A stretch of 48,568 nucleotides of DNA, taken from positions 1 to 48,568 of the forward strand of contig CAZNIA010000002.1 in the NCBI GenBank assembly GCA_964572995.1, read 5' to 3'. The position numbers were made by a program, and so were the translations under genes. This DNA is from Candidatus Woesearchaeota archaeon (GTDB lineage Archaea; Nanobdellota; Nanobdellia; Pacearchaeales; GW2011-AR1). Below, one piece after another: positions 1 through 48,568 of the stretch. Every line of letters starts with the position of its first letter. Positions within the stretch are counted from its first letter, which is position 1. The notes beneath the pieces were generated by a model, which saw nothing but the letters and a program-made list of their open reading frames with translations, was not told the DNA's origin and searched no databases.

Positions 1-18
1 CCTTAAAAAGTTAAATTC

Positions 19-846
19 TTGTTTATTTTTATGTTTATAGTAAAAGTTCCAGGAATAAATAGTTTAGGAAAAACAAATGGATGTGAAACAGCAGGAAATG
101 AGATTTTAAGATTTCTTAAAGAAGATATTCATTGTAATGAATCTGGGAAGGATGTTGATTTGGCTAAAGAAGATTTAGAAGAAATACATTTAGATAATTC
201 TGATTTTTACTTAACTAATAAGCTTATTTATAAAAATGCCTTTGAAACATTTGAAGCAAAACCAAAAAGTGTTTTCTTAGGAGGAGATCATTCTATAAGT
301 TACTCTCTTTGCAAGGCTTTTTTAGATTGTTCAAATGAAAATGGTAAAGAACCTTGTTTAATTATTTTTGATGCTCATCCTGATTGTAAGCTTTATAATA
401 AAAAAGAAGAGGTTTTTCCAGATAATAAAAATTGGTTAAGGAAATTAATAGAACAAGGGTTTCCAACAAAGAATATTCTTCTTATTGGGGTTAGAAATTT
501 GGATAAAGATGAGAAGGAATTTTTAAAAAGTAATCAAATTAGAAGCATCTCTATTAATTCCCTTCTTGAGAATATAGAAGAAACATGCGAAATAATTATG
601 GAATTTTCAGATAGAAAAGAGTTATACCTTTCTTTGGATATGGATGTTGTTGATCCTGTTTTTGCTCCTGGGACAGAGCTTCAAGAAACAGGAGGATTAA
701 CCAGCAGAGAATTGATTTATTTAATTCAAAGATTAAATAAAATTAAAAATCTCAGAGCAATAGATTTAGTAGAGATAAATCCATTGAAAGATAAAGAAAA
801 TTTAACCATTCGTCTTGGAGCAAAAATATTATCTGAATTGATTTAA
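19..846 (+). CDS. arginase/agmatinase-family ureohydrolase
   Basis: Arginase-fold metal-binding motifs occur in the expected order: GGDHSISY, DAHPD, SLDMDVVDP. The start is uncertain (ATG at 19 or 31). Confidence 0.75.
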   Translation: MFIFMFIVKVPGINSLGKTNGCETAGNEILRFLKEDIHCNESGKDVDLAKEDLEEIHLDNSDFYLTNKLIYKNAFETFEAKPKSVFLGGDHSISYSLCKAFLDCSNENGKEPCLIIFDAHPDCKLYNKKEEVFPDNKNWLRKLIEQGFPTKNILLIGVRNLDKDEKEFLKSNQIRSISINSLLENIEETCEIIMEFSDRKELYLSLDMDVVDPVFAPGTELQETGGLTSRELIYLIQRLNKIKNLRAIDLVEINPLKDKENLTIRLGAKILSELI

Positions 847-852
847 AATGAT

Positions 853-1557
853 TTAATATTCTCTTTCAATTATCTCTCTCATCTGCCCCGCTTTTACTCC
901 TAAAATTTTTTCTAGTTCTTCTGTTGGTGCAATCATTATATTTTGTATTGAACCAAATTTTTCTAATAGTGCCTTTGCTTTTTTTGGACCAACTCCTGGA
1001 AATCCTTCAATTATAAATTGCAATTGATCTCTTTTGTTTAGAGTTTTCTTTTTTGCATTTAAATTTATTTCTTTTTCTCTTTTTTTAGAAAGTACTGCTA
1101 TAAATTTTGCAGTGTCTTCTGAGTTTTTTGAAAAGATTAAAGGTATTTTATGTTTAAGAGTTATTGAAAGTAAAAATCCCCTTATTGCATTTGGATTTAT
1201 GCTGTAGTTTTCATCAACATATAATTCTTTTTCAGAGATTCCTTCTATTATAATAAGTTTATTTTCATACTGCTTTATTTCTTCAATTTGTTTTAGAAGC
1301 CTTTGATTTATCATGGAGGAAATAAAATCAGAGACTGTTTTTCTTTCTATTATCACATCTTTTACTATGTAATCTCCTATCTTTAATTCCTTGAATTCAA
1401 TTTCTAAACCTTCCTTTAAAAGATAAGACGCAACAAGGGAATTTTTTTCTCTGTAATCTATTATTATCTTTTCTGGCTTATTTTCTTTGATTTTTTCTTT
1501 TACTTTTCTATTTTTGGAAAAGATGTCTAGAAGCATAGGGGATTTTATTGTTTTCAT
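853..1557 (-). CDS. xpf: XPF/Hef-type ERCC4 nuclease with C-terminal (HhH)2
   Basis: ERCC4 signature GDY...ERKTVSDFISS. C-terminal helix-hairpin-helix GFPGVGPKKAKALLEKFGS. The ATG overlaps the stop of the upstream helicase gene (ATGA). Confidence 0.8.
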   Translation of the reverse strand: MKTIKSPMLLDIFSKNRKVKEKIKENKPEKIIIDYREKNSLVASYLLKEGLEIEFKELKIGDYIVKDVIIERKTVSDFISSMINQRLLKQIEEIKQYENKLIIIEGISEKELYVDENYSINPNAIRGFLLSITLKHKIPLIFSKNSEDTAKFIAVLSKKREKEINLNAKKKTLNKRDQLQFIIEGFPGVGPKKAKALLEKFGSIQNIMIAPTEELEKILGVKAGQMREIIEREY

Positions 1558-3110
1558 TCTAATTTTTTTTGAATTTCTATTTTAGTTGAATCTTTTTTAG
1601 ATAAATCCTCTTTTATGCTTTCTATAGCTGTTTTCATTTTTTTCTCTCTGGATCTGGAGACGTAAAAGAAAGCTTCATCGCGTGTCTTTTTTGTTATCAG
1701 CATTATTAATTTACCTTTCATTAACCTGGCTGTCCTTCCTGCTCTTTGTATTGTTCTTATTGCAGAGGGTATTGGTTCATAAAATACAACTATATTCACT
1801 TCTGGGATATCTAATCCTTCTTCAGCAATGCATGTTGCACAGAGCACATTAATTTTCCCTTCTGAAAATTCTTCAATTACTTTCTTTTGTTGTTTTTGAT
1901 TTAATCCTTCTGTTCCGTCTTTTTTTGCCTGTCCGATAAATATTCTGGATTTTATTCCTTGAAGTTCATTTATTCTTTTTGAGATGTTTGAAGCAGTTTC
2001 CCTAAATTGAGTAAATATAATCATCTTTAGATTTTGATTAGATTGTTTTTCTTTTTTTATTAGCTCTATTATTTCTTGCATCTTGGGGTGCTCAAAATTT
2101 TTTGCTAATAGTTCGTTAGCTTGAGAATAAACAAAATTGAACTCTGGCTTAGAAACTAATTTTATTACTCCTTTACTTTGTTTTTTGGATGCTTGATCAA
2201 AAAGACTTTTAAGATATTTGTAGAATCCTTCTAGGGTTTGGGTTTCAAGTAATTCTAAGGCATGTTGGATTTTAACTGCTTGTGCACATGCACTTGCACC
2301 TTGCATGTAATTGAAGTTTTTATGATTAGACATAATTGTTGCAGATATTTTTTTCTGAAGATTTATTAAATCTGTTTTAGATGCTGGTCCAAAAAGAACT
2401 TTTCTTTCTCTTAGTTCTGATACATAGTCATTGAATAATTTTAAAAGTACATGTCTCATATCTTCAAACTCAGGAGGAAAGTCCACCATTATTTTTTCGA
2501 ATTCTAACTCTTGTAAATGCTGTTTCACATCTGTACTCTCCCTTGTCCTTAGTTCAACTTCTTCTATTGAGAGATTTTTACAAATTTCTTTTATTTTAGC
2601 TTTTTCGCTCCCAGGAGAAGCAGTTAAACCAATTATTCTGGGATTATTCGCTTGATTTTGATATTCTTCTGCAATGTATCTATAATCATAGTTTTTTATA
2701 CATCTATGTGCTTCATCTTCTATTAAAAGACATACATCTTTTAGAGAATACATTCTTTTTTTTAAATCGTTTGCGATACATTGAGGAGTTGAGAAAATAA
2801 TATCTGCTGTTTGCCATATTTTTTTTCTGTTTTCTGCATTAACACTTCCTGTAAATAGCTGCATCTCTCCAAATAGTTCTGGAAGATTTTTTTTGAAATA
2901 TTTAATGTGTTGTTCTGCCAGGGGTTTTGTTGGAGCAAGAAATAAAACTTTTTCTCCTGGGAATTTTTGCATTCTTTCTATTGTTAACATTAAAGCTATG
3001 AGTGTTTTTCCTAATCCTGTTGGCAAAACAACCAGGCAATTTTTTTCTTTACAAGTTTCAAATATCTCCTGTTGATAATTTCTAGGGTTTATTTTTTCTA
3101 AAAATTCCAT
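1554..3110 (-). CDS. hef: Hef/FANCM-type SF2 DEAH helicase (helicase part only)
   Basis: Helicase motifs LPTGLGKT (I), DEAH (II), LTASPG (III), EEGLDIPEV (V), QRAGRTAR (VI). An inserted helical domain lies between the two RecA lobes, as in Hef. Confidence 0.8.
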   Translation of the reverse strand: MEFLEKINPRNYQQEIFETCKEKNCLVVLPTGLGKTLIALMLTIERMQKFPGEKVLFLAPTKPLAEQHIKYFKKNLPELFGEMQLFTGSVNAENRKKIWQTADIIFSTPQCIANDLKKRMYSLKDVCLLIEDEAHRCIKNYDYRYIAEEYQNQANNPRIIGLTASPGSEKAKIKEICKNLSIEEVELRTRESTDVKQHLQELEFEKIMVDFPPEFEDMRHVLLKLFNDYVSELRERKVLFGPASKTDLINLQKKISATIMSNHKNFNYMQGASACAQAVKIQHALELLETQTLEGFYKYLKSLFDQASKKQSKGVIKLVSKPEFNFVYSQANELLAKNFEHPKMQEIIELIKKEKQSNQNLKMIIFTQFRETASNISKRINELQGIKSRIFIGQAKKDGTEGLNQKQQKKVIEEFSEGKINVLCATCIAEEGLDIPEVNIVVFYEPIPSAIRTIQRAGRTARLMKGKLIMLITKKTRDEAFFYVSRSREKKMKTAIESIKEDLSKKDSTKIEIQKKLE

Positions 3111-3159
3111 TTAATTTTTTAATTCTCTTTATTTTTATAAGTTGTTCTTTTTAATATTT

Positions 3160-3813
3160 TTAAACAAGCAAGAAAGTGTAACCCAAGCCAATTAATGTAA
3201 TTATTGCAAGGAAACTCCAAAGGACTAAATTTCCAAAGAAGATTTTATTTCCATCTAAATCAGAAATAGGGATCATATTAAAAAATGCAAACCAAATATT
3301 TAGTTTTGCAAAAATTATTCCAAATTCCCCCCCAATTATATAAAATATAAACGCGAGTAAAAGATTCATAACAATTCCCACAGCAGCTATCCTTCCTATG
3401 TGCTCTTCAGTCATTTCAGAAAAGGAATAAATTCCATGTCTTTTTGCAGCACGATATGCCTTTGCCTTTACATCAAAAACAATTGATGCCATCCAAACAA
3501 ATCCATTTAAACCAAAAAAGAATATCTTTGAAATCAGAGGCATAAATGCTCCAATTGGGAATGAGTTTTTGAATTTGTCTCCTGTCTTAAATCCAAATCT
3601 TTTTATTTCCCAGAGTTTTATTTCAACTTCTGATTCTAAGAAATAAGCAGTGATTTTCTTAGCTAAAATATTAATCACTAAAATAAGAAAGACTCCTAGC
3701 AAGGAAAACAATAAAAGGGTTAGATCGAGAGTAATTGCTTTTGTAAGGGCTATAGAAAATGCAGTAATTACTGTTACAAGAATTATAATTGCAAGTTCTT
3801 TTCCTTTTGCCAT
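3160..3813 (-). CDS. polytopic membrane protein with a site-2-protease-like C-terminal motif but no HExxH
   Basis: Several hydrophobic helices. FNMIPISDLDGNK resembles the M50 NxxPxxxLDG motif. No HExxH is visible. I prefer the ATG at 3813 (MAKGKEL) because the longer track ORF (to 4020) overlaps the PRC-barrel gene and its promoter. Confidence 0.4.
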   Translation of the reverse strand: MAKGKELAIIILVTVITAFSIALTKAITLDLTLLLFSLLGVFLILVINILAKKITAYFLESEVEIKLWEIKRFGFKTGDKFKNSFPIGAFMPLISKIFFFGLNGFVWMASIVFDVKAKAYRAAKRHGIYSFSEMTEEHIGRIAAVGIVMNLLLAFIFYIIGGEFGIIFAKLNIWFAFFNMIPISDLDGNKIFFGNLVLWSFLAIITLIGLGYTFLLV

Positions 3814-3919
3814 GCTTTCTAGAAGATATTTTTTTTTATAAATCTTATGTATCCTGTCTTCTTCGAAATATTTTATGAAGCATGGAAAAGTATTTAAATA
3901 AAGTATTGCATTTGCTAGT

Positions 3920-4189
3920 ATGAAAATCAAAAAAGTTTCAGAGGTTTTGGGGAAGAGAGTATTTACTGATTCGGGGGAATTCTTCGGAGAAGTTGAAGAA
4001 GCAAATCTTTTTGAAAACAAAATTGATGGATGGAGAATAAGAGTAGGAGGAAATGTTCTTTCTTTGATGGGGGGAGCAAGAGGAGTTATAATACCTCATC
4101 AATTTGTTAAGTCTATTAGTGATGTTTTCATAATAAGTAAATCAGCTTTACCAAGCCAAGATACAGGGTTTGAAGAAGTTGCAGACTAA
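3920..4189 (+). CDS. PRC-barrel domain protein
   Basis: 89 aa. VSEVLGKRVFTDSGEFFGEVEEANLFENKIDGWRIRV fits the PRC-barrel pattern (L-G-K-x-V-x-D-x-G-x-x-G-x-V-x-D...). Confidence 0.6.
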   Translation: MKIKKVSEVLGKRVFTDSGEFFGEVEEANLFENKIDGWRIRVGGNVLSLMGGARGVIIPHQFVKSISDVFIISKSALPSQDTGFEEVAD

Positions 4190-4207
4190 AAGGAGTGAAA
4201 AGAGGTA

Positions 4208-4726
4208 ATGGCAGAAGAAGTAACTTTTTTGCAAAGTCCACTTTTAACTAATTTCGTATATCCTTTTTTACTTATTTTCTTTATACTTTTTGCAGTTCTT
4301 GAAAAATCAAAATTATTCGGGGATAAAAAAACCCAGATTAATGCTTTAATCTCATTTATAATTAGTTTTATTTTTGTCTCTGCTGTATTCCCTAAGGAAA
4401 TGGCAGGTAACTTAATGCTTTTCCTTTCTATAGCATTAGTTGTTATTTTTGTTGTTTTGGTTTTATGGGGATTTATTATGGGAGAGAATGGACTAAAGAT
4501 ATTTGAAAATTCTCCTAAGGGACTTAAATGGGCAATAGGAATATTTATTTTAATTGCAGTAATTTTTGCAGTTCTTTGGGCAGGAGGAGTAGATACATCA
4601 GGATTTTTTGATGATTTGTTTAATTCTTCCTGGAGCAGTAAGTTTTGGAATAATGTTGTATTCATAGTTTTAGTTGCTGTTGCTTTGGCAGTTATGATTG
4701 CTACAGGCAAATCAAAAAGCAGTTAG
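4208..4726 (+). CDS. integral membrane protein, tandem paralogue 1 (172 aa)
   Basis: 4-5 hydrophobic helices. An AAGGAG lies upstream. Same length and similar N-terminus as the next gene (YPFLLIFFILFAVL vs ILPFLLIFAIIYSVL). Confidence 0.6.
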   Translation: MAEEVTFLQSPLLTNFVYPFLLIFFILFAVLEKSKLFGDKKTQINALISFIISFIFVSAVFPKEMAGNLMLFLSIALVVIFVVLVLWGFIMGENGLKIFENSPKGLKWAIGIFILIAVIFAVLWAGGVDTSGFFDDLFNSSWSSKFWNNVVFIVLVAVALAVMIATGKSKSS

Positions 4727-4760
4727 AAACATATTTAAATCAAAATAAATTCAATATAAA

Positions 4761-5279
4761 ATGGCAGGTGAAATATTTGCAAGATTGGAAGCTATGGGGC
4801 TTTTTGAATATATATTACCTTTTCTTTTAATTTTTGCAATAATTTATTCTGTTTTGTCTTTTGTTAATATTTTCAAAAACAATAAAGCAGTGAATGCTGT
4901 TATTTCTTTGGCTGTAGCATTAATGGCATTGCAATTTGATCTTGTTTCTTATTTCTTTGCAGATATTTTTCCTAGATTAGGTATTGCACTTTCAATAATC
5001 TTGGTCTTACTCATATTAGGTGGAATGTTCTTGGATTGGGATAATAAAGGAATGAAGTGGTTCTTATTTATTGTGGTTGCAGTAACTGTGATTGCTGTTG
5101 CTTGGGGACCATTAAGAAATATTGGATTGTTTAGTGGAATTTCTTTTAATTTCCTTGGTGCAGATATGCTTAGTTTAGGAGTAATTGTTTTAGTAGTAAT
5201 AGGCTTTTTCTGGATAATTTTTAATGGAAGTGGAAAAGTGAATATAGGTGATGCTCCTGTTAGAAATCCTACAAGATAA
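4761..5279 (+). CDS. integral membrane protein, tandem paralogue 2 (172 aa)
   Basis: Same length and hydrophobicity layout as 4208..4726, with recognisable sequence similarity in helix 1 and the following loop. Confidence 0.6.
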   Translation: MAGEIFARLEAMGLFEYILPFLLIFAIIYSVLSFVNIFKNNKAVNAVISLAVALMALQFDLVSYFFADIFPRLGIALSIILVLLILGGMFLDWDNKGMKWFLFIVVAVTVIAVAWGPLRNIGLFSGISFNFLGADMLSLGVIVLVVIGFFWIIFNGSGKVNIGDAPVRNPTR

Positions 5280-5337
5280 TTTTACTTTTAATTTTATTGC
5301 TAGTTTTAATAATTTATTTTAATTTATCTAAGAAATT

Positions 5338-6069
5338 TTATCTTCTTCCTTTTGGAGTCTTTTTTTCTTCAGCTCTTTCATGTAAAACCGGAACCATCTT
5401 TTCAAAAGATTCTTGCATCATGCCCATTTCGTTTTTTATAGAATTTAAGTCTTTTCCGTAAGAACCGATTTTTTCAATTATAGCTATTTGCAATTTATCT
5501 ATTACAGATTCTATACGTTTTATTCTTTCATGGTCATTGGTTATTCTTGTTTCAACAAGAGTTGCAAATTCATTAAGGGCATTTATTTGTTTTTGTTCTT
5601 TTTTTATTTTTTCAGAGAATACTTGTTCGGCTATTTCAATTATAGTATCTGTATCATATGCTCCTCCTTGCATTTGTGATTCAGAATAACCTTCTTGAGG
5701 TATGTACTGTTCCTGACCGTATTCTGTGTTGTACATCTGATTTTGCATATTTTCATCAAATTGTTGCATTTGAGGTGCCATTGGTTGAGGAGAATAAAAC
5801 TCTCTGGAATCATGTTCTATCTCTTGAGTTTTCGGAGTGTATAAAGGAGAGGATTGAGGTGCAGGAGGAGCAGGGGGATTTTTCATTATTGAAGGTTCCA
5901 TGTTTTCTTCTCCGGCGTACTCAGCAGAAATAGCGTTTTTTATTCTTATTTGATTAAATGCATCTTCAATTGCTTTCGGAGAAACGCCTTTTTCTTTTAG
6001 ATTTTTAGCTATCTCGCTATCTTCCATTCCCTGCGCTTTCATATTGTTTATATCTTCTAATGTTCCCAT
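5338..6069 (-). CDS. hypothetical protein: small helical N-domain, P/Q-rich linker, C-terminal coiled coil
   Basis: Long ORF. The middle is low-complexity (PPAPPAPQSSP, QPMAPQMQQ). The C-terminal ~100 aa show a heptad-like pattern. Confidence 0.55.
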   Translation of the reverse strand: MGTLEDINNMKAQGMEDSEIAKNLKEKGVSPKAIEDAFNQIRIKNAISAEYAGEENMEPSIMKNPPAPPAPQSSPLYTPKTQEIEHDSREFYSPQPMAPQMQQFDENMQNQMYNTEYGQEQYIPQEGYSESQMQGGAYDTDTIIEIAEQVFSEKIKKEQKQINALNEFATLVETRITNDHERIKRIESVIDKLQIAIIEKIGSYGKDLNSIKNEMGMMQESFEKMVPVLHERAEEKKTPKGRR

Positions 6070-6084
6070 TTTTTATTTAATGTT

Positions 6085-6429
6085 TTAGTTGTTTTTTAAT
6101 TTTTCTAAATCTGCCTTTGTTACAAACTCTAGTGGTTGAAACATTTTAGCTTGTTTTGAAAGTATCTCAACTTCCTCCTTTTTTGCAAATTTTGAAAATT
6201 CTGAAGATGCACTTTCAAAAAAAGATTTTAATCTTTCTGTGTCTCTTTTTAAAATTTCTATTTCTTTTTTTATACTCAAGAAAACAGAATGCACTTCTTC
6301 TTTCATTTCTATAAGATTCTGTCCAATTAGCAAAACTCTGTCTTTTATTATTCTTTGTTTATCTTCCAAATCTCTTATTTTTGTGCTTATCTCTGTAAAA
6401 TACTGGTTTTCATACTCCTCTTCAACCAT
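6085..6429 (-). CDS. hypothetical coiled-coil protein
   Basis: Heptad-rich 114 aa starting at the ATG at 6429 (MVEEEYENQ). The track start at 6474 is a TTG lying inside the divergent promoter region. Confidence 0.5.
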   Translation of the reverse strand: MVEEEYENQYFTEISTKIRDLEDKQRIIKDRVLLIGQNLIEMKEEVHSVFLSIKKEIEILKRDTERLKSFFESASSEFSKFAKKEEVEILSKQAKMFQPLEFVTKADLEKLKNN

Positions 6430-6475
6430 ATTCACTAAATGTAAAGCGAGTTTAAATTTGTTTGGATTATACAAA

Positions 6476-6485
6476 ATATTTTAAA
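6476..6485 (+). promoter_or_regulatory. TATA-box-like element for the filament ATPase gene
   Basis: AATATTTTAAA is centred about 27 nt upstream of the ATG at 6507. This spacing fits a leaderless archaeal transcript. Confidence 0.35.
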
Positions 6486-6506
6486 CTCCAAACTATTTTT
6501 TTGATT

Positions 6507-8795
6507 ATGCAATTTGAAAAAGGTGAAGCACTTTATTCTCATGAAGTTAAGAGAGAAGGGGGAGAGGATGTCTTATATATCAATTATATGGGGGCTCCTT
6601 ATGTTCCTAGTCTTTCAGAGCATCCTGAAGTTATGGAGAGGACAATTGACTCTTTGATTGAAAATCCTAATGCATCCAGGATTGTTTTTGTTCAACAAAA
6701 AAATTACAATTATGATTTTAGGGAAACAGGTTATCTTTTAGAAATAGCTCAGCTGTATGTTTTTCTCATTAAACAGGAGAGAGTCTTAAGTCAAGAGAAA
6801 TTGATAACTTCTAATTCAGAATTTTTTCCTAAAAGATATAATGAAGTTTTTTCTTTTTTATATCTTCTTAAGAAAGATCCGTTTGCAGCATATTTTCATC
6901 TTAGAAAAATTTTACTTGAAGCTAAAATTCTTGCAGATAAATTTACAGGTATTCTTAGATTGGATCAGAAAAATTATATTTCTCTTATAGAGAAAATTTT
7001 GGAGATGTTTTCTAAATCAAAACTTATTCAGTCATTTCAACAGTTTGTTAAAGACTATAGAAGAGGCGACAGAGAGATTTACAATAATTTTTTTAGTCCA
7101 GATGTTATAGCTAATTTTACATTTACCAGATTAGTTTCAGATTTACCTTCTGACGCAGAAATAATTTCACAATATAAAATTTCAAATGGAGAACATGATG
7201 AGTCCTTTGTAACTATTTTAAGAAGAAAAGATGAAGCTAAATTAATTTATCATCTTGTTCCTCCAGAAAATACTCTTACTGAAGATCAAAGTTCAATTTT
7301 AAATTTAGCAAGAAGTGTTTTAATAGAACATCAACCAAAGGCAGAGGAATTTACAGATACTGAGAGGATAAGACAGGTTTTTATGAATATTGCCCGTGAT
7401 TTAATAAGAGATTTATCCCAGACAAAGGGAGTTAAATTGGATTATTCTTCCCTTAATAAACTTGCCTCCATTTTGGTAAGGCATACTATTGGTTTTGGTG
7501 TTGTTGAGGTATTGCTTCAAGATAAAAATCTTCAAGATATTTCATTGAATGCTCCTATTCCTCAAACTCCTATTTTTGTGAGACACCAGGAATATGACGA
7601 ATGTGTTACAAATATTCTTCCTAGTCAGGAAGATGCAGATTCTTGGGCAGCAAAATTCAGAATGATTTCTGGAAGGCCATTAGATGAGGCAAATCCTATT
7701 TTAGATACTCAGCTTGAGATTGGAAATTTAAGAGCAAGAATTTCAATAGTTCAGCCCCCATTATCTTGTGATGGTTTAGCTTATTCAATAAGAAGACACA
7801 GAGAGAGCCCGTGGACTCTTCCCCTTTTTGTTAATAATAAAATGCTTAATCCTTTTGCAGCAGGACTTTTAAGTTTTTTAATTGATGGTGCAAGAACTTT
7901 GCTTGTTGCAGGAACAAGAAGTTCAGGTAAAACTTCTTTGCTTGGGAGTTTAATGCTTGAAATTGTTCCAAAGCACAGGATAATTGTTATAGAAGATTCT
8001 TTGGAATTGCCTGTTGATTCTTTAAGAAAATTGGGTTATGATATTTTAAGAATGAAAGTGCGTTCTGCTCTTTTGAAAACAACAACAGAAGTTTCTGCTG
8101 ATGATGGTATAAGAACAAGTTTAAGACTTGGAGATAGTTGCTTAATTATTGGAGAAGTGAGAAGCGTTGAGGCTAAAGCTCTTTATGAAGCTATGAGGGT
8201 TGGAGCTCTTGCAAATGTTGTTGCAGGTACAATTCACGGTGCATCCCCCTATGGTGTTTTTGATAGAGTAGTTAATGATTTAGGAGTTCCTATTACTAGT
8301 TTTAAAGCTACAGATTCAATAGTAGTTTGCAATCCAATTAAATCTCCAGATGGATTGCATTCATGGAAGAGATTGATTCAACTTTCTGAAGTAAGAAAAC
8401 ATTGGACTAAAGATCCTCTTGCAGAAAAAGGATTTGTTGATTTAATGAAATATAATATTGAAAAAGACGAAGTTGAGCCAACAGAGGATTTAATAAATGG
8501 AGATAGTGAAATAATAAAAAATGTTGCTTCTAATGTAAAAGGATGGGCAGGAAATTGGGATGCTGTTTATGATAATATTCTTTTAAGGGCTAAAATGAAA
8601 AAAGAGATAGCAGAGGTTTCAAAGAAAATAGAAAACATGGATTTATTGGAGTCTAAATTCAATACATTATCTAATCATGCTTTCCATAGAATTTCAGATG
8701 AAATTATTCAAGAAATTGGTTTGCCTGTTGGAGAAAGAGTTTTCCCGGCATGGCAAGAATGGTTGAATAAAGAAATTAAAAAAAATGTTATTTAA
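6507..8795 (+). CDS. type II/IV secretion (FlaI/PilB/VirB11-type) filament assembly ATPase, oversized
   Basis: Walker A AGTRSSGKTS (nt 7911-7937), Walker B-like RIIVIEDSLE, IGEVRSVEA (Asp/Glu box region) and TIHG (His box). Start set to the ATG at 6507 (MQFEKGE). Confidence 0.8.
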   Translation: MQFEKGEALYSHEVKREGGEDVLYINYMGAPYVPSLSEHPEVMERTIDSLIENPNASRIVFVQQKNYNYDFRETGYLLEIAQLYVFLIKQERVLSQEKLITSNSEFFPKRYNEVFSFLYLLKKDPFAAYFHLRKILLEAKILADKFTGILRLDQKNYISLIEKILEMFSKSKLIQSFQQFVKDYRRGDREIYNNFFSPDVIANFTFTRLVSDLPSDAEIISQYKISNGEHDESFVTILRRKDEAKLIYHLVPPENTLTEDQSSILNLARSVLIEHQPKAEEFTDTERIRQVFMNIARDLIRDLSQTKGVKLDYSSLNKLASILVRHTIGFGVVEVLLQDKNLQDISLNAPIPQTPIFVRHQEYDECVTNILPSQEDADSWAAKFRMISGRPLDEANPILDTQLEIGNLRARISIVQPPLSCDGLAYSIRRHRESPWTLPLFVNNKMLNPFAAGLLSFLIDGARTLLVAGTRSSGKTSLLGSLMLEIVPKHRIIVIEDSLELPVDSLRKLGYDILRMKVRSALLKTTTEVSADDGIRTSLRLGDSCLIIGEVRSVEAKALYEAMRVGALANVVAGTIHGASPYGVFDRVVNDLGVPITSFKATDSIVVCNPIKSPDGLHSWKRLIQLSEVRKHWTKDPLAEKGFVDLMKYNIEKDEVEPTEDLINGDSEIIKNVASNVKGWAGNWDAVYDNILLRAKMKKEIAEVSKKIENMDLLESKFNTLSNHAFHRISDEIIQEIGLPVGERVFPAWQEWLNKEIKKNVI

Positions 8796-8885
8796 TTTTC
8801 TTAATATAAAAATTATGTATTTTTTTAATTCTCCAAAGATTTATTAATTCTTTTTGATTAATGAAATTAAAATAAAGAGGGAATT

Positions 8886-11063
8886 ATGCCGCCATATAAA
8901 AAACCAAGTGTTGATGAAATTCTTGCAAATTACGGTAAGAAAATTGAAGGACAAATAAATACAACTGATATTGTAACAACCAAAGACAGTAGGGCTTATT
9001 TAAGATTTAAAGAAGAGACCAAAAAAGAATTTACTAATTATGAAAGATGGTGTAATACCCTTGGGAGCGTTGTTAAGCTTAATCCTTCTAAAAAAGATGA
9101 AGAAAAGATAAAAAAGGATATTGAGATAGCACATATGAATATTGAACCTTGGCAGGCAATAACTTTGAGTGTTGTAGTTTTTGTTGTTGTTTTTTTTATG
9201 GGTTTGCTTTTTTCTCTTGCATATATGTTCATTAGCGAAGCAGGAGATTTTCCCCTTTTATTTTTTGTTCTTATACTTTCTTTAGCTATGTTTTTGTTTT
9301 ATTATTTTAGTGGTTATCCTGCTCGTTTTGCTAATAAATGGAGATTGAAAGCTTCTTCTCAAATGGTTCCAGCAATACTTTACGTTGTAGTATACATGAG
9401 GCATACAGCTAATTTAGAGAAAGCAATAGCATTCGCTTCTGAACATTTGCAATATCCTCTTGCATTGGATTTTAAAAAAATATTTTATAATGTTGAAATA
9501 GGGAAATTTCCAACGATAAAAGAGAGTTTGGATCATTATCTTGAAGGATGGAGAGAGTATTCAACTGAATTTATAGAATCATTTCATTTAATTGAGAGCA
9601 GCTTGTATGAGCCAGATAGAGTCAGAAGAATATCTACTTTGGAAAAAGCAATTCAAGTAGTATTAGATGGGGTTTATGATAAGATGCTTAAATTTACTCA
9701 TGATGTGAAGGCTCCATTAACTAATGTATACATGCTTGCAATAATGCTCCCTATCTTGGGAATTGCTTTAATCCCTTTAGCATCTGCAATGGTTCAAGGA
9801 ATGATAAAATGGTCTCATGTTTTTATTTTATACACTATGATAATTCCTTTTTTAGCATTTTTTATGTTGGATAAGATACTCGCTTTAAGACCAGGAGGAC
9901 ATGGTGAAACTTCTTATCTTGAAAAAAATCCATTATATCCTCAATATAAATCAAATGGGCCTTATGTTTATGCTTTTTTAATTTGTCTTCCATTTATTCT
10001 TTTAAGTTTGCTTCCTTTAATTTTTCAATATACCCCTATACCAGATATTTTAGGATTACAGAAAGATTATTCTTTTGCAGATTTAGGTTTGGAGTTTGAA
10101 GGAGCAGCGCAGATAATGCTTTTTGATTTTAAAGCAACAGAAAATGGCTTTGCTGGACCTTTTGGAGCTGTTTCTCTTTTTTTAAGTTTGTTTTTTCCGT
10201 TGGGGGTAGCTTTGTTTTTTGCAATAGCTTATAAAGATAAAACAGAAAATATAATTGTTGAAAGAAATAAGACTCATCAATTGGAGAGAGAATTTAATAA
10301 TTCTTTATTTCAGTTAGGAAATAGATTAGGGGATGGAACTCCTCCTGAACTTGTTTTTGGCAAAGTTGCAGAATCTTCTAAAGGGCTTATAACCGGAGAA
10401 TTTTTCAAAAGAGTCAATTATAATATTCAACAAATGGGTATGAGCGTAGAGAAATCTATCTTTGATTCTAGAAGAGGAGTTATCTTGTTTTATCCTTCAG
10501 ATTTAATTGCAACTAGCATGAGAGTTCTTGTGGAATCTTCCAAGAAAGGACTTAAAATAGCAGCAGTAAGTTTAATGAGTATCTCAGAGTATGTTAAAAA
10601 TATACAAAAAATAACTGAACGTCTAAAAGATATCTTAGCTGAGATAGTTTCTGAAATGAAAAGTAACATGACTTTTTTGGCACCTTTACTTTCAGGAATA
10701 GTAATAGGTTTAGCTTTGATGATTACTTCTATTCTTAATGTTTTGGAAACGTTCATGGATTCTGCAGGTATAGATGCATCCTTGTCTTCTCAGCTTACCC
10801 AAATTCTATCTATGTTTAATGTTACGGACATGATTCCTCCTTATTATTTGCAGATAGCAATTGGTGTTTATCTTATAGAAGTAATATTTATTTTAACTGG
10901 AACATTGGTTACAATAGATTCAGGAGAAGATGAACTGGAGAAGACAAACAAGATAGGACAGAATCTTAAAAAAGGCATTGTGTTTTACTTTTTAACAGCA
11001 TTTTTCTCTTCTTTAGCTCTTTTTGCACTTTCGATTATAGTTATAGGGGGAATGGGAGGTTAA
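8886..11063 (+). CDS. polytopic membrane protein, candidate FlaJ/TadC/PilC-like platform
   Basis: 725 aa with about 9 or more hydrophobic helices and two soluble loops. It lies immediately downstream of the ATPase. Homology to FlaJ/PilC was not verified. Confidence 0.5.
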   Translation: MPPYKKPSVDEILANYGKKIEGQINTTDIVTTKDSRAYLRFKEETKKEFTNYERWCNTLGSVVKLNPSKKDEEKIKKDIEIAHMNIEPWQAITLSVVVFVVVFFMGLLFSLAYMFISEAGDFPLLFFVLILSLAMFLFYYFSGYPARFANKWRLKASSQMVPAILYVVVYMRHTANLEKAIAFASEHLQYPLALDFKKIFYNVEIGKFPTIKESLDHYLEGWREYSTEFIESFHLIESSLYEPDRVRRISTLEKAIQVVLDGVYDKMLKFTHDVKAPLTNVYMLAIMLPILGIALIPLASAMVQGMIKWSHVFILYTMIIPFLAFFMLDKILALRPGGHGETSYLEKNPLYPQYKSNGPYVYAFLICLPFILLSLLPLIFQYTPIPDILGLQKDYSFADLGLEFEGAAQIMLFDFKATENGFAGPFGAVSLFLSLFFPLGVALFFAIAYKDKTENIIVERNKTHQLEREFNNSLFQLGNRLGDGTPPELVFGKVAESSKGLITGEFFKRVNYNIQQMGMSVEKSIFDSRRGVILFYPSDLIATSMRVLVESSKKGLKIAAVSLMSISEYVKNIQKITERLKDILAEIVSEMKSNMTFLAPLLSGIVIGLALMITSILNVLETFMDSAGIDASLSSQLTQILSMFNVTDMIPPYYLQIAIGVYLIEVIFILTGTLVTIDSGEDELEKTNKIGQNLKKGIVFYFLTAFFSSLALFALSIIVIGGMGG

Positions 11064-11114
11064 ACTAATTTTTATTTAAGTAAATTTTATTAACTATGTT
11101 TTTTTATATTATCT

Positions 11115-11273
11115 ATGAAAAATAAATGTAAAAAAGGAGTGGTATCAGAATATCTTCCTTGGCTCTTGATTGCATTGGTTCTTTTAGTTGTGGTTATGAT
11201 TTCAATATTTTTTCTTAGAGAAAAAGGAGTTTCTTTGATAGACCAAATTAAAAATATTTTTAGGAGAGGATAA
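11115..11273 (+). CDS. micro-ORF (52 aa), prepilin-like (class III signal peptide)
   Basis: Not in the ORF track. MKNKCKKG|VVSEYLPWLLIALVLLVVVMISIFFL has a charged leader, a KKG cleavage-type site and a hydrophobic helix. Its stop overlaps the next ATG (TAATG). Confidence 0.45.
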   Translation: MKNKCKKGVVSEYLPWLLIALVLLVVVMISIFFLREKGVSLIDQIKNIFRRG

Positions 11274-11437
11274 TGGAACTTACTATAGAGAATTTAATTA
11301 AAATCTTGTTAGGTATTGTGGTTGTGGCTGCTGTTTCTTATGGAATTTATTATTTTTTTAGTAATAATGTAATAGATTTATTTAAAAATGTAGGGGTAAA
11401 TTCCACAGGTAAATTTTTTATGGGACTATTTTTGTGA
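11273..11437 (+). CDS. micro-ORF (54 aa), single-TM protein
   Basis: Not in the ORF track. MELTIENLIKILLGIVVVAAVSYGIYYFF... It is chained to both neighbours with 0-1 nt spacing. Confidence 0.4.
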   Translation: MELTIENLIKILLGIVVVAAVSYGIYYFFSNNVIDLFKNVGVNSTGKFFMGLFL

Positions 11438-11438
11438 A

Positions 11439-11945
11439 ATGATACCATTTAATAAAAAAGGCTTTTTATTGGCAGAAGAAACATTGAAAATAATTATTGC
11501 AGTTATATGTGTACTTTTTTTAGTTTATCTTTTAGCTGCATTATATAATACTAATTCTTCTGATAAAAAATTGAATCAAGCTAAAGAAGTCCTTACTGTT
11601 ACTGATGAAGATTCGAGAAGTATTGAAGCTATTATTTTATCTTTAAAGGAAGGAGATGAGGAAGTAAAGGATATTTCACAACCTTCTGGGTGGTATCTAT
11701 ATAGTTTTGTTGGACAGGAGAGACCTAATTCCTGTTTAAATCAGAGGTGTTTATGTATCTGTCAAAAACCACTTATTGAAAAAATTAATTCTCGTGCTGA
11801 AAAATGTGATGATAAAGGGGTTTGTTTAGTTGTTCCTAATCTTGCAGCATCTGAAATTAACTTGAAGATTGGTTCAGGTAGGAGCGCATTATTTTTAGAA
11901 ATTAAAAAACAAAGCGGCAAAGTTTTCATAGAGGAGAGAATATGA
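11439..11945 (+). CDS. prepilin-like protein with a bacterial-style G|F...E5 N-terminus and a Cys-rich globular part
   Basis: MIPFNKKG|FLLAEETLKIIIAVICVLFLVYLL. Cys cluster CLNQRCLCICQ...CDDKGVC. Confidence 0.6.
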   Translation: MIPFNKKGFLLAEETLKIIIAVICVLFLVYLLAALYNTNSSDKKLNQAKEVLTVTDEDSRSIEAIILSLKEGDEEVKDISQPSGWYLYSFVGQERPNSCLNQRCLCICQKPLIEKINSRAEKCDDKGVCLVVPNLAASEINLKIGSGRSALFLEIKKQSGKVFIEERI

Positions 11946-12043
11946 GTTTTGATGAGGTAATAAAGTATTTAATCTGGATAATCTTTTTTGGTCTGGCTAT
12001 TGTAGGGATTATAGCTTTACTTAAAAAAATGGGTGTTGCATAA
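11942..12043 (+). CDS. micro-ORF (33 aa), single-TM protein
   Basis: Not in the ORF track. MSFDEVIKYLIWIIFFGLAIVGIIALLKKMGVA. Its ATG overlaps the upstream stop (ATGA), and its stop lies 1 nt before the next ATG. Confidence 0.35.
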   Translation: MSFDEVIKYLIWIIFFGLAIVGIIALLKKMGVA

Positions 12044-12044
12044 A

Positions 12045-12989
12045 ATGATTGAAAAAAAAGGAGAAATAACTACACAGCAGATTGTTTTATTGATAATTTT
12101 AATAGTTAGTTTTATTGTTATTCTTCTTCTGATTGTGGGATTTGATTTTTTTGCTCAGTCAGATAAAGAGATCTGTCACAATTCTGTTGTTATGAGGGGA
12201 ACAAAACTTCCTGATGCTGTAACTCCTTTAGATTGTTCAAGAGAGTATATTTGCATAAGCGAAGACGGAAGTTGCGAAAAGATGATTAAACCAGATGTTA
12301 TTAAAGTTAAAACAAAAGAAGAAGTTTATTCTGTTCTTGCAGAAAAGATGGCTGATTGTTGGTGGATGTTTGGAGAGGGAAAAATAAATTATGTTGATCC
12401 GGCATGGAAAAAGAAAAATTATTGTTCAATTTGTACTCAATTAGTTTTGGACAACAGCTTAGAAAATCTAGAAGGAATAGATGGAAAAATAAATCAGGAT
12501 AATTTTTATGCTTATCTTTCTAAAACTAAGATGCCTGATAAAGATGAAAGTTATGCCGCATATCTTTTTGGAGGAGAGGATATAGAGAGACTAAAAAGAG
12601 ATTTATCTAGAAGAGCAGGGCAAGAAGTTACTTTTGGAGAGATTGAATTTAATAAGCCGTATTTTATAGTTATGGGAATTACAAGTGAAGTTAATAGGTA
12701 TACTTGGTATCTTGGAGGAGCAGTCATTGGAGGAGTAGCAGTTATTGGTGCAGCTACGGGAGGGCTTGGCGTTGCAACTGTTTTTACTATTTTAGCAGGA
12801 AATGTAGCAGGAGGAGCAGTTATTGGAGAAGGAGGAATTCAATTTTCTGATTTACTTTCTCCTAAGATAGGAGCAATAGTTGTTGATGGAGACGGCATAA
12901 ACAATAAATTTATGGTCCCTACAATTCAAGAAGCAACTTCAAATGAATTTGATTTATTAAGTTGCGATGAGATAATAACTACCGCTTAG
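12045..12989 (+). CDS. prepilin-like protein (314 aa) with a Cys-containing globular domain and a Gly-rich hydrophobic C-terminal segment
   Basis: MIEKKG|EITTQQIVLLIILIVSFIVILLLIV. The track start at 12033 is a GTG. Gly-zipper-like GGAVIGGVAVIGAATGGLGVATVFTILAGNVAGGAVIGEGG. Confidence 0.6.
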   Translation: MIEKKGEITTQQIVLLIILIVSFIVILLLIVGFDFFAQSDKEICHNSVVMRGTKLPDAVTPLDCSREYICISEDGSCEKMIKPDVIKVKTKEEVYSVLAEKMADCWWMFGEGKINYVDPAWKKKNYCSICTQLVLDNSLENLEGIDGKINQDNFYAYLSKTKMPDKDESYAAYLFGGEDIERLKRDLSRRAGQEVTFGEIEFNKPYFIVMGITSEVNRYTWYLGGAVIGGVAVIGAATGGLGVATVFTILAGNVAGGAVIGEGGIQFSDLLSPKIGAIVVDGDGINNKFMVPTIQEATSNEFDLLSCDEIITTA

Positions 12990-13023
12990 ATAATTTTATT
13001 AATAAGATTTTCATGTTTTTATT

Positions 13024-13440
13024 ATGAATAAAAGAGGAACTATTTTAGTGGAGAATATTGTTTTTTTAATCTTAAATTTACTTTTTCTTTCAATTCTTGT
13101 TTTGTTTTTATTAAGGCAGGGAGGAGGTGCTATTGTTTTGGAAGAAGCGTATTCAAAACAGATAGCAATGGTTATTGATTCTGCAAAGCCAGTTATGATA
13201 ATTCAATTAGATATGGAAAAAGCAAGAAAACTTGCAGAATCAAGAGGAATAGATTTTTCAGAAGCAGTTAAAATAGATGGGAATGTTGTAAGAGTTAAAT
13301 TAACTCAAAAGAGCGGATATTCTTATTCTTTTTTTAATGATGTGGAAGTTTCTTCTAGGGCAATTAAAGATAGTAAAGGAAAATATACTGGGATGTATTT
13401 ATTTTTTGTACAAGAAAAAGGGGTTAATTCAAATGGATAA
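13024..13440 (+). CDS. prepilin-like protein
   Basis: MNKRG|TILVENIVFLILNLLFLSILVLFLL, with Glu at +5 after the putative cleavage site. Confidence 0.6.
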   Translation: MNKRGTILVENIVFLILNLLFLSILVLFLLRQGGGAIVLEEAYSKQIAMVIDSAKPVMIIQLDMEKARKLAESRGIDFSEAVKIDGNVVRVKLTQKSGYSYSFFNDVEVSSRAIKDSKGKYTGMYLFFVQEKGVNSNG

Positions 13441-13494
13441 AAAAGAAAATATAAAATTTTCAATTTTACCTTTTATAAAAAAAGATAAAAAAGG
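13433..13494 (+). repeat. 62-nt direct repeat, copy 1 (5' end of a prepilin-like gene)
   Basis: ATGGATAAAAAAGAAAATATAAAATTTTCAATTTTACCTTTTATAAAAAAAGATAAAAAAGG. It differs from copy 2 at 2 positions by hand alignment. Confidence 0.85.
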
Positions 13495-14020
13495 TGCAGA
13501 TAAAATTCTCTCAATTTACTGGTTTGTTGTTTTAACTCTTGTGGCTGGAGGGGTTTTTGCAATGGTATATGTTTTTTATGGTGCTCCTTCAGATGTTAGA
13601 GAAATCGAAGCAGAATTGCTTGCGCAGAAATTAGCACATTGCATTTCTAGGAATGGTTTAATTGAAGAGAATCTTTTTTTGAATGGGAAGTTTAATCCAG
13701 TTATAAGAACATATTTTACAGATAGATGCGGAATTACCTTTAATGTTGAAGAAGGGTATGCAGATGAAAACCAGATACAATATTTTTATGATATTGAATT
13801 TTACAGTGTACAGGATTTAGTTAATCCAGAGTTTGTAATCTCAGATGGAAATCTTAATTGGAAAGGAGAGTGTTTTATTGAAAAAAGTAATTCTAAAGAT
13901 TATCTTAGATTAGTTAAATGTAAGGAAAGAAGGTTTTATGCTGTTGATAGCGGAAAGAATCAATATTTAATTAAAATTTTATCCGGGGTAGGTAAATCTG
14001 AAAAAAATGTTAGAAAATAA
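13433..14020 (+). CDS. prepilin-like protein with a 21-aa leader (paralogue A)
   Basis: MDKKENIKFSILPFIKKDKKG|ADKILSIYWFVVLTLVAGGVFAMVYVF. The start is chosen by comparison with the paralogue at 14266 and overlaps the upstream stop by 8 nt. Confidence 0.6.
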   Translation: MDKKENIKFSILPFIKKDKKGADKILSIYWFVVLTLVAGGVFAMVYVFYGAPSDVREIEAELLAQKLAHCISRNGLIEENLFLNGKFNPVIRTYFTDRCGITFNVEEGYADENQIQYFYDIEFYSVQDLVNPEFVISDGNLNWKGECFIEKSNSKDYLRLVKCKERRFYAVDSGKNQYLIKILSGVGKSEKNVRK

Positions 14021-14273
14021 GAAAGCTCAAGTTGGTGAAACTATTACTTGGATAATAGCAACAATAATATTAATTGGAATTTTAATTGTATTTTTGTTTA
14101 TTTCTGTTTCTTTATCTAAATTAAAGTCGTTTAAAGCAGATATTAAAGTTAATTCAGAAGAATCGGTTGACTGGATAGAGCTTAAGACAGAAATGGCTTA
14201 CTCTATTAGTTCAGAGAATAAAAATAGAATAAATCTTTGGATTTCCAAAGAAGGGGTATATGATGATGGATAA
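14007..14273 (+). CDS. prepilin-like protein
   Basis: MLENKKA|QVGETITWIIATIILIGILIVFLFI. Confidence 0.6.
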   Translation: MLENKKAQVGETITWIIATIILIGILIVFLFISVSLSKLKSFKADIKVNSEESVDWIELKTEMAYSISSENKNRINLWISKEGVYDDG

Positions 14274-14327
14274 AAAAGAAAATTTAAAATTTTCAATTTT
14301 ACCTTTTATAAAAAAAGATAAAAGAGG
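14266..14327 (+). repeat. 62-nt direct repeat, copy 2
   Basis: ATGGATAAAAAAGAAAATTTAAAATTTTCAATTTTACCTTTTATAAAAAAAGATAAAAGAGG. Confidence 0.85.
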
Positions 14328-14586
14328 AGATATTCCTTTAACTGTTTTAGTTATAGGCGTTTTTGCAGTTTGTATTTTAGCTTTAATTAGTTTTATTTAT
14401 GTTTCTTATAAAGTGAATAAATCTTTTGTAGGTATTGAGATAATGGAGAATGCAAATGCACAAATAGAAGAAGGTCAGCTTAATCATATTTATCTTTATA
14501 AAAAAGTTACGAAGTTGTCTCCTGAATGGGGTTTTGATTGGTTTAAAGAAAGAATAATTTTTTCTGTTGAATATAATCCCAGATAG
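14266..14586 (+). CDS. prepilin-like protein with a 21-aa leader (paralogue B)
   Basis: MDKKENLKFSILPFIKKDKRG|DIPLTVLVIGVFAVCILALISFIYV. The first 62 nt are near-identical to 13433-13494. Confidence 0.6.
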   Translation: MDKKENLKFSILPFIKKDKRGDIPLTVLVIGVFAVCILALISFIYVSYKVNKSFVGIEIMENANAQIEEGQLNHIYLYKKVTKLSPEWGFDWFKERIIFSVEYNPR

Positions 14587-14663
14587 ATTTTATATTAAAA
14601 ATATTGAAAGAAAGGTTTTTAAATAAGTGTTGAGTAAATAAATTATTAAATAACAAAAAGAAG

Positions 14664-14999
14664 ATGATAAACAAAAAAGGTCAAGGTATGAGTATAAGCA
14701 CAATAGTGCTTCTTGTTTTGGGGCTTATTATACTAGTTGTATTGGTTTTAGGATTTGTTCTTGGATGGGATAAAATTGTTCCATGGATAGGGGGGGGAAC
14801 TAATTTAAACAATATTGCTACTGCTTGTACAACTGCTTGTTCTACAAATGCAGTATATGATTATTGTTCTATTATGAGAGAAGTTAAGGATGGGGAAAAT
14901 GATAAGTTTGAAGCTAATTGTAATGATTTAGCTACTAAACCTCAATATGTATCAAGAGGATATGGAATTTCTCCTTGTCCTGCGATAACTTGCCCTTAA
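14664..14999 (+). CDS. prepilin-like protein, candidate major pilin (own promoter, 6 Cys in the mature domain)
   Basis: MINKKG|QGMSISTIVLLVLGLIILVVLVLGFVLGW is a textbook archaeal class III signal peptide. A 77-nt AT-rich spacer with TTTTTAAATA precedes the gene. Confidence 0.7.
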   Translation: MINKKGQGMSISTIVLLVLGLIILVVLVLGFVLGWDKIVPWIGGGTNLNNIATACTTACSTNAVYDYCSIMREVKDGENDKFEANCNDLATKPQYVSRGYGISPCPAITCP

Positions 15000-15032
15000 T
15001 TAAATTTTGATTGAATTTATTTATACTTGAAA

Positions 15033-15146
15033 ATGTCTAACTCTGCTGCTTCTGAAAGAAGAAATAAAGGAAAAGATAAACGTAAAGAAAAAAAGAAACA
15101 TCCTTATAGAAAAGGTGGAAAATATAGAGTTGTTGAACTTAAGTAA
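15033..15146 (+). CDS. micro-ORF (37 aa), highly basic peptide
   Basis: Not in the ORF track. MSNSAASERRNKGKDKRKEKKKHPYRKGGKYRVVELK. It lies between the pilin gene and the peptidase gene. No homology recognised. Confidence 0.3.
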   Translation: MSNSAASERRNKGKDKRKEKKKHPYRKGGKYRVVELK

Positions 15147-15176
15147 ATTTATAAATTAAATTTACTACTTTTGTTG

Positions 15177-16022
15177 ATGGCAATAGAAGAGGTGTTTTTG
15201 ATAGTTTTTAGTTTAGTTTGGATTATATTTGCAGTTGTGCAAGATTTAAGAAAAAGAGAAATAGCAAACTGGCTTAATTTTTCTTTTGTGATCTTTGCTT
15301 TAGCATTCAGGTTTTTCTTTTCTTTGTTTACAGAAGAAGGATTCAATTTCTTTTACCAGGGAATTATTGGTTTTGCAATATTTTTTATTGTGGGGAATCT
15401 TCTTTATTATGGAAGAGTATTTGCAGGAGGAGATGCTAAATTAATGATTGCTTTAGGGGCTGTGCTTCCTATGTTTGATAATTTCCCTTCTAACTTATAT
15501 TTTTTCTTGGAATTTCTTTTATTCTTTTTAGTTGTTGGTGCAATTTATGGTGTAATTTTTGGAGTTGCTTTAGCAATAAAACATAGGAAAAACTTTACCA
15601 AGGAGTTTTCAAAACAAATAAAGAAAAGTAAAAATGTTTTTTATTTACTTGTTGTTTTAGGAACATTATTACTTTTTTTGTCTTTTGTTAATTCCCTTTT
15701 CTTTTATCTTGCTATCTTGTTTTTCATTTCTCCTTATATTTATTTTTCTGCAAAAGCAATAGATGAAGCATGTATGGTTAAAGAAGTTGAATCAAGGCTT
15801 CTTACAGAAGGAGATTGGCTTTATTTTAATATAAAAATAGGAAAGCGAGTTATTGAAGCAAGATGGGGTGGATTAAACAAGAGTGAAATAGATTTTTTAA
15901 GAATGCACAAGAAAAAAGTTAAAATAAGAGAGGGAATACCCTTTAGCCCGGTTTTCTTGATAAGCTATGTTTTTATTTTGATTTCTTATTTTTTATTTGA
16001 AGGAATTAAGGTATTCTTTTAG
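15177..16022 (+). CDS. A24-family prepilin/preflagellin peptidase (PibD/FlaK/EppA-like)
   Basis: First catalytic-Asp context AVVQDLRKREIANWL and second AGGDAKLMIAL. Polytopic. GIPFSPVF lies near the C-terminus. The track start at 15171 is a TTG; the ATG is at 15177. Confidence 0.7.
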   Translation: MAIEEVFLIVFSLVWIIFAVVQDLRKREIANWLNFSFVIFALAFRFFFSLFTEEGFNFFYQGIIGFAIFFIVGNLLYYGRVFAGGDAKLMIALGAVLPMFDNFPSNLYFFLEFLLFFLVVGAIYGVIFGVALAIKHRKNFTKEFSKQIKKSKNVFYLLVVLGTLLLFLSFVNSLFFYLAILFFISPYIYFSAKAIDEACMVKEVESRLLTEGDWLYFNIKIGKRVIEARWGGLNKSEIDFLRMHKKKVKIREGIPFSPVFLISYVFILISYFLFEGIKVFF

Positions 16023-16662
16023 GTATGATTATTTTCTTTTCTTCTATTTTTTTATCAATTGGCTTATTTTGTTTTTTCGTAACTGTTTTTTCGTTTAGAA
16101 TATTTTTTATTTCCTCTAATTCTTGTTCTGAAGCTTTGTTTCTTGGAGAATTAATTGATTCATTGGAATAAATTGGGATTACATTTATTATGCTTTCTCC
16201 TAACACAGAAGAAGGAATTATTGATATCTCTTTTAGTTTTAATTTTAGTTTTAATTTTTTGGATATTTTATTTGCAAAAGTGTTTATTTGTTTAGGTATT
16301 TTTTCTGGGTTTGAAATGGGTTTTTTCGGTATTATTATGATATGTCCCTTAGATACCGGATTTATCTCAAGAACAGCAATAGCAAGTTTGTTTTCTTCTA
16401 TTATATAAGATGGAATTTTCTTTTCTACAATTAATCTAAATGGGGTTGTCTTTGTTTGTTCTTCGTAAGAATTTTCTGAATCAGTAGAGCTTTCATTGTT
16501 TCCTATTAATTTATTGTTTTTCAAAAATTCAATAAATTCAGATTCATTCATTTCTTTTATTTTTTTAATTGCATATTCTTTTTTGTCTTCAGGGAAACTG
16601 GATTCTATTTGATTTATTATTTGTTGTTTTAAATCTGATATTTGTTTATTATTGGAAGTCAT
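16006..16662 (-). CDS. HIT-like domain protein lacking the histidine triad, with an N-terminal extension
   Basis: IAVLEINPVSKGHIIIIPKK matches the HIT core (AFLDINPxxxGHxLVIPK). SIINVIPIY sits where HxHxHxx is expected. Confidence 0.45.
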   Translation of the reverse strand: MTSNNKQISDLKQQIINQIESSFPEDKKEYAIKKIKEMNESEFIEFLKNNKLIGNNESSTDSENSYEEQTKTTPFRLIVEKKIPSYIIEENKLAIAVLEINPVSKGHIIIIPKKPISNPEKIPKQINTFANKISKKLKLKLKLKEISIIPSSVLGESIINVIPIYSNESINSPRNKASEQELEEIKNILNEKTVTKKQNKPIDKKIEEKKIIIPKRIP

Positions 16663-16703
16663 AAATATTTAAGAAAATGCTAATTAATAAGGTTTTTGTA
16701 GAT

Positions 16704-16976
16704 TTAAGCAATCTTTCTCATGTCAATCAATTGGACTGATGCCACCTTCGGTATTTTTGAGAGTTTTTCTTCCATTACATCTATATTTTTGTCGTCAGGG
16801 TAAAAAAAGAAAACGATTACGGCTTTTAATCCAAATGCGATATCTTCAATAGAATATTCTTTGTTGTTGCCTCCGAATTCTTCAACTATTTTTTTTGCAG
16901 ATTCTTGGATTTCATTTAAATCTACTTCTGTTGATTCTGGCATTAACTTGTATTTTGCTCCGTTTATTCCTACCAT
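16704..16976 (-). CDS. ef1b: translation elongation factor aEF-1 beta
   Basis: 90 aa. YKLMPESTEVDLNEI...IAFGLKAVIV...VQLIDMRKI matches the aEF-1beta pattern (KVMPESPDVDL ... IAFGL ... DVRR). Confidence 0.8.
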   Translation of the reverse strand: MVGINGAKYKLMPESTEVDLNEIQESAKKIVEEFGGNNKEYSIEDIAFGLKAVIVFFFYPDDKNIDVMEEKLSKIPKVASVQLIDMRKIA

Positions 16977-17045
16977 ATTTTAGTTTAATTGAGTAGGTTT
17001 ATAAATATTTTGAGAAGTGTTGTTTTTATTTTTAGTATCAAAATA

Positions 17046-17054
17046 CTTATAAAA
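17046..17054 (+). promoter_or_regulatory. TATA-box-like element
   Basis: CTTATAAAA is centred about 25 nt upstream of the ATG at 17075. Confidence 0.35.
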
Positions 17055-17074
17055 TGTAATGGTTTTTTCTGAAG

Positions 17075-18004
17075 ATGGTACTTGGAAATTATGAAAGAGT
17101 TGTTGATAAAATTGCAAAGCATTCTGGACTTAGTAACGAAGAAGTTACCAGGAAGATAGAAGCTAAAAGGGCTAAACTATCTGGTTTAATAAGCCAAGAG
17201 GGTGCTGCTCAGATAATTGCTGCAGAATTGGGAATAAATTTTGAAAACGAGAAACTTAAGATAGAAGAACTTCTTCCAGGTATGAGAAAAATAAATATTT
17301 CTGGAAAAATCGTTTCACTTTTTCCTGTAAGGACATTTAAAACACAAAAAGGGGAAGAGGGTAAAGTTCTTAATTTTGTTTTAGCAGATGAGACTTCTAA
17401 TATCAAAGTTGTTTTATGGGATACAAACCATATTTCTTTGTTTGAACGTGGAGAGATAAGTGAAGGAGATGTAGTTGATATCGCTAATGGTTCTATGAGA
17501 GAGAATGAAATGCATCTTGGAAGTTTTTCTGAATTCAAGAAAAGCACAAAAGAGATTGGAGAAGTTAAAACAGATAGAGTAGTTAGAGAGAAAAACATAA
17601 AGGACTTTAAATTAGGGGATCAATTATCTGTAAGAGCTTTTATTGTTCAGGCGTTTCAGCCAAGATTTTTTGAAGTCAATAAACAAACAGGAAAGAAACT
17701 AACTGAAGAAGAAAAAGCACAGGGAGTTCCAACAGATAGAAGAGCTTTAATCAATTTGGTTTTAGATGATGGAACCGAGACTATGAGAGCAGTTTTATTT
17801 AACGAAACTCTTTCTTCAATAGGACTTAAAGATTTAGAGAACTCTGAGAGATTACCTTATCAGATGGAAGCGATTCTTGGAAAAGAAATGGTTTTTTCAG
17901 GTAATGTAAGAAAAAATAATTTTTTCAATAATGAAGAATTCATAGTTGATGGAGTTAAAGAAGTTAATTTGGATGAATTAATCTCTCAACTTGAGAAGAA
18001 ATAA
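17075..18004 (+). CDS. RPA-like single-stranded DNA-binding protein (two OB-fold-like repeats)
   Basis: N-terminal helical domain. Two segments have the OB-fold-style pattern (ISGKIVSLFPVRTF...VLNFVLADETSNIKVVLWD and a second, LSVRAFIVQAF...LVLDDGTETMRAVLF). Confidence 0.55.
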   Translation: MVLGNYERVVDKIAKHSGLSNEEVTRKIEAKRAKLSGLISQEGAAQIIAAELGINFENEKLKIEELLPGMRKINISGKIVSLFPVRTFKTQKGEEGKVLNFVLADETSNIKVVLWDTNHISLFERGEISEGDVVDIANGSMRENEMHLGSFSEFKKSTKEIGEVKTDRVVREKNIKDFKLGDQLSVRAFIVQAFQPRFFEVNKQTGKKLTEEEKAQGVPTDRRALINLVLDDGTETMRAVLFNETLSSIGLKDLENSERLPYQMEAILGKEMVFSGNVRKNNFFNNEEFIVDGVKEVNLDELISQLEKK

Positions 18005-18023
18005 TTTTTTTAATTTGAATTAA

Positions 18024-18032
18024 TTTTATAAA
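18024..18032 (+). promoter_or_regulatory. TATA-box-like element for the giant surface protein gene
   Basis: TTTTATAAA is centred about 26 nt upstream of the ATG at 18054. Confidence 0.35.
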
Positions 18033-18053
18033 TGTATTTTACCTATCAATATA

Positions 18054-21000
18054 ATGAAAAGAGGTTTAATTTTATGTTCGATATTTTTAATATTTTTAAG
18101 TGGGTTTGTTTCTTCAGAAATAATTTCAACTAATCTCCAGGTTTATCCTTCCATACCTATTTCTTCACAAAACCTTAGTTGTAATTTTAGTGTTTTAAGT
18201 AATTCTTCTAGTTTGGGTATTACTGCAGAATATGTTTGGTATAAAAACGGAAAAATTAATTTTAGCAATTCTTTTCTTATAAATAATAATACTCAATATT
18301 CTATTTCTTTGCTTTCTGGAAATACTACTGAAAATGATATATGGGTCTGCAGTTTAAGATTTAATGATAGCGTATATACAAATTATTTTAATTCAAGTGT
18401 ATTTGTTAGAGGAGAACTTTCAATTGATAGAGCTTTAATTAATTACAGAAACTCTAGCAATAGGTTGGTTTGGGGAAAAATGCTTGAGAAAAGATTGGTT
18501 GGAGAAGGAGCTATATATAATTCAGATATGGGTTCTTATTTTGGGCGTGCTCCTATGGTTTTCAATGAAGATGGAAGTGAAGCCCATGTTGTTTTTAGAG
18601 ATGGGGGTTATAATTTAAGAATTTACAAATTTAATTGGATTAATTGGGCCGAAATGCAGAATCAAGGTGCTGCAAATCGTAGAGGTTCAATCTCTGTTGA
18701 TAGATATGGAGATACTTTAATTGCTATTTGGGGAGATAGTGATTTAGATGATGAACCTCCTGTTTATTCAATTTCTTTGGATGGGGGAACTACTTGGAGT
18801 AGTGAAGAATTTATTCCTTCTGCATATAATAAATTTGGATATGGGAATACTTTAGAGTTTAAATTTTTAGATGATGGAACTGGTATCGCTATTTGGAAGT
18901 CTTATGATTCAGGGATAGGATGGGCTTATGCTTATTGGAATGGTACAGGGTGGGAACATTTAGGAATTGTTTTGGATTCTAATACTGGAGCAGTAGGTAG
19001 GGCTGATTTATCTATTCTTCCTGAAGGAAGGGCTTTTTTAATTTATCAGAATTCAAATCCTCGTGTTTATTCTTGGAATGGAAGCGGTTTTAGTGATGAT
19101 GTTTATTTAGACACTTCTACAAATGGAGATGATCATAATGGCCCTACAATTGATTGTAATAGAAATGGGCAGTGTATTGCTGTTTGGACTGATTCAACTT
19201 ATGAACAAGAGTATATGAGATATAATGGGAGTTCATGGATTGGATTACCCAATATAGACATTGATGGAACAAGTTCTTGGAGTGATTCTCATGCGCAGGC
19301 TCCAAATGATATTCAGGTAGATGATGAAGGGAACGCTTTTTTGATTTGGTATGATGAGTCGGAAGTTGATGTTCTTTATGCAACTTACAATTGGTCAACA
19401 GATAGTTGGACACAAGGACAAGATTTTATTTCTTATACTACTTCAGACATTGAATATGGGGATAGTGCTCAGGTAGCTCTTGTTCCTTTGAATCAAGAGA
19501 TGTTTGCACTTCCAATTGAAGTAACTGCTATTTTAAGCGACGACGAAGTTTTTAAAAATGAATCTGTTCAAGGATATTGTTCTTCTTTGGATTTAGATAA
19601 CGAATCTGTTAATTATGTTTATAGATGGTATAGAAATGGATTGTATAATTATTCAGGTAATTTTTCTGGATTTGCTAATGGTACATCTATTTTAGCAGAT
19701 ACTTTGTTTTCAAACAAAACTTCTAGAGGAGATACTTGGACTTTTTCTTGTTCTGCAAATGATGGAAATGGACAAGTATTTAGTTCTAATGTTAGTTTTT
19801 ATGTTGTTACTCCTAGAAATTCTCTTCATTTTGAAAATTCATTTCCATTATCTGTGGATGATTTAATTTGTAATTTAAGTGTTATTAATCCAGAAGTCCC
19901 CACCGGATTAACTGCGTACTATACGTGGTATAAAGATGGGGTTTTACAATCTTCAGGAAATTTTCCTGCAAGTCATTCCGAAAGTTATGAATTAATTATG
20001 AGCAGTGATAATACTAGAACAGATGAAATTTGGACATGTTCTGCAATGGTTTCAGATGGTGTGGTTAATGGTACTTGGAAAAATACTTCTGTTATTGTTC
20101 GTATGAAGACTTCTATTTCTGATGCGTTTGTGACTTGGAATGATGCAAGTTATCGTCCTATTTGGACTGCAATAACTGGAAATAATTTTAGTAATAAAAC
20201 AATTAGTTCTACTAGAGTTTTATCTTCTGGAGGTTCAAATCTTGTAAGATTTGTTTTAAGCCCTGGATTGTATGATGGAAAGCTTATTTATAATGCTGCA
20301 GATGGAGATATTTACATGTTTGATTGGAATGGCACTTCTTGGGGAAGTGAAACTATGTTTGCAGATCAATCAGATACAGACAACACATACGATGTTGCAA
20401 GGTTTGGAGATACAATCATTGTTCTATGGGGAATCTCTGATTCATCAGTACCGTATTATCGGATTTCTAGGAATGGGGGAAGCACTTGGAGTACTCAAAC
20501 AAGGATAGAATCCTCAACTTATGGTAAATTTTCCTATCATTCTGGTTTAGATTTTGAATTTTTAAGTGATGGAACAGGACTTTTACTTTATAAGCATTCA
20601 GATGGTACTACCGGTTGGATTTGGTCTTTTTGGAATGGAAGTATTTTTTCTGAATCTGGGATTTTAGATGAAACAGATGATGGTCAACATGCAAAAGCTA
20701 GTATTGCAGCTTTGGAAAATGGGAAAGCATTTGTTGTTAGACGTAGTGGAGATATGTCTCAAGTATACCTAAATAAATGGGATGGAACAATTTTCGAATC
20801 AAGGGTTACTTTAGATTCAACTACTTTTGGTTATCCTGGGGGACCAGAAATTGAATGTAATAGATATGGAAATTGTTTAATGGTTCATAGAGCTTCAGAT
20901 GGAAATTTGGAATATATGAGGTATAATGGTTCTTCTTGGAGTGAACAAGATGTGAATGTTGATGGAGCTTTAACATGGTCAATTAATTATGAGAATTCAG

Positions 21001-23615
21001 TTATAGATTTGGCAATGGATGATTATAATAATTCTATTCTTGTATGGTATTCTTCAGATAGATTGGAAATTCGCTGGGCAAATTATAGTTGGGAGGAAGA
21101 TTCTTGGATATATCAGGGAGTTTTAGGTGTCCCTCATCCTTCTTTGAGTTATGGGGATGGAGTTCAAGTAGGATTAAAAATGCCTTTTGATGAAGCTCCT
21201 ATGGCAGTTAATATAACTGAAAAAGGAGATTATAATTCAATTGATCCTTTAGATTCATTAACAATTGAAGCATATATTTATGATCAAGAATCAAATTTTA
21301 ATTTAGGGGTTCTTGAATGGACAAATGGAAATGGGACTTGGAATACCGCAGATGTTTACAATGAAACTCCTTATAATTTCACAACTAGAATAAATGCAAC
21401 ATTTATTCCAGATTCAGAAGGAAACTATACTTATAGACTTTTAATGTATGATGAGCAAGGTAATATGAATACAAGTTTAGACCAAAATGTTGAAGTTTCA
21501 TGGGATTGTTCTTGGTCTGTTAATTCTTCTTTAGGGTCTTTTGCAGGATGGAATGAAATTAAAGATTTGGGAATAATTAATTTATCTAATTTAGGTGATG
21601 AAGAGTATGCAGGAGATTGTTCCCTTGATTTCAGGATTAGTTATAATTTTGATGAAGGGAGAGTTTATTATGATGGAGAATATCTAAAGAATTCAGTTAT
21701 TTATTCCTTGGATGAAAAAGAATCTGTAAATATTTTTGTTGAAGCAGAATTTTTATCTGAAGTAAAAGAAGAAAACCTTGAAATTACTTTTGATGAATCA
21801 AGACAGAGATCTGATTCAAGGTATAAAATTACTTCAGCTACTTTGATTTCAAATCAAGAAGGGCCTTATTTATTTGGAGAGATAACTGGTTTTCCAACAG
21901 TAGTTTATTTAAAAAATTCTGATTTTCTCTTATCTGGATATATTAGAAATTTGATGGGAGATATTGTTATAAATGAAACAAATACAGCATACAATACTAC
22001 AATTGAATGGCAGATTCCTAATGGATTTTCACAGACAAACTCTGGATTATTTTATGAAAATATTTCCGATTTAATTGCTTATCCTGTCACAACTACAGTG
22101 AGTTTTTCAAATTTAGAGAGTATGTCTCCAGGTATTCAAATATTTAATTTAAGTGCTCAAGGAGTAAATTTAACTGGAGAAGAAATAAGAAATAGCTTAG
22201 GAAGTTTAGGATTTTTAGAAGAAGCTTCAATTAATTTTTTATGTTATTATACTTCAGATGGAATTTGTGTAGAAGCTTGTGGGAATTCTCAAGATATTGA
22301 TTGCCCTCTTGATGTAATTGAAGTTTCTGGTGGAGGTTCAGGAGGAGGTGGAGGTTCAGGAGGAGACTTATTTGATAAATCAGAAGCAACAGTAGAATTG
22401 GTTAGAGGTGAAGAACAGTCATTTGTATTAAGAATAGAAAATAAGTTAAGCTTCCCAAAAGAGAATATTTTTGTGGATGTTTCAGGAATAAATTCAGAGT
22501 ACATACAAATAAATCCATCTAATATTTCTTTTTTAAGTAAAGACTCTTATGTTGATGTAAATGTTTCAATCTCTTCTCCAAAATATTTTAATTCTGGGAA
22601 ATATCTTCTTTCATTTGAAATAGATGGAGAGATTATCACAAATAAATCTAGATTACCTTTTAAGGAGTTTAGATATATTACTTTATATGTTGTTGAATTA
22701 AGGAGAGATTCTGCTGTAAATTTGATAAATAAATCCCAAGATATAATTGATGAGATGAATCGTTCTGGTTTAAAGACTGAAAAGTTATTAAGTATATTTG
22801 AGGATATGAAAAAATCCTTAGACAATTATGATTATGACTCTTTAAAAATTAAATATGATAATCTTATTAGGATATACGATTCTGCAGTAGGTTCTAAGCA
22901 GATTATAGAAGAATTAAATTCTAGTATTTATAATGCAAAAAGAAGGGGGATAGATGTTACTGAAACTCAGAAATTATTATTTATAGCAGAAGTAGCATTT
23001 GAAAGAGGAGATTATCTCATGGCATTGGAAAGGTTAGATGAAGCAAGATTAAGTTATGCGCTTGAAGTTAAAGGAGAATTTAATCTTATTTATGAGATTA
23101 GAAATAATCCTTTACAGTATTTAGAGATATTAATGGGATTATTTATTTTTGGCTTTGGAGGTTCTTTAATTAGCAGAAGAGTTTTGTATAAGAATAAACT
23201 TAAACTACTGGAGGAGGAAGAGAAATTGTTACTTGAGCTTATGAAGGTTGTTCAGAGAGACTGTTTCCAGAGAAATAAACTTTCTATGGAAGAATATCAG
23301 GAGGCAATGCACCAATATGAAAATAAATTAAGTGAGGTTATACAAGATAAAATAAGCGTGGAAGCCAAACTTGCAAACCTTATAAAATTAAAATCCAAGA
23401 GAAGTGCTTTAAATCAAGAACGAACAAAACTTGTAGAGATAATGAAAAAAATTCAGATACGTTATTTAAAAGAGGCTAAAGTCGAAACAAGAGTTTATGA
23501 GAATATGATGAAAAGTTATGCCTCAAGATTAAATGAAGTTGAAGAGAAGATTGTTTTCTTAGATGCTCAAGATTCTCTTAAGAAAAGGAATTCTTTTAGG
23601 AGGATATTTAGATGA
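18054..23615 (+). CDS. giant (1853 aa) secreted, C-terminally membrane-anchored surface protein with an internal tandem duplication
   Basis: N-terminal signal-like helix (ILCSIFLIFLSGFVSS). Two ~450-aa repeats each contain an Asp-box-like motif (SLDGGTTW, SRNGGSTW) and YMRYNGSSW. Gly/Ser linker SGGGSGGGGGSGG. A beta-sandwich-like module follows, then a helical stalk and a TM (LEILMGLFIFGFGGSLI). The cytoplasmic coiled coil is ~145 aa. About 50 N-x-S/T sequons by hand count. Confidence 0.85.
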   Translation: MKRGLILCSIFLIFLSGFVSSEIISTNLQVYPSIPISSQNLSCNFSVLSNSSSLGITAEYVWYKNGKINFSNSFLINNNTQYSISLLSGNTTENDIWVCSLRFNDSVYTNYFNSSVFVRGELSIDRALINYRNSSNRLVWGKMLEKRLVGEGAIYNSDMGSYFGRAPMVFNEDGSEAHVVFRDGGYNLRIYKFNWINWAEMQNQGAANRRGSISVDRYGDTLIAIWGDSDLDDEPPVYSISLDGGTTWSSEEFIPSAYNKFGYGNTLEFKFLDDGTGIAIWKSYDSGIGWAYAYWNGTGWEHLGIVLDSNTGAVGRADLSILPEGRAFLIYQNSNPRVYSWNGSGFSDDVYLDTSTNGDDHNGPTIDCNRNGQCIAVWTDSTYEQEYMRYNGSSWIGLPNIDIDGTSSWSDSHAQAPNDIQVDDEGNAFLIWYDESEVDVLYATYNWSTDSWTQGQDFISYTTSDIEYGDSAQVALVPLNQEMFALPIEVTAILSDDEVFKNESVQGYCSSLDLDNESVNYVYRWYRNGLYNYSGNFSGFANGTSILADTLFSNKTSRGDTWTFSCSANDGNGQVFSSNVSFYVVTPRNSLHFENSFPLSVDDLICNLSVINPEVPTGLTAYYTWYKDGVLQSSGNFPASHSESYELIMSSDNTRTDEIWTCSAMVSDGVVNGTWKNTSVIVRMKTSISDAFVTWNDASYRPIWTAITGNNFSNKTISSTRVLSSGGSNLVRFVLSPGLYDGKLIYNAADGDIYMFDWNGTSWGSETMFADQSDTDNTYDVARFGDTIIVLWGISDSSVPYYRISRNGGSTWSTQTRIESSTYGKFSYHSGLDFEFLSDGTGLLLYKHSDGTTGWIWSFWNGSIFSESGILDETDDGQHAKASIAALENGKAFVVRRSGDMSQVYLNKWDGTIFESRVTLDSTTFGYPGGPEIECNRYGNCLMVHRASDGNLEYMRYNGSSWSEQDVNVDGALTWSINYENSVIDLAMDDYNNSILVWYSSDRLEIRWANYSWEEDSWIYQGVLGVPHPSLSYGDGVQVGLKMPFDEAPMAVNITEKGDYNSIDPLDSLTIEAYIYDQESNFNLGVLEWTNGNGTWNTADVYNETPYNFTTRINATFIPDSEGNYTYRLLMYDEQGNMNTSLDQNVEVSWDCSWSVNSSLGSFAGWNEIKDLGIINLSNLGDEEYAGDCSLDFRISYNFDEGRVYYDGEYLKNSVIYSLDEKESVNIFVEAEFLSEVKEENLEITFDESRQRSDSRYKITSATLISNQEGPYLFGEITGFPTVVYLKNSDFLLSGYIRNLMGDIVINETNTAYNTTIEWQIPNGFSQTNSGLFYENISDLIAYPVTTTVSFSNLESMSPGIQIFNLSAQGVNLTGEEIRNSLGSLGFLEEASINFLCYYTSDGICVEACGNSQDIDCPLDVIEVSGGGSGGGGGSGGDLFDKSEATVELVRGEEQSFVLRIENKLSFPKENIFVDVSGINSEYIQINPSNISFLSKDSYVDVNVSISSPKYFNSGKYLLSFEIDGEIITNKSRLPFKEFRYITLYVVELRRDSAVNLINKSQDIIDEMNRSGLKTEKLLSIFEDMKKSLDNYDYDSLKIKYDNLIRIYDSAVGSKQIIEELNSSIYNAKRRGIDVTETQKLLFIAEVAFERGDYLMALERLDEARLSYALEVKGEFNLIYEIRNNPLQYLEILMGLFIFGFGGSLISRRVLYKNKLKLLEEEEKLLLELMKVVQRDCFQRNKLSMEEYQEAMHQYENKLSEVIQDKISVEAKLANLIKLKSKRSALNQERTKLVEIMKKIQIRYLKEAKVETRVYENMMKSYASRLNEVEEKIVFLDAQDSLKKRNSFRRIFR

Positions 23616-24466
23616 GGAGTATTAATAATATAAAAGGATTATGTTTGTTTATCTTTTTTATTTTGAGTTTTAACTTAATATTTGCTGAACAAGAGTTAGC
23701 TTTAGAAGATAAAGCTAGATTATGTTTAGATAATTCTGAGATAACCTTAAATGAGCTTAAAGATAATAACTTTAATTATCAAAGGGTTGAAGATCTTTTA
23801 ATTAAAGCCAAAAGCATCTATGATGCCCAAATTATTTTGTTTGAGAATGGAAAATCTGTTGATTTTTCTTTAGTTTTTCCATATTGTGAAGAAATAGCAA
23901 ACATAAGAAATTTTGCTTTTGATGTGGAAGATAAGTACTCTTCACTAAAGAAATTTTATGAAGCATCTATAACTCCAGATATGAATTCTTCTAGTATTGA
24001 AAAATTATTTTTGGAAATAGAAGAAGAGATAGATAGTGAGAGATATGAAAGAGTTCCGGAATTGATAAATAAGGCATATGAGGAGATTAGTGTTGTTAAG
24101 TCTTCTAATACAAAATTAAATTTATTTTATAAATCAACAACAAGAAGTTTTAAGAGATTCATTGAAAAGAACTGGATAATCATTCTGGTGTCTACTTTGT
24201 TAATCTTACTTTTCTTTCTTATATTTAACAAAAAAATAAAGATTTTTATTATAGAGAGAAATATAAAAAATCTAGAATTAAGAAGAAAGACAATACAAGA
24301 TCTTATGAAAGAAACTCAATTGGATTATTTTCAAAAAGGAGTTATTTCTCAAGGTAATTTTAATTTAAGAACCAAAAAATTTGCAGAATTTGTTAGAGAT
24401 ATTGATAGACAAATCCCTCTTTTAAGAGAGGATTTAATAAAATTGAGAAATCCACATAAAAGATGA
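23612..24466 (+). CDS. membrane protein repeating the stalk/TM/coiled-coil-tail architecture of the giant protein
   Basis: ATGA overlap with the upstream stop. N-terminal signal-like helix, ~160-aa helical ectodomain, TM (WIIILVSTLLILLFFLIF). The tail motif LELRRKTIQDLMKETQLDYFQKGVISQGNF parallels LEEEEKLLLELMKVVQRDCFQRNKLSMEEY in the giant protein. Confidence 0.7.
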   Translation: MRSINNIKGLCLFIFFILSFNLIFAEQELALEDKARLCLDNSEITLNELKDNNFNYQRVEDLLIKAKSIYDAQIILFENGKSVDFSLVFPYCEEIANIRNFAFDVEDKYSSLKKFYEASITPDMNSSSIEKLFLEIEEEIDSERYERVPELINKAYEEISVVKSSNTKLNLFYKSTTRSFKRFIEKNWIIILVSTLLILLFFLIFNKKIKIFIIERNIKNLELRRKTIQDLMKETQLDYFQKGVISQGNFNLRTKKFAEFVRDIDRQIPLLREDLIKLRNPHKR

Positions 24467-24921
24467 AAGAATTTAATGAGATGACTAAAAAAGAGAAAGA
24501 AGACTTTCTATCTATGGACCTTATTGAGAGACTTATAAGGTTAGAACAAAGAGTATCCGCTAGTTTTGGAAATTTTGTTCATTATTCTGAAACAGAATAT
24601 TTCAAGAGTTTATCTGGAACGAATAAAAATAGTTTTATTAAATATTTGAAGAGCAATAAAAGAAAGAAATATGTACTTTTATTTTTATTTTCATTGTTTG
24701 CTTTGTTCTCTTTGTTGTTTAGGGGAAATATATCCGGTAATGTTGTTTCGGATGTAATTTCTTTTTCCGATTATTTTCCAAGTCTTATATTTTTTACATT
24801 ACTGTTTATATTTATTCTTGTAATTTTAATTACATTATACTTTAAAACTAAAAAAGAAAAAAGATTTAAGAGATATTTTGGTTTGATTGAAAGAATATAT
24901 TCTTTAAAAACAAAAAAATAG
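24463..24921 (+). CDS. small 2-TM membrane protein with a ~68-aa cytoplasmic N-domain
   Basis: ATGA overlap with the upstream stop. Two hydrophobic helices (VLLFLFSLFALFSLLF, LIFFTLLFIFILVILITLYF). Confidence 0.6.
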   Translation: MKEFNEMTKKEKEDFLSMDLIERLIRLEQRVSASFGNFVHYSETEYFKSLSGTNKNSFIKYLKSNKRKKYVLLFLFSLFALFSLLFRGNISGNVVSDVISFSDYFPSLIFFTLLFIFILVILITLYFKTKKEKRFKRYFGLIERIYSLKTKK

Positions 24922-24951
24922 TTTTTTAAACTAAATAGTTTATATTCTATT

Positions 24952-25734
24952 ATGAAAAGAGGAGAAAAAGAATTTAAACAGGAATTCTTAAAATCTTATA
25001 TCCCTGGTTTTGATGAGTTGATTAAGCCAGGTATACCAGAAGGAAATGCTATTCTTGTCGAAGGTGGTCCTGGTAGTGGAAAAACAATCTTTTGTTTGAA
25101 TGTAGGAGTTAATTCCTGTAGAAAGGGGAAAAAAGTTCTTTATATGAGTTTTGAAGAACCAGAATATAGATTAAAAAGTCATCTTAAAAATTTTGGATTA
25201 GATGTTGAAGAGTATGAAAAAAAAGGGCTTTTGTATATAAAAAGATTTAATGCCCTTGATATTTCTAGAAGTGTGGAAGCTTTGCTTTCAGAAGCAAAAA
25301 AAGAATTGCTTATTGATGTTCAACCAGTTTTAATTCCTACAGAGTTTAAACCAGATATTGTTTTTATAGACTCTTTATCTAGTATTGCAAGTGCTTTTGC
25401 TGGAGAAGAAAACAGATTCAGAATATATATGGAGCAGCTTTTTAGATATCTTGAGAGCCATGAAATAACATCTTTTTTAATTAGGGAAACTGCAAATCCT
25501 ACACATATAGGGGCAACGTTTATTGAGAAGGGAGAAGCAGTGTCTTTTCTTTCAGATGGAATAATTGCAATTTATAATGTTCTTTTTAATAACAGTGTTA
25601 GAGGTAGAGCATTAGAGATTGTTAAAATGAGAGGAGCAGAAATTAAAAGACAAATAGTCGAATGTGATGTTAAAAAAACAGGATTCGTAGTACATCCAAA
25701 TAAGATTATAAAAGGAAATTATAGATTAACTTAA
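24952..25734 (+). CDS. single-domain KaiC-like / RecA-superfamily ATPase (COG0467-type, ArlH size class)
   Basis: IPGFDELIKPGIPEGNAILVEGGPGSGKTIFCLN (Walker A). VFIDSLSS (Walker B-like). 260 aa. Confidence 0.75.
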   Translation: MKRGEKEFKQEFLKSYIPGFDELIKPGIPEGNAILVEGGPGSGKTIFCLNVGVNSCRKGKKVLYMSFEEPEYRLKSHLKNFGLDVEEYEKKGLLYIKRFNALDISRSVEALLSEAKKELLIDVQPVLIPTEFKPDIVFIDSLSSIASAFAGEENRFRIYMEQLFRYLESHEITSFLIRETANPTHIGATFIEKGEAVSFLSDGIIAIYNVLFNNSVRGRALEIVKMRGAEIKRQIVECDVKKTGFVVHPNKIIKGNYRLT

Positions 25735-25840
25735 GTTCTTTGTTCTTGAATTGTTTATAGATTACAGGTAAACTGATAAGTGTTTAATATATATTTATTA
25801 CACAAATAATCTTTATAAACTGGTTGGGGTTTGAGTAAAT

Positions 25841-26164
25841 ATGGATTTTAGAGAGTATTTCACAATTAAAGCACAAAATAATCTTTCATTTGAAGAATAT
25901 ATGAAGAATATTGATGAAGCCCTTGGTCAAGACGCATTACACTTAAAACATTCCTTTCAAAATACTGTTATGGATAATGATTATGACCGAATTGTTTTTA
26001 ATCAGATAATCTTAAAAAAGGATTTTTATTTAGATATAAACTTTATTTTAGGAGGTTCAAGAGAATATCTTAAACTAAATGGAGTTATTTTTGCATCTTC
26101 TGATGAAAAGATTAACAATACAAAAAATAAATTAGAGGAAATATGTGGAGTTAAGCATGCCTAA
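25841..26164 (+). CDS. hypothetical protein
   Basis: 107-aa ORF with a TATA-like CTTTATAAA about 25 nt upstream. It overlaps the radA start by 8 nt. Confidence 0.45.
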   Translation: MDFREYFTIKAQNNLSFEEYMKNIDEALGQDALHLKHSFQNTVMDNDYDRIVFNQIILKKDFYLDINFILGGSREYLKLNGVIFASSDEKINNTKNKLEEICGVKHA

Positions 26165-27176
26165 AGAAAAAGAAACTGAAGAATTGGAAGAGAAAGAAGA
26201 AAAGAAATCTAAAAAGAAAGGTGATAAAGAATTAAGTTTAATGGATTTACCTGGAATAGGACCAGCTGTTGCTGCTAAACTTGAAGGAGCAGGAATATTT
26301 GATTTAATGTCTTTGGCTGTTTCAAGTCCTGCTACAATTTCTGATGTCTCTGGTGTAAGCCCTGCTGTTGCTAGGAAAGCTATACAGGCTGCACGTGAGA
26401 TGCTGGACTTAGGGTTTCAGGATGGAGTTGAATATGCTCAGAGAAGGTCTAATGTTTCATATATAACAACAGGAAGTAAAAATTTTGATGAACTTTTGGG
26501 AGGAAGAGGAATTGAAAGCAGAGCTATAACAGAAGCTTTTGGAGCATATGGTTCTGGTAAGACTCAGCTGGGCTTGACTTTGGCAGTCAGAGTTCAGTTA
26601 CCAGTTGAGCAGGGTGGTGCTAATGGTAAGGCTGTATTTATTGATACAGAAGGGACTTTCAGACCAGCAAGAATAAAACAAATTTCTGAAGGCATTGGTG
26701 CAAATCCAGAGAAAGTCCTGAAAAACATTTTTGTTGCAAGAGCATTTAATTCAGATCATCAAATGCTTCTTTTAGAAAAGATAAATGAAATGGTAAAAGC
26801 AGGGGAGCCAATAAAACTTTTGATTATAGATTCTTTAACAGCGCATTTTAGAGCAGAATTTTCAGGAAGAGGACAATTAGCAGACAGGCAACAGAAACTA
26901 AACAGATATTTACATGATTTAATGAAGTTAGCTGAAACTTATAATTTGGCAGTGTATGTTACAAATCAGGTCATGGCAAATCCTGCGCAGATGTTTGGAG
27001 ATCCAACAACTGCTATCGGAGGAAATATTGTGGGGCATGCATCAACATATAGATTATATCTAAGGAGAGGAAAACAAGGTTCAAGAGTAGCTAAACTTAT
27101 TGATAGCCCAAACCTTCCAGATAATGAATGTGTTTATTATGTTAATGCTGGTGGCGTGAGTGATAAAGAGGAGTGA
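26157..27176 (+). CDS. radA: DNA repair and recombination protein RadA
   Basis: N-terminal HhH (LMDLPGIGPAVAAKLEGAG). Walker A GAYGSGKTQ. Walker B LLIIDSL. Overall RadA/Rad51 layout. I prefer the ATG at 26157 over the GTG at 26145. Confidence 0.93.
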   Translation: MPKEKETEELEEKEEKKSKKKGDKELSLMDLPGIGPAVAAKLEGAGIFDLMSLAVSSPATISDVSGVSPAVARKAIQAAREMLDLGFQDGVEYAQRRSNVSYITTGSKNFDELLGGRGIESRAITEAFGAYGSGKTQLGLTLAVRVQLPVEQGGANGKAVFIDTEGTFRPARIKQISEGIGANPEKVLKNIFVARAFNSDHQMLLLEKINEMVKAGEPIKLLIIDSLTAHFRAEFSGRGQLADRQQKLNRYLHDLMKLAETYNLAVYVTNQVMANPAQMFGDPTTAIGGNIVGHASTYRLYLRRGKQGSRVAKLIDSPNLPDNECVYYVNAGGVSDKEE

Positions 27177-27177
27177 G

Positions 27178-27441
27178 ATGAGAAGCGAGAAAGATTTAGT
27201 TTGCCCTGTAGAAAAAATTTGTAAAAGTTATAATTCCTATACAGAACGTAATAATTTTGCTGTTGTGAAAGAAGAAATTCCAAGTAAAATTATTGGTTAT
27301 GCAGTAAATTACTTTTGTAAGGCTCTATATTCTGTAGAGCAATCAAAAAGGATAAAAGGACAGGGGAAAGATTGCGCATTAATTCAATTGTTAAATAATA
27401 CAGATGCATTGCTTCATCTGTCAAATAAGGCAGATTTGTAA
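27178..27441 (+). CDS. hypothetical protein
   Basis: The ATG lies 1 nt after the radA stop and is preceded by AAGAGGAG. 87 aa, no recognised motif. Confidence 0.4.
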   Translation: MRSEKDLVCPVEKICKSYNSYTERNNFAVVKEEIPSKIIGYAVNYFCKALYSVEQSKRIKGQGKDCALIQLLNNTDALLHLSNKADL

Positions 27442-27513
27442 AAAATATGGATTTTAATTAATTAAATTAGAGGTATATATTTAAAAATTCTTAAAATTAC
27501 TTCAAGATAAAAA

Positions 27514-27699
27514 ATGATAGATTTTAATGAACTTTATTCGAACTTATCTTCTATGGATAATTTTGATTACGCTGGATTAGCTTTGATTTCTACAGCAGTT
27601 ATTGGTGTTGGAGCACTTTTTTATTTTGGAAACAAATATTGCTTGAAAGATTCTAAAAAAGATGAAAAAGGAAATTTAGAGGAAAAAGTTGAAAAATAA
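27514..27699 (+). CDS. small single-TM protein
   Basis: 61 aa with one hydrophobic helix (LALISTAVIGVGALFYF) and a charged tail. Confidence 0.4.
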   Translation: MIDFNELYSNLSSMDNFDYAGLALISTAVIGVGALFYFGNKYCLKDSKKDEKGNLEEKVEK

Positions 27700-27701
27700 G
27701 T

Positions 27702-28169
27702 TTATTCAACTAATTCTTCTTTTGAGAACCATATAGAAATTTCTTTTTCTCCATTTTCAGGAGAATCTGAAATATGCATAACATTATCAAAATTATTTGT
27801 TTTTGAATTAACTTTTCCGTATCTTCCCCTTAGTGTTGAGGGTTCTGCATCATCTGGGTTTGTTTTTCCTGCATATTCTCTTAATTTTTGTATTGCATTT
27901 TCTCCTTCATATGCAATAGCAATAATAGAATGAACATTATGGTACTCTCCCATAATATATTTTAAAAGATCATTATAGAATGGTTTTTCTTTGTGGACTT
28001 CATAATGTTTTTCTGCTAAATGTTTTTGAACACTAACTAATTTTAATCCAATCATCTTTAGATTTAAGTGATCTAAATCATAAATAACTATTCCAGAGAG
28101 TTTTCTCGCCATTGCATCTGGTTTAATTAAAATTAATGCTCTTTCTTTTTGATTTTCTTCTTCTGTCAT
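27702..28169 (-). CDS. ndk: nucleoside diphosphate kinase
   Basis: ERALILIKPDA, YNDLLKYIMG and NVMHISDS (the NxxHxSDS active-site region). The ATG at 28169 gives 155 aa. The longer track ORF would run into the divergent promoter. Confidence 0.85.
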   Translation of the reverse strand: MTEEENQKERALILIKPDAMARKLSGIVIYDLDHLNLKMIGLKLVSVQKHLAEKHYEVHKEKPFYNDLLKYIMGEYHNVHSIIAIAYEGENAIQKLREYAGKTNPDDAEPSTLRGRYGKVNSKTNNFDNVMHISDSPENGEKEISIWFSKEELVE

Positions 28170-28222
28170 GATAAATATATTTTTACAACAGAGTTTAAAA
28201 AGTTTTATTTGCTGTTTTGAAA

Positions 28223-29440
28223 ATGGAAAAAATAGGTGTTTTTGCTGATTTACATATTCATTCAAGATTTTCAAGGGCATGTAGTAAAGATATCACAATA
28301 GAAAATCTGGAAAAATGGGCGAGAGTAAAAGGTATTGGATTAATGGGAACAGGTGATTTCACTCATCCAACTTGGTTGAATGAATTAAAAGAAAGATTAA
28401 CTGAGAGAGAAGGAATTTTGTATTCAAAAAGTGGATTTAAATTTTTATTAACTGGAGAAGTAAGTTTAATGTATACTCAAGGAAGGGGGAGAAGAGTTCA
28501 TTTAGTTTTATTGATACCGAATTTTGAAACTGCAGATAAAATAAATTCTTATCTTGATAAAAAAGGAAGAAGAGATTATGATGGACGTCCTATATTCAAG
28601 ATTTCATGTGAGCAGTTTGTTAAAGATATGGGGGAGATTTCAAAAGATATAGAAGTAATCCCTGCGCATGTATGGACTCCTTATTTTGGGGTTTTTGGAA
28701 GTAAATCTGGTTTTGATAGTCTGAAAGAAGCTTTTGGAGAAGAATTTGAAAATGTTCATGCAATTGAAACAGGAATGAGCTCAGATCCTGAAATGAATTG
28801 GCATTTATCTGAATTAAATAATAAATCTATAGTTAGTTTCTCGGACTCGCATAGTTTCTGGCCTTGGAGAATAGGGAGAGAAGCAACAATATTCGATAAA
28901 GTAGAGAGTTATCAAGATATTTTAGAGAGTATTAGGGAAAATAAAATCTTGGGTACAATTGAAACTGATCCAGGTTATGGAATTTATCATTATGATGGAC
29001 ATAAAGATTGTGATTTCTCGAGTTCTCCTGAAGAAACTAAAAAATTAAATGGGCTTTGTCCTGTTTGTAAAAAATCTTTGACAATTGGAGTTGCAAATAG
29101 AGCTTTGGAACTTAAAGATCAAATAAAAGAAGAGAATAGAAAGAAAAAAAAATATTATATTTTGTTGCCTTTACATGAATTAATTGCATTTAGTCTTGGT
29201 TCAAGTCTTGAAAGCAAAAAAACTTGGGAAGTTTATAATAATCTTATTGAGAGATTTGAAAATGAATTTAATATTTTGCTTGATGTTTCTAAAGAAGATT
29301 TAATTAGGGAATTAAAAGAGAATGAAAAACTTGTTAAGCTTATTTTGGAAAATCGAGAGGGCAAAATTAAAGTTAAACCAGGATATGATGGAAAATACGG
29401 AGAGCTAGTTGAAGGAGAAAAACAAGTTACATTGTTTTAA
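28223..29440 (+). CDS. endonuclease Q-like (PHP-fold nuclease with Zn-finger)
   Basis: FADLHIHSRFSRACSKD...GTGDFTHP...VHLVLL...PAHVWTP...SDSHS plus CPVCKK. This resembles my memory of Pyrococcus EndoQ (DLHIHSHYSKAVSK...GTGDSLNP...). Confidence 0.7.
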   Translation: MEKIGVFADLHIHSRFSRACSKDITIENLEKWARVKGIGLMGTGDFTHPTWLNELKERLTEREGILYSKSGFKFLLTGEVSLMYTQGRGRRVHLVLLIPNFETADKINSYLDKKGRRDYDGRPIFKISCEQFVKDMGEISKDIEVIPAHVWTPYFGVFGSKSGFDSLKEAFGEEFENVHAIETGMSSDPEMNWHLSELNNKSIVSFSDSHSFWPWRIGREATIFDKVESYQDILESIRENKILGTIETDPGYGIYHYDGHKDCDFSSSPEETKKLNGLCPVCKKSLTIGVANRALELKDQIKEENRKKKKYYILLPLHELIAFSLGSSLESKKTWEVYNNLIERFENEFNILLDVSKEDLIRELKENEKLVKLILENREGKIKVKPGYDGKYGELVEGEKQVTLF

Positions 29441-29454
29441 AATTAAATTGCCTT

Positions 29455-29874
29455 TTATTTTTCTTCTACTCTTTTAAATCCTTTTTCCAATAAAAAATCT
29501 TCTAAATCGCAGTTATCACTTAAGTTTTCCAACTTCCCTGCTTTTTTTATTGAAACTCCTCCTAAATAAGGGATATTTTTTTCGGTCTTTTCACGTTCTA
29601 ATTTTGAATAAAACCTAAAAGTATAGAAAAATTTTCCATCAAATCCTTCTGGATCGTTTATAACTTCAGAATGTCCGAATCCTCCTCCCAAATATATACA
29701 TCTTTCTCCTTTTAAAGCGAATTTTGAAATAATTTCTTCTCTTAACTCATCTTCTTCTTTGCCTATTGTTTGAGAAGGCTCCCATCTTGGACTCCCATGA
29801 TAAGCAGTATCTGTGTACTTTGTTTTTGAGATAAATTCCTTGAAATATTCTGTTTTTTTCTGATTTATAGCCAT
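29455..29874 (-). CDS. hypothetical protein ending in LLEKGFKRVEEK
   Basis: 139-aa ORF. Its C-terminal dodecapeptide is shared with 30409..30705. Confidence 0.5.
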   Translation of the reverse strand: MAINQKKTEYFKEFISKTKYTDTAYHGSPRWEPSQTIGKEEDELREEIISKFALKGERCIYLGGGFGHSEVINDPEGFDGKFFYTFRFYSKLEREKTEKNIPYLGGVSIKKAGKLENLSDNCDLEDFLLEKGFKRVEEK

Positions 29875-30039
29875 ATTATAAAAAAATTCTTTTTGTTTAT
29901 ATAATTAATTATATTTGGAAGGTATTTTTCAGATATCTAGTTTTTATTTTCTTTTTATTTAATTTAAATTATTCTTTAAGTGATTTAGGTTGTTTTTTAT
30001 TACAACAATTCTTAAAAGTGTCTTTTTATATTGTTTTTT

Positions 30040-30405
30040 ATGAAGAATAAAATTTCAAGAAATTATGAAGAAGAACTTTCTTTTGGTATTGTTGATAGAA
30101 ATGTTCTTGAAGGACAGTATTCAACAGTTTATACTATATTTCACTTAAAGAAAAATCCATTTAAAGGTATTGAAAAAGAAGTTCTAATAAAAGATTTAGA
30201 TTATAATCTTTTTGCAGGTTATATTCAAGGAGCATCTTTTGCTAAGTTGGATACAGAGATGATTTTATATAATGGGTTTTCAAAGAAGCTTAAAAAAGCA
30301 TTTTATCCTGAAAATTCAATTTTTTCATTCAATGATTCTGAATTAAGAAATTTAAGAGAATATGCAAATTTACCAAGACATATAGTTATAAAGAATGTAA
30401 AGTAG
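30040..30405 (+). CDS. hypothetical protein
   Basis: 121 aa from the ATG at 30040 (the track start at 30031 is a TTG). Confidence 0.45.
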   Translation: MKNKISRNYEEELSFGIVDRNVLEGQYSTVYTIFHLKKNPFKGIEKEVLIKDLDYNLFAGYIQGASFAKLDTEMILYNGFSKKLKKAFYPENSIFSFNDSELRNLREYANLPRHIVIKNVK

Positions 30406-30408
30406 TTT

Positions 30409-30705
30409 TTATTTTTCAGTTATCTTCTCAAATCCTTTTTCTAAAAGCATTTTTTCTATTTTTGATTCTTTGTTTACATCTGGACCTATTTTTTCTATTG
30501 TCATTTTTGCCGTATTTGTTTTTTTATAATATTTATTTAATAAAGTTGTAGATACCCTCACCATAAAATCTCCATCAAAACTAAGATATCCTCTTTCAGG
30601 GCAAATATCATCAAAAGAATCTTTCTTTAGTTCCCCAAGTATTTGATAATATTCTTCTGTTTTTTCTCCTTTATAGGATTTTTCATACACCTCTTTCTTT
30701 TTCAT
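30409..30705 (-). CDS. hypothetical protein ending in LLEKGFEKITEK
   Basis: 98-aa ORF. C-terminal motif shared with 29455..29874. Confidence 0.5.
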   Translation of the reverse strand: MKKKEVYEKSYKGEKTEEYYQILGELKKDSFDDICPERGYLSFDGDFMVRVSTTLLNKYYKKTNTAKMTIEKIGPDVNKESKIEKMLLEKGFEKITEK

Positions 30706-30759
30706 TAACTAATTATTGGATTGATCATTTATAAAAATTGTTGCTCTTTAGAATATGTT

Positions 30760-30915
30760 TTAATGTCTTTTTTGTACTTTTAATGTATTTGAAGGTGGAG
30801 CGTCTTTGATTTTTATGAACTTGTAGTGGGCATCAAGAGTTTTTTTATTTTCTACTTCTTCTTTTAAAGTATAAATTTTTTCTTTTTTTGAATTTAAATA
30901 GAATTTGAGCTTCAT
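30760..30915 (-). CDS. nop10: H/ACA RNP protein Nop10 (51 aa, no zinc-ribbon cysteines)
   Basis: Not in the ORF track. MKLKFYLNSKKEKIYTLKEEVENKKTLDAHYKFIKIKDAPPS resembles Nop10 (remembered eukaryotic N-terminus MFLQYYLNEQGDRVYTLKK...SAHPARFSPDD). ATGA overlap with the upstream gene. It lies in the aIF2-alpha neighbourhood typical for archaeal nop10. Confidence 0.55.
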   Translation of the reverse strand: MKLKFYLNSKKEKIYTLKEEVENKKTLDAHYKFIKIKDAPPSNTLKVQKRH

Positions 30916-31301
30916 CCTAGCCCAAGTATATAGCCCTTTAATCTTGTTGGTAATTTCTTTTTTAGTTTCTTCTCAATTTCTTTTGGGGCTATCCACTTTA
31001 ATTCTGCAACGTTTTTACCTGGAGCTTCTATCCCTTCTGTTGCTTCACATAAGAAATACAAACGTAATGCTTGTTTGTCTTTTAATCTGTTTTCAGCGTA
31101 AACTGCTCCAAGATTATGTATGATGTACCCTGTTTTTTCTTTTGCTACTCTTTTTAATCCAATGTCTAATTCTTCTTCATATCTTAAATCTCCTTCTAAG
31201 AAGCTGAAATTTTTATCTCCTTTATTTTTACCAATAAGTATTTTCCTAGCCTTTGGGCTAAAGAGTATCCCTATTATTTTTACATTGAATTTATCTGTCA
31301 T
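30912..31301 (-). CDS. Nudix-fold protein with a degenerate Nudix box
   Basis: LEGDLRYEEELDIGLKRVAKEKTGY occupies the Gx5Ex7REUxEExGU position. KRVAKEK replaces RExxEE. Confidence 0.45.
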   Translation of the reverse strand: MTDKFNVKIIGILFSPKARKILIGKNKGDKNFSFLEGDLRYEEELDIGLKRVAKEKTGYIIHNLGAVYAENRLKDKQALRLYFLCEATEGIEAPGKNVAELKWIAPKEIEKKLKKKLPTRLKGYILGLG

Positions 31302-31302
31302 T

Positions 31303-32007
31303 TTATTTTTCTTTTATTTCCAGTATCATTCCTGAATCTTTTGCTTTTTTCTCTATTTCTTCTAACAGGTTTTTTACTTTTTGCTCTCCTTTTTTACCAT
31401 CTTCTGTTTCCAGCATTAGAGAGTATTTTCCTGCTGAAATGTATTTTATTTCTATGTCTTTTGGAGCATCCAAAACCTTTTTTATCTGATATAATCCTTC
31501 AGCATCTAATGTTTTTAAGTATATTGTTTTTTTTATTGTTATTCTTTTTTTCTTTTGCTCCCAGATGATGTTTAATATTTTTTCAGAATTCTCTTTTCCA
31601 ATCATCTTCTCAAGTTTGGAAGTATCCTGTTTCATCTCTTCAAAGAAATAAGAAAGTCTTTTTTCTTTTGTTATTTGTTGTATTATTTCTTCTGAATTTT
31701 CTTTTAACACTGTTTTTAATATGCTTATATAGCTTTTTTCTTGATTGTATTCTTCCATTATTTCTTTTCTTTCTTTTTGAGTAACTCTTCTTAATGAAAG
31801 GCTTATTGTGTCTCCTGTGTTTTTTAGTATCTTGCACACTATTTTTTTCTTGGGGATAACATATTCTCTTAAATTTCTTATTCTCCCTGGTGCTATTTCA
31901 CTTAGTATTATACTTCCTTCTTTTTCTTCACCTTCTATTTTTACAAATACCACTGTTCCAGCTATTCTATCAACTGTGCAAAGTACTAATTCTCCTTCTT
32001 CTAGCAT
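31303..32007 (-). CDS. eif2a: translation initiation factor aIF2 alpha subunit
   Basis: N-terminal S1/OB (EEGELVLCTVDRIAGTVVFVKI...SEIAPGRIRNLREYV...ISLSLRRVTQKERKE) matches the aIF2-alpha signature. Confidence 0.8.
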   Translation of the reverse strand: MLEEGELVLCTVDRIAGTVVFVKIEGEEKEGSIILSEIAPGRIRNLREYVIPKKKIVCKILKNTGDTISLSLRRVTQKERKEIMEEYNQEKSYISILKTVLKENSEEIIQQITKEKRLSYFFEEMKQDTSKLEKMIGKENSEKILNIIWEQKKKRITIKKTIYLKTLDAEGLYQIKKVLDAPKDIEIKYISAGKYSLMLETEDGKKGEQKVKNLLEEIEKKAKDSGMILEIKEK

Positions 32008-32059
32008 GTTTCTTAAAGAAATAAAGAGGTTTTAAAGGTTATGATTAAACAAATGAAGA

Positions 32060-33397
32060 TTATATTTTTATCAATTCAACTTCTAGATTCTTCTTTAATA
32101 ATTCAATGAATTCTCTTTCCTTTTTTTTATGTAATATACATCCTGCAGCATGTTCATGTCCTCCAACTTCTCCTCCTGTGAAATTTATTGTGCTTTCTAA
32201 AAGTTCTTTAAGATTTCTTCCTTTTTTTCCAACTGACCTTGCAGATACTTTGATTTTATCTTCATAATAAGCAAGGGTTATTACTGCAGTTCCTTCCTCA
32301 TATATAGATGAATTAGAGATTATGCTTGCTATTGTTCCTATCATAGTATCTTTAACATTGTCTTGGGCATTTATTATAACAAAACCCTTCCCTTGTATTT
32401 TTTCTGTTTCTTGAACAAAATTTAATCCGGTTATTATATTTTGTTTATACTTGATATGTGTTAATTCTGTTTTCTTTTTTGCAGAAGGAATTTCAAGACA
32501 ATATTCTAAAGCAAGTTCAGATCTACCTGATCTTGAACAGGCATTTATTATTGCACTTAAATCTCTTGCATCTTCCAATTTGTTGTACATCTTTATAAGA
32601 AAAATGTCTCCAACTAAATCTTTTGTTTTTATTTTTGGATTTCTTAGAAGAATAGCAGTTGTTAAATTTTTCATTTCTTTTTCATCTAATTCCATTATGC
32701 TCTTGTATTTTCCTTTTTCTGGAGTTATTCCAGTTTCTCTTAATAGTTCTAAAACGCCTTTCATATTTCCTGTAACTTCTGGAATATAGGGGTTAGATGA
32801 ATATTCTAGAACTCTATTTACTGGGCGTGTCGAAGGGTAGATTAAAATCCCTCTTTTTCTTTGGACCCCACTTTCTTCAAGAATTCCATTATTTAATGAA
32901 TCAATTTCTTTTTCAAGGCAATCTCCAATCATTCCTAGTATAGCAAGTTTAGAGAGTTCTTTTACCTCTGGATGTATTTGTTTGCAAAAAAGGTAAGTTA
33001 AACCAGAACTACTTATCTTTTGTTTGTCTAAAAGCTGAGGATTTATTATTTTAACGTTTTCTGGTATCTCTTTGTTTATTTCGTGGTGATCTATGATAAA
33101 TACTTCTTTTAATCCAGTTTCTTTAATATGGTTTAGACTTCCTGAAGCGAGGTCAATGAAAAGGATTATTTTATCTTTGGGTAGGTTTTTTATTGTTTTT
33201 TCTTCAAGACTTTTTAATATCCTTATAGAAAACTTTTTGTCTAGTTTTTTAAGTGTGCTTACTATTATTGCTGCAGAGGTTATTCCATCTGTATCAAAAT
33301 GGCTTATTATTTGTATTTCTTTGTTTTCTGTTTTTTTTAGAAACTCTTCAGCAAATGATTTAATTTCTTTATGTAAAACTTCATCCTCTTTTTTCAT
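32060..33397 (-). CDS. DHH/DHHA1 phosphoesterase, archaeal RecJ/GAN (Cdc45-like)
   Basis: Motifs SHFDTDGITSAAI, IIDHH and GGHEHAAG. It sits directly downstream of the uS15 gene, a neighbourhood I recall as typical for archaeal RecJ homologues. Confidence 0.75.
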   Translation of the reverse strand: MKKEDEVLHKEIKSFAEEFLKKTENKEIQIISHFDTDGITSAAIIVSTLKKLDKKFSIRILKSLEEKTIKNLPKDKIILFIDLASGSLNHIKETGLKEVFIIDHHEINKEIPENVKIINPQLLDKQKISSSGLTYLFCKQIHPEVKELSKLAILGMIGDCLEKEIDSLNNGILEESGVQRKRGILIYPSTRPVNRVLEYSSNPYIPEVTGNMKGVLELLRETGITPEKGKYKSIMELDEKEMKNLTTAILLRNPKIKTKDLVGDIFLIKMYNKLEDARDLSAIINACSRSGRSELALEYCLEIPSAKKKTELTHIKYKQNIITGLNFVQETEKIQGKGFVIINAQDNVKDTMIGTIASIISNSSIYEEGTAVITLAYYEDKIKVSARSVGKKGRNLKELLESTINFTGGEVGGHEHAAGCILHKKKEREFIELLKKNLEVELIKI

Positions 33398-33414
33398 TTT
33401 ATTTTAGGAGAATT

Positions 33415-33765
33415 TTATATTTGTTTTAAGTACTTTTTTATCTTTCTTACTCTTGAGAAAATTCTGCTTCTTTCTCTTTTGGCTCTTTTGTCTTGGTGAT
33501 TATTTTTTAAATGTTCTTCGATTTTTCCTAATTTTATTTCTGTGTTTTTTAAATCAGGATTAATGTATTTGTCTTTGAGTATTTTAGATATTTTTTTATT
33601 GTATTCTTTTGGGTGGATATTGTTTTTTCTTAGCTCTTCTCCTATCTTTTCAGCTGTAAGTCCTTTATTTGAAAGTTCTATTACTTTCTTTTCATACTCT
33701 TCAGGAGAAAGCTTTTTTTGTTTTTCTTCTTCTCCTTCTTGTTTATTTTCTGTTTTTTTAGCCAT
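33415..33765 (-). CDS. rps15: ribosomal protein uS15 (S13e family), short form
   Basis: LSNKGLTAEKIGEELRKNNIHP and EEHLKNNHQDKRAKRERSRIFSRVRKIKKYLK parallel the archaeal S15 segments (LRKEGxSxxxIGxxLRDxxGIP; KHLExHxKDxHSxRGLxxxESKIRRLxKYY). Confidence 0.6.
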   Translation of the reverse strand: MAKKTENKQEGEEEKQKKLSPEEYEKKVIELSNKGLTAEKIGEELRKNNIHPKEYNKKISKILKDKYINPDLKNTEIKLGKIEEHLKNNHQDKRAKRERSRIFSRVRKIKKYLKQI

Positions 33766-33825
33766 CTTAGTACTTCGTAATGGGGTTTTTTAAAGCTTGT
33801 TGTTATGTGGAAAATACTCTGAAAA

Positions 33826-33834
33826 TTATTTAAA
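33826..33834 (+). promoter_or_regulatory. TATA-box-like element
   Basis: TTATTTAAA is centred about 26 nt upstream of the ATG at 33856. It is too close (8 nt) to the track start at 33838. Confidence 0.35.
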
Positions 33835-33855
33835 CCAATGTTTGCTTGTTGTAAG

Positions 33856-34650
33856 ATGGGGGTGTGTATAGGTATCTTTTCTTTGAAAGGAGGAGTTGGC
33901 AAAACAGCTGCAGTTGTTTCTTTGGGTTCAGCAATTGCTAGCTTTGGAAAAAAGGTGTTATTGATTGATGGAAATATATCTTCTCCCAATTTAGGCTTGC
34001 ATTTAGAGATAGTTGACCCAGAATTTTCTTTGCAAGACGTTTTAGAGCAAAAAGCAAATCTTTCCCAAGCAGTATGTAAATTAAAGAATTTTGATGTTCT
34101 TCCTGCTTCTATTTTCAAAGAGCAAAAAGCAAATCCATTCTTTTTGAAACAGAAAATTCATAATATTAAAAGAGATTATGATTATATTTTGATTGACTCT
34201 TCCCCCTCATTGGGAGATGAAACTCTTGGGGCAATGGTTGCTTCAGATGAGATTCTGATTGTTACAACTCCTGATCATCCGACATTAAGTACAACTTTAA
34301 AGGCAATTAAACTCGCAAAGCAAAGAGAAACTCCTATTTCTGGTATAATTTTAAATAAAGTTCATAAAAAGAAATTTGAGATTCCTTCTGAACATATTGA
34401 AATAACCCTGGAAACTCCAATTATGGCAGTTGTTCCTCATGATGTGCGTTTTTTGAAATCTTTATCTAAGTTTAAACCTCTACCTGAAATTCATCCTCGC
34501 TCTGAAGCAAGTGAAGAATACAAAAAATTAGCTGCAACACTTATAGGAGAAAAGTATAAACCAGTAAGATTAAGAAATGCGGTAAGATGGGTTTCTCCAA
34601 GAAAACAAGATATTAACAGAGAAATATTTTATAAGAGTGTCTTTGGGTAA
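33856..34650 (+). CDS. MinD/ParA-family ATPase
   Basis: Deviant Walker A SLKGGVGKTAAV. Walker B-like YILIDSSP. Confidence 0.8.
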   Translation: MGVCIGIFSLKGGVGKTAAVVSLGSAIASFGKKVLLIDGNISSPNLGLHLEIVDPEFSLQDVLEQKANLSQAVCKLKNFDVLPASIFKEQKANPFFLKQKIHNIKRDYDYILIDSSPSLGDETLGAMVASDEILIVTTPDHPTLSTTLKAIKLAKQRETPISGIILNKVHKKKFEIPSEHIEITLETPIMAVVPHDVRFLKSLSKFKPLPEIHPRSEASEEYKKLAATLIGEKYKPVRLRNAVRWVSPRKQDINREIFYKSVFG

Positions 34651-34690
34651 TTTTATAAATAGTTCTTTATTTGATTTTTCAGAATAATTT

Positions 34691-34782
34691 AGCCCCATAG
34701 TACAGTGGTCAAGTATACGGCCCTTTGGAGTTTACATAAATGAAGAGAGGCCGGGACCCAGGTTCGAATCCTGGTGGGGCTA
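34691..34782 (+). tRNA. tRNA-Gln(UUG) with a 19-nt intron after position 37
   Basis: Hand fold. Acceptor AGCCCCA/TGGGGCT. D arm GTAC..GTAT. Anticodon stem CGGCC/GGCCG with loop CT-TTG-G. Intron 34729-34747. T arm CCAGG-TTCGAAT-CCTGG. Discriminator A. Confidence 0.8.
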
Positions 34783-34795
34783 TTCTAGTTTTTGT

Positions 34796-35743
34796 TTAAT
34801 TGACCTTTATTCTTCTAAATATAAAATACATAATTGCAGAGATAACCAACATTATAGCTAAAATTCCAATCCAGCTGTTGGGGCTGTTTTCTAAAGGGAG
34901 TTTTATATTCATTCCATAAAAACCTGTTACAATTGTTATTGGCATCATTATAGCCATTATCATTGTGAGAATTTTCATTGTTTCATTTAATCTATTTGAA
35001 GTGATTGTTTGATATGCATTTCTCATACCATTTATTCTTCCTAACATGCTTCTTAATGATTCAGTTGTTTTGAAAGAATGATCATATACATCTCTGAAAT
35101 AAGGTATTAATTCATTGTCAATGTAATTGTCTCTTGTTTTTGTGAGATTAAGACATAAATCTGTGAGAGATTCCATTACTTGCCTCATTTCAAGAAGAGT
35201 GAGTTCTTTTTCAAATAAATCATCTAATACTTCTTTTCCTTTGTTGCTTATAAAATCCTTTTCAAGTTGTTTGAATTCTTCGAGTAAAAGAGATTTTAAT
35301 TGCATATATTTATCTATTTCTTTATCTAAAATATGATGAAAAACATGCCCTGGTCCTTTTTTCATTAATGTTTCAATTTTCTTTTGATTGCTTAAAAGAG
35401 AATCAATTGTTTCATTTAATTCAAAATGGGAGGTTATTAAATAATTTTCACCAAGTATAAAAGAGAGATTGTATGTTTTAATATTCGCGGCTTCGAAACC
35501 TTTTATACCGTGGATGATTATTGCAGTATTTTCTTCAAATTCTTCGTATTTTGTTCTTGTTTGATTTGAAAGGATATCTTCTTCTGTTGTTGGATGAATA
35601 TCAAATTTTTCTTTTATTGATTCCATTTCATTTAGGTTAGAACAAGATAAGTCTACCCAATAATTCGTTTTTCTTTCTTTTTTTATTTCTTCAGCATTTA
35701 TTTCTTTTAGTTTGTTTTTGGAGAAAGAAAAAATTTTAATCAT
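34796..35743 (-). CDS. corA: CorA-family magnesium transporter
   Basis: A YGMN motif (FYGMNIKLP) lies between two C-terminal TM helices, after a large cytoplasmic N-domain. Confidence 0.85.
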   Translation of the reverse strand: MIKIFSFSKNKLKEINAEEIKKERKTNYWVDLSCSNLNEMESIKEKFDIHPTTEEDILSNQTRTKYEEFEENTAIIIHGIKGFEAANIKTYNLSFILGENYLITSHFELNETIDSLLSNQKKIETLMKKGPGHVFHHILDKEIDKYMQLKSLLLEEFKQLEKDFISNKGKEVLDDLFEKELTLLEMRQVMESLTDLCLNLTKTRDNYIDNELIPYFRDVYDHSFKTTESLRSMLGRINGMRNAYQTITSNRLNETMKILTMIMAIMMPITIVTGFYGMNIKLPLENSPNSWIGILAIMLVISAIMYFIFRRIKVN

Positions 35744-35800
35744 AAGGATATTATCTATATATCTTATTTAAATTTTTTTAGAATGATTTTATGTTATTTT

Positions 35801-36409
35801 TTAATGCCTGTAACGCCCTCTTCTTTCAACAGCAATCATTCTTTCAAATATTTTCTTGGATTCTGGATTGTTTTTTGAATATGATTTTTTGAATTCTTCA
35901 AATAATTCTTTCCAATGTTTGAAGTGTTTTGCCTCTAAAGCTTGTTTTAAGAGGTGTATATCTACTGCTTTGTCTTCTACTTTTTTAGAGATATATCCAA
36001 GACCGAAATCTATTAAATGAATATCATTATCTTTTAAAATCATATTGCTTGTTGTTAAATCCCCATGGATAACATCTGACTGGTGTAATTTAGATATAGA
36101 TTCTCCAATTTTGTTAAGGATGTTTTTTTGCTTATCAAAAGAAAAAGTATTCAGAGAGTCAGAAAGTTTTTCTCCTTTTATGTAATTCATAATTATCTTG
36201 TTTTCTTCTTTTGACTTTTCAGGAGAAGAGCTTGAGATAATTTTGCTTGCTTTTTCAAGAAGTTTAGTTTCTGCCTTGGTTCTCTGTTTTATTATCTTTT
36301 TATCTATTTCAGGTATTCTATAAGATTTGGATATTCTGTCTTTTATTATTTTATTGTTTTTTTCATCTAAAAATATCTTTGCTTCTGCTCCTTGTTGTAT
36401 TAATCTCAT
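35801..36409 (-). CDS. bud32: Bud32/PRPK-type small atypical kinase (KEOPS subunit), stand-alone
   Basis: 202 aa. GAEAKIF, VIHGDLTTSNMIL, LIDFGLG. Confidence 0.75.
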   Translation of the reverse strand: MRLIQQGAEAKIFLDEKNNKIIKDRISKSYRIPEIDKKIIKQRTKAETKLLEKASKIISSSSPEKSKEENKIIMNYIKGEKLSDSLNTFSFDKQKNILNKIGESISKLHQSDVIHGDLTTSNMILKDNDIHLIDFGLGYISKKVEDKAVDIHLLKQALEAKHFKHWKELFEEFKKSYSKNNPESKKIFERMIAVERRGRYRH

Positions 36410-36498
36410 TTAACTTTTAGTTTTTTTGATGTTTTAAGTTTTACCTTCTTCTTTATTTTCATATAAATATTTTTATACTCTTTTTTGATCCTTTTTTT

Positions 36499-37200
36499 AT
36501 GAAATTTAAGGATATTTTCCTTGCAGGAGCGCTTCTTTTTTCAAGCATATCCCCTACTTTTTCTCAAAATAAGCTTGAATTTGAGATATCTAGTGATCGT
36601 AAGGGGCTTTCTGGATTTATTGCAAACAACAGTTCTCTTTGTTTAAACTCTGAAAAAATTAATTTTTCATTTTTGCATGGGCTTTATTCTATGGAGTTTG
36701 AAAAAATAAATGATTCTACTTATAAAGAGATTGTTAAGAATAATTTTTTTTTGAAACCAAGTAATGAAGTTTTTTACTATTCACTTAAAAATTCATGCTA
36801 TACTCTTGAGGAGTATTTTGCTGAAAGAGGAAAATCAAGAGAGGAAAAAGAGATATTAGAAGGAATAATGTTTGATAAGAAATATAAAACTTTTCCAGAA
36901 CTATTTGGTAATTTTGAAAAAGGACTTTTAGAAGACAGTCTTCATTGTATTGTCCTTGGTTTACCTTATTCAGTTAAGATTGAGAAGAGCTTTGAAAATA
37001 ACAAGATAATTTATTCTTGCAGTCTTAATGGGATTATAAAAAGAGAGGAAGGAGATTTTATTTTATTTCCTTATCCTGTAGAAATTCAAGCTGAGAAAAA
37101 AGGGGAAATATTAACTCCCATTAATTTTTCTACAAGATATTTGAATGTTAAAAACGGGAAAGATACTACAATTGAAGGAGAATTGATTGGGGAAAATTAA
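36499..37200 (+). CDS. secreted hypothetical protein
   Basis: N-terminal signal-like MKFKDIFLAGALLFSSISPTFSQ. Confidence 0.5.
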   Translation: MKFKDIFLAGALLFSSISPTFSQNKLEFEISSDRKGLSGFIANNSSLCLNSEKINFSFLHGLYSMEFEKINDSTYKEIVKNNFFLKPSNEVFYYSLKNSCYTLEEYFAERGKSREEKEILEGIMFDKKYKTFPELFGNFEKGLLEDSLHCIVLGLPYSVKIEKSFENNKIIYSCSLNGIIKREEGDFILFPYPVEIQAEKKGEILTPINFSTRYLNVKNGKDTTIEGELIGEN

Positions 37201-37619
37201 TCAAGATGATCGCTTAGTGACGCAAATCTAGCCTCTATTTTTTTCCTATTAAATTTTCTTTGGGCTTCTTTAAATTTTTCAAATGAAATAACTTTACCTT
37301 CTTTTTCAGAGTTGGCAAGATTTATATTTTTATTAATAATTAATGGCTCATTAAAATAATCTCCATACGCTTTTGAAGTAATATGATTTTTTAATTCATT
37401 ATTTGCTTTGGATAAACTTTCTATAGATAATTTTCTTAAAATGCTGTCTTCAGGTATATCTTTAAATAAATTTATTTTTAAGTCTCCTGTAAAATCAATC
37501 TTCTCACATCCCCTAAGTTCCTCATAGATTGTTAAATCTTTTTCATAATTTCTACAATAGCTGTTTTTAGAATCGTATTTTTTACAGTAATTGCATGCTG
37601 AAATTTCTCTCCATTTCAT
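37197..37619 (-). CDS. hypothetical protein with an N-terminal Cys cluster (CxxC-x9-C-x16-C)
   Basis: ACNYCKKYDSKNSYCRNYEKDLTIYEELRGCEK. Its ATG overlaps the stop of the VKOR-like gene. Confidence 0.5.
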   Translation of the reverse strand: MKWREISACNYCKKYDSKNSYCRNYEKDLTIYEELRGCEKIDFTGDLKINLFKDIPEDSILRKLSIESLSKANNELKNHITSKAYGDYFNEPLIINKNINLANSEKEGKVISFEKFKEAQRKFNRKKIEARFASLSDHLD

Positions 37620-38023
37620 TTTTCTTTCCAGAACGTCATTATACCCAGATTAATTAACATTCCAATGTCTATTACCATACAATATTTGCATAACGCATCA
37701 ATCACAAAGAATTGAATGTACAAAAAGTATAGTGCAAATATTGTTCCGCCAATTATCCCTAATTTGATAATTTGCTTTTTCTTTTTTGTCGGTTGTTTTA
37801 GATGTAAGAATATCAGTGTAGCCATTATAGAAAAAGCAACTAATCCCATGTGGGCATTTTTTATTCCAAAAGTTGTTTCATATTGCGAGGTTTGAACAGC
37901 ATAACAAGTTGTTTGGATTCCTCCGCAAGCTTCTTCAACAGATACAAAGGTTAATATTCCAGAGCAGATGAATGCAATTATAAAGATTGTTAAAAGTAGA
38001 ATGTACTTTGCTTTGTTTTTCAT
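37616..38023 (-). CDS. vitamin K epoxide reductase (VKOR)-family membrane oxidoreductase
   Basis: 4 TM helices. Loop cysteines CGGIQTTC are followed by VQTSQYETTFGIKNAHMG (VKOR pattern C-x6-C...S-x-Y-x...G-I-x-x-A). CKYC (CxxC) lies in the last helix. Confidence 0.6.
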   Translation of the reverse strand: MKNKAKYILLLTIFIIAFICSGILTFVSVEEACGGIQTTCYAVQTSQYETTFGIKNAHMGLVAFSIMATLIFLHLKQPTKKKKQIIKLGIIGGTIFALYFLYIQFFVIDALCKYCMVIDIGMLINLGIMTFWKEK

Positions 38024-38062
38024 TGGATTAATTGAAAGAATTGGTATTTAAGGGTTTTTATT

Positions 38063-39445
38063 TTATCTAAACTTCATCATCTTTTTCTTTCCAAACTTCT
38101 TCATCATCTTTTGCATTTGTTTTTGGGAGAAACCTTTGGACATATCCATATCACTCATCCCTCCTTTAACTAAATCTTGAAGCATTTTGTATTGTTTAAG
38201 AAGAGCTCGAATATCGCTATTATTTACTCCTGCACCTTTTGCAACTCTTCCTATTCTTGAGGTTTGCTTATCAAATAGGTCTGGATTGTCACGTTCTTCT
38301 TTTGTCATTGATTTAAGTATATGTTCCCATTTTGCAATTTTTTCTTGTTGGGATTCAAGCATATCTTCTGGTATTTTTGCTTTTCCTAAGCCTGGAATCA
38401 TACTTTTTATTTTATCGAATCCTCCTATTTGGTTCATTGATTTTACTTGTTCAATTACATCTTCGAGAGATAGCTTTCCTTCTTCAAGTTTTTTTTGCAT
38501 TTTCTCTTGCTGGTCTTCATCTGTAACAGAACGTATTTTTTCTATTAATGCTTGTAAATCACCCATACCTAAGAGTCTTGAAAGGAAATTTTCTGGATTG
38601 AATTCTTCTATATCATTTATTTTTTCACCAGTAGTTATGTAATATACTCCGGCTTTTGTTTCTGCACATGCTGTTAATGCTCCTCCTCCTTTTGCAGTGG
38701 AATCCATTCTAGTAATTATAACTCCAGAAATTTTTAGTGCTTCTTGAAATTCACTTGCTTGTTTTTTAGCAGCTTGTCCTATGTCTGCAGGCATAACTAG
38801 AATGGTCTCTGTTGGCTTTATTTCTTTGTTTAATTCTTTTATTTCTTTAATGAGTTCTTTATCAAGAGTATGACGTCCAGCAGTATCAATTAAAATTAAA
38901 TCATATTTTTTCAAGTCATATTTCTTCTCGAATTTTTTCCAAGTTTTTACAGCGTCTGTTTCATCGAAGTCTATAAAATAGGGCACATTATTTTTCTTAC
39001 CTAGTTGTTCTAACTGTTCTTTTGCAGCAGGTCTGTGAACATCTAAACCCACCATTATCACTTTTTTTCCTCTTTTAGAATACCAATTTCCAAGTTTGGC
39101 TATTGTTGTTGTTTTTCCTGCACCATACAACCCCAAGAAAATTATTCTTGATTGTTTACCTGAAGGTAATTCAAGGGTTTTATGCTCTCCAAGTATTTTA
39201 ACTAACTCATCATGCAAAAGTTTAATTATATGCTCTTTTTTTTCAATTTCTTTTATTCTTTCATCATAAGCCGCTTTCTTTATTTTATCGGATATTTCTT
39301 TTACAAGAAGGATATTTACATCTGCTTCAATTAGTGCTCTTTGTAAGTCCTTAACTACACTTTCTACGACATTTTTGTCTAAAAACAAGGCATTCGCTAG
39401 CTTATCTCTTGCTTTTCTTAGTGCTTCTCCAAGCTTTTCTAGCAT
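38063..39445 (-). CDS. srp54: signal recognition particle protein SRP54
   Basis: NG domain motifs GLYGAGKTTT, DTAGR, TRMDSTAKGG. Met-rich M domain at the C-terminus. Confidence 0.92.
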   Translation of the reverse strand: MLEKLGEALRKARDKLANALFLDKNVVESVVKDLQRALIEADVNILLVKEISDKIKKAAYDERIKEIEKKEHIIKLLHDELVKILGEHKTLELPSGKQSRIIFLGLYGAGKTTTIAKLGNWYSKRGKKVIMVGLDVHRPAAKEQLEQLGKKNNVPYFIDFDETDAVKTWKKFEKKYDLKKYDLILIDTAGRHTLDKELIKEIKELNKEIKPTETILVMPADIGQAAKKQASEFQEALKISGVIITRMDSTAKGGGALTACAETKAGVYYITTGEKINDIEEFNPENFLSRLLGMGDLQALIEKIRSVTDEDQQEKMQKKLEEGKLSLEDVIEQVKSMNQIGGFDKIKSMIPGLGKAKIPEDMLESQQEKIAKWEHILKSMTKEERDNPDLFDKQTSRIGRVAKGAGVNNSDIRALLKQYKMLQDLVKGGMSDMDMSKGFSQKQMQKMMKKFGKKKMMKFR

Positions 39446-39507
39446 AGAAAAAATAGCAAGTTATAGGTTAATAAAGTTTGGGTTTATAAGCTAAGTAAGG
39501 ATTTAAT

Positions 39508-39588
39508 GCCGTAATGGGACAATGGTACTCCACACGATTGGAAATCGTGATCCGAAAGGATTTCCAGGTTCGATTCCTGGTTACGGCG
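39508..39588 (+). tRNA. tRNA-Ser(GGA)
   Basis: Hand fold. Acceptor GCCGTAA/TTACGGC. Anticodon stem CACGA/TCGTG with loop TT-GGA-AA. Long variable arm TCC-GAAA-GGA. T arm CCAGG-TTCGATT-CCTGG. Discriminator G. Confidence 0.8.
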
Positions 39589-39597
39589 TTCTTTTTT
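39589..39597 (+). terminator. oligo-T tract after tRNA-Ser
   Basis: TTCTTTTTT follows the discriminator base directly. Archaeal termination commonly uses T-tracts. Confidence 0.35.
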
Positions 39598-39702
39598 GAT
39601 TGTTTTTATTTTAGTAGTAACTTCATCATAGTAACATTAGTAAGATTTATAAAGAGTTGAAAGGTAGTGAAAATATCTTAAAATGCAGGATTATTGAACA
39701 GA

Positions 39703-40161
39703 ATGAACAAGATTATTTCCATTTTATTATCTGTTTTACTTTTAAGTGCAGGAATATTTTTCTTGATTAGGGGACAGGAAGAAAGTGAAAATAAAGATGT
39801 TTTAACTGGGGAAGTTGTTTTAACGGAGGATATTCTTCCAGAGTTTTCTGAAGAGGTTTTAATTGATGTTGAAGAGGGAATTAAGAGTTATACTAATTAC
39901 TACAGAGAATTTGAATTAAATGATTCTTATAAAATATCTGCTTTTTTTTCTTCAACCAACCCTGTTGATTATGTAATTATACCAGAAGATGAATTAAAAA
40001 ATTATATCTTGAAAAACCTTTCTTTTGAATATTCTGTTTTAGAGGATATTTCTTTTAGTGAAGAAGAATATAATTTTAATTCTGGTAAATATATTGTGAT
40101 TGTTGCTACTTCTGATATGCCCGTTGAAATAGATTTAGAAATTAAATCTGTTAAATTATAA
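39703..40161 (+). CDS. secreted/anchored hypothetical protein
   Basis: MNKIISILLSVLLLSAGIFFLI is an N-terminal hydrophobic helix. The track start at 39694 is a TTG. Confidence 0.5.
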   Translation: MNKIISILLSVLLLSAGIFFLIRGQEESENKDVLTGEVVLTEDILPEFSEEVLIDVEEGIKSYTNYYREFELNDSYKISAFFSSTNPVDYVIIPEDELKNYILKNLSFEYSVLEDISFSEEEYNFNSGKYIVIVATSDMPVEIDLEIKSVKL

Positions 40162-41406
40162 TCCTAAGCTTTCAACAAATTTATTTTTATCGAATTTTTG
40201 TAAATCTTTGTATTCTTGCCCAACTCCAAGATAAAGTATTGGTTTTTCTGTAGTATATCCCACAGAGAGTGCTGTTCCGCCTTTTTCATCTATATCTGCT
40301 TTGCTTAATATTATTCCATCTATCTTAACAGATTGATTGAATGTTTTTATTTGTTCAATAATATCGTTACCTGTGATACTTTCACCCACAAATATTTTTG
40401 TATCTGGATTACAAACCTTTGCTATTTTTTCTACTTGAGCCATTAAGTTTTTTTCAGTGTGCATTCTTCCAGCAGTATCAATTAAAACTACATCTATGTG
40501 GTTTTTCTCAGCATATTTTATTGCATCAAATCCCACTGAGGCAGGGTCTGAACCATATTCATGTGCTATAACTTCTATGTTTAGTTTACTTCCATGTTTT
40601 TTTAATTGCTCAATTGAAGCAGCTCTGAATGTATCTCCTGCAGCAAAAACACAAGATATTTTCTTTTCTTTTAGCATATTTCCAAATTTAGCAATGCTGG
40701 TTGTTTTTCCTGTTCCATTTATACCACAGAACAAAATGACATATGGTTTATTCTCTGAAAGTTTTTTATCTTTTATTTTCTCAATTAAATCAAAAGGTTC
40801 TATAAGTATTTTGTAAATTATATCTTTAAGAGATTCTTTTATTTGTCCCTCTATTTCTTTTTTAAGAAATTCCTTCCCAACTATACTTTCTTTTAATTGT
40901 TCTATTATTCTATCAGATACTTCTAATGCTACATTATTTTCTAAAAGAATCATTTCCAACTCTTCTTTGTAAGCTTCAAATTCTTCTTCAGATATTTTTA
41001 CTTTGTTTATTCCTGAAAATATTTTTTTGAAAAAACCTTTCTTTTCCTCTTCTTCTATTTTTATGTCTTGTATTACTTTCTCACTTATTTCCCTTTCTTC
41101 TTTATTGAATGTTTTTGGAGCAGGTTCAATGTACTCATGTTCTTCTATTGATTTTATTTGTTGTTTTGCCTCTTCCTTTTGTTGAATTTCTTGAATTATT
41201 TCTTTAGCTTGCTTTTCTGGTTTCTTTGATTGTTTCTTGTCTTTTTTTTGTTCTTGAATTTTCTCTTTTTTTTCTTTAGCTTGCTTTTCTGGTTTCTTTG
41301 ATTTCTCTTTCTTTTTTTTAACTTCTTCTTCAACTTCTTCTACTACTGCTTTTTTTATTAAGCCCTGAGTCCAGTTTTTGAGTTTTTCTTTAAGTTTTCC
41401 AAACAT
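40156..41406 (-). CDS. ftsY: SRP receptor FtsY with a repetitive Lys/Glu-rich N-terminal region
   Basis: NG domain GINGTGKTTSIAK, DTAGR, SKADIDEKGG. The N-terminal K/E-rich region contains the duplicated SKKPEKQAKE. Confidence 0.9.
   Translation of the reverse strand: MFGKLKEKLKNWTQGLIKKAVVEEVEEEVKKKKEKSKKPEKQAKEKKEKIQEQKKDKKQSKKPEKQAKEIIQEIQQKEEAKQQIKSIEEHEYIEPAPKTFNKEEREISEKVIQDIKIEEEEKKGFFKKIFSGINKVKISEEEFEAYKEELEMILLENNVALEVSDRIIEQLKESIVGKEFLKKEIEGQIKESLKDIIYKILIEPFDLIEKIKDKKLSENKPYVILFCGINGTGKTTSIAKFGNMLKEKKISCVFAAGDTFRAASIEQLKKHGSKLNIEVIAHEYGSDPASVGFDAIKYAEKNHIDVVLIDTAGRMHTEKNLMAQVEKIAKVCNPDTKIFVGESITGNDIIEQIKTFNQSVKIDGIILSKADIDEKGGTALSVGYTTEKPILYLGVGQEYKDLQKFDKNKFVESLGL
41201..41302. 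repeat. 30-nt direct repeat (2 copies, 72-nt period) inside ftsY
   Basis: TCTTTAGCTTGCTTTTCTGGTTTCTTTGAT occurs at 41201-41230 and 41273-41302. It encodes the repeated SKKPEKQAKE. Confidence 0.8.
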
Positions 41407-41480
41407 ATTTTTAGAAGTAGATATTTAGTTATTAAGGTTTTGGTTTGGGGTATTTTATAGAGACAACAAGCTAATCCAAA

Positions 41481-41490
41481 TTTTTATAAA
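41481..41490 (+). promoter_or_regulatory. TATA-box-like element
   Basis: TTTTTATAAA is centred about 28 nt upstream of the ATG at 41514. Confidence 0.35.
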
Positions 41491-41513
41491 GAAAAGGAGC
41501 TTTATTTTAAGAT

Positions 41514-42758
41514 ATGAAAGGGATATTCGTGATATTGGATGGTTTAGGTGATTTGCCCAACAAAATGCTTAATGATATGACTCCTTTAGAGGCTGCTCAA
41601 ACACCTAATCTTGACTTTTTAGCAGCCAGAGGACAATTAGGATATGTTTATACTGTTAAACCCGGATTTGTTCCAGAATCGGATGAAGCAATAGTTTCTC
41701 TTTTTGGGAATGAATTAATCTCGAGTACAAGAGGACAATTAGAAGCAAGGGGAAGTGAATTGAAATTAACGAGAGGAGATTTAGCATTCAGAGTTAATTT
41801 TGGAACAATAGATTCTTTGGAAAAAGGAAACATCTTGGATAGAAGAGCTGGAAGAACCTTAACAACTTATGAAGCTAATCAGCTTGCAAAAGCATTAAAT
41901 AAAATAAAAATGCCTCGAGAATTTATTTTTAAGCCAACTATTCAACATAGGGCTTCTTTGGTTTTTAGAGGAGGATTTTCAGATAATGTTTCTGGGAATG
42001 ATTCTACATATATGGATGGTATGAATCTTGTTTCTAATCGGATTGTGAAATGTAAGCCATTGGATGAAGATGAGAATTCTCAGTATACAGCCAATATTGT
42101 AAATGAATTTTTAGAGAAAGCTTTTGTTGTTTTGAATACTCATCCTATTAATATAGATAGAGTTAAAAGAGGATTGTTGCCTGCAAATTTTTTGCTGGTA
42201 AGAGGAGCAGGGATTGAACCTCCTAAACTTAAACAATACAAGAAATGGGTTTCTGCAAATTATATGCCTTTGGAAATAGGATTTTCAAATGCATGTGGAA
42301 TGAAAAATTATGCTTTTGATTATCCTGAGTTAACTGGAATTGATGCATATGAAAATTTATGGAAAGGACTTAGGAAAGCATGCAAACATTCTGCAAATGT
42401 AATTAAAAAAAATCTTAAGAGAGCGGATTATGCATATATTCATATTAAAGAAACAGATTTGCCTGGACATGATAATAGGCCTGTTGAAAAGAAATTAATG
42501 ATCGAGTATATTGATATAACTTTATTTAAGTATTTGAGAAGTATTGCTCCTCAGAATAAAATAAAGATACTTGTTACAGGAGATCATTCAACTCCTTGTA
42601 AATTAAAAGGGCATTCTGCTGATCCTGTTCCTGTTTTATTTTATAATTGTGGAGAAGTTCCTGTTGCAAAGAAATTTTGTGAAAATGAATGTAGAAAAGG
42701 AGACTTGGGTAAAATTATCGGCCCAGAAATTTTAAAGAAAGTTGGATTTGTTAAGTGA
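41514..42758 (+). CDS. apgM: archaeal-type cofactor-independent phosphoglycerate mutase (ApgM family)
   Basis: N-terminal FVILDGLGDLP and C-terminal VTGDHSTP are the alkaline-phosphatase-superfamily metal-site motifs typical of aPGM. ~410 aa. Confidence 0.7.
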   Translation: MKGIFVILDGLGDLPNKMLNDMTPLEAAQTPNLDFLAARGQLGYVYTVKPGFVPESDEAIVSLFGNELISSTRGQLEARGSELKLTRGDLAFRVNFGTIDSLEKGNILDRRAGRTLTTYEANQLAKALNKIKMPREFIFKPTIQHRASLVFRGGFSDNVSGNDSTYMDGMNLVSNRIVKCKPLDEDENSQYTANIVNEFLEKAFVVLNTHPINIDRVKRGLLPANFLLVRGAGIEPPKLKQYKKWVSANYMPLEIGFSNACGMKNYAFDYPELTGIDAYENLWKGLRKACKHSANVIKKNLKRADYAYIHIKETDLPGHDNRPVEKKLMIEYIDITLFKYLRSIAPQNKIKILVTGDHSTPCKLKGHSADPVPVLFYNCGEVPVAKKFCENECRKGDLGKIIGPEILKKVGFVK

Positions 42759-43067
42759 AGGTACTTTTAGATAATTTACCTCAATAAATTTCCCCTCTTT
42801 TGTTTTATAGATTCTAAATCCAAAATTTTCATTTTTAATATATAATTTTGTTTCAAGTTCTGATTCTTGTTTTAATGGATTTATTTCAATTATCTTTTCT
42901 TTTTTTCTTTCAGGAGAGATTTCAATCCCATCTTTAAGAATTCTTTCAGAGATTAGTATTGGGCCTTTACTTATTTTAATTGAATATTCTTTTATGAATT
43001 TTTCATATAGCTCTTTTAAAGAGAAATTTTGATTAATGTCAAAGGAATAAATGACTTTTTGTTCCAT
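42732..43067 (-). CDS. hypothetical protein
   Basis: 111-aa ORF. Its 3' end overlaps the apgM 3' end convergently by 27 nt. Confidence 0.4.
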   Translation of the reverse strand: MEQKVIYSFDINQNFSLKELYEKFIKEYSIKISKGPILISERILKDGIEISPERKKEKIIEINPLKQESELETKLYIKNENFGFRIYKTKEGKFIEVNYLKVPSLNKSNFL

Positions 43068-43118
43068 ATAAATTAGATATTCTTTATTATTTTAAGAATT
43101 ATTGTTCTTTGAAATACA

Positions 43119-43185
43119 TTTACACTTGTGCTTGCCGTTAGTTTTCTATTTTGTTTGTTTTGTGTACAAACTAGCAAAGTGTAAA
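43119..43185. other. long imperfect hairpin downstream of the P1 gene
   Basis: TTTACACTT(G)TGCT (43119-43132) pairs with AGCAAAGTGTAAA (43173-43185). An inner stem GTTTGT/ACAAAC lies at 43153-43171. Confidence 0.4.
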
Positions 43186-43215
43186 GGGCTTAGTTACTTT
43201 TTAAAAAATTCAAAA

Positions 43216-43503
43216 TTAACCGAATAGTGCACTAAGACCCTCTGCTGCAGCTTCGTGTTTCTCTTCTTTAGGTGCTTCTTCCTTCTTTGCTTCAGCAGGA
43301 GCTGAGCTAGCAGGAGCAGCAGCAACTAAACTAGCATTAGCCAATTCATTTGCTATATCCACACCATTCAAACTAGCGACAAGCGATTTGATTTTTGAAT
43401 CATCTGCATGTGCGCCAGCAGCTACAACAACACTTTTTATGTTAGCTTCACTAACTTCTTTTCCAAGTTTGTGCAACAAAAGTGCCGCATATATGTATTC
43501 CAT
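43216..43503 (-). CDS. rpl12: ribosomal stalk protein P1 (aL12)
   Basis: [11 protein letters not shown]... followed by an Ala/Glu-rich hinge and a C-terminal EGLSALFG. Confidence 0.92.
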
Positions 43504-43504
43504 T

Positions 43505-44326
43505 TTAATTTCCTTCTCCTGTAGAATTTATTTCAGGAGTTTGAGATAATAATGAATTTATTGCTTTTTCATGCATTCCTGCTTTTCCGATTAGGAATGT
43601 AATTGTTTCAGGAGTAGCATATCCAATATTTACTGCAAAAGGTAATGCTCTACCATAAGCTTCTTTGAAATTTTCAAGAGTTTCATCTGGATTAAGTTCT
43701 ATATTTGGATAGAATGTTTTTGTTGTATTGTCGAATGCTGCTACAGGTATAAATCCTATACTGAATGGTTTTATATCTAATTTTCCCATCATATCTGCAG
43801 CCCCTTGAGAGATTTTTTCTCCTTTTTTAGCCACAACTTTTGGAGATTTGATTGTTATTTTCCCACCTTCAATTTGTATTTGAATCCCTAATGCTCCAAG
43901 TTCGCTTATTGCAGGCCCAGGTACTAAGTCTGTTGGCCCAGCAGGTATTTCAATGTCTTCTGGAGCTATTTGTCCTGCTTTTGCCTTTGAAGGGCTTTTC
44001 TTTCTTATCAAGTCTATTGCCAATTCAAAAGAATCTAAATCTGAGAATAATAATGCAAAATCATTGGTTATGCTTTCTTTTATTTTTTTAATTTCTTGTT
44101 CTTTTGAAGAGTCTAAAGCTTTTATCATCAAATTCTTTTTAGGAACTTTAACTATCGCTTTTCCTCTTAATTTTTTAACTATTTCTTGAAATTGTGAGCC
44201 AGGAATATTTTTTATAGAAACAATTAAGACTGTCTTTTTTTCTTGAATTAATTTAGCCAATTCTGAAACTGCTTTTTTTTTCTTTTCAGGAATTTTTGCT
44301 GTTTTTGCTTTTGTATTTGTTTTCAT
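43505..44326 (-). CDS. rplP0: ribosomal protein uL10 (P0)
   Basis: Position between the uL1 and P1 genes with 1-nt spacers. N-terminal uL10-like region ([34 protein letters not shown]). Short C-terminus. Confidence 0.85.
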
Positions 44327-44327
44327 T

Positions 44328-44960
44328 TTATTTTAAATATATTTTGTGCGGTTTAGTCATTGTGAATTTTATTTCAATGTTCTTTATGTTTTCTTTGTTT
44401 CTTGGAAGAGTTTTAAGAAGTAAGTTGTAAACAGACATTATGTTTTCAATTATATCTTCATCTTTCATACTTTGTTTTCCTATCGGAATCTTTATGCTTG
44501 GTTCTTTTATTTTGATTTTAATGCTGGTATTTATTCTGTTTTTTAATTCTTTGATTGTTTTTTCATCAGCGTTTAGGATTATTCCTAATTGAGGAGAAGG
44601 CATTTTTCCTGTTGGACCTAATGCTCTACCAAAATTAGTAGCGACACTTGGCATTAAACTTGCCTGAGCCATAAAGAAGTCATAAGTAGAAACTAAATGT
44701 TTCATCTTTGCTTTGTCTGAATATTTTTTGAATTCATCTGGAGTTATTGTTTCAACATCTTTGTTTTTAACTTCTAAGAATCCAGCTATTTTTTTGTCTT
44801 TTACTTTGTGAGGAACATTTACAAAAATATTTACATTGCTTTTTTTAACATCAAATTTTTGTAGATTTACAATTAAATCAACTGTTTGATCGAATTTTCT
44901 TTCTTTGGTTTTTCTTAATTCCAATAATCCTTTCTTTAATTCAGCTTCTATTTCTGCCAT
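44328..44960 (-). CDS. rpl1: ribosomal protein uL1
   Basis: RKFDQTVDLIVNL... and GRALGPTGKMPSP are typical uL1 segments. GGAGG lies 13 nt upstream of the ATG. Confidence 0.9.
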   Translation of the reverse strand: MAEIEAELKKGLLELRKTKERKFDQTVDLIVNLQKFDVKKSNVNIFVNVPHKVKDKKIAGFLEVKNKDVETITPDEFKKYSDKAKMKHLVSTYDFFMAQASLMPSVATNFGRALGPTGKMPSPQLGIILNADEKTIKELKNRINTSIKIKIKEPSIKIPIGKQSMKDEDIIENIMSVYNLLLKTLPRNKENIKNIEIKFTMTKPHKIYLK

Positions 44961-44991
44961 TTTATTGTTTTAACCTCCCACATTATTCGTG

Positions 44992-45013
44992 CTGGATATA
45001 GAATGTATTCCAG
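44992..45013 (-). promoter_or_regulatory. hairpin in the 5' leader of the uL1 operon
   Basis: CTGGA(T)ATA-GAATG-TATTCCAG forms 8 bp with one bulge, about 30-50 nt upstream of the rpl1 ATG. Confidence 0.3.
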
Positions 45014-45132
45014 TCCGATATGGTTCAAACGGTTGATTTTCTATATTTTCCTGGCTTTTTAAGCCTTCTGGTTAGGAGGATTTGTTTTTGTATTGCAATA
45101 ATGCTTAAAAACAAAGAATTTTACATTTTAGA

Positions 45133-45390
45133 ATGGACGAATATTATGGATTAAGTTATAAATCTTCTCCAAAGAAGATTTTTTATGCCTTGCACAGATC
45201 AGAAAATAGTTTGGAAATTCTTAATAGTTCAATTCCTCCCAAGAAGATGGGTATTAAATTAAACGAAAAAGGAGAGATAATTATTCCAAAATATTTTTTA
45301 CCTCTTATTGAGATAAGCAGAAAGACTGCATTTGAGATTATTTCTAAAAATGGGATTTCTGAAATAGAAAAATTAGTGGGGAAAATATAA
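45133..45390 (+). CDS. hypothetical small protein, possibly AbrB/SpoVT-like
   Basis: GIKLNEKGEIIIPKYF weakly resembles the looped-hinge-helix signature (G-x-[IV]-x-[IL]-P-K). Confidence 0.35.
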   Translation: MDEYYGLSYKSSPKKIFYALHRSENSLEILNSSIPPKKMGIKLNEKGEIIIPKYFLPLIEISRKTAFEIISKNGISEIEKLVGKI

Positions 45391-45391
45391 A

Positions 45392-45742
45392 ATGGAATTA
45401 GTTGCATTACTTTCATCTGGAAAAGGAACATGGGGGCAGGTTTCTGGTTTAATGAATCATGGAGAATGGGATAAAATTATTGTTATTGGTGACGAATTTG
45501 GTGCAGGATTTACTCACGAGAAGAAATTCGAATTCATTAAAGTTGATTTAAAGGCTAAAATAAAAGATTTGAGAGATGAGTTTTTGAAAAAACTAAAAGG
45601 AAAAATCGATGGAACAGAAGTTGCACTTTCTATTGCAAGTGGAGAAGGAAAAGAGCATATGGCACTTATCTCTGCTTTGATTAATCTCCCTGTTGGAATA
45701 AGATTTGCTGCTTTGACCAAAGAGGGAGTAATTGATTTATAA
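45392..45742 (+). CDS. hypothetical protein
   Basis: 116-aa ORF starting 1 nt after the upstream stop. Confidence 0.45.
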   Translation: MELVALLSSGKGTWGQVSGLMNHGEWDKIIVIGDEFGAGFTHEKKFEFIKVDLKAKIKDLRDEFLKKLKGKIDGTEVALSIASGEGKEHMALISALINLPVGIRFAALTKEGVIDL

Positions 45743-45752
45743 TTATTTTTTT

Positions 45753-46082
45753 ATGGAAGAGAATAAAAAAAGTTTAATAAATAAAATATCTTGGACAGAA
45801 AAATCAGAATATATTTTTGATTCAAGCAAAGAAGAAAATATTTTGTTTAGATGTAAGCAGCTAGAGAATGAAGGTTTTGGGATGCTTGCTTCGTCTTTGG
45901 ATACTTCAATTATAGATTCAAGCAATTCTATTGTTTGCCCTGATGGTGAAATATTTCTCCCTTTAGAAATTAGAAAGTATTGGGATAGAAGAAATGGTAG
46001 TTATAGTTCAAAAAATCCAAATGATGTTAAAATGCACAAGGTAAGAGTGTATTATTTAAGTTTTACTGGAGAGATGAAATAA
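45753..46082 (+). CDS. hypothetical protein
   Basis: ATG at 45753 (MEENKKS). The track start at 45732 is a TTG. Confidence 0.4.
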   Translation: MEENKKSLINKISWTEKSEYIFDSSKEENILFRCKQLENEGFGMLASSLDTSIIDSSNSIVCPDGEIFLPLEIRKYWDRRNGSYSSKNPNDVKMHKVRVYYLSFTGEMK

Positions 46083-46114
46083 TTGTTTTTGTAACTCTTT
46101 TTTAAAATACAATA

Positions 46115-46125
46115 ATTATTTAAAA
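46115..46125 (+). promoter_or_regulatory. TATA-box-like element
   Basis: ATTATTTAAAA is centred about 27 nt upstream of the ATG at 46147. Confidence 0.35.
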
Positions 46126-46146
46126 CAATTGATGTTTTTGGTTTTA

Positions 46147-46707
46147 ATGATTACCTATAACGATATATATGAAGCAGCAAGAAAAGAGAGATATTCAGAG
46201 CAGTTACAACAGATACCAAAAAATTTTGTCTCGGAATTTTCAAAATATGTTAAAGAAAAAAAAGAAATTGCTTCCAAAGAAGAAGGGGATTTTTCAGATG
46301 CTGTTATTAAAACAAAAAAACAATTAGAAAATGCAACGACTTTATTTAAAGAACTTGTTATTAGAAGAAGAAAAAAGATTTTGAATTTAGTTCTTATTGC
46401 TACAGAAACAGGCATTTCAAAGCAGGATTTTGAAAATATGCTTGCTATAGAAAAAGAGCTTTTTGAAGGATTGATGCGGTGCATGGATTCTTCTGAAAAG
46501 AGATTAAATGAATCTCTTAATGGGAATGGGAAGGGAGAGCCAGTTAAAAACAATGATTTAGTTGTCTTTTTGGAAGACGTTGAGGAATTTTTAGGCGTTG
46601 ATGAAGATAAAATGGGTCCTTATAAAAAAGGAGATATTTCAAATTTGCCTAAAGAAATATCAAAAATACTTTTTGACGGCGGTAAAATAGAAATCTTGGA
46701 AAAGTAA
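46147..46707 (+). CDS. GINS subunit (Gins51-like)
   Basis: A-domain pattern IYEAARKERYSEQLQQIPKNFVSEFSKYV and LVIRRRKKILNL. B-domain pattern FLEDVEEFLGVDEDKMGPYKKGDISNLPKEISKILFDGGKIEIL parallels my memory of archaeal Gins51 (YGPFxxGDxxxxPxxxxxxL). Confidence 0.55.
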   Translation: MITYNDIYEAARKERYSEQLQQIPKNFVSEFSKYVKEKKEIASKEEGDFSDAVIKTKKQLENATTLFKELVIRRRKKILNLVLIATETGISKQDFENMLAIEKELFEGLMRCMDSSEKRLNESLNGNGKGEPVKNNDLVVFLEDVEEFLGVDEDKMGPYKKGDISNLPKEISKILFDGGKIEILEK

Positions 46708-46738
46708 GTTTTATTAATGTGTTTCTTATTATTTTTAT

Positions 46739-46939
46739 ATGGATAATAATAGATTAATCTGGGGATGGATTTTAATTGTTTTGGGTGTAATTTGGACAAT
46801 TGTTTGTTTTTTTACCACATTTTTTATGTTGATTTATTCAATTCCTCTTGTGATTATTGGAATTTTTATTTTGTTGAATAAAAAAGAAGATACAATTGAA
46901 AAAAGAAAGGATTTAAAAGAAAAAGAGTATACTCAATAA
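46739..46939 (+). CDS. small 2-TM membrane protein
   Basis: 66 aa with two hydrophobic helices and a charged tail. Confidence 0.45.
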   Translation: MDNNRLIWGWILIVLGVIWTIVCFFTTFFMLIYSIPLVIIGIFILLNKKEDTIEKRKDLKEKEYTQ

Positions 46940-46940
46940 T

Positions 46941-47267
46941 ATGGCAAATGAGATAATTGTTACAACTGCATTTGAAGTTCCAGGAAGGAAAATTGTGAAA
47001 GTTCTGGGGATAGCAAGGGGGAACACTGTAAGAGCAAGAAATGTTGGGAGAGATATAGGTGCAGGATTTAAGAACTTAATAGGTGGGGAAATAAAAACTT
47101 ACACAGAAATGACTGCTCAATCCAGAGATGAGGCTTTTAATAGAATGATTAATGATGCTCTTGCGATGGGAGCAGATGCAATAATCGGCTTTAATTTTTC
47201 TACTTCTATGGTTATGCAAGGTGCTTCTGAGATGCTTGCATATGGGACAGCTGTTAAATTAGCTTGA
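46941..47267 (+). CDS. YbjQ/UPF0145-family protein
   Basis: IIVTTAFEVPGRKIVKVLGIARGNTVRARNVGRDIGAGFKNLIGGEI..YTEM...R.EA...M...A..MGADAIIG fits the family consensus. Confidence 0.8.
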   Translation: MANEIIVTTAFEVPGRKIVKVLGIARGNTVRARNVGRDIGAGFKNLIGGEIKTYTEMTAQSRDEAFNRMINDALAMGADAIIGFNFSTSMVMQGASEMLAYGTAVKLA

Positions 47268-47292
47268 TTTTTTAAAATAAAATTTTTTAATT

Positions 47293-47913
47293 TTATCTTT
47301 TATTTGCAAAAAATACTCCGAGAAGTCCAATCAAGAAAAGTATTGCTCCATATCCAAGAGAACCTTTTACTGTTTCTGCGATTAAATTTCCTGTTAATGC
47401 TGGATATCCAATAGATATACCCAAAATAATGGATAACAAGGATACTACTGTTATTGATTTCTCTAAAAATGGTGCCCTGTTTCCAAAATGTTTATCATAA
47501 TAACGAAGAATTTCTGAATCCTTTTCACCAAAATCCATTTTGAAATGGGATTTTTCAACCAATAAACCTCCTCTTAAAGCAAGATCTTGTCTGTATTTAT
47601 CTATTTCTTTAGATAAAATCATCTTGCTTTCTTTTTTAGAAATAGCGTCTTTCATGTAATAGAAGATTTCTCTTCCTTCTGAAAAGTTTTCTGTGTATGT
47701 TCTGTCTTCCAATAATGCTAAACCGTCTTTTAATAATAATTTAACAGATTCGAATTTTTTTTCTGGATTTTTTGGATATTTTCTTAAATAATTATAACTA
47801 GTAGTTATTGCTTCTTCCAAGTTCTTTTTCCAAGAATCAACTGCATTTCCATGTCTTTTTTTTGCTTCTTGTATTATTCTTTTATTGAATGATGTTTCCT
47901 CTTTTTTTACCAT
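47293..47913 (-). CDS. hypothetical protein with two C-terminal TM helices
   Basis: 206-aa ORF. The N-domain is soluble. The C-terminus has VVSLLSIILGISIGYPALTG and GYGAILFLIGLLGVFFA. Confidence 0.5.
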   Translation of the reverse strand: MVKKEETSFNKRIIQEAKKRHGNAVDSWKKNLEEAITTSYNYLRKYPKNPEKKFESVKLLLKDGLALLEDRTYTENFSEGREIFYYMKDAISKKESKMILSKEIDKYRQDLALRGGLLVEKSHFKMDFGEKDSEILRYYDKHFGNRAPFLEKSITVVSLLSIILGISIGYPALTGNLIAETVKGSLGYGAILFLIGLLGVFFANKR

Positions 47914-47960
47914 TAAATAGATTGGTAAGATTTATTTATAAAGATTATTGGAATTCAACA

Positions 47961-48105
47961 GAAGTTCAAAAGCCTGTAGACACTCAATAAATTTCGATCT
48001 ACATTCTTTACTTGATTTGAAGCTGCAAGGCCTGTAGAGCAAAACCTACATTTGAATTTGGAAATTTTGCTACAACAAGCTTTTCTTCGCAAAGCCTGTA
48101 GAGGG
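47961..48105. repeat. three degenerate tandem units (58-64-nt period) sharing the core GCCTGTAGA
   Basis: GAAGTTCAAAAGCCTGTAGACAC (47961), GAAGCTGCAAGGCCTGTAGAGCA (48019), TTCTTCGCAAAGCCTGTAGAGGG (48083). Units 1 and 2 also share a downstream CTACATT that can pair with GTAGA. Confidence 0.6.
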
Positions 48106-48230
48106 AATTGGAGGATTTGTTTAAAGCCGAATCAATAGTCTTTAACTGATTTTATAGTAAATTAAATTATTTAAACTATTTAAATGTTTGTTTTATCGTC
48201 GGTATAAGAATTAGTAGCTCGATTATAATA

Positions 48231-48568
48231 TCATATTTTATCTACTGCTCTGCTAATTATCCCCTCTTGAGAACTCAAATAAAACTTATTACATAATTTT
48301 AGAAACTCTGGTGCTGGAGGTAAATCTTTATAGAAAGAAGGTAGTTTTTTATTTATCTCTGGAAGACCTAAAGAGAGAAGTATTCTCTCTATTAATTGAT
48401 TAACATTATTAAAATGAGGAGATAATGTTGGAGATATGAACACTACGTTTCTTTTAATATGTACATCTTTATTTTTTTCTTCTAGTTCAAAGATGGATTT
48501 AACAATATCTGTTATTAATAATTCAATTATATCTTCTTTTTTAGAATTATCAACTAGCTCTAAAAGTT
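48231..48568 (-). CDS. hypothetical protein, 5'-truncated by the window edge
   Basis: The reading frame stays open from 48443 to the window end (..LLELVDNSKKEDIIELLITDIVKSIFELEEKNKDVHIKRNVVFISPTL..). The GTG at 48443 in the track is therefore probably internal. Confidence 0.5.
   Translation of the reverse strand, partial: LLELVDNSKKEDIIELLITDIVKSIFELEEKNKDVHIKRNVVFISPTLSPHFNNVNQLIERILLSLGLPEINKKLPSFYKDLPPAPEFLKLCNKFYLSSQEGIISRAVDKI

Follow-up and report, generated by a model that had tools for sequence, protein, structure and literature searches.

A locus in the 48,568-nt stretch of a Candidatus Woesearchaeota archaeon genome that we analysed (contig CAZNIA010000002.1; hereafter the window) probably encodes, judging from its genes and their relatives, a complete non-motility type IV pilus machine that would belong to the conserved core of the tiny, symbiotic DPANN archaea of Pacearchaeales/Woesearchaeales type. 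All four hallmark components were found, namely an ATPase, a platform protein from a single gene, eight proteins that resemble prepilins, and an A24 peptidase, and the ATPase, the 725-aa protein, eleven small genes and the peptidase lie where an earlier note had placed them, all on one strand (+) (Table 1). The chaining by overlapping or abutting stop/start codons that it described was likewise seen at s1/s2, s2/s3, s3/33-aa, 33-aa/s4, s5/s6, s6/s7 and s7/s8, and recurs in relatives, with median gaps of -14 to +1 nt. Similar DPANN loci are already in the literature (Hamm 2024; Sivabalasarma and Albers 2026), making this a known kind of machine.

Table 1. Features of the pilus locus, its upstream neighbours and two further genes of the window.
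Feature	Position (nt)	Strand	Length	Remarks
m1	4208-4726	+	172 aa	polytopic membrane protein, paralogue of m2
m2	4761-5279	+	172 aa	polytopic membrane protein, paralogue of m1
Coiled-coil-type protein	5338-6069	-	243 aa	divergent from ATPase gene
Coiled-coil-type protein	6085-6474	-	129 aa	divergent from ATPase gene
ATPase gene	6507-8795	+		conserved ATG start 6507; longest ORF 6462-8795
Platform gene	8886-11063	+	725 aa	polytopic protein
s1	11115-11273	+	52 aa	prepilin-like, leader KKG|VV
s2	11273-11437	+	54 aa	leaderless single helix
s3	11439-11945	+	168 aa	prepilin-like, leader KKG|FL
33-aa ORF	11942-12043	+	33 aa	single-helix micro-protein
s4	12045-12989	+	314 aa	prepilin-like, leader KKG|EI
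s5	13024-13440	+	138 aa	prepilin-like, leader KRG|TI
s6	13433-14020	+	195 aa	prepilin-like, leader KKG|AD
s7	14007-14273	+	88 aa	prepilin-like, leader KKA|QV
s8	14266-14586	+	106 aa	prepilin-like, leader KRG|DI
BRE/TATA-like element	14607-14628	+		GAAAGAAAGGTTTTTAAATAAG; upstream of s9
s9	14664-14999	+	111 aa	prepilin-like, leader KKG|QG
37-aa ORF	15033-15146	+	37 aa	very basic micro-protein between s9 and peptidase gene
TATA-like box	15148-15155	+		before A24 peptidase gene
A24 peptidase	15177-16022	+		conserved ATG start 15177; alternative start 15171
KaiC-like gene	24952-25734			nearest to the locus
VKOR gene	37616-38023			

The ATPase, 762 aa long from its conserved ATG, belongs to the PilB/GspE/FlaI/TadA family, with matches to Pfam T2SSE (E 1.2e-14) and to NCBIfam TadA (4.4e-36, 125 bits), FlaI (1.4e-33, 116 bits) and VirB11 (8e-16, 58 bits). 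Its best solved relative is Archaeoglobus fulgidus GspE (afGspE, 2oap; 2.2e-26, 96 bits), followed in the PDB by CpaF (1e-24, 90 bits) and, more weakly, by FlaI (7e-13) and VirB11 (1e-5, 27 bits). With the TadA, FlaI, afGspE and CpaF scores all far above those for VirB11, the enzyme is by score of the filament type, as had been claimed, rather than a VirB11-like one. Its motifs are conserved (Walker A GTRSSGKTS, Walker B/Asp box IIVIEDSLE, GEVRS, His box GTIHG), as is an N-terminal extension of ~230 aa that matched no known family.

For the 725-aa protein itself, sequence searches of Pfam, NCBIfam and the PDB returned no match. Among 45 distant relatives, 14 match Pfam T2SSF (best E 3.2e-10), and an AlphaFold2 model of the protein (pLDDT 71) was matched by Foldseek to EpsF, OutF and the PilC cytoplasmic/N-domain (target TM 0.6-0.67, probability 1.0) and also to SpoIIIAB, with probabilities of 0.9-1.0 and target TM 0.6-0.67 across matches. 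Based on these matches of relatives and model, the protein, which has >3100 homologues, is a divergent single-gene GspF/PilC/TadC/FlaJ-type platform, and the kinship to platform proteins proposed earlier holds.

The peptidase matches Pfam Peptidase_A24 (PF01478, E 6.5e-13), with both catalytic Asp motifs conserved (QDLxxREI, FAGGDAKL), and NCBIfam FlaK at 4.8e-12. This match and that of the ATPase to FlaI, both under the curated cut-offs, would speak for a reduced archaellum, that is, a motility organelle, which we regard as highly improbable. No gene of the locus matched the archaellin or Arl families in Pfam and NCBIfam, leaving it without archaellin, ArlF/G, ArlC/D/E or ArlX, and the long N-terminal extension is unlike minimal archaellum ATPases. 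The nearest KaiC-like gene, the sole one nearby, lies 9 kb off in an insertion absent from relatives and scores 44 bits against ArlH, far below the cut-off of 215. The noted absence of archaellum accessory genes thus stands and, together with the ATPase, the platform and the leaders described below, supports the reading as a non-motility type IV filament.

Turning to the small genes, a leader scan recovered exactly the eight leaders previously reported (Table 1). Over the 18 residues after each of them, Kyte-Doolittle hydropathy averages 2.25-3.8. Such a motif occurs in 8/11 small genes as against ~2 spurious matches (one VKOR, one M50-like protein) among ~48 other ORFs of >=100 aa (Fisher p = 3e-6), and for each gene 50-70 other genomes have orthologues that keep both motif and helix, which chance could not produce; the leaders are of class III type. 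Searches of Pfam, NCBIfam and the PDB gave no significant pilin-family match for these proteins, and we name them pilins from leader, helix and genomic context.

Three of the small products are little more than a helix. The first, s1 (KKG|VVSEYLPW...), has no globular domain and keeps its KKG leader, SEYLPW and helix in 70 orthologues, while s2 (MELTIENLIKILLG..., conserved in 60 loci) resembles a mature pilin N-terminus, its residues 2-37 aligning by hhalign with s9 residues 8-42, just past the cleavage site (probability 90%). The 33-aa micro-protein MSFDEVIKYLIWIIFFGLAIVGIIALLKKMGVA has a tblastn match in the corresponding place of 56 loci, shows coding-like substitutions by codon position 1/2/3 (605/322/865) and is called as a gene in two relatives' loci (L002 and L003). 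The 37-aa micro-protein MSNSAASERRNKGKDKRKEKKKHPYRKGGKYRVVELK, its position conserved in 50 loci, shows 322/287/590 and had no match in Pfam and NCBIfam.

Among the prepilin-like subunits, s3 (KKG|FLLAEE...; Phe at +1, Glu at +5) ends in a Cys-rich C-terminal domain with 7 Cys and an invariant CLCIC motif. The largest, s4 (KKG|EITTQQ...), has an alpha/beta domain with 8 conserved Cys and a Gly/Ala-rich hydrophobic segment of ~40 residues (223-261). Its AlphaFold2 model (pLDDT 73 overall) shows an N-terminal helix at residues 10-32; pLDDT is 80-97 in the alpha/beta domain but 30-39 in the Gly-rich segment, and comparison of the model with PDB folds gave no significant match. Four translationally coupled prepilin-like minor subunits follow, s5 to s8, each a single orthologous family, with between-family similarity limited to leader and helix; s5 has E at +5, and s7, like s9, has Gln at +1. 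The window's VKOR gene fits disulfide formation in such Cys-rich exported subunits.

The earlier note had called the locus unusually pilin-rich and the number of subunits high for such a small genome, and this we could not uphold. Each small gene represents an orthologous family of its own, the order is fixed, and since that set and order are common to the whole Pacearchaeales/Woesearchaeales-type lineage, their number is no peculiarity or expansion of this genome. At least 573 GTDB species genomes hold the platform protein, and the order from platform through s1 to s9 to peptidase is identical in 37/57 loci with enough flank. Upstream, the order m1(+), m2(+) and two coiled-coil genes (-) recurs in 46/63 ATPase-holding loci; by this recurrence the m1/m2 paralogues, which matched nothing in Pfam and NCBIfam, are part of the conserved neighbourhood. 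In 54-55 loci the ATPase gene has orthologues of the coiled-coil pair beside it, with a median identity of 43% and 61%, and a crude heptad proxy was positive at residues 142-226 and 20-102, respectively. The window's ATPase shares a median 74% identity with its orthologues and the platform 65%, compared with 79% for RadA, 70% for Hef helicase, 60% for RPA and 46% for EF-1beta in the same loci. Conservation of the motor and the minor-pilin set is very high, which is also compatible with a pseudopilus-type transport machine.

The last pilin gene, s9 (KKG|QGMSIST...), has six conserved Cys (five invariant, one >=90%), varies in relatives from ~110 to 195 aa (one locus has still longer outliers) and is duplicated in tandem in some loci. 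The AT-rich spacer and TATA-like box noted before it are present, TTTTTAAA lying at 14616, and the box is conserved: TTT[AT]TAAA occurs <=80 nt upstream of s9 in 44/54 loci (81%) against 4% expected, and its median distance to the ORF start is 29 nt. The same motif precedes the other pilin genes in 0-19% of loci and the peptidase gene in 30/47 (64%, 4% expected; median distance also 29 nt). We therefore consider s9 a candidate major pilin, chosen over the Flp-like s1 on two features, promoter and variability.

These features of s9 also bear on whether a long fibre is made at all. With its fixed, strongly conserved set of several minor pilin-like genes in one coupled operon, the locus resembles gsp and comG and might build a short pseudopilus only (type II secretion/Com-like), a piston exporting proteins such as hydrolases or importing DNA or nutrients. 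A motor and platform conserved like core informational proteins would suggest such a housekeeping transport role, and these organisms must scavenge nucleotides (PMC8204110). We nevertheless judge this reading unlikely, given that ComEC, DprA and secretion substrate genes were not found linked to the locus in a search within the window, that the own promoter, length variability and duplications of s9 fit an abundant, exposed fibre subunit, and that the functionally known archaeal members of the ATPase clade build pili or archaella (bioRxiv 10.64898/2026.04.22.720090).

The closest known systems are archaeal and bacterial filament machines. 'System 2' in the scheme of Makarova et al. 2016, which Sivabalasarma and Albers 2026 extended and which is exemplified by the Haloferax volcanii pilB/pilC and A. 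fulgidus GspE loci (bioRxiv 10.64898/2026.04.22.720090), shares with the window an ATPase with extended N-terminal region, a single-gene platform, and multiple SPIII pilins beside SPIII-less pilin-like proteins and small membrane proteins. The window differs in a platform too diverged for Pfam T2SSF detection, an unvarying complement of eight prepilin families and three micro-proteins with its own A24 peptidase embedded, a divergent coiled-coil gene pair, and its occurrence in DPANN rather than Euryarchaeota. From cluster-2 DPANN, including Pacearchaeota and Woesearchaeota, Hamm et al. 2024 (Nat Commun 15:6449, PMC11291902) report conserved T4P-like loci in which genes for coiled-coil proteins adjoin those for an ATPase of CpaF type and a platform of TadC type. 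Likened by gene type, the window has its two coiled-coil-type genes directly upstream. The loci as described there are Nanohaloarchaeal, with flanks (Mpg, GroEL, GatE) that differ from the window's, and the description holds no eleven small genes, peptidase or hydrolase fusions, unlike the present locus set (PMC11291902).

The Methanococcus maripaludis Epd pilus (System 1) has, like the window, an operon of ~11 genes that encodes, besides ATPase and platform, several minor pilins and its own class III peptidase; it also has some leaders with Gln at +1 and a major pilin without globular domain that is comparable to s1; its platform, however, is split in two genes, and a search of the window for Pfam Class_IIIsignal/DUF361 gave no match. 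With the bacterial Tad/Flp pilus the window shares an ATPase whose best NCBIfam match is TadA and whose best PDB matches include CpaF, a peptidase without methyltransferase domain, and, in s1, a tiny prepilin with G|xxxEY, near the Flp motif G|xxxxEY with E-Y shifted by one residue (s1 being alike in size and E-Y motif to both Flp and EpdE pilins). It departs from Tad/Flp in its one platform gene in place of TadB and TadC, the absence of secretin and TadZ/TadG, and far more pilin-like genes, mostly with globular Cys-rich domains. As in the priming complexes of bacterial type IVa pili and T2SS, several different minor pilins are encoded side by side and are conserved with one another only in the N-terminal helix, and E at +5 in s3 and s5 and F at +1 in s3 are as in bacterial pilins.

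What such a pilus might contact is suggested by its relatives. In ~15 related loci, s5, s6, s7 or s8 orthologues carry Amidase_2 (E 1.7e-23) or SLT (E 8e-15) domains, and the fused orthologues retain leader and helix and have intact ES...GLMQI...YNGWG motifs. The window's own s5-s8 carry no hydrolase domains, nor did any window ORF match one, so the murein link is drawn from the relatives, where murein amidase and lytic-transglycosylase domains in minor-pilin orthologues would indicate contact with bacterial cell walls. Bacterial machine-associated murein hydrolases such as VirB1, BfpH and FlgJ are made as proteins in their own right and open the wall of the producing cell; the muralytic domains here are also tied to a machine but are built into pilin-like subunits. 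The fusion-carrying relatives are not known to have murein, so the target would be a foreign bacterial wall, and in this subset the hosts are probably bacterial.

Enzyme-bearing subunits would also suit a bindosome-like display of the sort suggested for Sulfolobus Bas, in which class III leader proteins would be processed and surface-anchored or assembled as binding or enzyme modules with no true pilus. They agree with the idea that SPIII proteins functionalise TFF machineries (bioRxiv 10.64898/2026.04.22.720090), and the ATPase weakly matches NCBIfam BasE (1.8e-17). At 63 bits against a cut-off of 1000, however, this match lies much below those to TadA and FlaI, most window subunits are small and free of binding or enzyme domains by Pfam and NCBIfam, and a fibre accounts better for the three helix-only subunits and for an s9 with its own promoter; we hold display to be less probable still than the pseudopilus.

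Under the favoured reading of a true pilus, the peptidase would cut the eight precursors after [KR]-[GA], and an ATPase hexamer docked on the platform would pull processed subunits from the membrane and polymerise them via their N-terminal helices. The fibre would consist mainly of s9, separately promoted, variable and sometimes duplicated, with s1, s2 and the 33-aa protein as helix-only parts of its core or base, while the translationally coupled s3-s8 may assemble as minor pilins into a complex that initiates the fibre or sits at its tip, the large s4 being a likely distal or contact subunit. The most likely role of the machine is host-cell attachment and engagement of the host envelope, and the hydrolase fusions in relatives hint that such pili may be used for engaging bacterial hosts.

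Our analysis shows that this lineage possesses a complete, very strongly conserved type IV filament (TFF) system. The gene list that the earlier note gave for 6.4-16.0 kb was recovered with all of its members, all on the + strand, within an AT-rich window (GC ~30%) that also carries archaeal informational genes (RadA, a Hef-type helicase/XPF, EF-1beta, an RPA-like OB-fold protein, SRP54/FtsY, and ribosomal proteins L1 and L10). Scanning all ORFs of the window for leader motif and hydropathy, we retrieved exactly the eight [KR]-[GA] leaders quoted there, with only about two spurious matches outside the locus, one of them a VKOR membrane protein (enrichment in the locus, Fisher p = 3e-6). All but one (s2) of the nine small genes s1-s9 between the platform and peptidase genes are predicted from sequence to carry a class III signal peptide (SPIII), in which a short, charged leader with [KR]-[GA] at its end runs straight into a hydrophobic helix of ~20 residues, and both motif and helix are kept within each of these eight orthologous families.

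Features of the filament locus in the window and hydrolase-bearing subunits in related loci of other genomes (L numbers)
Feature	Coordinates	Strand	Remarks
Tandem paralogous 172-aa polytopic membrane proteins	4208-4726, 4761-5279	+	no family match; upstream of coiled-coil genes in most loci
ATPase gene	longest ORF 6462-8795; conserved start ATG 6507	+	start shared among 59 orthologues
Polytopic 725-aa protein (platform)	8886-11063	+	
s1	start 11115	+	leader motif + helix
s2	11273-11437	+	54-aa helix protein without leader
s3	start 11439	+	leader motif + helix
Single-helix 33-aa ORF	11942-12043	+	
s4	start 12045	+	leader motif + helix
s5	start 13024	+	leader motif + helix
s6	start 13433	+	leader motif + helix
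s7	start 14007	+	leader motif + helix
s8	start 14266	+	leader motif + helix
s9	start 14664	+	leader motif + helix
Very basic 37-aa ORF	15033-15146	+	
A24 peptidase	15171/15177-16022	+	PF01478, 6.5e-13
Amidase_2 subunit	L063:12428-13684		
Amidase_2 subunit	L058:12387-13718		
Amidase_2 subunit	L044:12544-13773		
Amidase_2 subunit	L070:10268-11488		
Amidase_2 subunit	L023:15786-16979		
Amidase_2 subunit	L026:14509-15744		
SLT-like subunit	L073:13273-14091		
SLT-like subunit	L035:13322-14143		
SLT-like subunit	L068:13920-14723		
SLT-like subunit	L020:10358-11119		
SLT-like subunit	L015:7759-8799		
SLT-like subunit	L036:11096-12091		
SLT-like subunit	L019:10618-11631		
SLT-like subunit	L082:15120-16208		

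The ATPase matched Pfam T2SSE above the cut-off (1.2e-14), and its Walker A, Walker B/Asp-box, GEVRS and His-box motifs are conserved across 59 orthologues, giving it all the boxes of a hexameric assembly ATPase of the PilB/GspE/FlaI/TadA family. NCBIfam models scored it highest for TadA (125 bits) and FlaI (116), followed by TrbB (64), BasE (63), VirB11 (58), ComGA (40) and PilT (21), which favours its reading as a filament ATPase over a VirB11, and PDB matches ran from A. fulgidus GspE (2oap, 2e-26) and CpaF (1e-24) to FlaI (7e-13) and VirB11 (1e-5). Its N-terminal ~230 residues are highly conserved and lie beyond the reach of all these matches, including that to afGspE. The peptidase is an A24 aspartic prepilin peptidase by a Pfam match above cut-off, with both catalytic Asp residues (QDLxxREI; GGDAKL) conserved in 48 sequences.

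The 725-aa protein itself had no family match in Pfam or NCBIfam and no sequence match in the PDB, where the single sequence and profiles A1 and A2 returned nothing significant and a sub-threshold EpsF match (E 0.48) fell at an FQLGNRLxxGxP motif; its assignment therefore rests on transitive Pfam matches and fold comparison. An exhaustive HMMER search gathered ~1000 clusters of relatives with identity down to 24%, and 14 of the 45 full-length distant relatives matched Pfam T2SSF (best 3.2e-10), in the N-terminal half of some and the C-terminal half of others. Comparing an AlphaFold2 model (pLDDT 71) by Foldseek, we found the cytoplasmic domains of EpsF (2vmb, 3c1q), OutF (5nbg), PilC (2whn) and SpoIIIAB (6bs9) at probability 0.9-1.0 and target-normalised TM 0.6-0.67. 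Both lines support the earlier suggestion of a platform-protein relative, and together they identify the predicted product as a divergent, single-gene GspF/TadC/FlaJ-type platform, polytopic and with the T2SSF repeats of the GspF/PilC/TadC/FlaJ group.

No significant pilin family emerged when all small proteins and 143 orthologues were scanned with Pfam and NCBIfam (Flp1_like matched 4 of the 143 at a non-significant E of 4e-4), and PDB profile searches with s9 and s3 alignments reached archaeal pilins only non-significantly, the best subunit matches being 8fjs (E 0.6) and 8fk7 (E 0.41). The best conserved part of every small-gene family except s2 is an 'NKKG'-type leader with the helix that follows it, and profile-profile comparison found the nine families alike only over their first 30-50 residues, a confinement typical of type IV pilins. 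s2 aligned with the mature N-terminus of s9 (probability 90%) and therefore resembles a pilin helix without leader. Among the others, s3 (G|FLLAE) and s5 (G|TILVE) share Glu at +5 with bacterial pilins, as s3 does Phe at +1; s1 (G|VVSEY, mature length ~44 aa) is like the Flp/EpdE-type pilins that have no globular domain; and s7 and s9 share Gln at +1 with Epd pilins. An 80-nt direct repeat (89% identical; 13415-13494 and 14248-14327) takes in the ribosome-binding region and the leader of both s6 and s8 and gives the two an identical type of unusually long 21-aa leader, MDKKEN[IL]KFSILPFIKKDK[KR]G; because most orthologues have a short leader, it looks like recent gene conversion.

The largest subunit, s4 (314 aa, 8 conserved Cys), contains a glycine-zipper-like, Gly/Ala-rich hydrophobic segment of ~40 residues (223-261; window 12711-12827) of which the composition, not the sequence, is kept across orthologues. 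Its model comprises an N-terminal helix, a confident alpha/beta domain and the Gly-rich segment at low confidence, and Foldseek found no PDB match for it with probability above 0.08; a membrane-contact role of the segment would be speculation. One JGI homologue of s4 is auto-annotated 'SlyB'. The window also encodes a VKOR-family protein (37616-38023, - strand; PF07884, E 6e-19), probably a disulfide-forming enzyme, in keeping with the many conserved Cys in s3, s4, s6, s9 and a giant surface protein.

Two micro-ORFs complete the set. The 33-aa ORF recurs in the same place in 56 other loci and the 37-aa ORF in 50, with substitutions concentrated at third codon positions, and so both are real genes. 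The 33-aa protein is leaderless with Asp-Glu at positions 4-5, its ORF overlapping the end of s3 and abutting s4, and the 37-aa protein (MSNSAASERRNKGKDKRKEKKKHPYRKGGKYRVVELK) is extremely basic, without family match, and encoded after the last pilin gene, ahead of the peptidase promoter.

We assessed how widely this arrangement is shared. Platform homologues number >3100 in a large protein collection, the closest 120 (66-94% identical) having as named sources Pacearchaeota, Woesearchaeota, Nanoarchaeota, Nanobdellota and 'Diapherotrites' MAGs, and, with each GTDB species represented by one genome, the platform is encoded in at least 573 genomes, the best 80 of which are labelled as these DPANN groups or as unclassified archaeal MAGs, plus two 'bacterial' records. 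The latter, each with a full archaeal locus (L044, DATJPO010000041.1, 'Candidatus Omnitrophota bacterium'; L055, DAITPU010000001.1, 'bacterium'), are probably mis-binned or mislabelled contigs. Of 82 distinct related loci, 50-70 contain a separate orthologue of each small gene, and the identical order platform-s1-s2-s3-s4-s5-s6-s7-s8-s9-peptidase was found, at single-sequence phmmer sensitivity, in 37 of the 57 loci with enough downstream DNA, most of the remainder keeping the order with one or two members undetected. Own orthologues per gene, fixed order, and likeness limited to the N-terminal 30-50 residues rule out a local paralogue expansion of pilins. The description of this genome as unusually pilin-rich consequently has to be corrected, the high number of pilin-like genes being a fixed, ancient architecture of distinct families in the lineage. 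Upstream, 46 of 63 loci carry two paralogous polytopic membrane protein genes and then two divergently transcribed coiled-coil-type genes. The ATPase has a median identity to the window of 74% and the platform one of 65%, compared in the same loci with 79% for RadA, 70% for the Hef helicase, 60% for RPA and 46% for EF-1beta, so that the motor is as constrained as core informational proteins.

Variable DNA was also seen in and around these genes. The ATPase-platform spacer measures 90 nt in the window, has a median of 664 nt across loci and serves as a variable insertion site: in L001 (7443-9931) it contains genes for a 179-aa protein and a 591-aa GT4 glycosyltransferase plus a 67-aa ORF, and in L003 (9372-9941) one for a 189-aa TPR-like protein. 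The RPA-like gene and RadA, neighbours in L001, are separated in the window by a block (18054-25734, +) with genes for a 1853-aa giant protein, Cys-/Asn-rich and secreted or anchored, for two small membrane proteins and for a generic KaiC-like ATPase; no homologue of the giant protein was found in the 82 loci, and the block is a variable surface-protein insertion. Rfam further places a 92-nt tRNA at 34691-34782 (+; 54.5 bits), not reported by ARAGORN, which may be an intron-containing archaeal tRNA.

The TATA-like box noted before the last pilin gene proved to be conserved. Of 54 loci, 44 have the octamer TTT[AT]TAAA in the 80 nt before s9, and of 47 loci, 30 have it there before the peptidase gene (at 14616 and 15148 in the window), usually with a purine-rich stretch in front of it. 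The median distance to the ORF start is 29 nt for both; the background expectation is 0.04 per 80 nt, and other genes of the locus show the octamer in 0-19%. These boxes point to conserved promoters of their own for s9 and the peptidase; s1-s3 and s5-s8 are translationally coupled, with median gaps of -14 to +1 nt. Scans for sigma-70 promoters (56 promoter-like sites vs 49 expected) and terminators (8 terminator-like sites vs 4.3 expected) revealed no enrichment, neither being informative for an archaeon. s9 has its own putative promoter, varies in length (~110-195 aa, and beyond this in outliers from one locus) and is sometimes duplicated in tandem, which makes it the best candidate for the major subunit, with the Flp-like s1 a possible alternative.

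Set against known systems, the locus fits by architecture archaeal TFF System 2 as described in a 2026 preprint that catalogues DPANN TFF systems (bioRxiv 10.64898/2026.04.22.720090), with an extended ATPase N-terminus, a single platform gene, and multiple SPIII pilins alongside leaderless pilin-like proteins, whose counterparts here are s2 and the 33-aa protein. Archaeal System 1/Epd has a two-gene platform, whereas here both T2SSF-like halves lie in one 725-aa protein. The bacterial Tad/Flp pilus is defined by the Flp motif G|xxxxEY, TadB plus TadC, an RcpA secretin and TadZ; the locus has one platform gene only and no match to a secretin or TadZ, and the s1 motif is shifted by one residue. 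Conserved T4P-like loci with CpaF, TadC and coiled-coil proteins have been reported in cluster-2 DPANN including Pacearchaeota and Woesearchaeota (Hamm et al. 2024, PMC11291902); there coiled-coil genes adjoin CpaF-like and TadC-like genes, and in the window two conserved helical genes with positive heptad signal stand directly upstream, a likeness of arrangement. A widely cited study took DPANN genomes to lack type IV pili (bioRxiv 10.1101/2020.05.14.094862), probably because platform and pilins escape standard models.

An archaellum, the motility relative of such filaments, is highly improbable here. As the earlier note had reported, archaellum accessory genes are absent, with no archaellin and no ArlF/G, ArlH, ArlC/D/E or ArlX detectable in the locus. 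The KaiC-like gene at 24952-25734, which could have stood for ArlH, lies 9 kb downstream, inside the 18054-25734 insertion that L001 is without; it scored 44 bits against a cut-off of 215, is not conserved beside the locus, and was rejected as a generic KaiC.

In the Pfam scan of the 143 orthologues of the small proteins, peptidoglycan hydrolase domains appeared within pilin-like subunits of other genomes. An Amidase_2 insert was found in the s6 orthologues of L063 and L058 (E 1.7e-23 and 2.6e-23) and again in L044, L070, L023, L075 and an s7-labelled ORF of L026, and an SLT lytic transglycosylase domain (E 8e-15) in the s8 orthologues of L073, L035, L068 and L020, as well as in the s5 orthologues of L015, L036 and L019 and, weakly, in the s6 orthologue of L082. 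The fusion proteins retain the class III leader, the helix and the family-specific N- and C-terminal segments, and their hydrolase motifs are intact (ES...GLMQI...YNGWG or H...DPGP). Fusions occur in ~15 of ~80 loci and affect four different subunits (s5, s6, s7 and s8 orthologues), so fusion was repeated, in several independent events; in the window, hydrolase domains are absent from s5-s8 and no ORF matches them. Murein synthesis is not known from archaea of this group. Murein transglycosylases in Pacearchaeota/Woesearchaeota have been taken to indicate that the hosts or prey are bacteria (PMC8204110, PMC9723730), and many archaeal peptidoglycan hydrolases are without recognised Sec or Tat signal (PMC12352652); we found no paper in the searched literature that connects such enzymes with class III leader subunits encoded in a pilus locus.

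How the observed component set, conservation, gene coupling and promoters would work together we infer from established type IV filament knowledge. The A24 enzyme would remove the leaders, and the ATPase, working on the platform, would pull subunits from the membrane and polymerise them into a fibre built of s9, with s3-s8 as an initiation or tip complex and the helix-only s1, s2 and 33-aa protein as core or base components; because there is a single ATPase, retraction would be unlikely. The same components might instead drive a pseudopilus-type transport machine, which we consider unlikely, or a bindosome-like display system, which seems less likely still. The filament itself probably serves to attach to a host and engage its envelope, with bacterial walls as the likely target in the part of the lineage with fused hydrolases. 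We tentatively entertain, as a doubtful reading, that the filament breaches the host envelope instead of simply adhering to it, with a minor-pilin tip complex that works as a modular carrier and brings murein amidase or lytic-transglycosylase domains to bacterial walls, and with the s4 Gly/Ala-rich segment acting on the host membrane. If so, the locus would be the core machine for Pacearchaeota/Woesearchaeota parasitism of bacteria, and the archaeal peptidoglycan hydrolases without Sec/Tat signal would be explained by the use of class III leaders instead.

DPANN make up a large share of archaeal diversity, and the locus bears on how uncultivated Pacearchaeota/Woesearchaeota make contact with their hosts through a system that standard annotation largely misses, platform and pilins all being without Pfam match. 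The window adds one more well-resolved example and a clean inventory: eight families of prepilins, three micro-proteins and a pair of internal promoters. What appears new relative to the searched literature is the anatomy of the locus gene by gene, its two conserved internal promoters, both micro-proteins and, above all, the pilin-hydrolase fusions. The fusions found in relatives are a more valuable lead than the window itself: pilin-embedded peptidoglycan-cutting domains tie the machine to bacterial walls and offer a testable route to the long-standing questions of host identity and of breaching.

Follow-up and report, generated by a model that had tools for sequence, protein, structure and literature searches.

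The window that we have analyzed, a DNA stretch of 48,568 nt, contains four neighboring, undescribed genes whose association is maintained in dozens of symbiotic archaea of tiny size. Gene 1 codes for a giant membrane protein, gene 2 for a headless version of its anchor, gene 3 for a small protein with two transmembrane (TM) helices, and gene 4 for a KaiC-family ATPase. Genes 1–3 match no Pfam or NCBIfam model and are only named "hypothetical" in their sources. Our literature search found no paper on them or on their partnership with KaiC, in agreement with the preliminary description, which knew of no system of this composition. The interpretation that we favor, although with somewhat less than even confidence, is an envelope complex of Woese- and Pacearchaea, whose cytoplasmic tails would attract a KaiC-family ATPase that also serves the pilus machine as a hub. 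The module is a strong candidate for a connection between contact with a surface or host and intracellular signalling.

Organization of the gene cluster

The positions of the main features are shown in Table 1. The four open reading frames have the coordinates, lengths and strand originally proposed. As had also been claimed, genes 1 and 2 (23612–23615) and genes 2 and 3 (24463–24466) share ATGA stop/start overlaps. Such a 4 nt overlap is the modal junction, found in 12 loci for genes 1 and 2 and in 15 loci for genes 2 and 3. The stop codon of gene 3 (TAG, 24919–24921) is separated from the ATG of gene 4 by exactly the 30 nt described. The cluster is flanked in the window by an RPA-like gene (17075–18004) and by radA (26145–27176).

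Table 1. Main features of the window.
Feature	Position	Strand	Description
Type IV filament locus	6462–16022	+	Pfam and NCBIfam matches
T2SSE ATPase	6462–8795	+	Type IV filament locus
Large polytopic platform membrane protein	8886–11063	+	Type IV filament locus
About 8 pilin-like small proteins	11115–14999	+	Class III signal-peptide-like N-termini
Prepilin peptidase	15171–16022	+	Type IV filament locus
TATA-like element TTTTATAAAT	18024–18033	+	Centered ~26 nt 5' of gene 1 ATG; read from sequence
Gene 1	18054–23615	+	1853 aa ORF; type I membrane protein
Gene 1 head repeat 1, aa 28–476	18135–19481	+	Ig-like domain and Asp-box (SLDGGTTW) domain
Gene 1 head repeat 2, aa 591–1041	19824–21176	+	Asp-box SRNGGSTW
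Gene 1 conserved base, aa 1045–1547	21186–22694	+	~5 beta-sandwich domains, Gly-rich linker (aa 1426–1437), one further beta-sandwich
Gene 1 extracellular helical stalk, aa 1551–1684	22704–23105	+	AF2 helices; paralogous to gene 2 ectodomain
Gene 1 TM helix, aa 1689–1707	23118–23174	+	Hydropathy scan; helix in AF2 model
Gene 1 cytoplasmic tail, aa 1708–1853	23175–23612	+	146 aa, Lys/Glu-rich
Gene 2	23612–24466	+	284 aa ORF; headless paralogue of gene 1 anchor
Gene 3	24463–24921	+	152 aa ORF; 2-TM protein
BRE/TATA-like promoter element AGTTTTTTAAAC	24920–24931	+	Within 30-nt spacer, ~25 nt 5' of KaiC ATG
Gene 4 (KaiC)	24952–25734	+	260 aa ORF; single-domain KaiC-family ATPase

The element TTTTATAAAT is a possible promoter of an operon formed by genes 1–3; in a genome with 28–32% GC, it is weak evidence. 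Conservation of such an element upstream of gene 1 was looked for in other loci and was not found.

The membrane proteins

The protein coded by gene 1 has a hydrophobic N-terminal signal peptide (aa 6–24), a variable head, a conserved beta-sandwich base, a helical stalk, a TM helix and a cytoplasmic tail. All its 50 N-x-S/T sequons are found in the ectodomain, none in the tail. The two head repeats are 33% identical (E 8e-77), the first one has a weak Pfam match to Ig_2, and the Asp-box domain possibly has a propeller fold. The giant ectodomain is not a conserved component as a whole: the N-terminal 1045 aa vary among lineages, with no counterpart in gene 1 homologues except the closest relatives (L006 and L019), and only the C-terminal ~800 aa are conserved. 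The base is 39–49% identical to homologues from many loci, and its AF2 model has a mean pLDDT of 81.8. A Foldseek search with this base gave no specific match, only generic arrays of Ig, FN3 or macroglobulin domains with a TM-score below 0.2.

The tail of gene 1 contains a helical motif of about 40 aa twice in tandem (around aa 1718–1760 and 1786–1830), the same motif is found once in gene 2. The tail segment of the gene 2 HMM matches gene 1-type tails twice, and the three copies have been aligned by eye. Comparison of 30 homologues identifies invariant residues in this tail.

The gene 2 protein has a signal segment (aa 7–25), an ectodomain formed by a helical bundle with a conserved Cys pair (C38 and C92), a TM helix (aa 187–205) and a helical tail of about 80 aa, with a near-invariant RDIDRQIP motif (aa 262–269). 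Its AF2 model (pLDDT 91.6) is all helical, with a near-continuous helix across the membrane (aa 145–242); the models of both gene 1 and gene 2 contain near-continuous helices of this kind. The family comprises 1372 clusters at 50% identity, every one named "hypothetical", and no structural match was found for it.

Gene 2 had been described as repeating just the signal, helical stalk, TM and coiled-coil tail found in gene 1. Pairwise BLASTP does not detect this relationship at a significant level (E 0.27). Profile comparison with hhalign does: the two families are collinear over the stalk, TM and proximal tail (99.0%, E 3.4e-18, 198 columns), and a repetition with independently built alignments gave a similar result (98.4%, E 9.5e-15). 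Gene 3, used as a negative control, gave 5% and 0.3%. There are also natural fusion proteins, with gene 1 followed by gene 2 (P0261, P0266, P0272, P0274 and P0326) or the reverse (P0278). The alignments show that gene 2 and the anchor part of gene 1 (stalk, TM and tail) are truly paralogous, as proposed, and the fusions reinforce this result.

Gene 3 codes for a conserved cytoplasmic N-domain of about 68 aa with the motif LSMDLxERxIRxEQ, two TM helices (aa 70–88 and 107–125) and a short basic C-tail. Its homologues (31–53% identical) are found directly 3' of gene 2 in 43 loci. Profile comparison found no kinship of gene 3 to genes 1 or 2.

The KaiC-family ATPase and its promoter

Gene 4 is the only KaiC-like gene in the window. 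It matches PF06745 with 150 bits (cut-off 26.6). Alignment to KaiC CII identifies the Walker A motif (38-GGPGSGKT-45), the catalytic E68/E69, D140 of Walker B and Arg227, with Ser198 aligned to KaiC S431: the catalytic residues are intact. Its orthologues are 68–89% identical across Woese-, Pace- and Nanoarchaeota.

Gene 4 might be a RadA paralogue (aRadC/RadB-like), with a role in recombination together with RPA and RadA and separate from genes 1–3. The location of the cluster in the window, between an RPA-like gene and radA, would agree with this suggestion, and a PDB search matches RAD51 paralogues and SSO2452, which we take to be a RadA paralogue. Nevertheless, the best matches in this search are KaiC CII domains, and the RadB model gives 24 bits, far from its cut-off of 172. 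Conservation of KaiC beside radA regardless of gene 1 had been mentioned as an alternative, but a RadA orthologue is found within 2 kb of KaiC in just 2 of 80 loci, and in one lineage (L001/L012/L088) it is gene 2, not KaiC, which lies between RPA and RadA. With radA adjacency not conserved and the RadB model below cut-off, this identity is disfavored; we see hardly any chance that it is correct.

We have examined 58 distinct loci for the motif [GC]TTTT(T)AAA, as found in AGTTTTTTAAAC: in 30 of them it is present upstream of KaiC, between −50 and −20, with a sharp peak at −30, compared to a background of 0.011 per 38-nt window. It precedes gene 2 in 1 of 45 loci and gene 3 in none of 37. KaiC is indeed the fourth gene on the same strand after a spacer, as described, but not simply the last gene of an operon: since it has its own conserved promoter, it forms a separate transcription unit and is not strictly co-transcribed with genes 1–3. 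The T6 run of AGTTTTTTAAAC may also act as terminator of the gene 1–3 transcript.

Some KaiC orthologues have a Lys/Glu-rich N-terminal extension of 130–220 aa, with a short amphipathic motif (GFFSFLFGKK) which resembles the membrane-targeting sequence of MinD. Similar motifs are found at the ends of many gene 1 and gene 2 tails. Both the extensions and the tail ends point to KaiC action at the membrane.

A KaiC protein with its own conserved promoter could also be a soluble regulator, similar to GvpD or CirA, which would act on the transcription or the protein levels of genes 1–3 and of pilus genes without docking on the tails. In loci with the order KaiC–x–gene 1, the intervening gene is a ribbon-helix-helix (RHH)-like ORF of 48–52 aa, which suggests a transcriptional circuit. 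Regulation of the expression of gas vesicles, type IV pili or archaella by KaiC-family proteins is known or predicted (PMC4858521; PMC10983859). On the other hand, the window contains no RHH gene, the conserved tail motifs and the N-domain of gene 3 would be left without a partner, and the membrane-targeting-like extensions would not be explained. We consider a soluble regulator possible, although rather unlikely.

Conservation in other loci

We have used KaiC as an anchor in 80 metagenome loci, of which 66 are informative. Genes 1–3 directly adjoin KaiC in 46 of these 66 loci, which are not phylogenetically independent samples, exact duplicates alone having been removed: 41 have genes 2 and 3 adjacent, two have genes 2 and 3 plus pilus genes, and three have the order KaiC–1–2–3. 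When at least 3 kb are available on both flanks, the adjacency is found in 16 of 20 loci. With gene 2 as anchor (13 genome loci), KaiC lies within a few kb on every contig which is long enough, and several gene orders are observed: 1–2–3–KaiC, KaiC–1–2–3, 1–2–KaiC and 2–3(reversed)–KaiC. The gene after KaiC belongs to 21 different families in 32 loci: the outer neighbors vary, therefore the inner adjacency is not just part of one large syntenic block. This neighborhood survey bears out the proposed association: the four genes co-localize in many divergent Woese-, Pace- and Nanoarchaeota contigs, despite rearrangements.

The set is not always complete. Among the 42 gene 2 loci which are informative, 10 lack gene 1, and gene 3 is missing in about ten loci. 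The lineage L001/L012/L088 has gene 2 alone, 3 kb from KaiC, while in one long locus (L026) KaiC is found without either of its partners in the vicinity.

Genes 1 and 2 could also be structural, an S-layer-like canopy with its anchor (compare SlaA/SlaB), with KaiC linked to them only by inertia of the genome or because surface genes are regulated together. The order of the two genes, first a large glycosylated protein with beta-sandwiches and then a small protein with a stalk and a TM, recalls the slaA–slaB layout. The Foldseek matches include SbsC and a Haloferax S-layer entry (7ptp). These are, however, generic Ig arrays, with a TM-score of about 0.1. Gene 1 has its own TM and conserved tail, it is not beside gene 2 in the 10 loci mentioned, and the KaiC linkage outlasts repeated rearrangement and changing outer neighbors. 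We assign a very low probability to a structural canopy.

Relationship with the type IV filament locus

The filament locus upstream of the cluster contains no KaiC-like gene within 6462–16022, as had been noticed. In about ten loci (L001, L012, L035, L072, L080–L083, L088, L091 and L097) a KaiC orthologue is found directly 3' of the prepilin peptidase gene. For example, in L035 the platform, peptidase, KaiC, gene 2 and gene 3 are contiguous on one strand. Pilus genes are also found within 10 kb of gene 2 in the window and in L001/L012/L088, L056, L068 and L096. A link of KaiC to the genes of the type IV filament does exist.

Such arrangements would be expected if genes 1–3 were structural parts of the pilus machine, forming a scaffold or stator across the envelope in the manner of ArlX/ArlCDE–ArlF/G in archaella or PilN/PilO–PilM in bacteria, with KaiC as an ArlH-like motor accessory. 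The module would then belong to the pilus as a sub-assembly, instead of being a receptor in its own right. Paralogous bitopic coiled-coil pairs which tether a cytoplasmic ATP-binding protein are the design of PilN/PilO–PilM and GspL/GspM. Nevertheless, most long module loci (L007, L009, L011, L016, L020, L029, L034, L037, L039, L092 and L093) are devoid of pilus genes within 10 kb, gene 4 reaches only 43.9 bits with the ArlH equivalog model (cut-off 215), and hypervariable heads are better suited to an adhesin or receptor than to a stator. A pilus sub-assembly is unlikely in our opinion.

Proposed role

According to our preferred interpretation, genes 1–3 would form an envelope complex specific to one lineage, the Nanoarchaeota of the Woesearchaeales/Pacearchaeales type. 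The two paralogous single-pass proteins would pair through their extracellular helical stalks and TM helices. Gene 1 would supply a conserved beta-sandwich "leg" and exchangeable heads, able to bind an outside target, plausibly the host surface; gene 3 would be a small 2-TM accessory subunit. On the cytoplasmic face, the three helical motifs (two in gene 1, one in gene 2) and the N-domain of gene 3 would recruit the separately transcribed, very highly conserved KaiC-family ATPase, a hub which the type IV pilus machine would use too. Contact at the heads would be transmitted by continuous ectodomain–TM–cytoplasmic helices to the KaiC ATPase/autokinase switch, and from there to pilus or surface activity: since the hub would also serve the pilus machine, head contact would reach the switch controlling this activity.

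The opposite direction, from inside to outside, corresponds to the energized device which was the second option of the preliminary description. It would require ATP hydrolysis by a KaiC hexamer to drive a conformational change, extension or assembly of the gene 1 and gene 2 ectodomains, by mechanotransmission as in FtsEX or MacB, or by integrin-like activation. The intact catalytic residues and the near-continuous helices which connect ectodomain and tail across the membrane would be suitable for such an energized device. However, our data do not distinguish the direction of action, KaiC-family proteins are slow ATPases or autokinases which work as switches, and to our knowledge none of them is known to perform mechanical work across a membrane. 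We regard an energized device as improbable.

Comparison with known systems

PilN–PilO, of the type IV pilus alignment complex in bacteria, and GspL–GspM, of type II secretion, are related bitopic membrane proteins which pair through extracytoplasmic coiled-coil or helical regions. A short segment on the cytoplasmic side, which is conserved, tethers an ATP-binding protein of the cytoplasm, and their genes lie next to those of the pilus. No sequence or fold relationship was detected between the module and PilM–PilN–PilO or GspL–GspM. The PilM-type partner is actin-like, while gene 4 belongs to the RecA/KaiC class, and the giant variable ectodomain of gene 1 is a further difference from PilN/PilO and GspL/GspM.

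There is a functional analogy, and only that, with integrins: variable heads, including Asp-box, possibly propeller-like domains, on beta-sandwich legs, one TM helix with a short tail in the cytoplasm, and two related single-pass chains which are predicted to form a heteromer. The Foldseek matches of the gene 1 base include integrin alpha chains, as generic beta-sandwich arrays with TM-scores of 0.14–0.16 which imply no homology. A difference from integrins is that the module would have an ATPase as its cytoplasmic partner.

The targets of GvpD and CirA are transcription factors in the cytoplasm. Both are KaiC-family regulators of haloarchaeal gas-vesicle and archaellum expression (PMC4858521; PMC10983859). 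Gene 4 also lies beside structural genes, which in the case of GvpD and CirA are the regulated ones, but its conserved neighbors code for membrane proteins with conserved cytoplasmic tails.

In the archaellum, the motor accessory ArlH (FlaH) has ArlX or ArlCDE as its coiled-coil scaffold. ArlX is anchored in the membrane and has coiled coils in the cytoplasm, similar to the proposed partner of gene 4; genes 1 and 2, unlike ArlX, code for type I proteins with large extracellular parts. We have identified no archaellin, ArlF/G or ArlCDE genes. ArlH (FlaH) interacts with FlaI (PMC4858521). Gene 4 resembles it as a KaiC-like single-domain ATPase near a type IV-type ATPase and platform, but fails the ArlH equivalog model, as mentioned above.

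A close precedent is found in the KaiC-family ATPases encoded within or beside the type IV pilus and archaellum loci of archaea, for which a regulatory role has been predicted (Makarova, Koonin and Albers 2016, PMC4858521); the "KaiC hub" concept was proposed by Makarova et al. 2017, as cited in PMC5847659. Gene 4 shares with these ATPases its single domain, its intact catalytic motifs and, in some lineages, its position directly after a prepilin peptidase. It differs from them in its predominant partner, which is not a pilus locus but the membrane set formed by the gene 1 core, gene 2 and gene 3.

The four genes

The window is AT-rich (27–33% GC) and contains several archaeal housekeeping genes: RPA, RadA, SRP54, FtsY, and an overlapping pair of genes, one for an ERCC4 nuclease that also has an HhH domain and one for a DEAD/Helicase_C helicase, which look like a split Hef-like nuclease/helicase. 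The preliminary description reported four genes on the same strand, with ATGA overlaps at 23612 and 24463 and a 30 nt spacer before the fourth. The coordinates of the open reading frames match exactly, and both overlaps and the spacer are present in the sequence. A hydropathy scan reproduces the proposed topologies. The giant surface protein g1 has a signal segment, a single transmembrane segment (TM) at aa 1689–1707 and a Lys/Glu-rich tail of 146 aa; g2, which corresponds to the anchor of g1 without its head, has a signal segment and a TM at aa 187–205; g3 has a 68 aa N-terminal domain followed by two TMs. g1 has 50 N-x-S/T sequons, every one of them in the predicted ectodomain and none in the tail.

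Neither g1, g2 nor g3 has any above-threshold match among Pfam and NCBIfam families, and g1 gives nothing better than E 0.02 with PDB sequences. A role in anti-phage defence was considered and rejected: g1–g3 have no matches among the PADLOC defence-system models, and g4 has only weak P-loop matches (E 1.8e-5 or worse). An ORF of 107 aa between the KaiC gene (g4) and radA overlaps the called GTG start of radA. It matches no family and has no homologue in the fetched loci; in L006, the closest relative, the ORF homologous to RadA starts 33 nt past KaiC. This ORF may be lineage-specific, or no gene at all.

Table. Coordinates of features in the window and in related loci (L numbers).
Feature	Sequence	Coordinates	Strand	Remarks
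ERCC4 nuclease	window	853-1557	-	overlaps helicase gene
DEAD/Helicase_C helicase	window	1554-3110	-	
Type IV filament (pilus) locus	window	6462-16022	+	
g1	window	18054-23615	+	ORF, 1853 aa
g1 head	window	18135-21176	+	aa 28-1041
g2	window	23612-24466	+	ORF, 284 aa
g3	window	24463-24921	+	ORF, 152 aa
KaiC BRE/TATA-like element	window	24920-24931		AGTTTTTTAAAC; inside the 30 nt spacer
g4	window	24952-25734	+	ORF, 260 aa
107 aa ORF	window	25841-26164	+	between KaiC and radA
Distant KaiC paralogue	L002	10920-11624	-	
Distant KaiC paralogue	L002	17964-19486	-	
Extended KaiC orthologue	L010	3798-5114		
Extended KaiC orthologue	L026	9341-10762		
Extended KaiC orthologue	L057	2625-4007		
Extended KaiC orthologue	L064	602-1924		
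Extended KaiC orthologue	L067	1839-3260		
RHH-like ORF	L007	4133-4279		directly upstream of g1; order KaiC-x-g1
RHH-like ORF	L077	3830-3976		directly upstream of g1; order KaiC-x-g1
RHH-like ORF	L011	4052-4201		directly upstream of g1; order KaiC-x-g1
RHH-like ORF	L034	6843-7001		directly upstream of g1; order KaiC-x-g1
RHH-like ORF	L037	10883-11035		directly upstream of g1; order KaiC-x-g1
RHH-like ORF	L016	1886-2032		~1.1 kb upstream of g1
Nucleotidyltransferase/HEPN-like gene	L016	2199-3178		
Nucleotidyltransferase/HEPN-like gene	L092	2327-2824		

Placement of g4 in the KaiC family

The assignment of g4 as a single-domain ATPase of the KaiC/RecA superfamily is confirmed by its match to PF06745, the KaiC family (150 bits, cut-off 26.6; aa 14–251 on profile positions 2–230 of 231), and by a complete set of motifs. 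When aligned with the CII domain of KaiC, these are GGPGSGKT 38–45 (Walker A), SFEE 66–69 (catalytic Glu pair), FIDSLS 138–143 (Walker B) and KMRG 225–228 (Arg). Ser198 aligns with S431 of KaiC, and Phe199 is found in place of T432.

It is not a circadian KaiC proper: g4 is a single 260 aa domain, with no tandem CI/CII, and is well below the cut-offs of the circadian models (NF006799, 107.5 bits vs. 408; TIGR02655, 67.3 vs. 546). Scores with the ArlH/FlaH models are also below cut-off (NF052589, 43.9 vs. 215; NF004723, 49.6 vs. 194; NF006320, 28.6 vs. 215), and the ArlF/G/CDE/X and archaellin models were unmatched among the proteins scanned. The archaeal KaiC-like subfamilies of NCBIfam, which have hypothetical-equivalog cut-offs, are not reached either: TIGR03880 (93 vs. 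249), TIGR03877 (82.7 vs. 307), TIGR03881 (71.5 vs. 248) and TIGR03878 (32.2 vs. 232). On contigs labelled as Woesearchaeota, Pacearchaeota and Nanoarchaeota, orthologues of g4 share 68–89% identity. Judged by these sequence comparisons, g4 is a separate, very conserved KaiC subfamily. L002 also contains distant KaiC paralogues, 24–30% identical to g4, beside V4R-domain proteins, so these genomes have several KaiC-like genes, of which the g4 orthologue is one.

Gene neighbourhood

Arrangements differ between loci: g2-g3-KaiC without g1 in L004 and L005, KaiC directly behind a pilus locus with g2 3 kb off in L001, and g2-g3 4 kb from KaiC in L002. With the g2 alignment as query, scanning one genome per species gave 13 loci. 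The order g1-g2-g3-KaiC-RadA is found in the closest relative (L006), KaiC-g1-g2-g3 in L007, L011 and L016, g1-g2-KaiC in L009 (in L015 with KaiC reversed), and g2-g3-KaiC in L010, L017 and L018 (in L013 with g3 reversed).

A metagenome scan with KaiC as anchor gave 80 loci, mapped by HMMs and BLASTP; 66 of them have flanks of 1 kb or more. In 41 of the 66, g2/g3 directly adjoin KaiC, two have g2/g3 and pilus genes, and three have the order KaiC-g1-g2-g3; the rest have pilus genes only (nine) or neither (eleven, most with short flanks). The preliminary description had treated the four genes as one module, and they do co-occur elsewhere: 46 of the 66 loci are module-linked, counted among related organisms, which are not independent trials (exact duplicates alone were removed). 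Where both flanks reach 3 kb or more (20 loci), 16 loci are linked to the module, three to pilus genes and one to neither. Among the findings that would speak against the module, the preliminary description had named a KaiC-like gene kept next to radA regardless of the giant gene and transcribed separately. Linkage to radA is not conserved: Only 2 of the 80 loci have a RadA orthologue at a distance of up to 2 kb from KaiC. These counts and the score with the RadB model TIGR02237 (24 bits vs. 172) lead us to reject g4 as a RadA paralogue (RadB or aRadC), an extremely improbable reading.

The gene past KaiC belongs to 21 different families across 32 loci: The inner adjacency is kept while the surroundings change. 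The gene immediately 5' of g2 is g1 in 32 of the 42 informative distinct g2 loci. Both g1/g2 and g2/g3 are most often joined by a 4 nt overlap, and the gap between g3 and KaiC clusters at 30–45 nt.

Relationship between g1 and g2

Homologues of g1 range from 809 to more than 2300 aa and share only residues ~1045–1853 (36–49% identity). Their N-terminal parts differ: They contain F5/8-type-C, LamG-like, RCC1, BNR or Ig-like domains, or there is almost none. In the window, the head consists of two tandem ~460 aa repeats, which are 33% identical (E 8e-77) and both have an Ig-like part and an Asp-box motif. An additional Ig-like copy is found between them (aa ~494–570).

Pairwise BLASTP between g1 and g2 is not significant (E 0.27) and alone would dismiss their paralogy, so profiles are needed. 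Profile comparison makes the similarity proposed earlier statistically significant: 93.3% (E 2.7e-7) with small alignments from related loci, 99.0% (E 3.4e-18) with 30 + 40 database homologues, and 98.4% (E 9.5e-15) with independently built alignments. The 198 collinear columns of the second comparison span the helical stalk, the TM and the proximal tail. As a negative control g3 gave 5% and 0.3%, although it also has TMs. A segment of the g2 tail (HMM positions ~215–270) matches g1-type tails twice: The g1 tail has two tandem copies of a ~40 aa motif, g2 has one. The g2 tail has a near-invariant RDIDRQIP motif, and the g1 tail has invariant residues in Q-x-[DE]-x-F and Y-E motifs. We considered the ~40 aa motif to be SHOCT-like, and rejected the idea: Scanning the isolated tails and the N-domain of g3 against Pfam, with E up to 10, gave nothing meaningful. 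The g1 tail also weakly matches a 235 aa ORF in L088, which by its sequence seems to code for an unrelated cytoplasmic protein.

The AF2 models agree with the paralogy of g1 and g2. The g2 model (pLDDT 91.6) is all-helical, with a bundle ectodomain and a near-continuous helix (aa 145–242) across the membrane. The g1 core (pLDDT 81.8) is modelled as about five beta-sandwich domains, a Gly-rich linker, a further beta-sandwich, and a C-terminal part with a helical bundle, the TM and three long tail helices. Foldseek against the PDB only gave long-helix noise for g2 (E 0.027 or worse) and generic beta-sandwich arrays for the g1 core, with no specific structural neighbour. An S-layer-like pair formed by g1 and g2, comparable to SlaA/SlaB, is highly improbable. 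The Pfam, NCBIfam and PDB sequence searches gave no S-layer match, and where Foldseek hits S-layer entries the similarity is generic (TM-score about 0.1).

Fusions of both proteins, in either order, are classical evidence that they act together. The g2-family profile search, which covered 1.84 billion representative proteins, gave 1372 clusters at 50% identity, 916 of them at E 1e-10 or better. Five of the proteins found (P0261, P0266, P0272, P0274 and P0326) contain a complete g1 followed by a complete g2 in one polypeptide, and P0278 has the reverse order, g2 and then a complete g1. In these fusions the g2 "signal peptide" would serve as an internal TM. In several g2 homologues there are two more TMs, or long C-terminal extensions rich in Lys/Glu. 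The two extra TMs after g2 in P0299, P0327, P0337 and P0339 have no match with the g3 HMM, nor have those in P0326 and P0261, so they cannot be called g2-g3 fusions.

The KaiC promoter and the pilus locus

Among 58 distinct loci, 30 contain a [GC]TTTT(T)AAA element, with a consensus of about AAAGGTTTTTAAAT, at -50 to -20 of the KaiC ATG; its position peaks sharply at -30. The same motif is found upstream of g2 in 1 of 45 cases and of g3 in none of 37 (background, 0.011 per 38 nt window); the region 5' of g1 gave no conserved promoter motif. By sequence, the KaiC element is similar to an archaeal BRE/TATA, at a spacing that suits a leaderless or short-leader mRNA, and it is present regardless of the upstream gene, even in loci with the prepilin peptidase directly before KaiC. 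This conserved motif points to a separate, probably leaderless, KaiC transcript. In the window, the T6 run of the element, directly after the g3 stop, could be a terminator of the g1–g3 transcript.

Several loci, the window not among them, have an ORF of 48–52 aa with the strand-helix-helix pattern typical of ribbon-helix-helix (RHH) DNA-binding proteins, which may be a dedicated regulator. Nucleotidyltransferase/HEPN-like genes, identified by eye, lie between KaiC and g1 or just 5' of g1 in some loci. Both the separate promoter and the RHH-like ORFs found between KaiC and g1 in some loci argue for KaiC as a soluble expression regulator similar to GvpD/CirA, a reading which we consider not very likely.

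Some KaiC genes suggest a location at the membrane. In five loci listed in the Table, and in others, the KaiC ORF has a Lys/Glu-rich N-terminal extension of 130–220 aa with a short amphipathic motif, for example SRSFFSFLFGKK or SRGFFSFFFGKK, which we take to resemble the membrane-targeting sequence of MinD. Similar motifs are found at the end of many g1 tails (NSFRRIFR in the window, GFFSSIFKSK in L011), and recur in extended g2 tails. They are suggestive only, a hint that KaiC may work at the membrane.

KaiC is also associated with pilus genes. In the window, the genes coding for the T2SSE ATPase, platform protein, pilin-like proteins and prepilin peptidase are 9–18 kb upstream of g4, and only a HIT gene, an EF-1-beta-like gene and RPA separate this locus from g1. 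Elsewhere they are directly upstream: KaiC follows the peptidase in L001, L012, L072, L080–L083, L088, L091 and L097. Three of these (L001, L012 and L088) have the same backbone as the window, except that KaiC has moved to the peptidase and only g2 remains between RPA and RadA. In L035, the order platform-peptidase-KaiC-g2-g3 is found on one strand. Such arrangements could also be read as g1–g3 being a structural sub-assembly of the pilus machine, which seems unlikely to us. KaiC-family ATPases adjoining archaeal type IV pilus loci are predicted regulators (PMC4858521), an idea repeated in a study of Nanohaloarchaeota (PMC9563170).

A possible function

The following reading has the most support. 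The paralogy of stalk, TM and tail, the translational coupling and the fusions suggest that g1 and g2 would form a heteromeric single-pass pair, with g3 as an accessory subunit. Their conserved cytoplasmic motifs would recruit the neighbouring KaiC-family ATPase, a hub which the pilus machine would also use. Ligand or contact at the variable heads would then set the state of KaiC, and hence pilus or surface behaviour. We favour this outside-in direction because KaiC-family proteins are slow switch-type ATPases, and because the continuous trans-membrane helices of g1 and g2 presumably resemble sensor architectures. The alternative, a device in which ATP drives adhesion, is quite improbable.

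We tentatively suggest that Woese- and Pacearchaeal DPANN may have a trans-envelope machine of their own, not recognized before: an integrin-like g1/g2 heteromer with swappable host-binding heads, whose three tail motifs would dock a KaiC hexamer that gates the type IV pilus. If true, it would directly connect host recognition, at the molecular level, with attachment or uptake in episymbiotic archaea, and the KaiC signalling network of archaea would have its first input from a membrane receptor. The module offers a handle on two questions, how DPANN recognize and hold their hosts, and what the inputs to the many archaeal KaiC-like ATPases are. It is widespread (about 1,370 clusters at 50% identity in the g2 family alone) and specific to little-understood episymbionts, with variable heads, conserved TM and tails, and an ATPase, 70–89% conserved, also present at the pilus locus. 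Its predictions include tail-KaiC binding, g1:g2 pairing, phosphorylation of Ser198 and an effect on piliation, and g1–g3 define three new protein families for annotation.

A description of this gene set was not found in the literature searched; the supplementary neighbourhoods of the 2017 KaiC-hub paper could still hold a prior mention. In summary, we rate the system as one of a known kind, KaiC-based regulation tied to archaeal surface or pilus systems, in which the membrane partner families g1–g3 are new.
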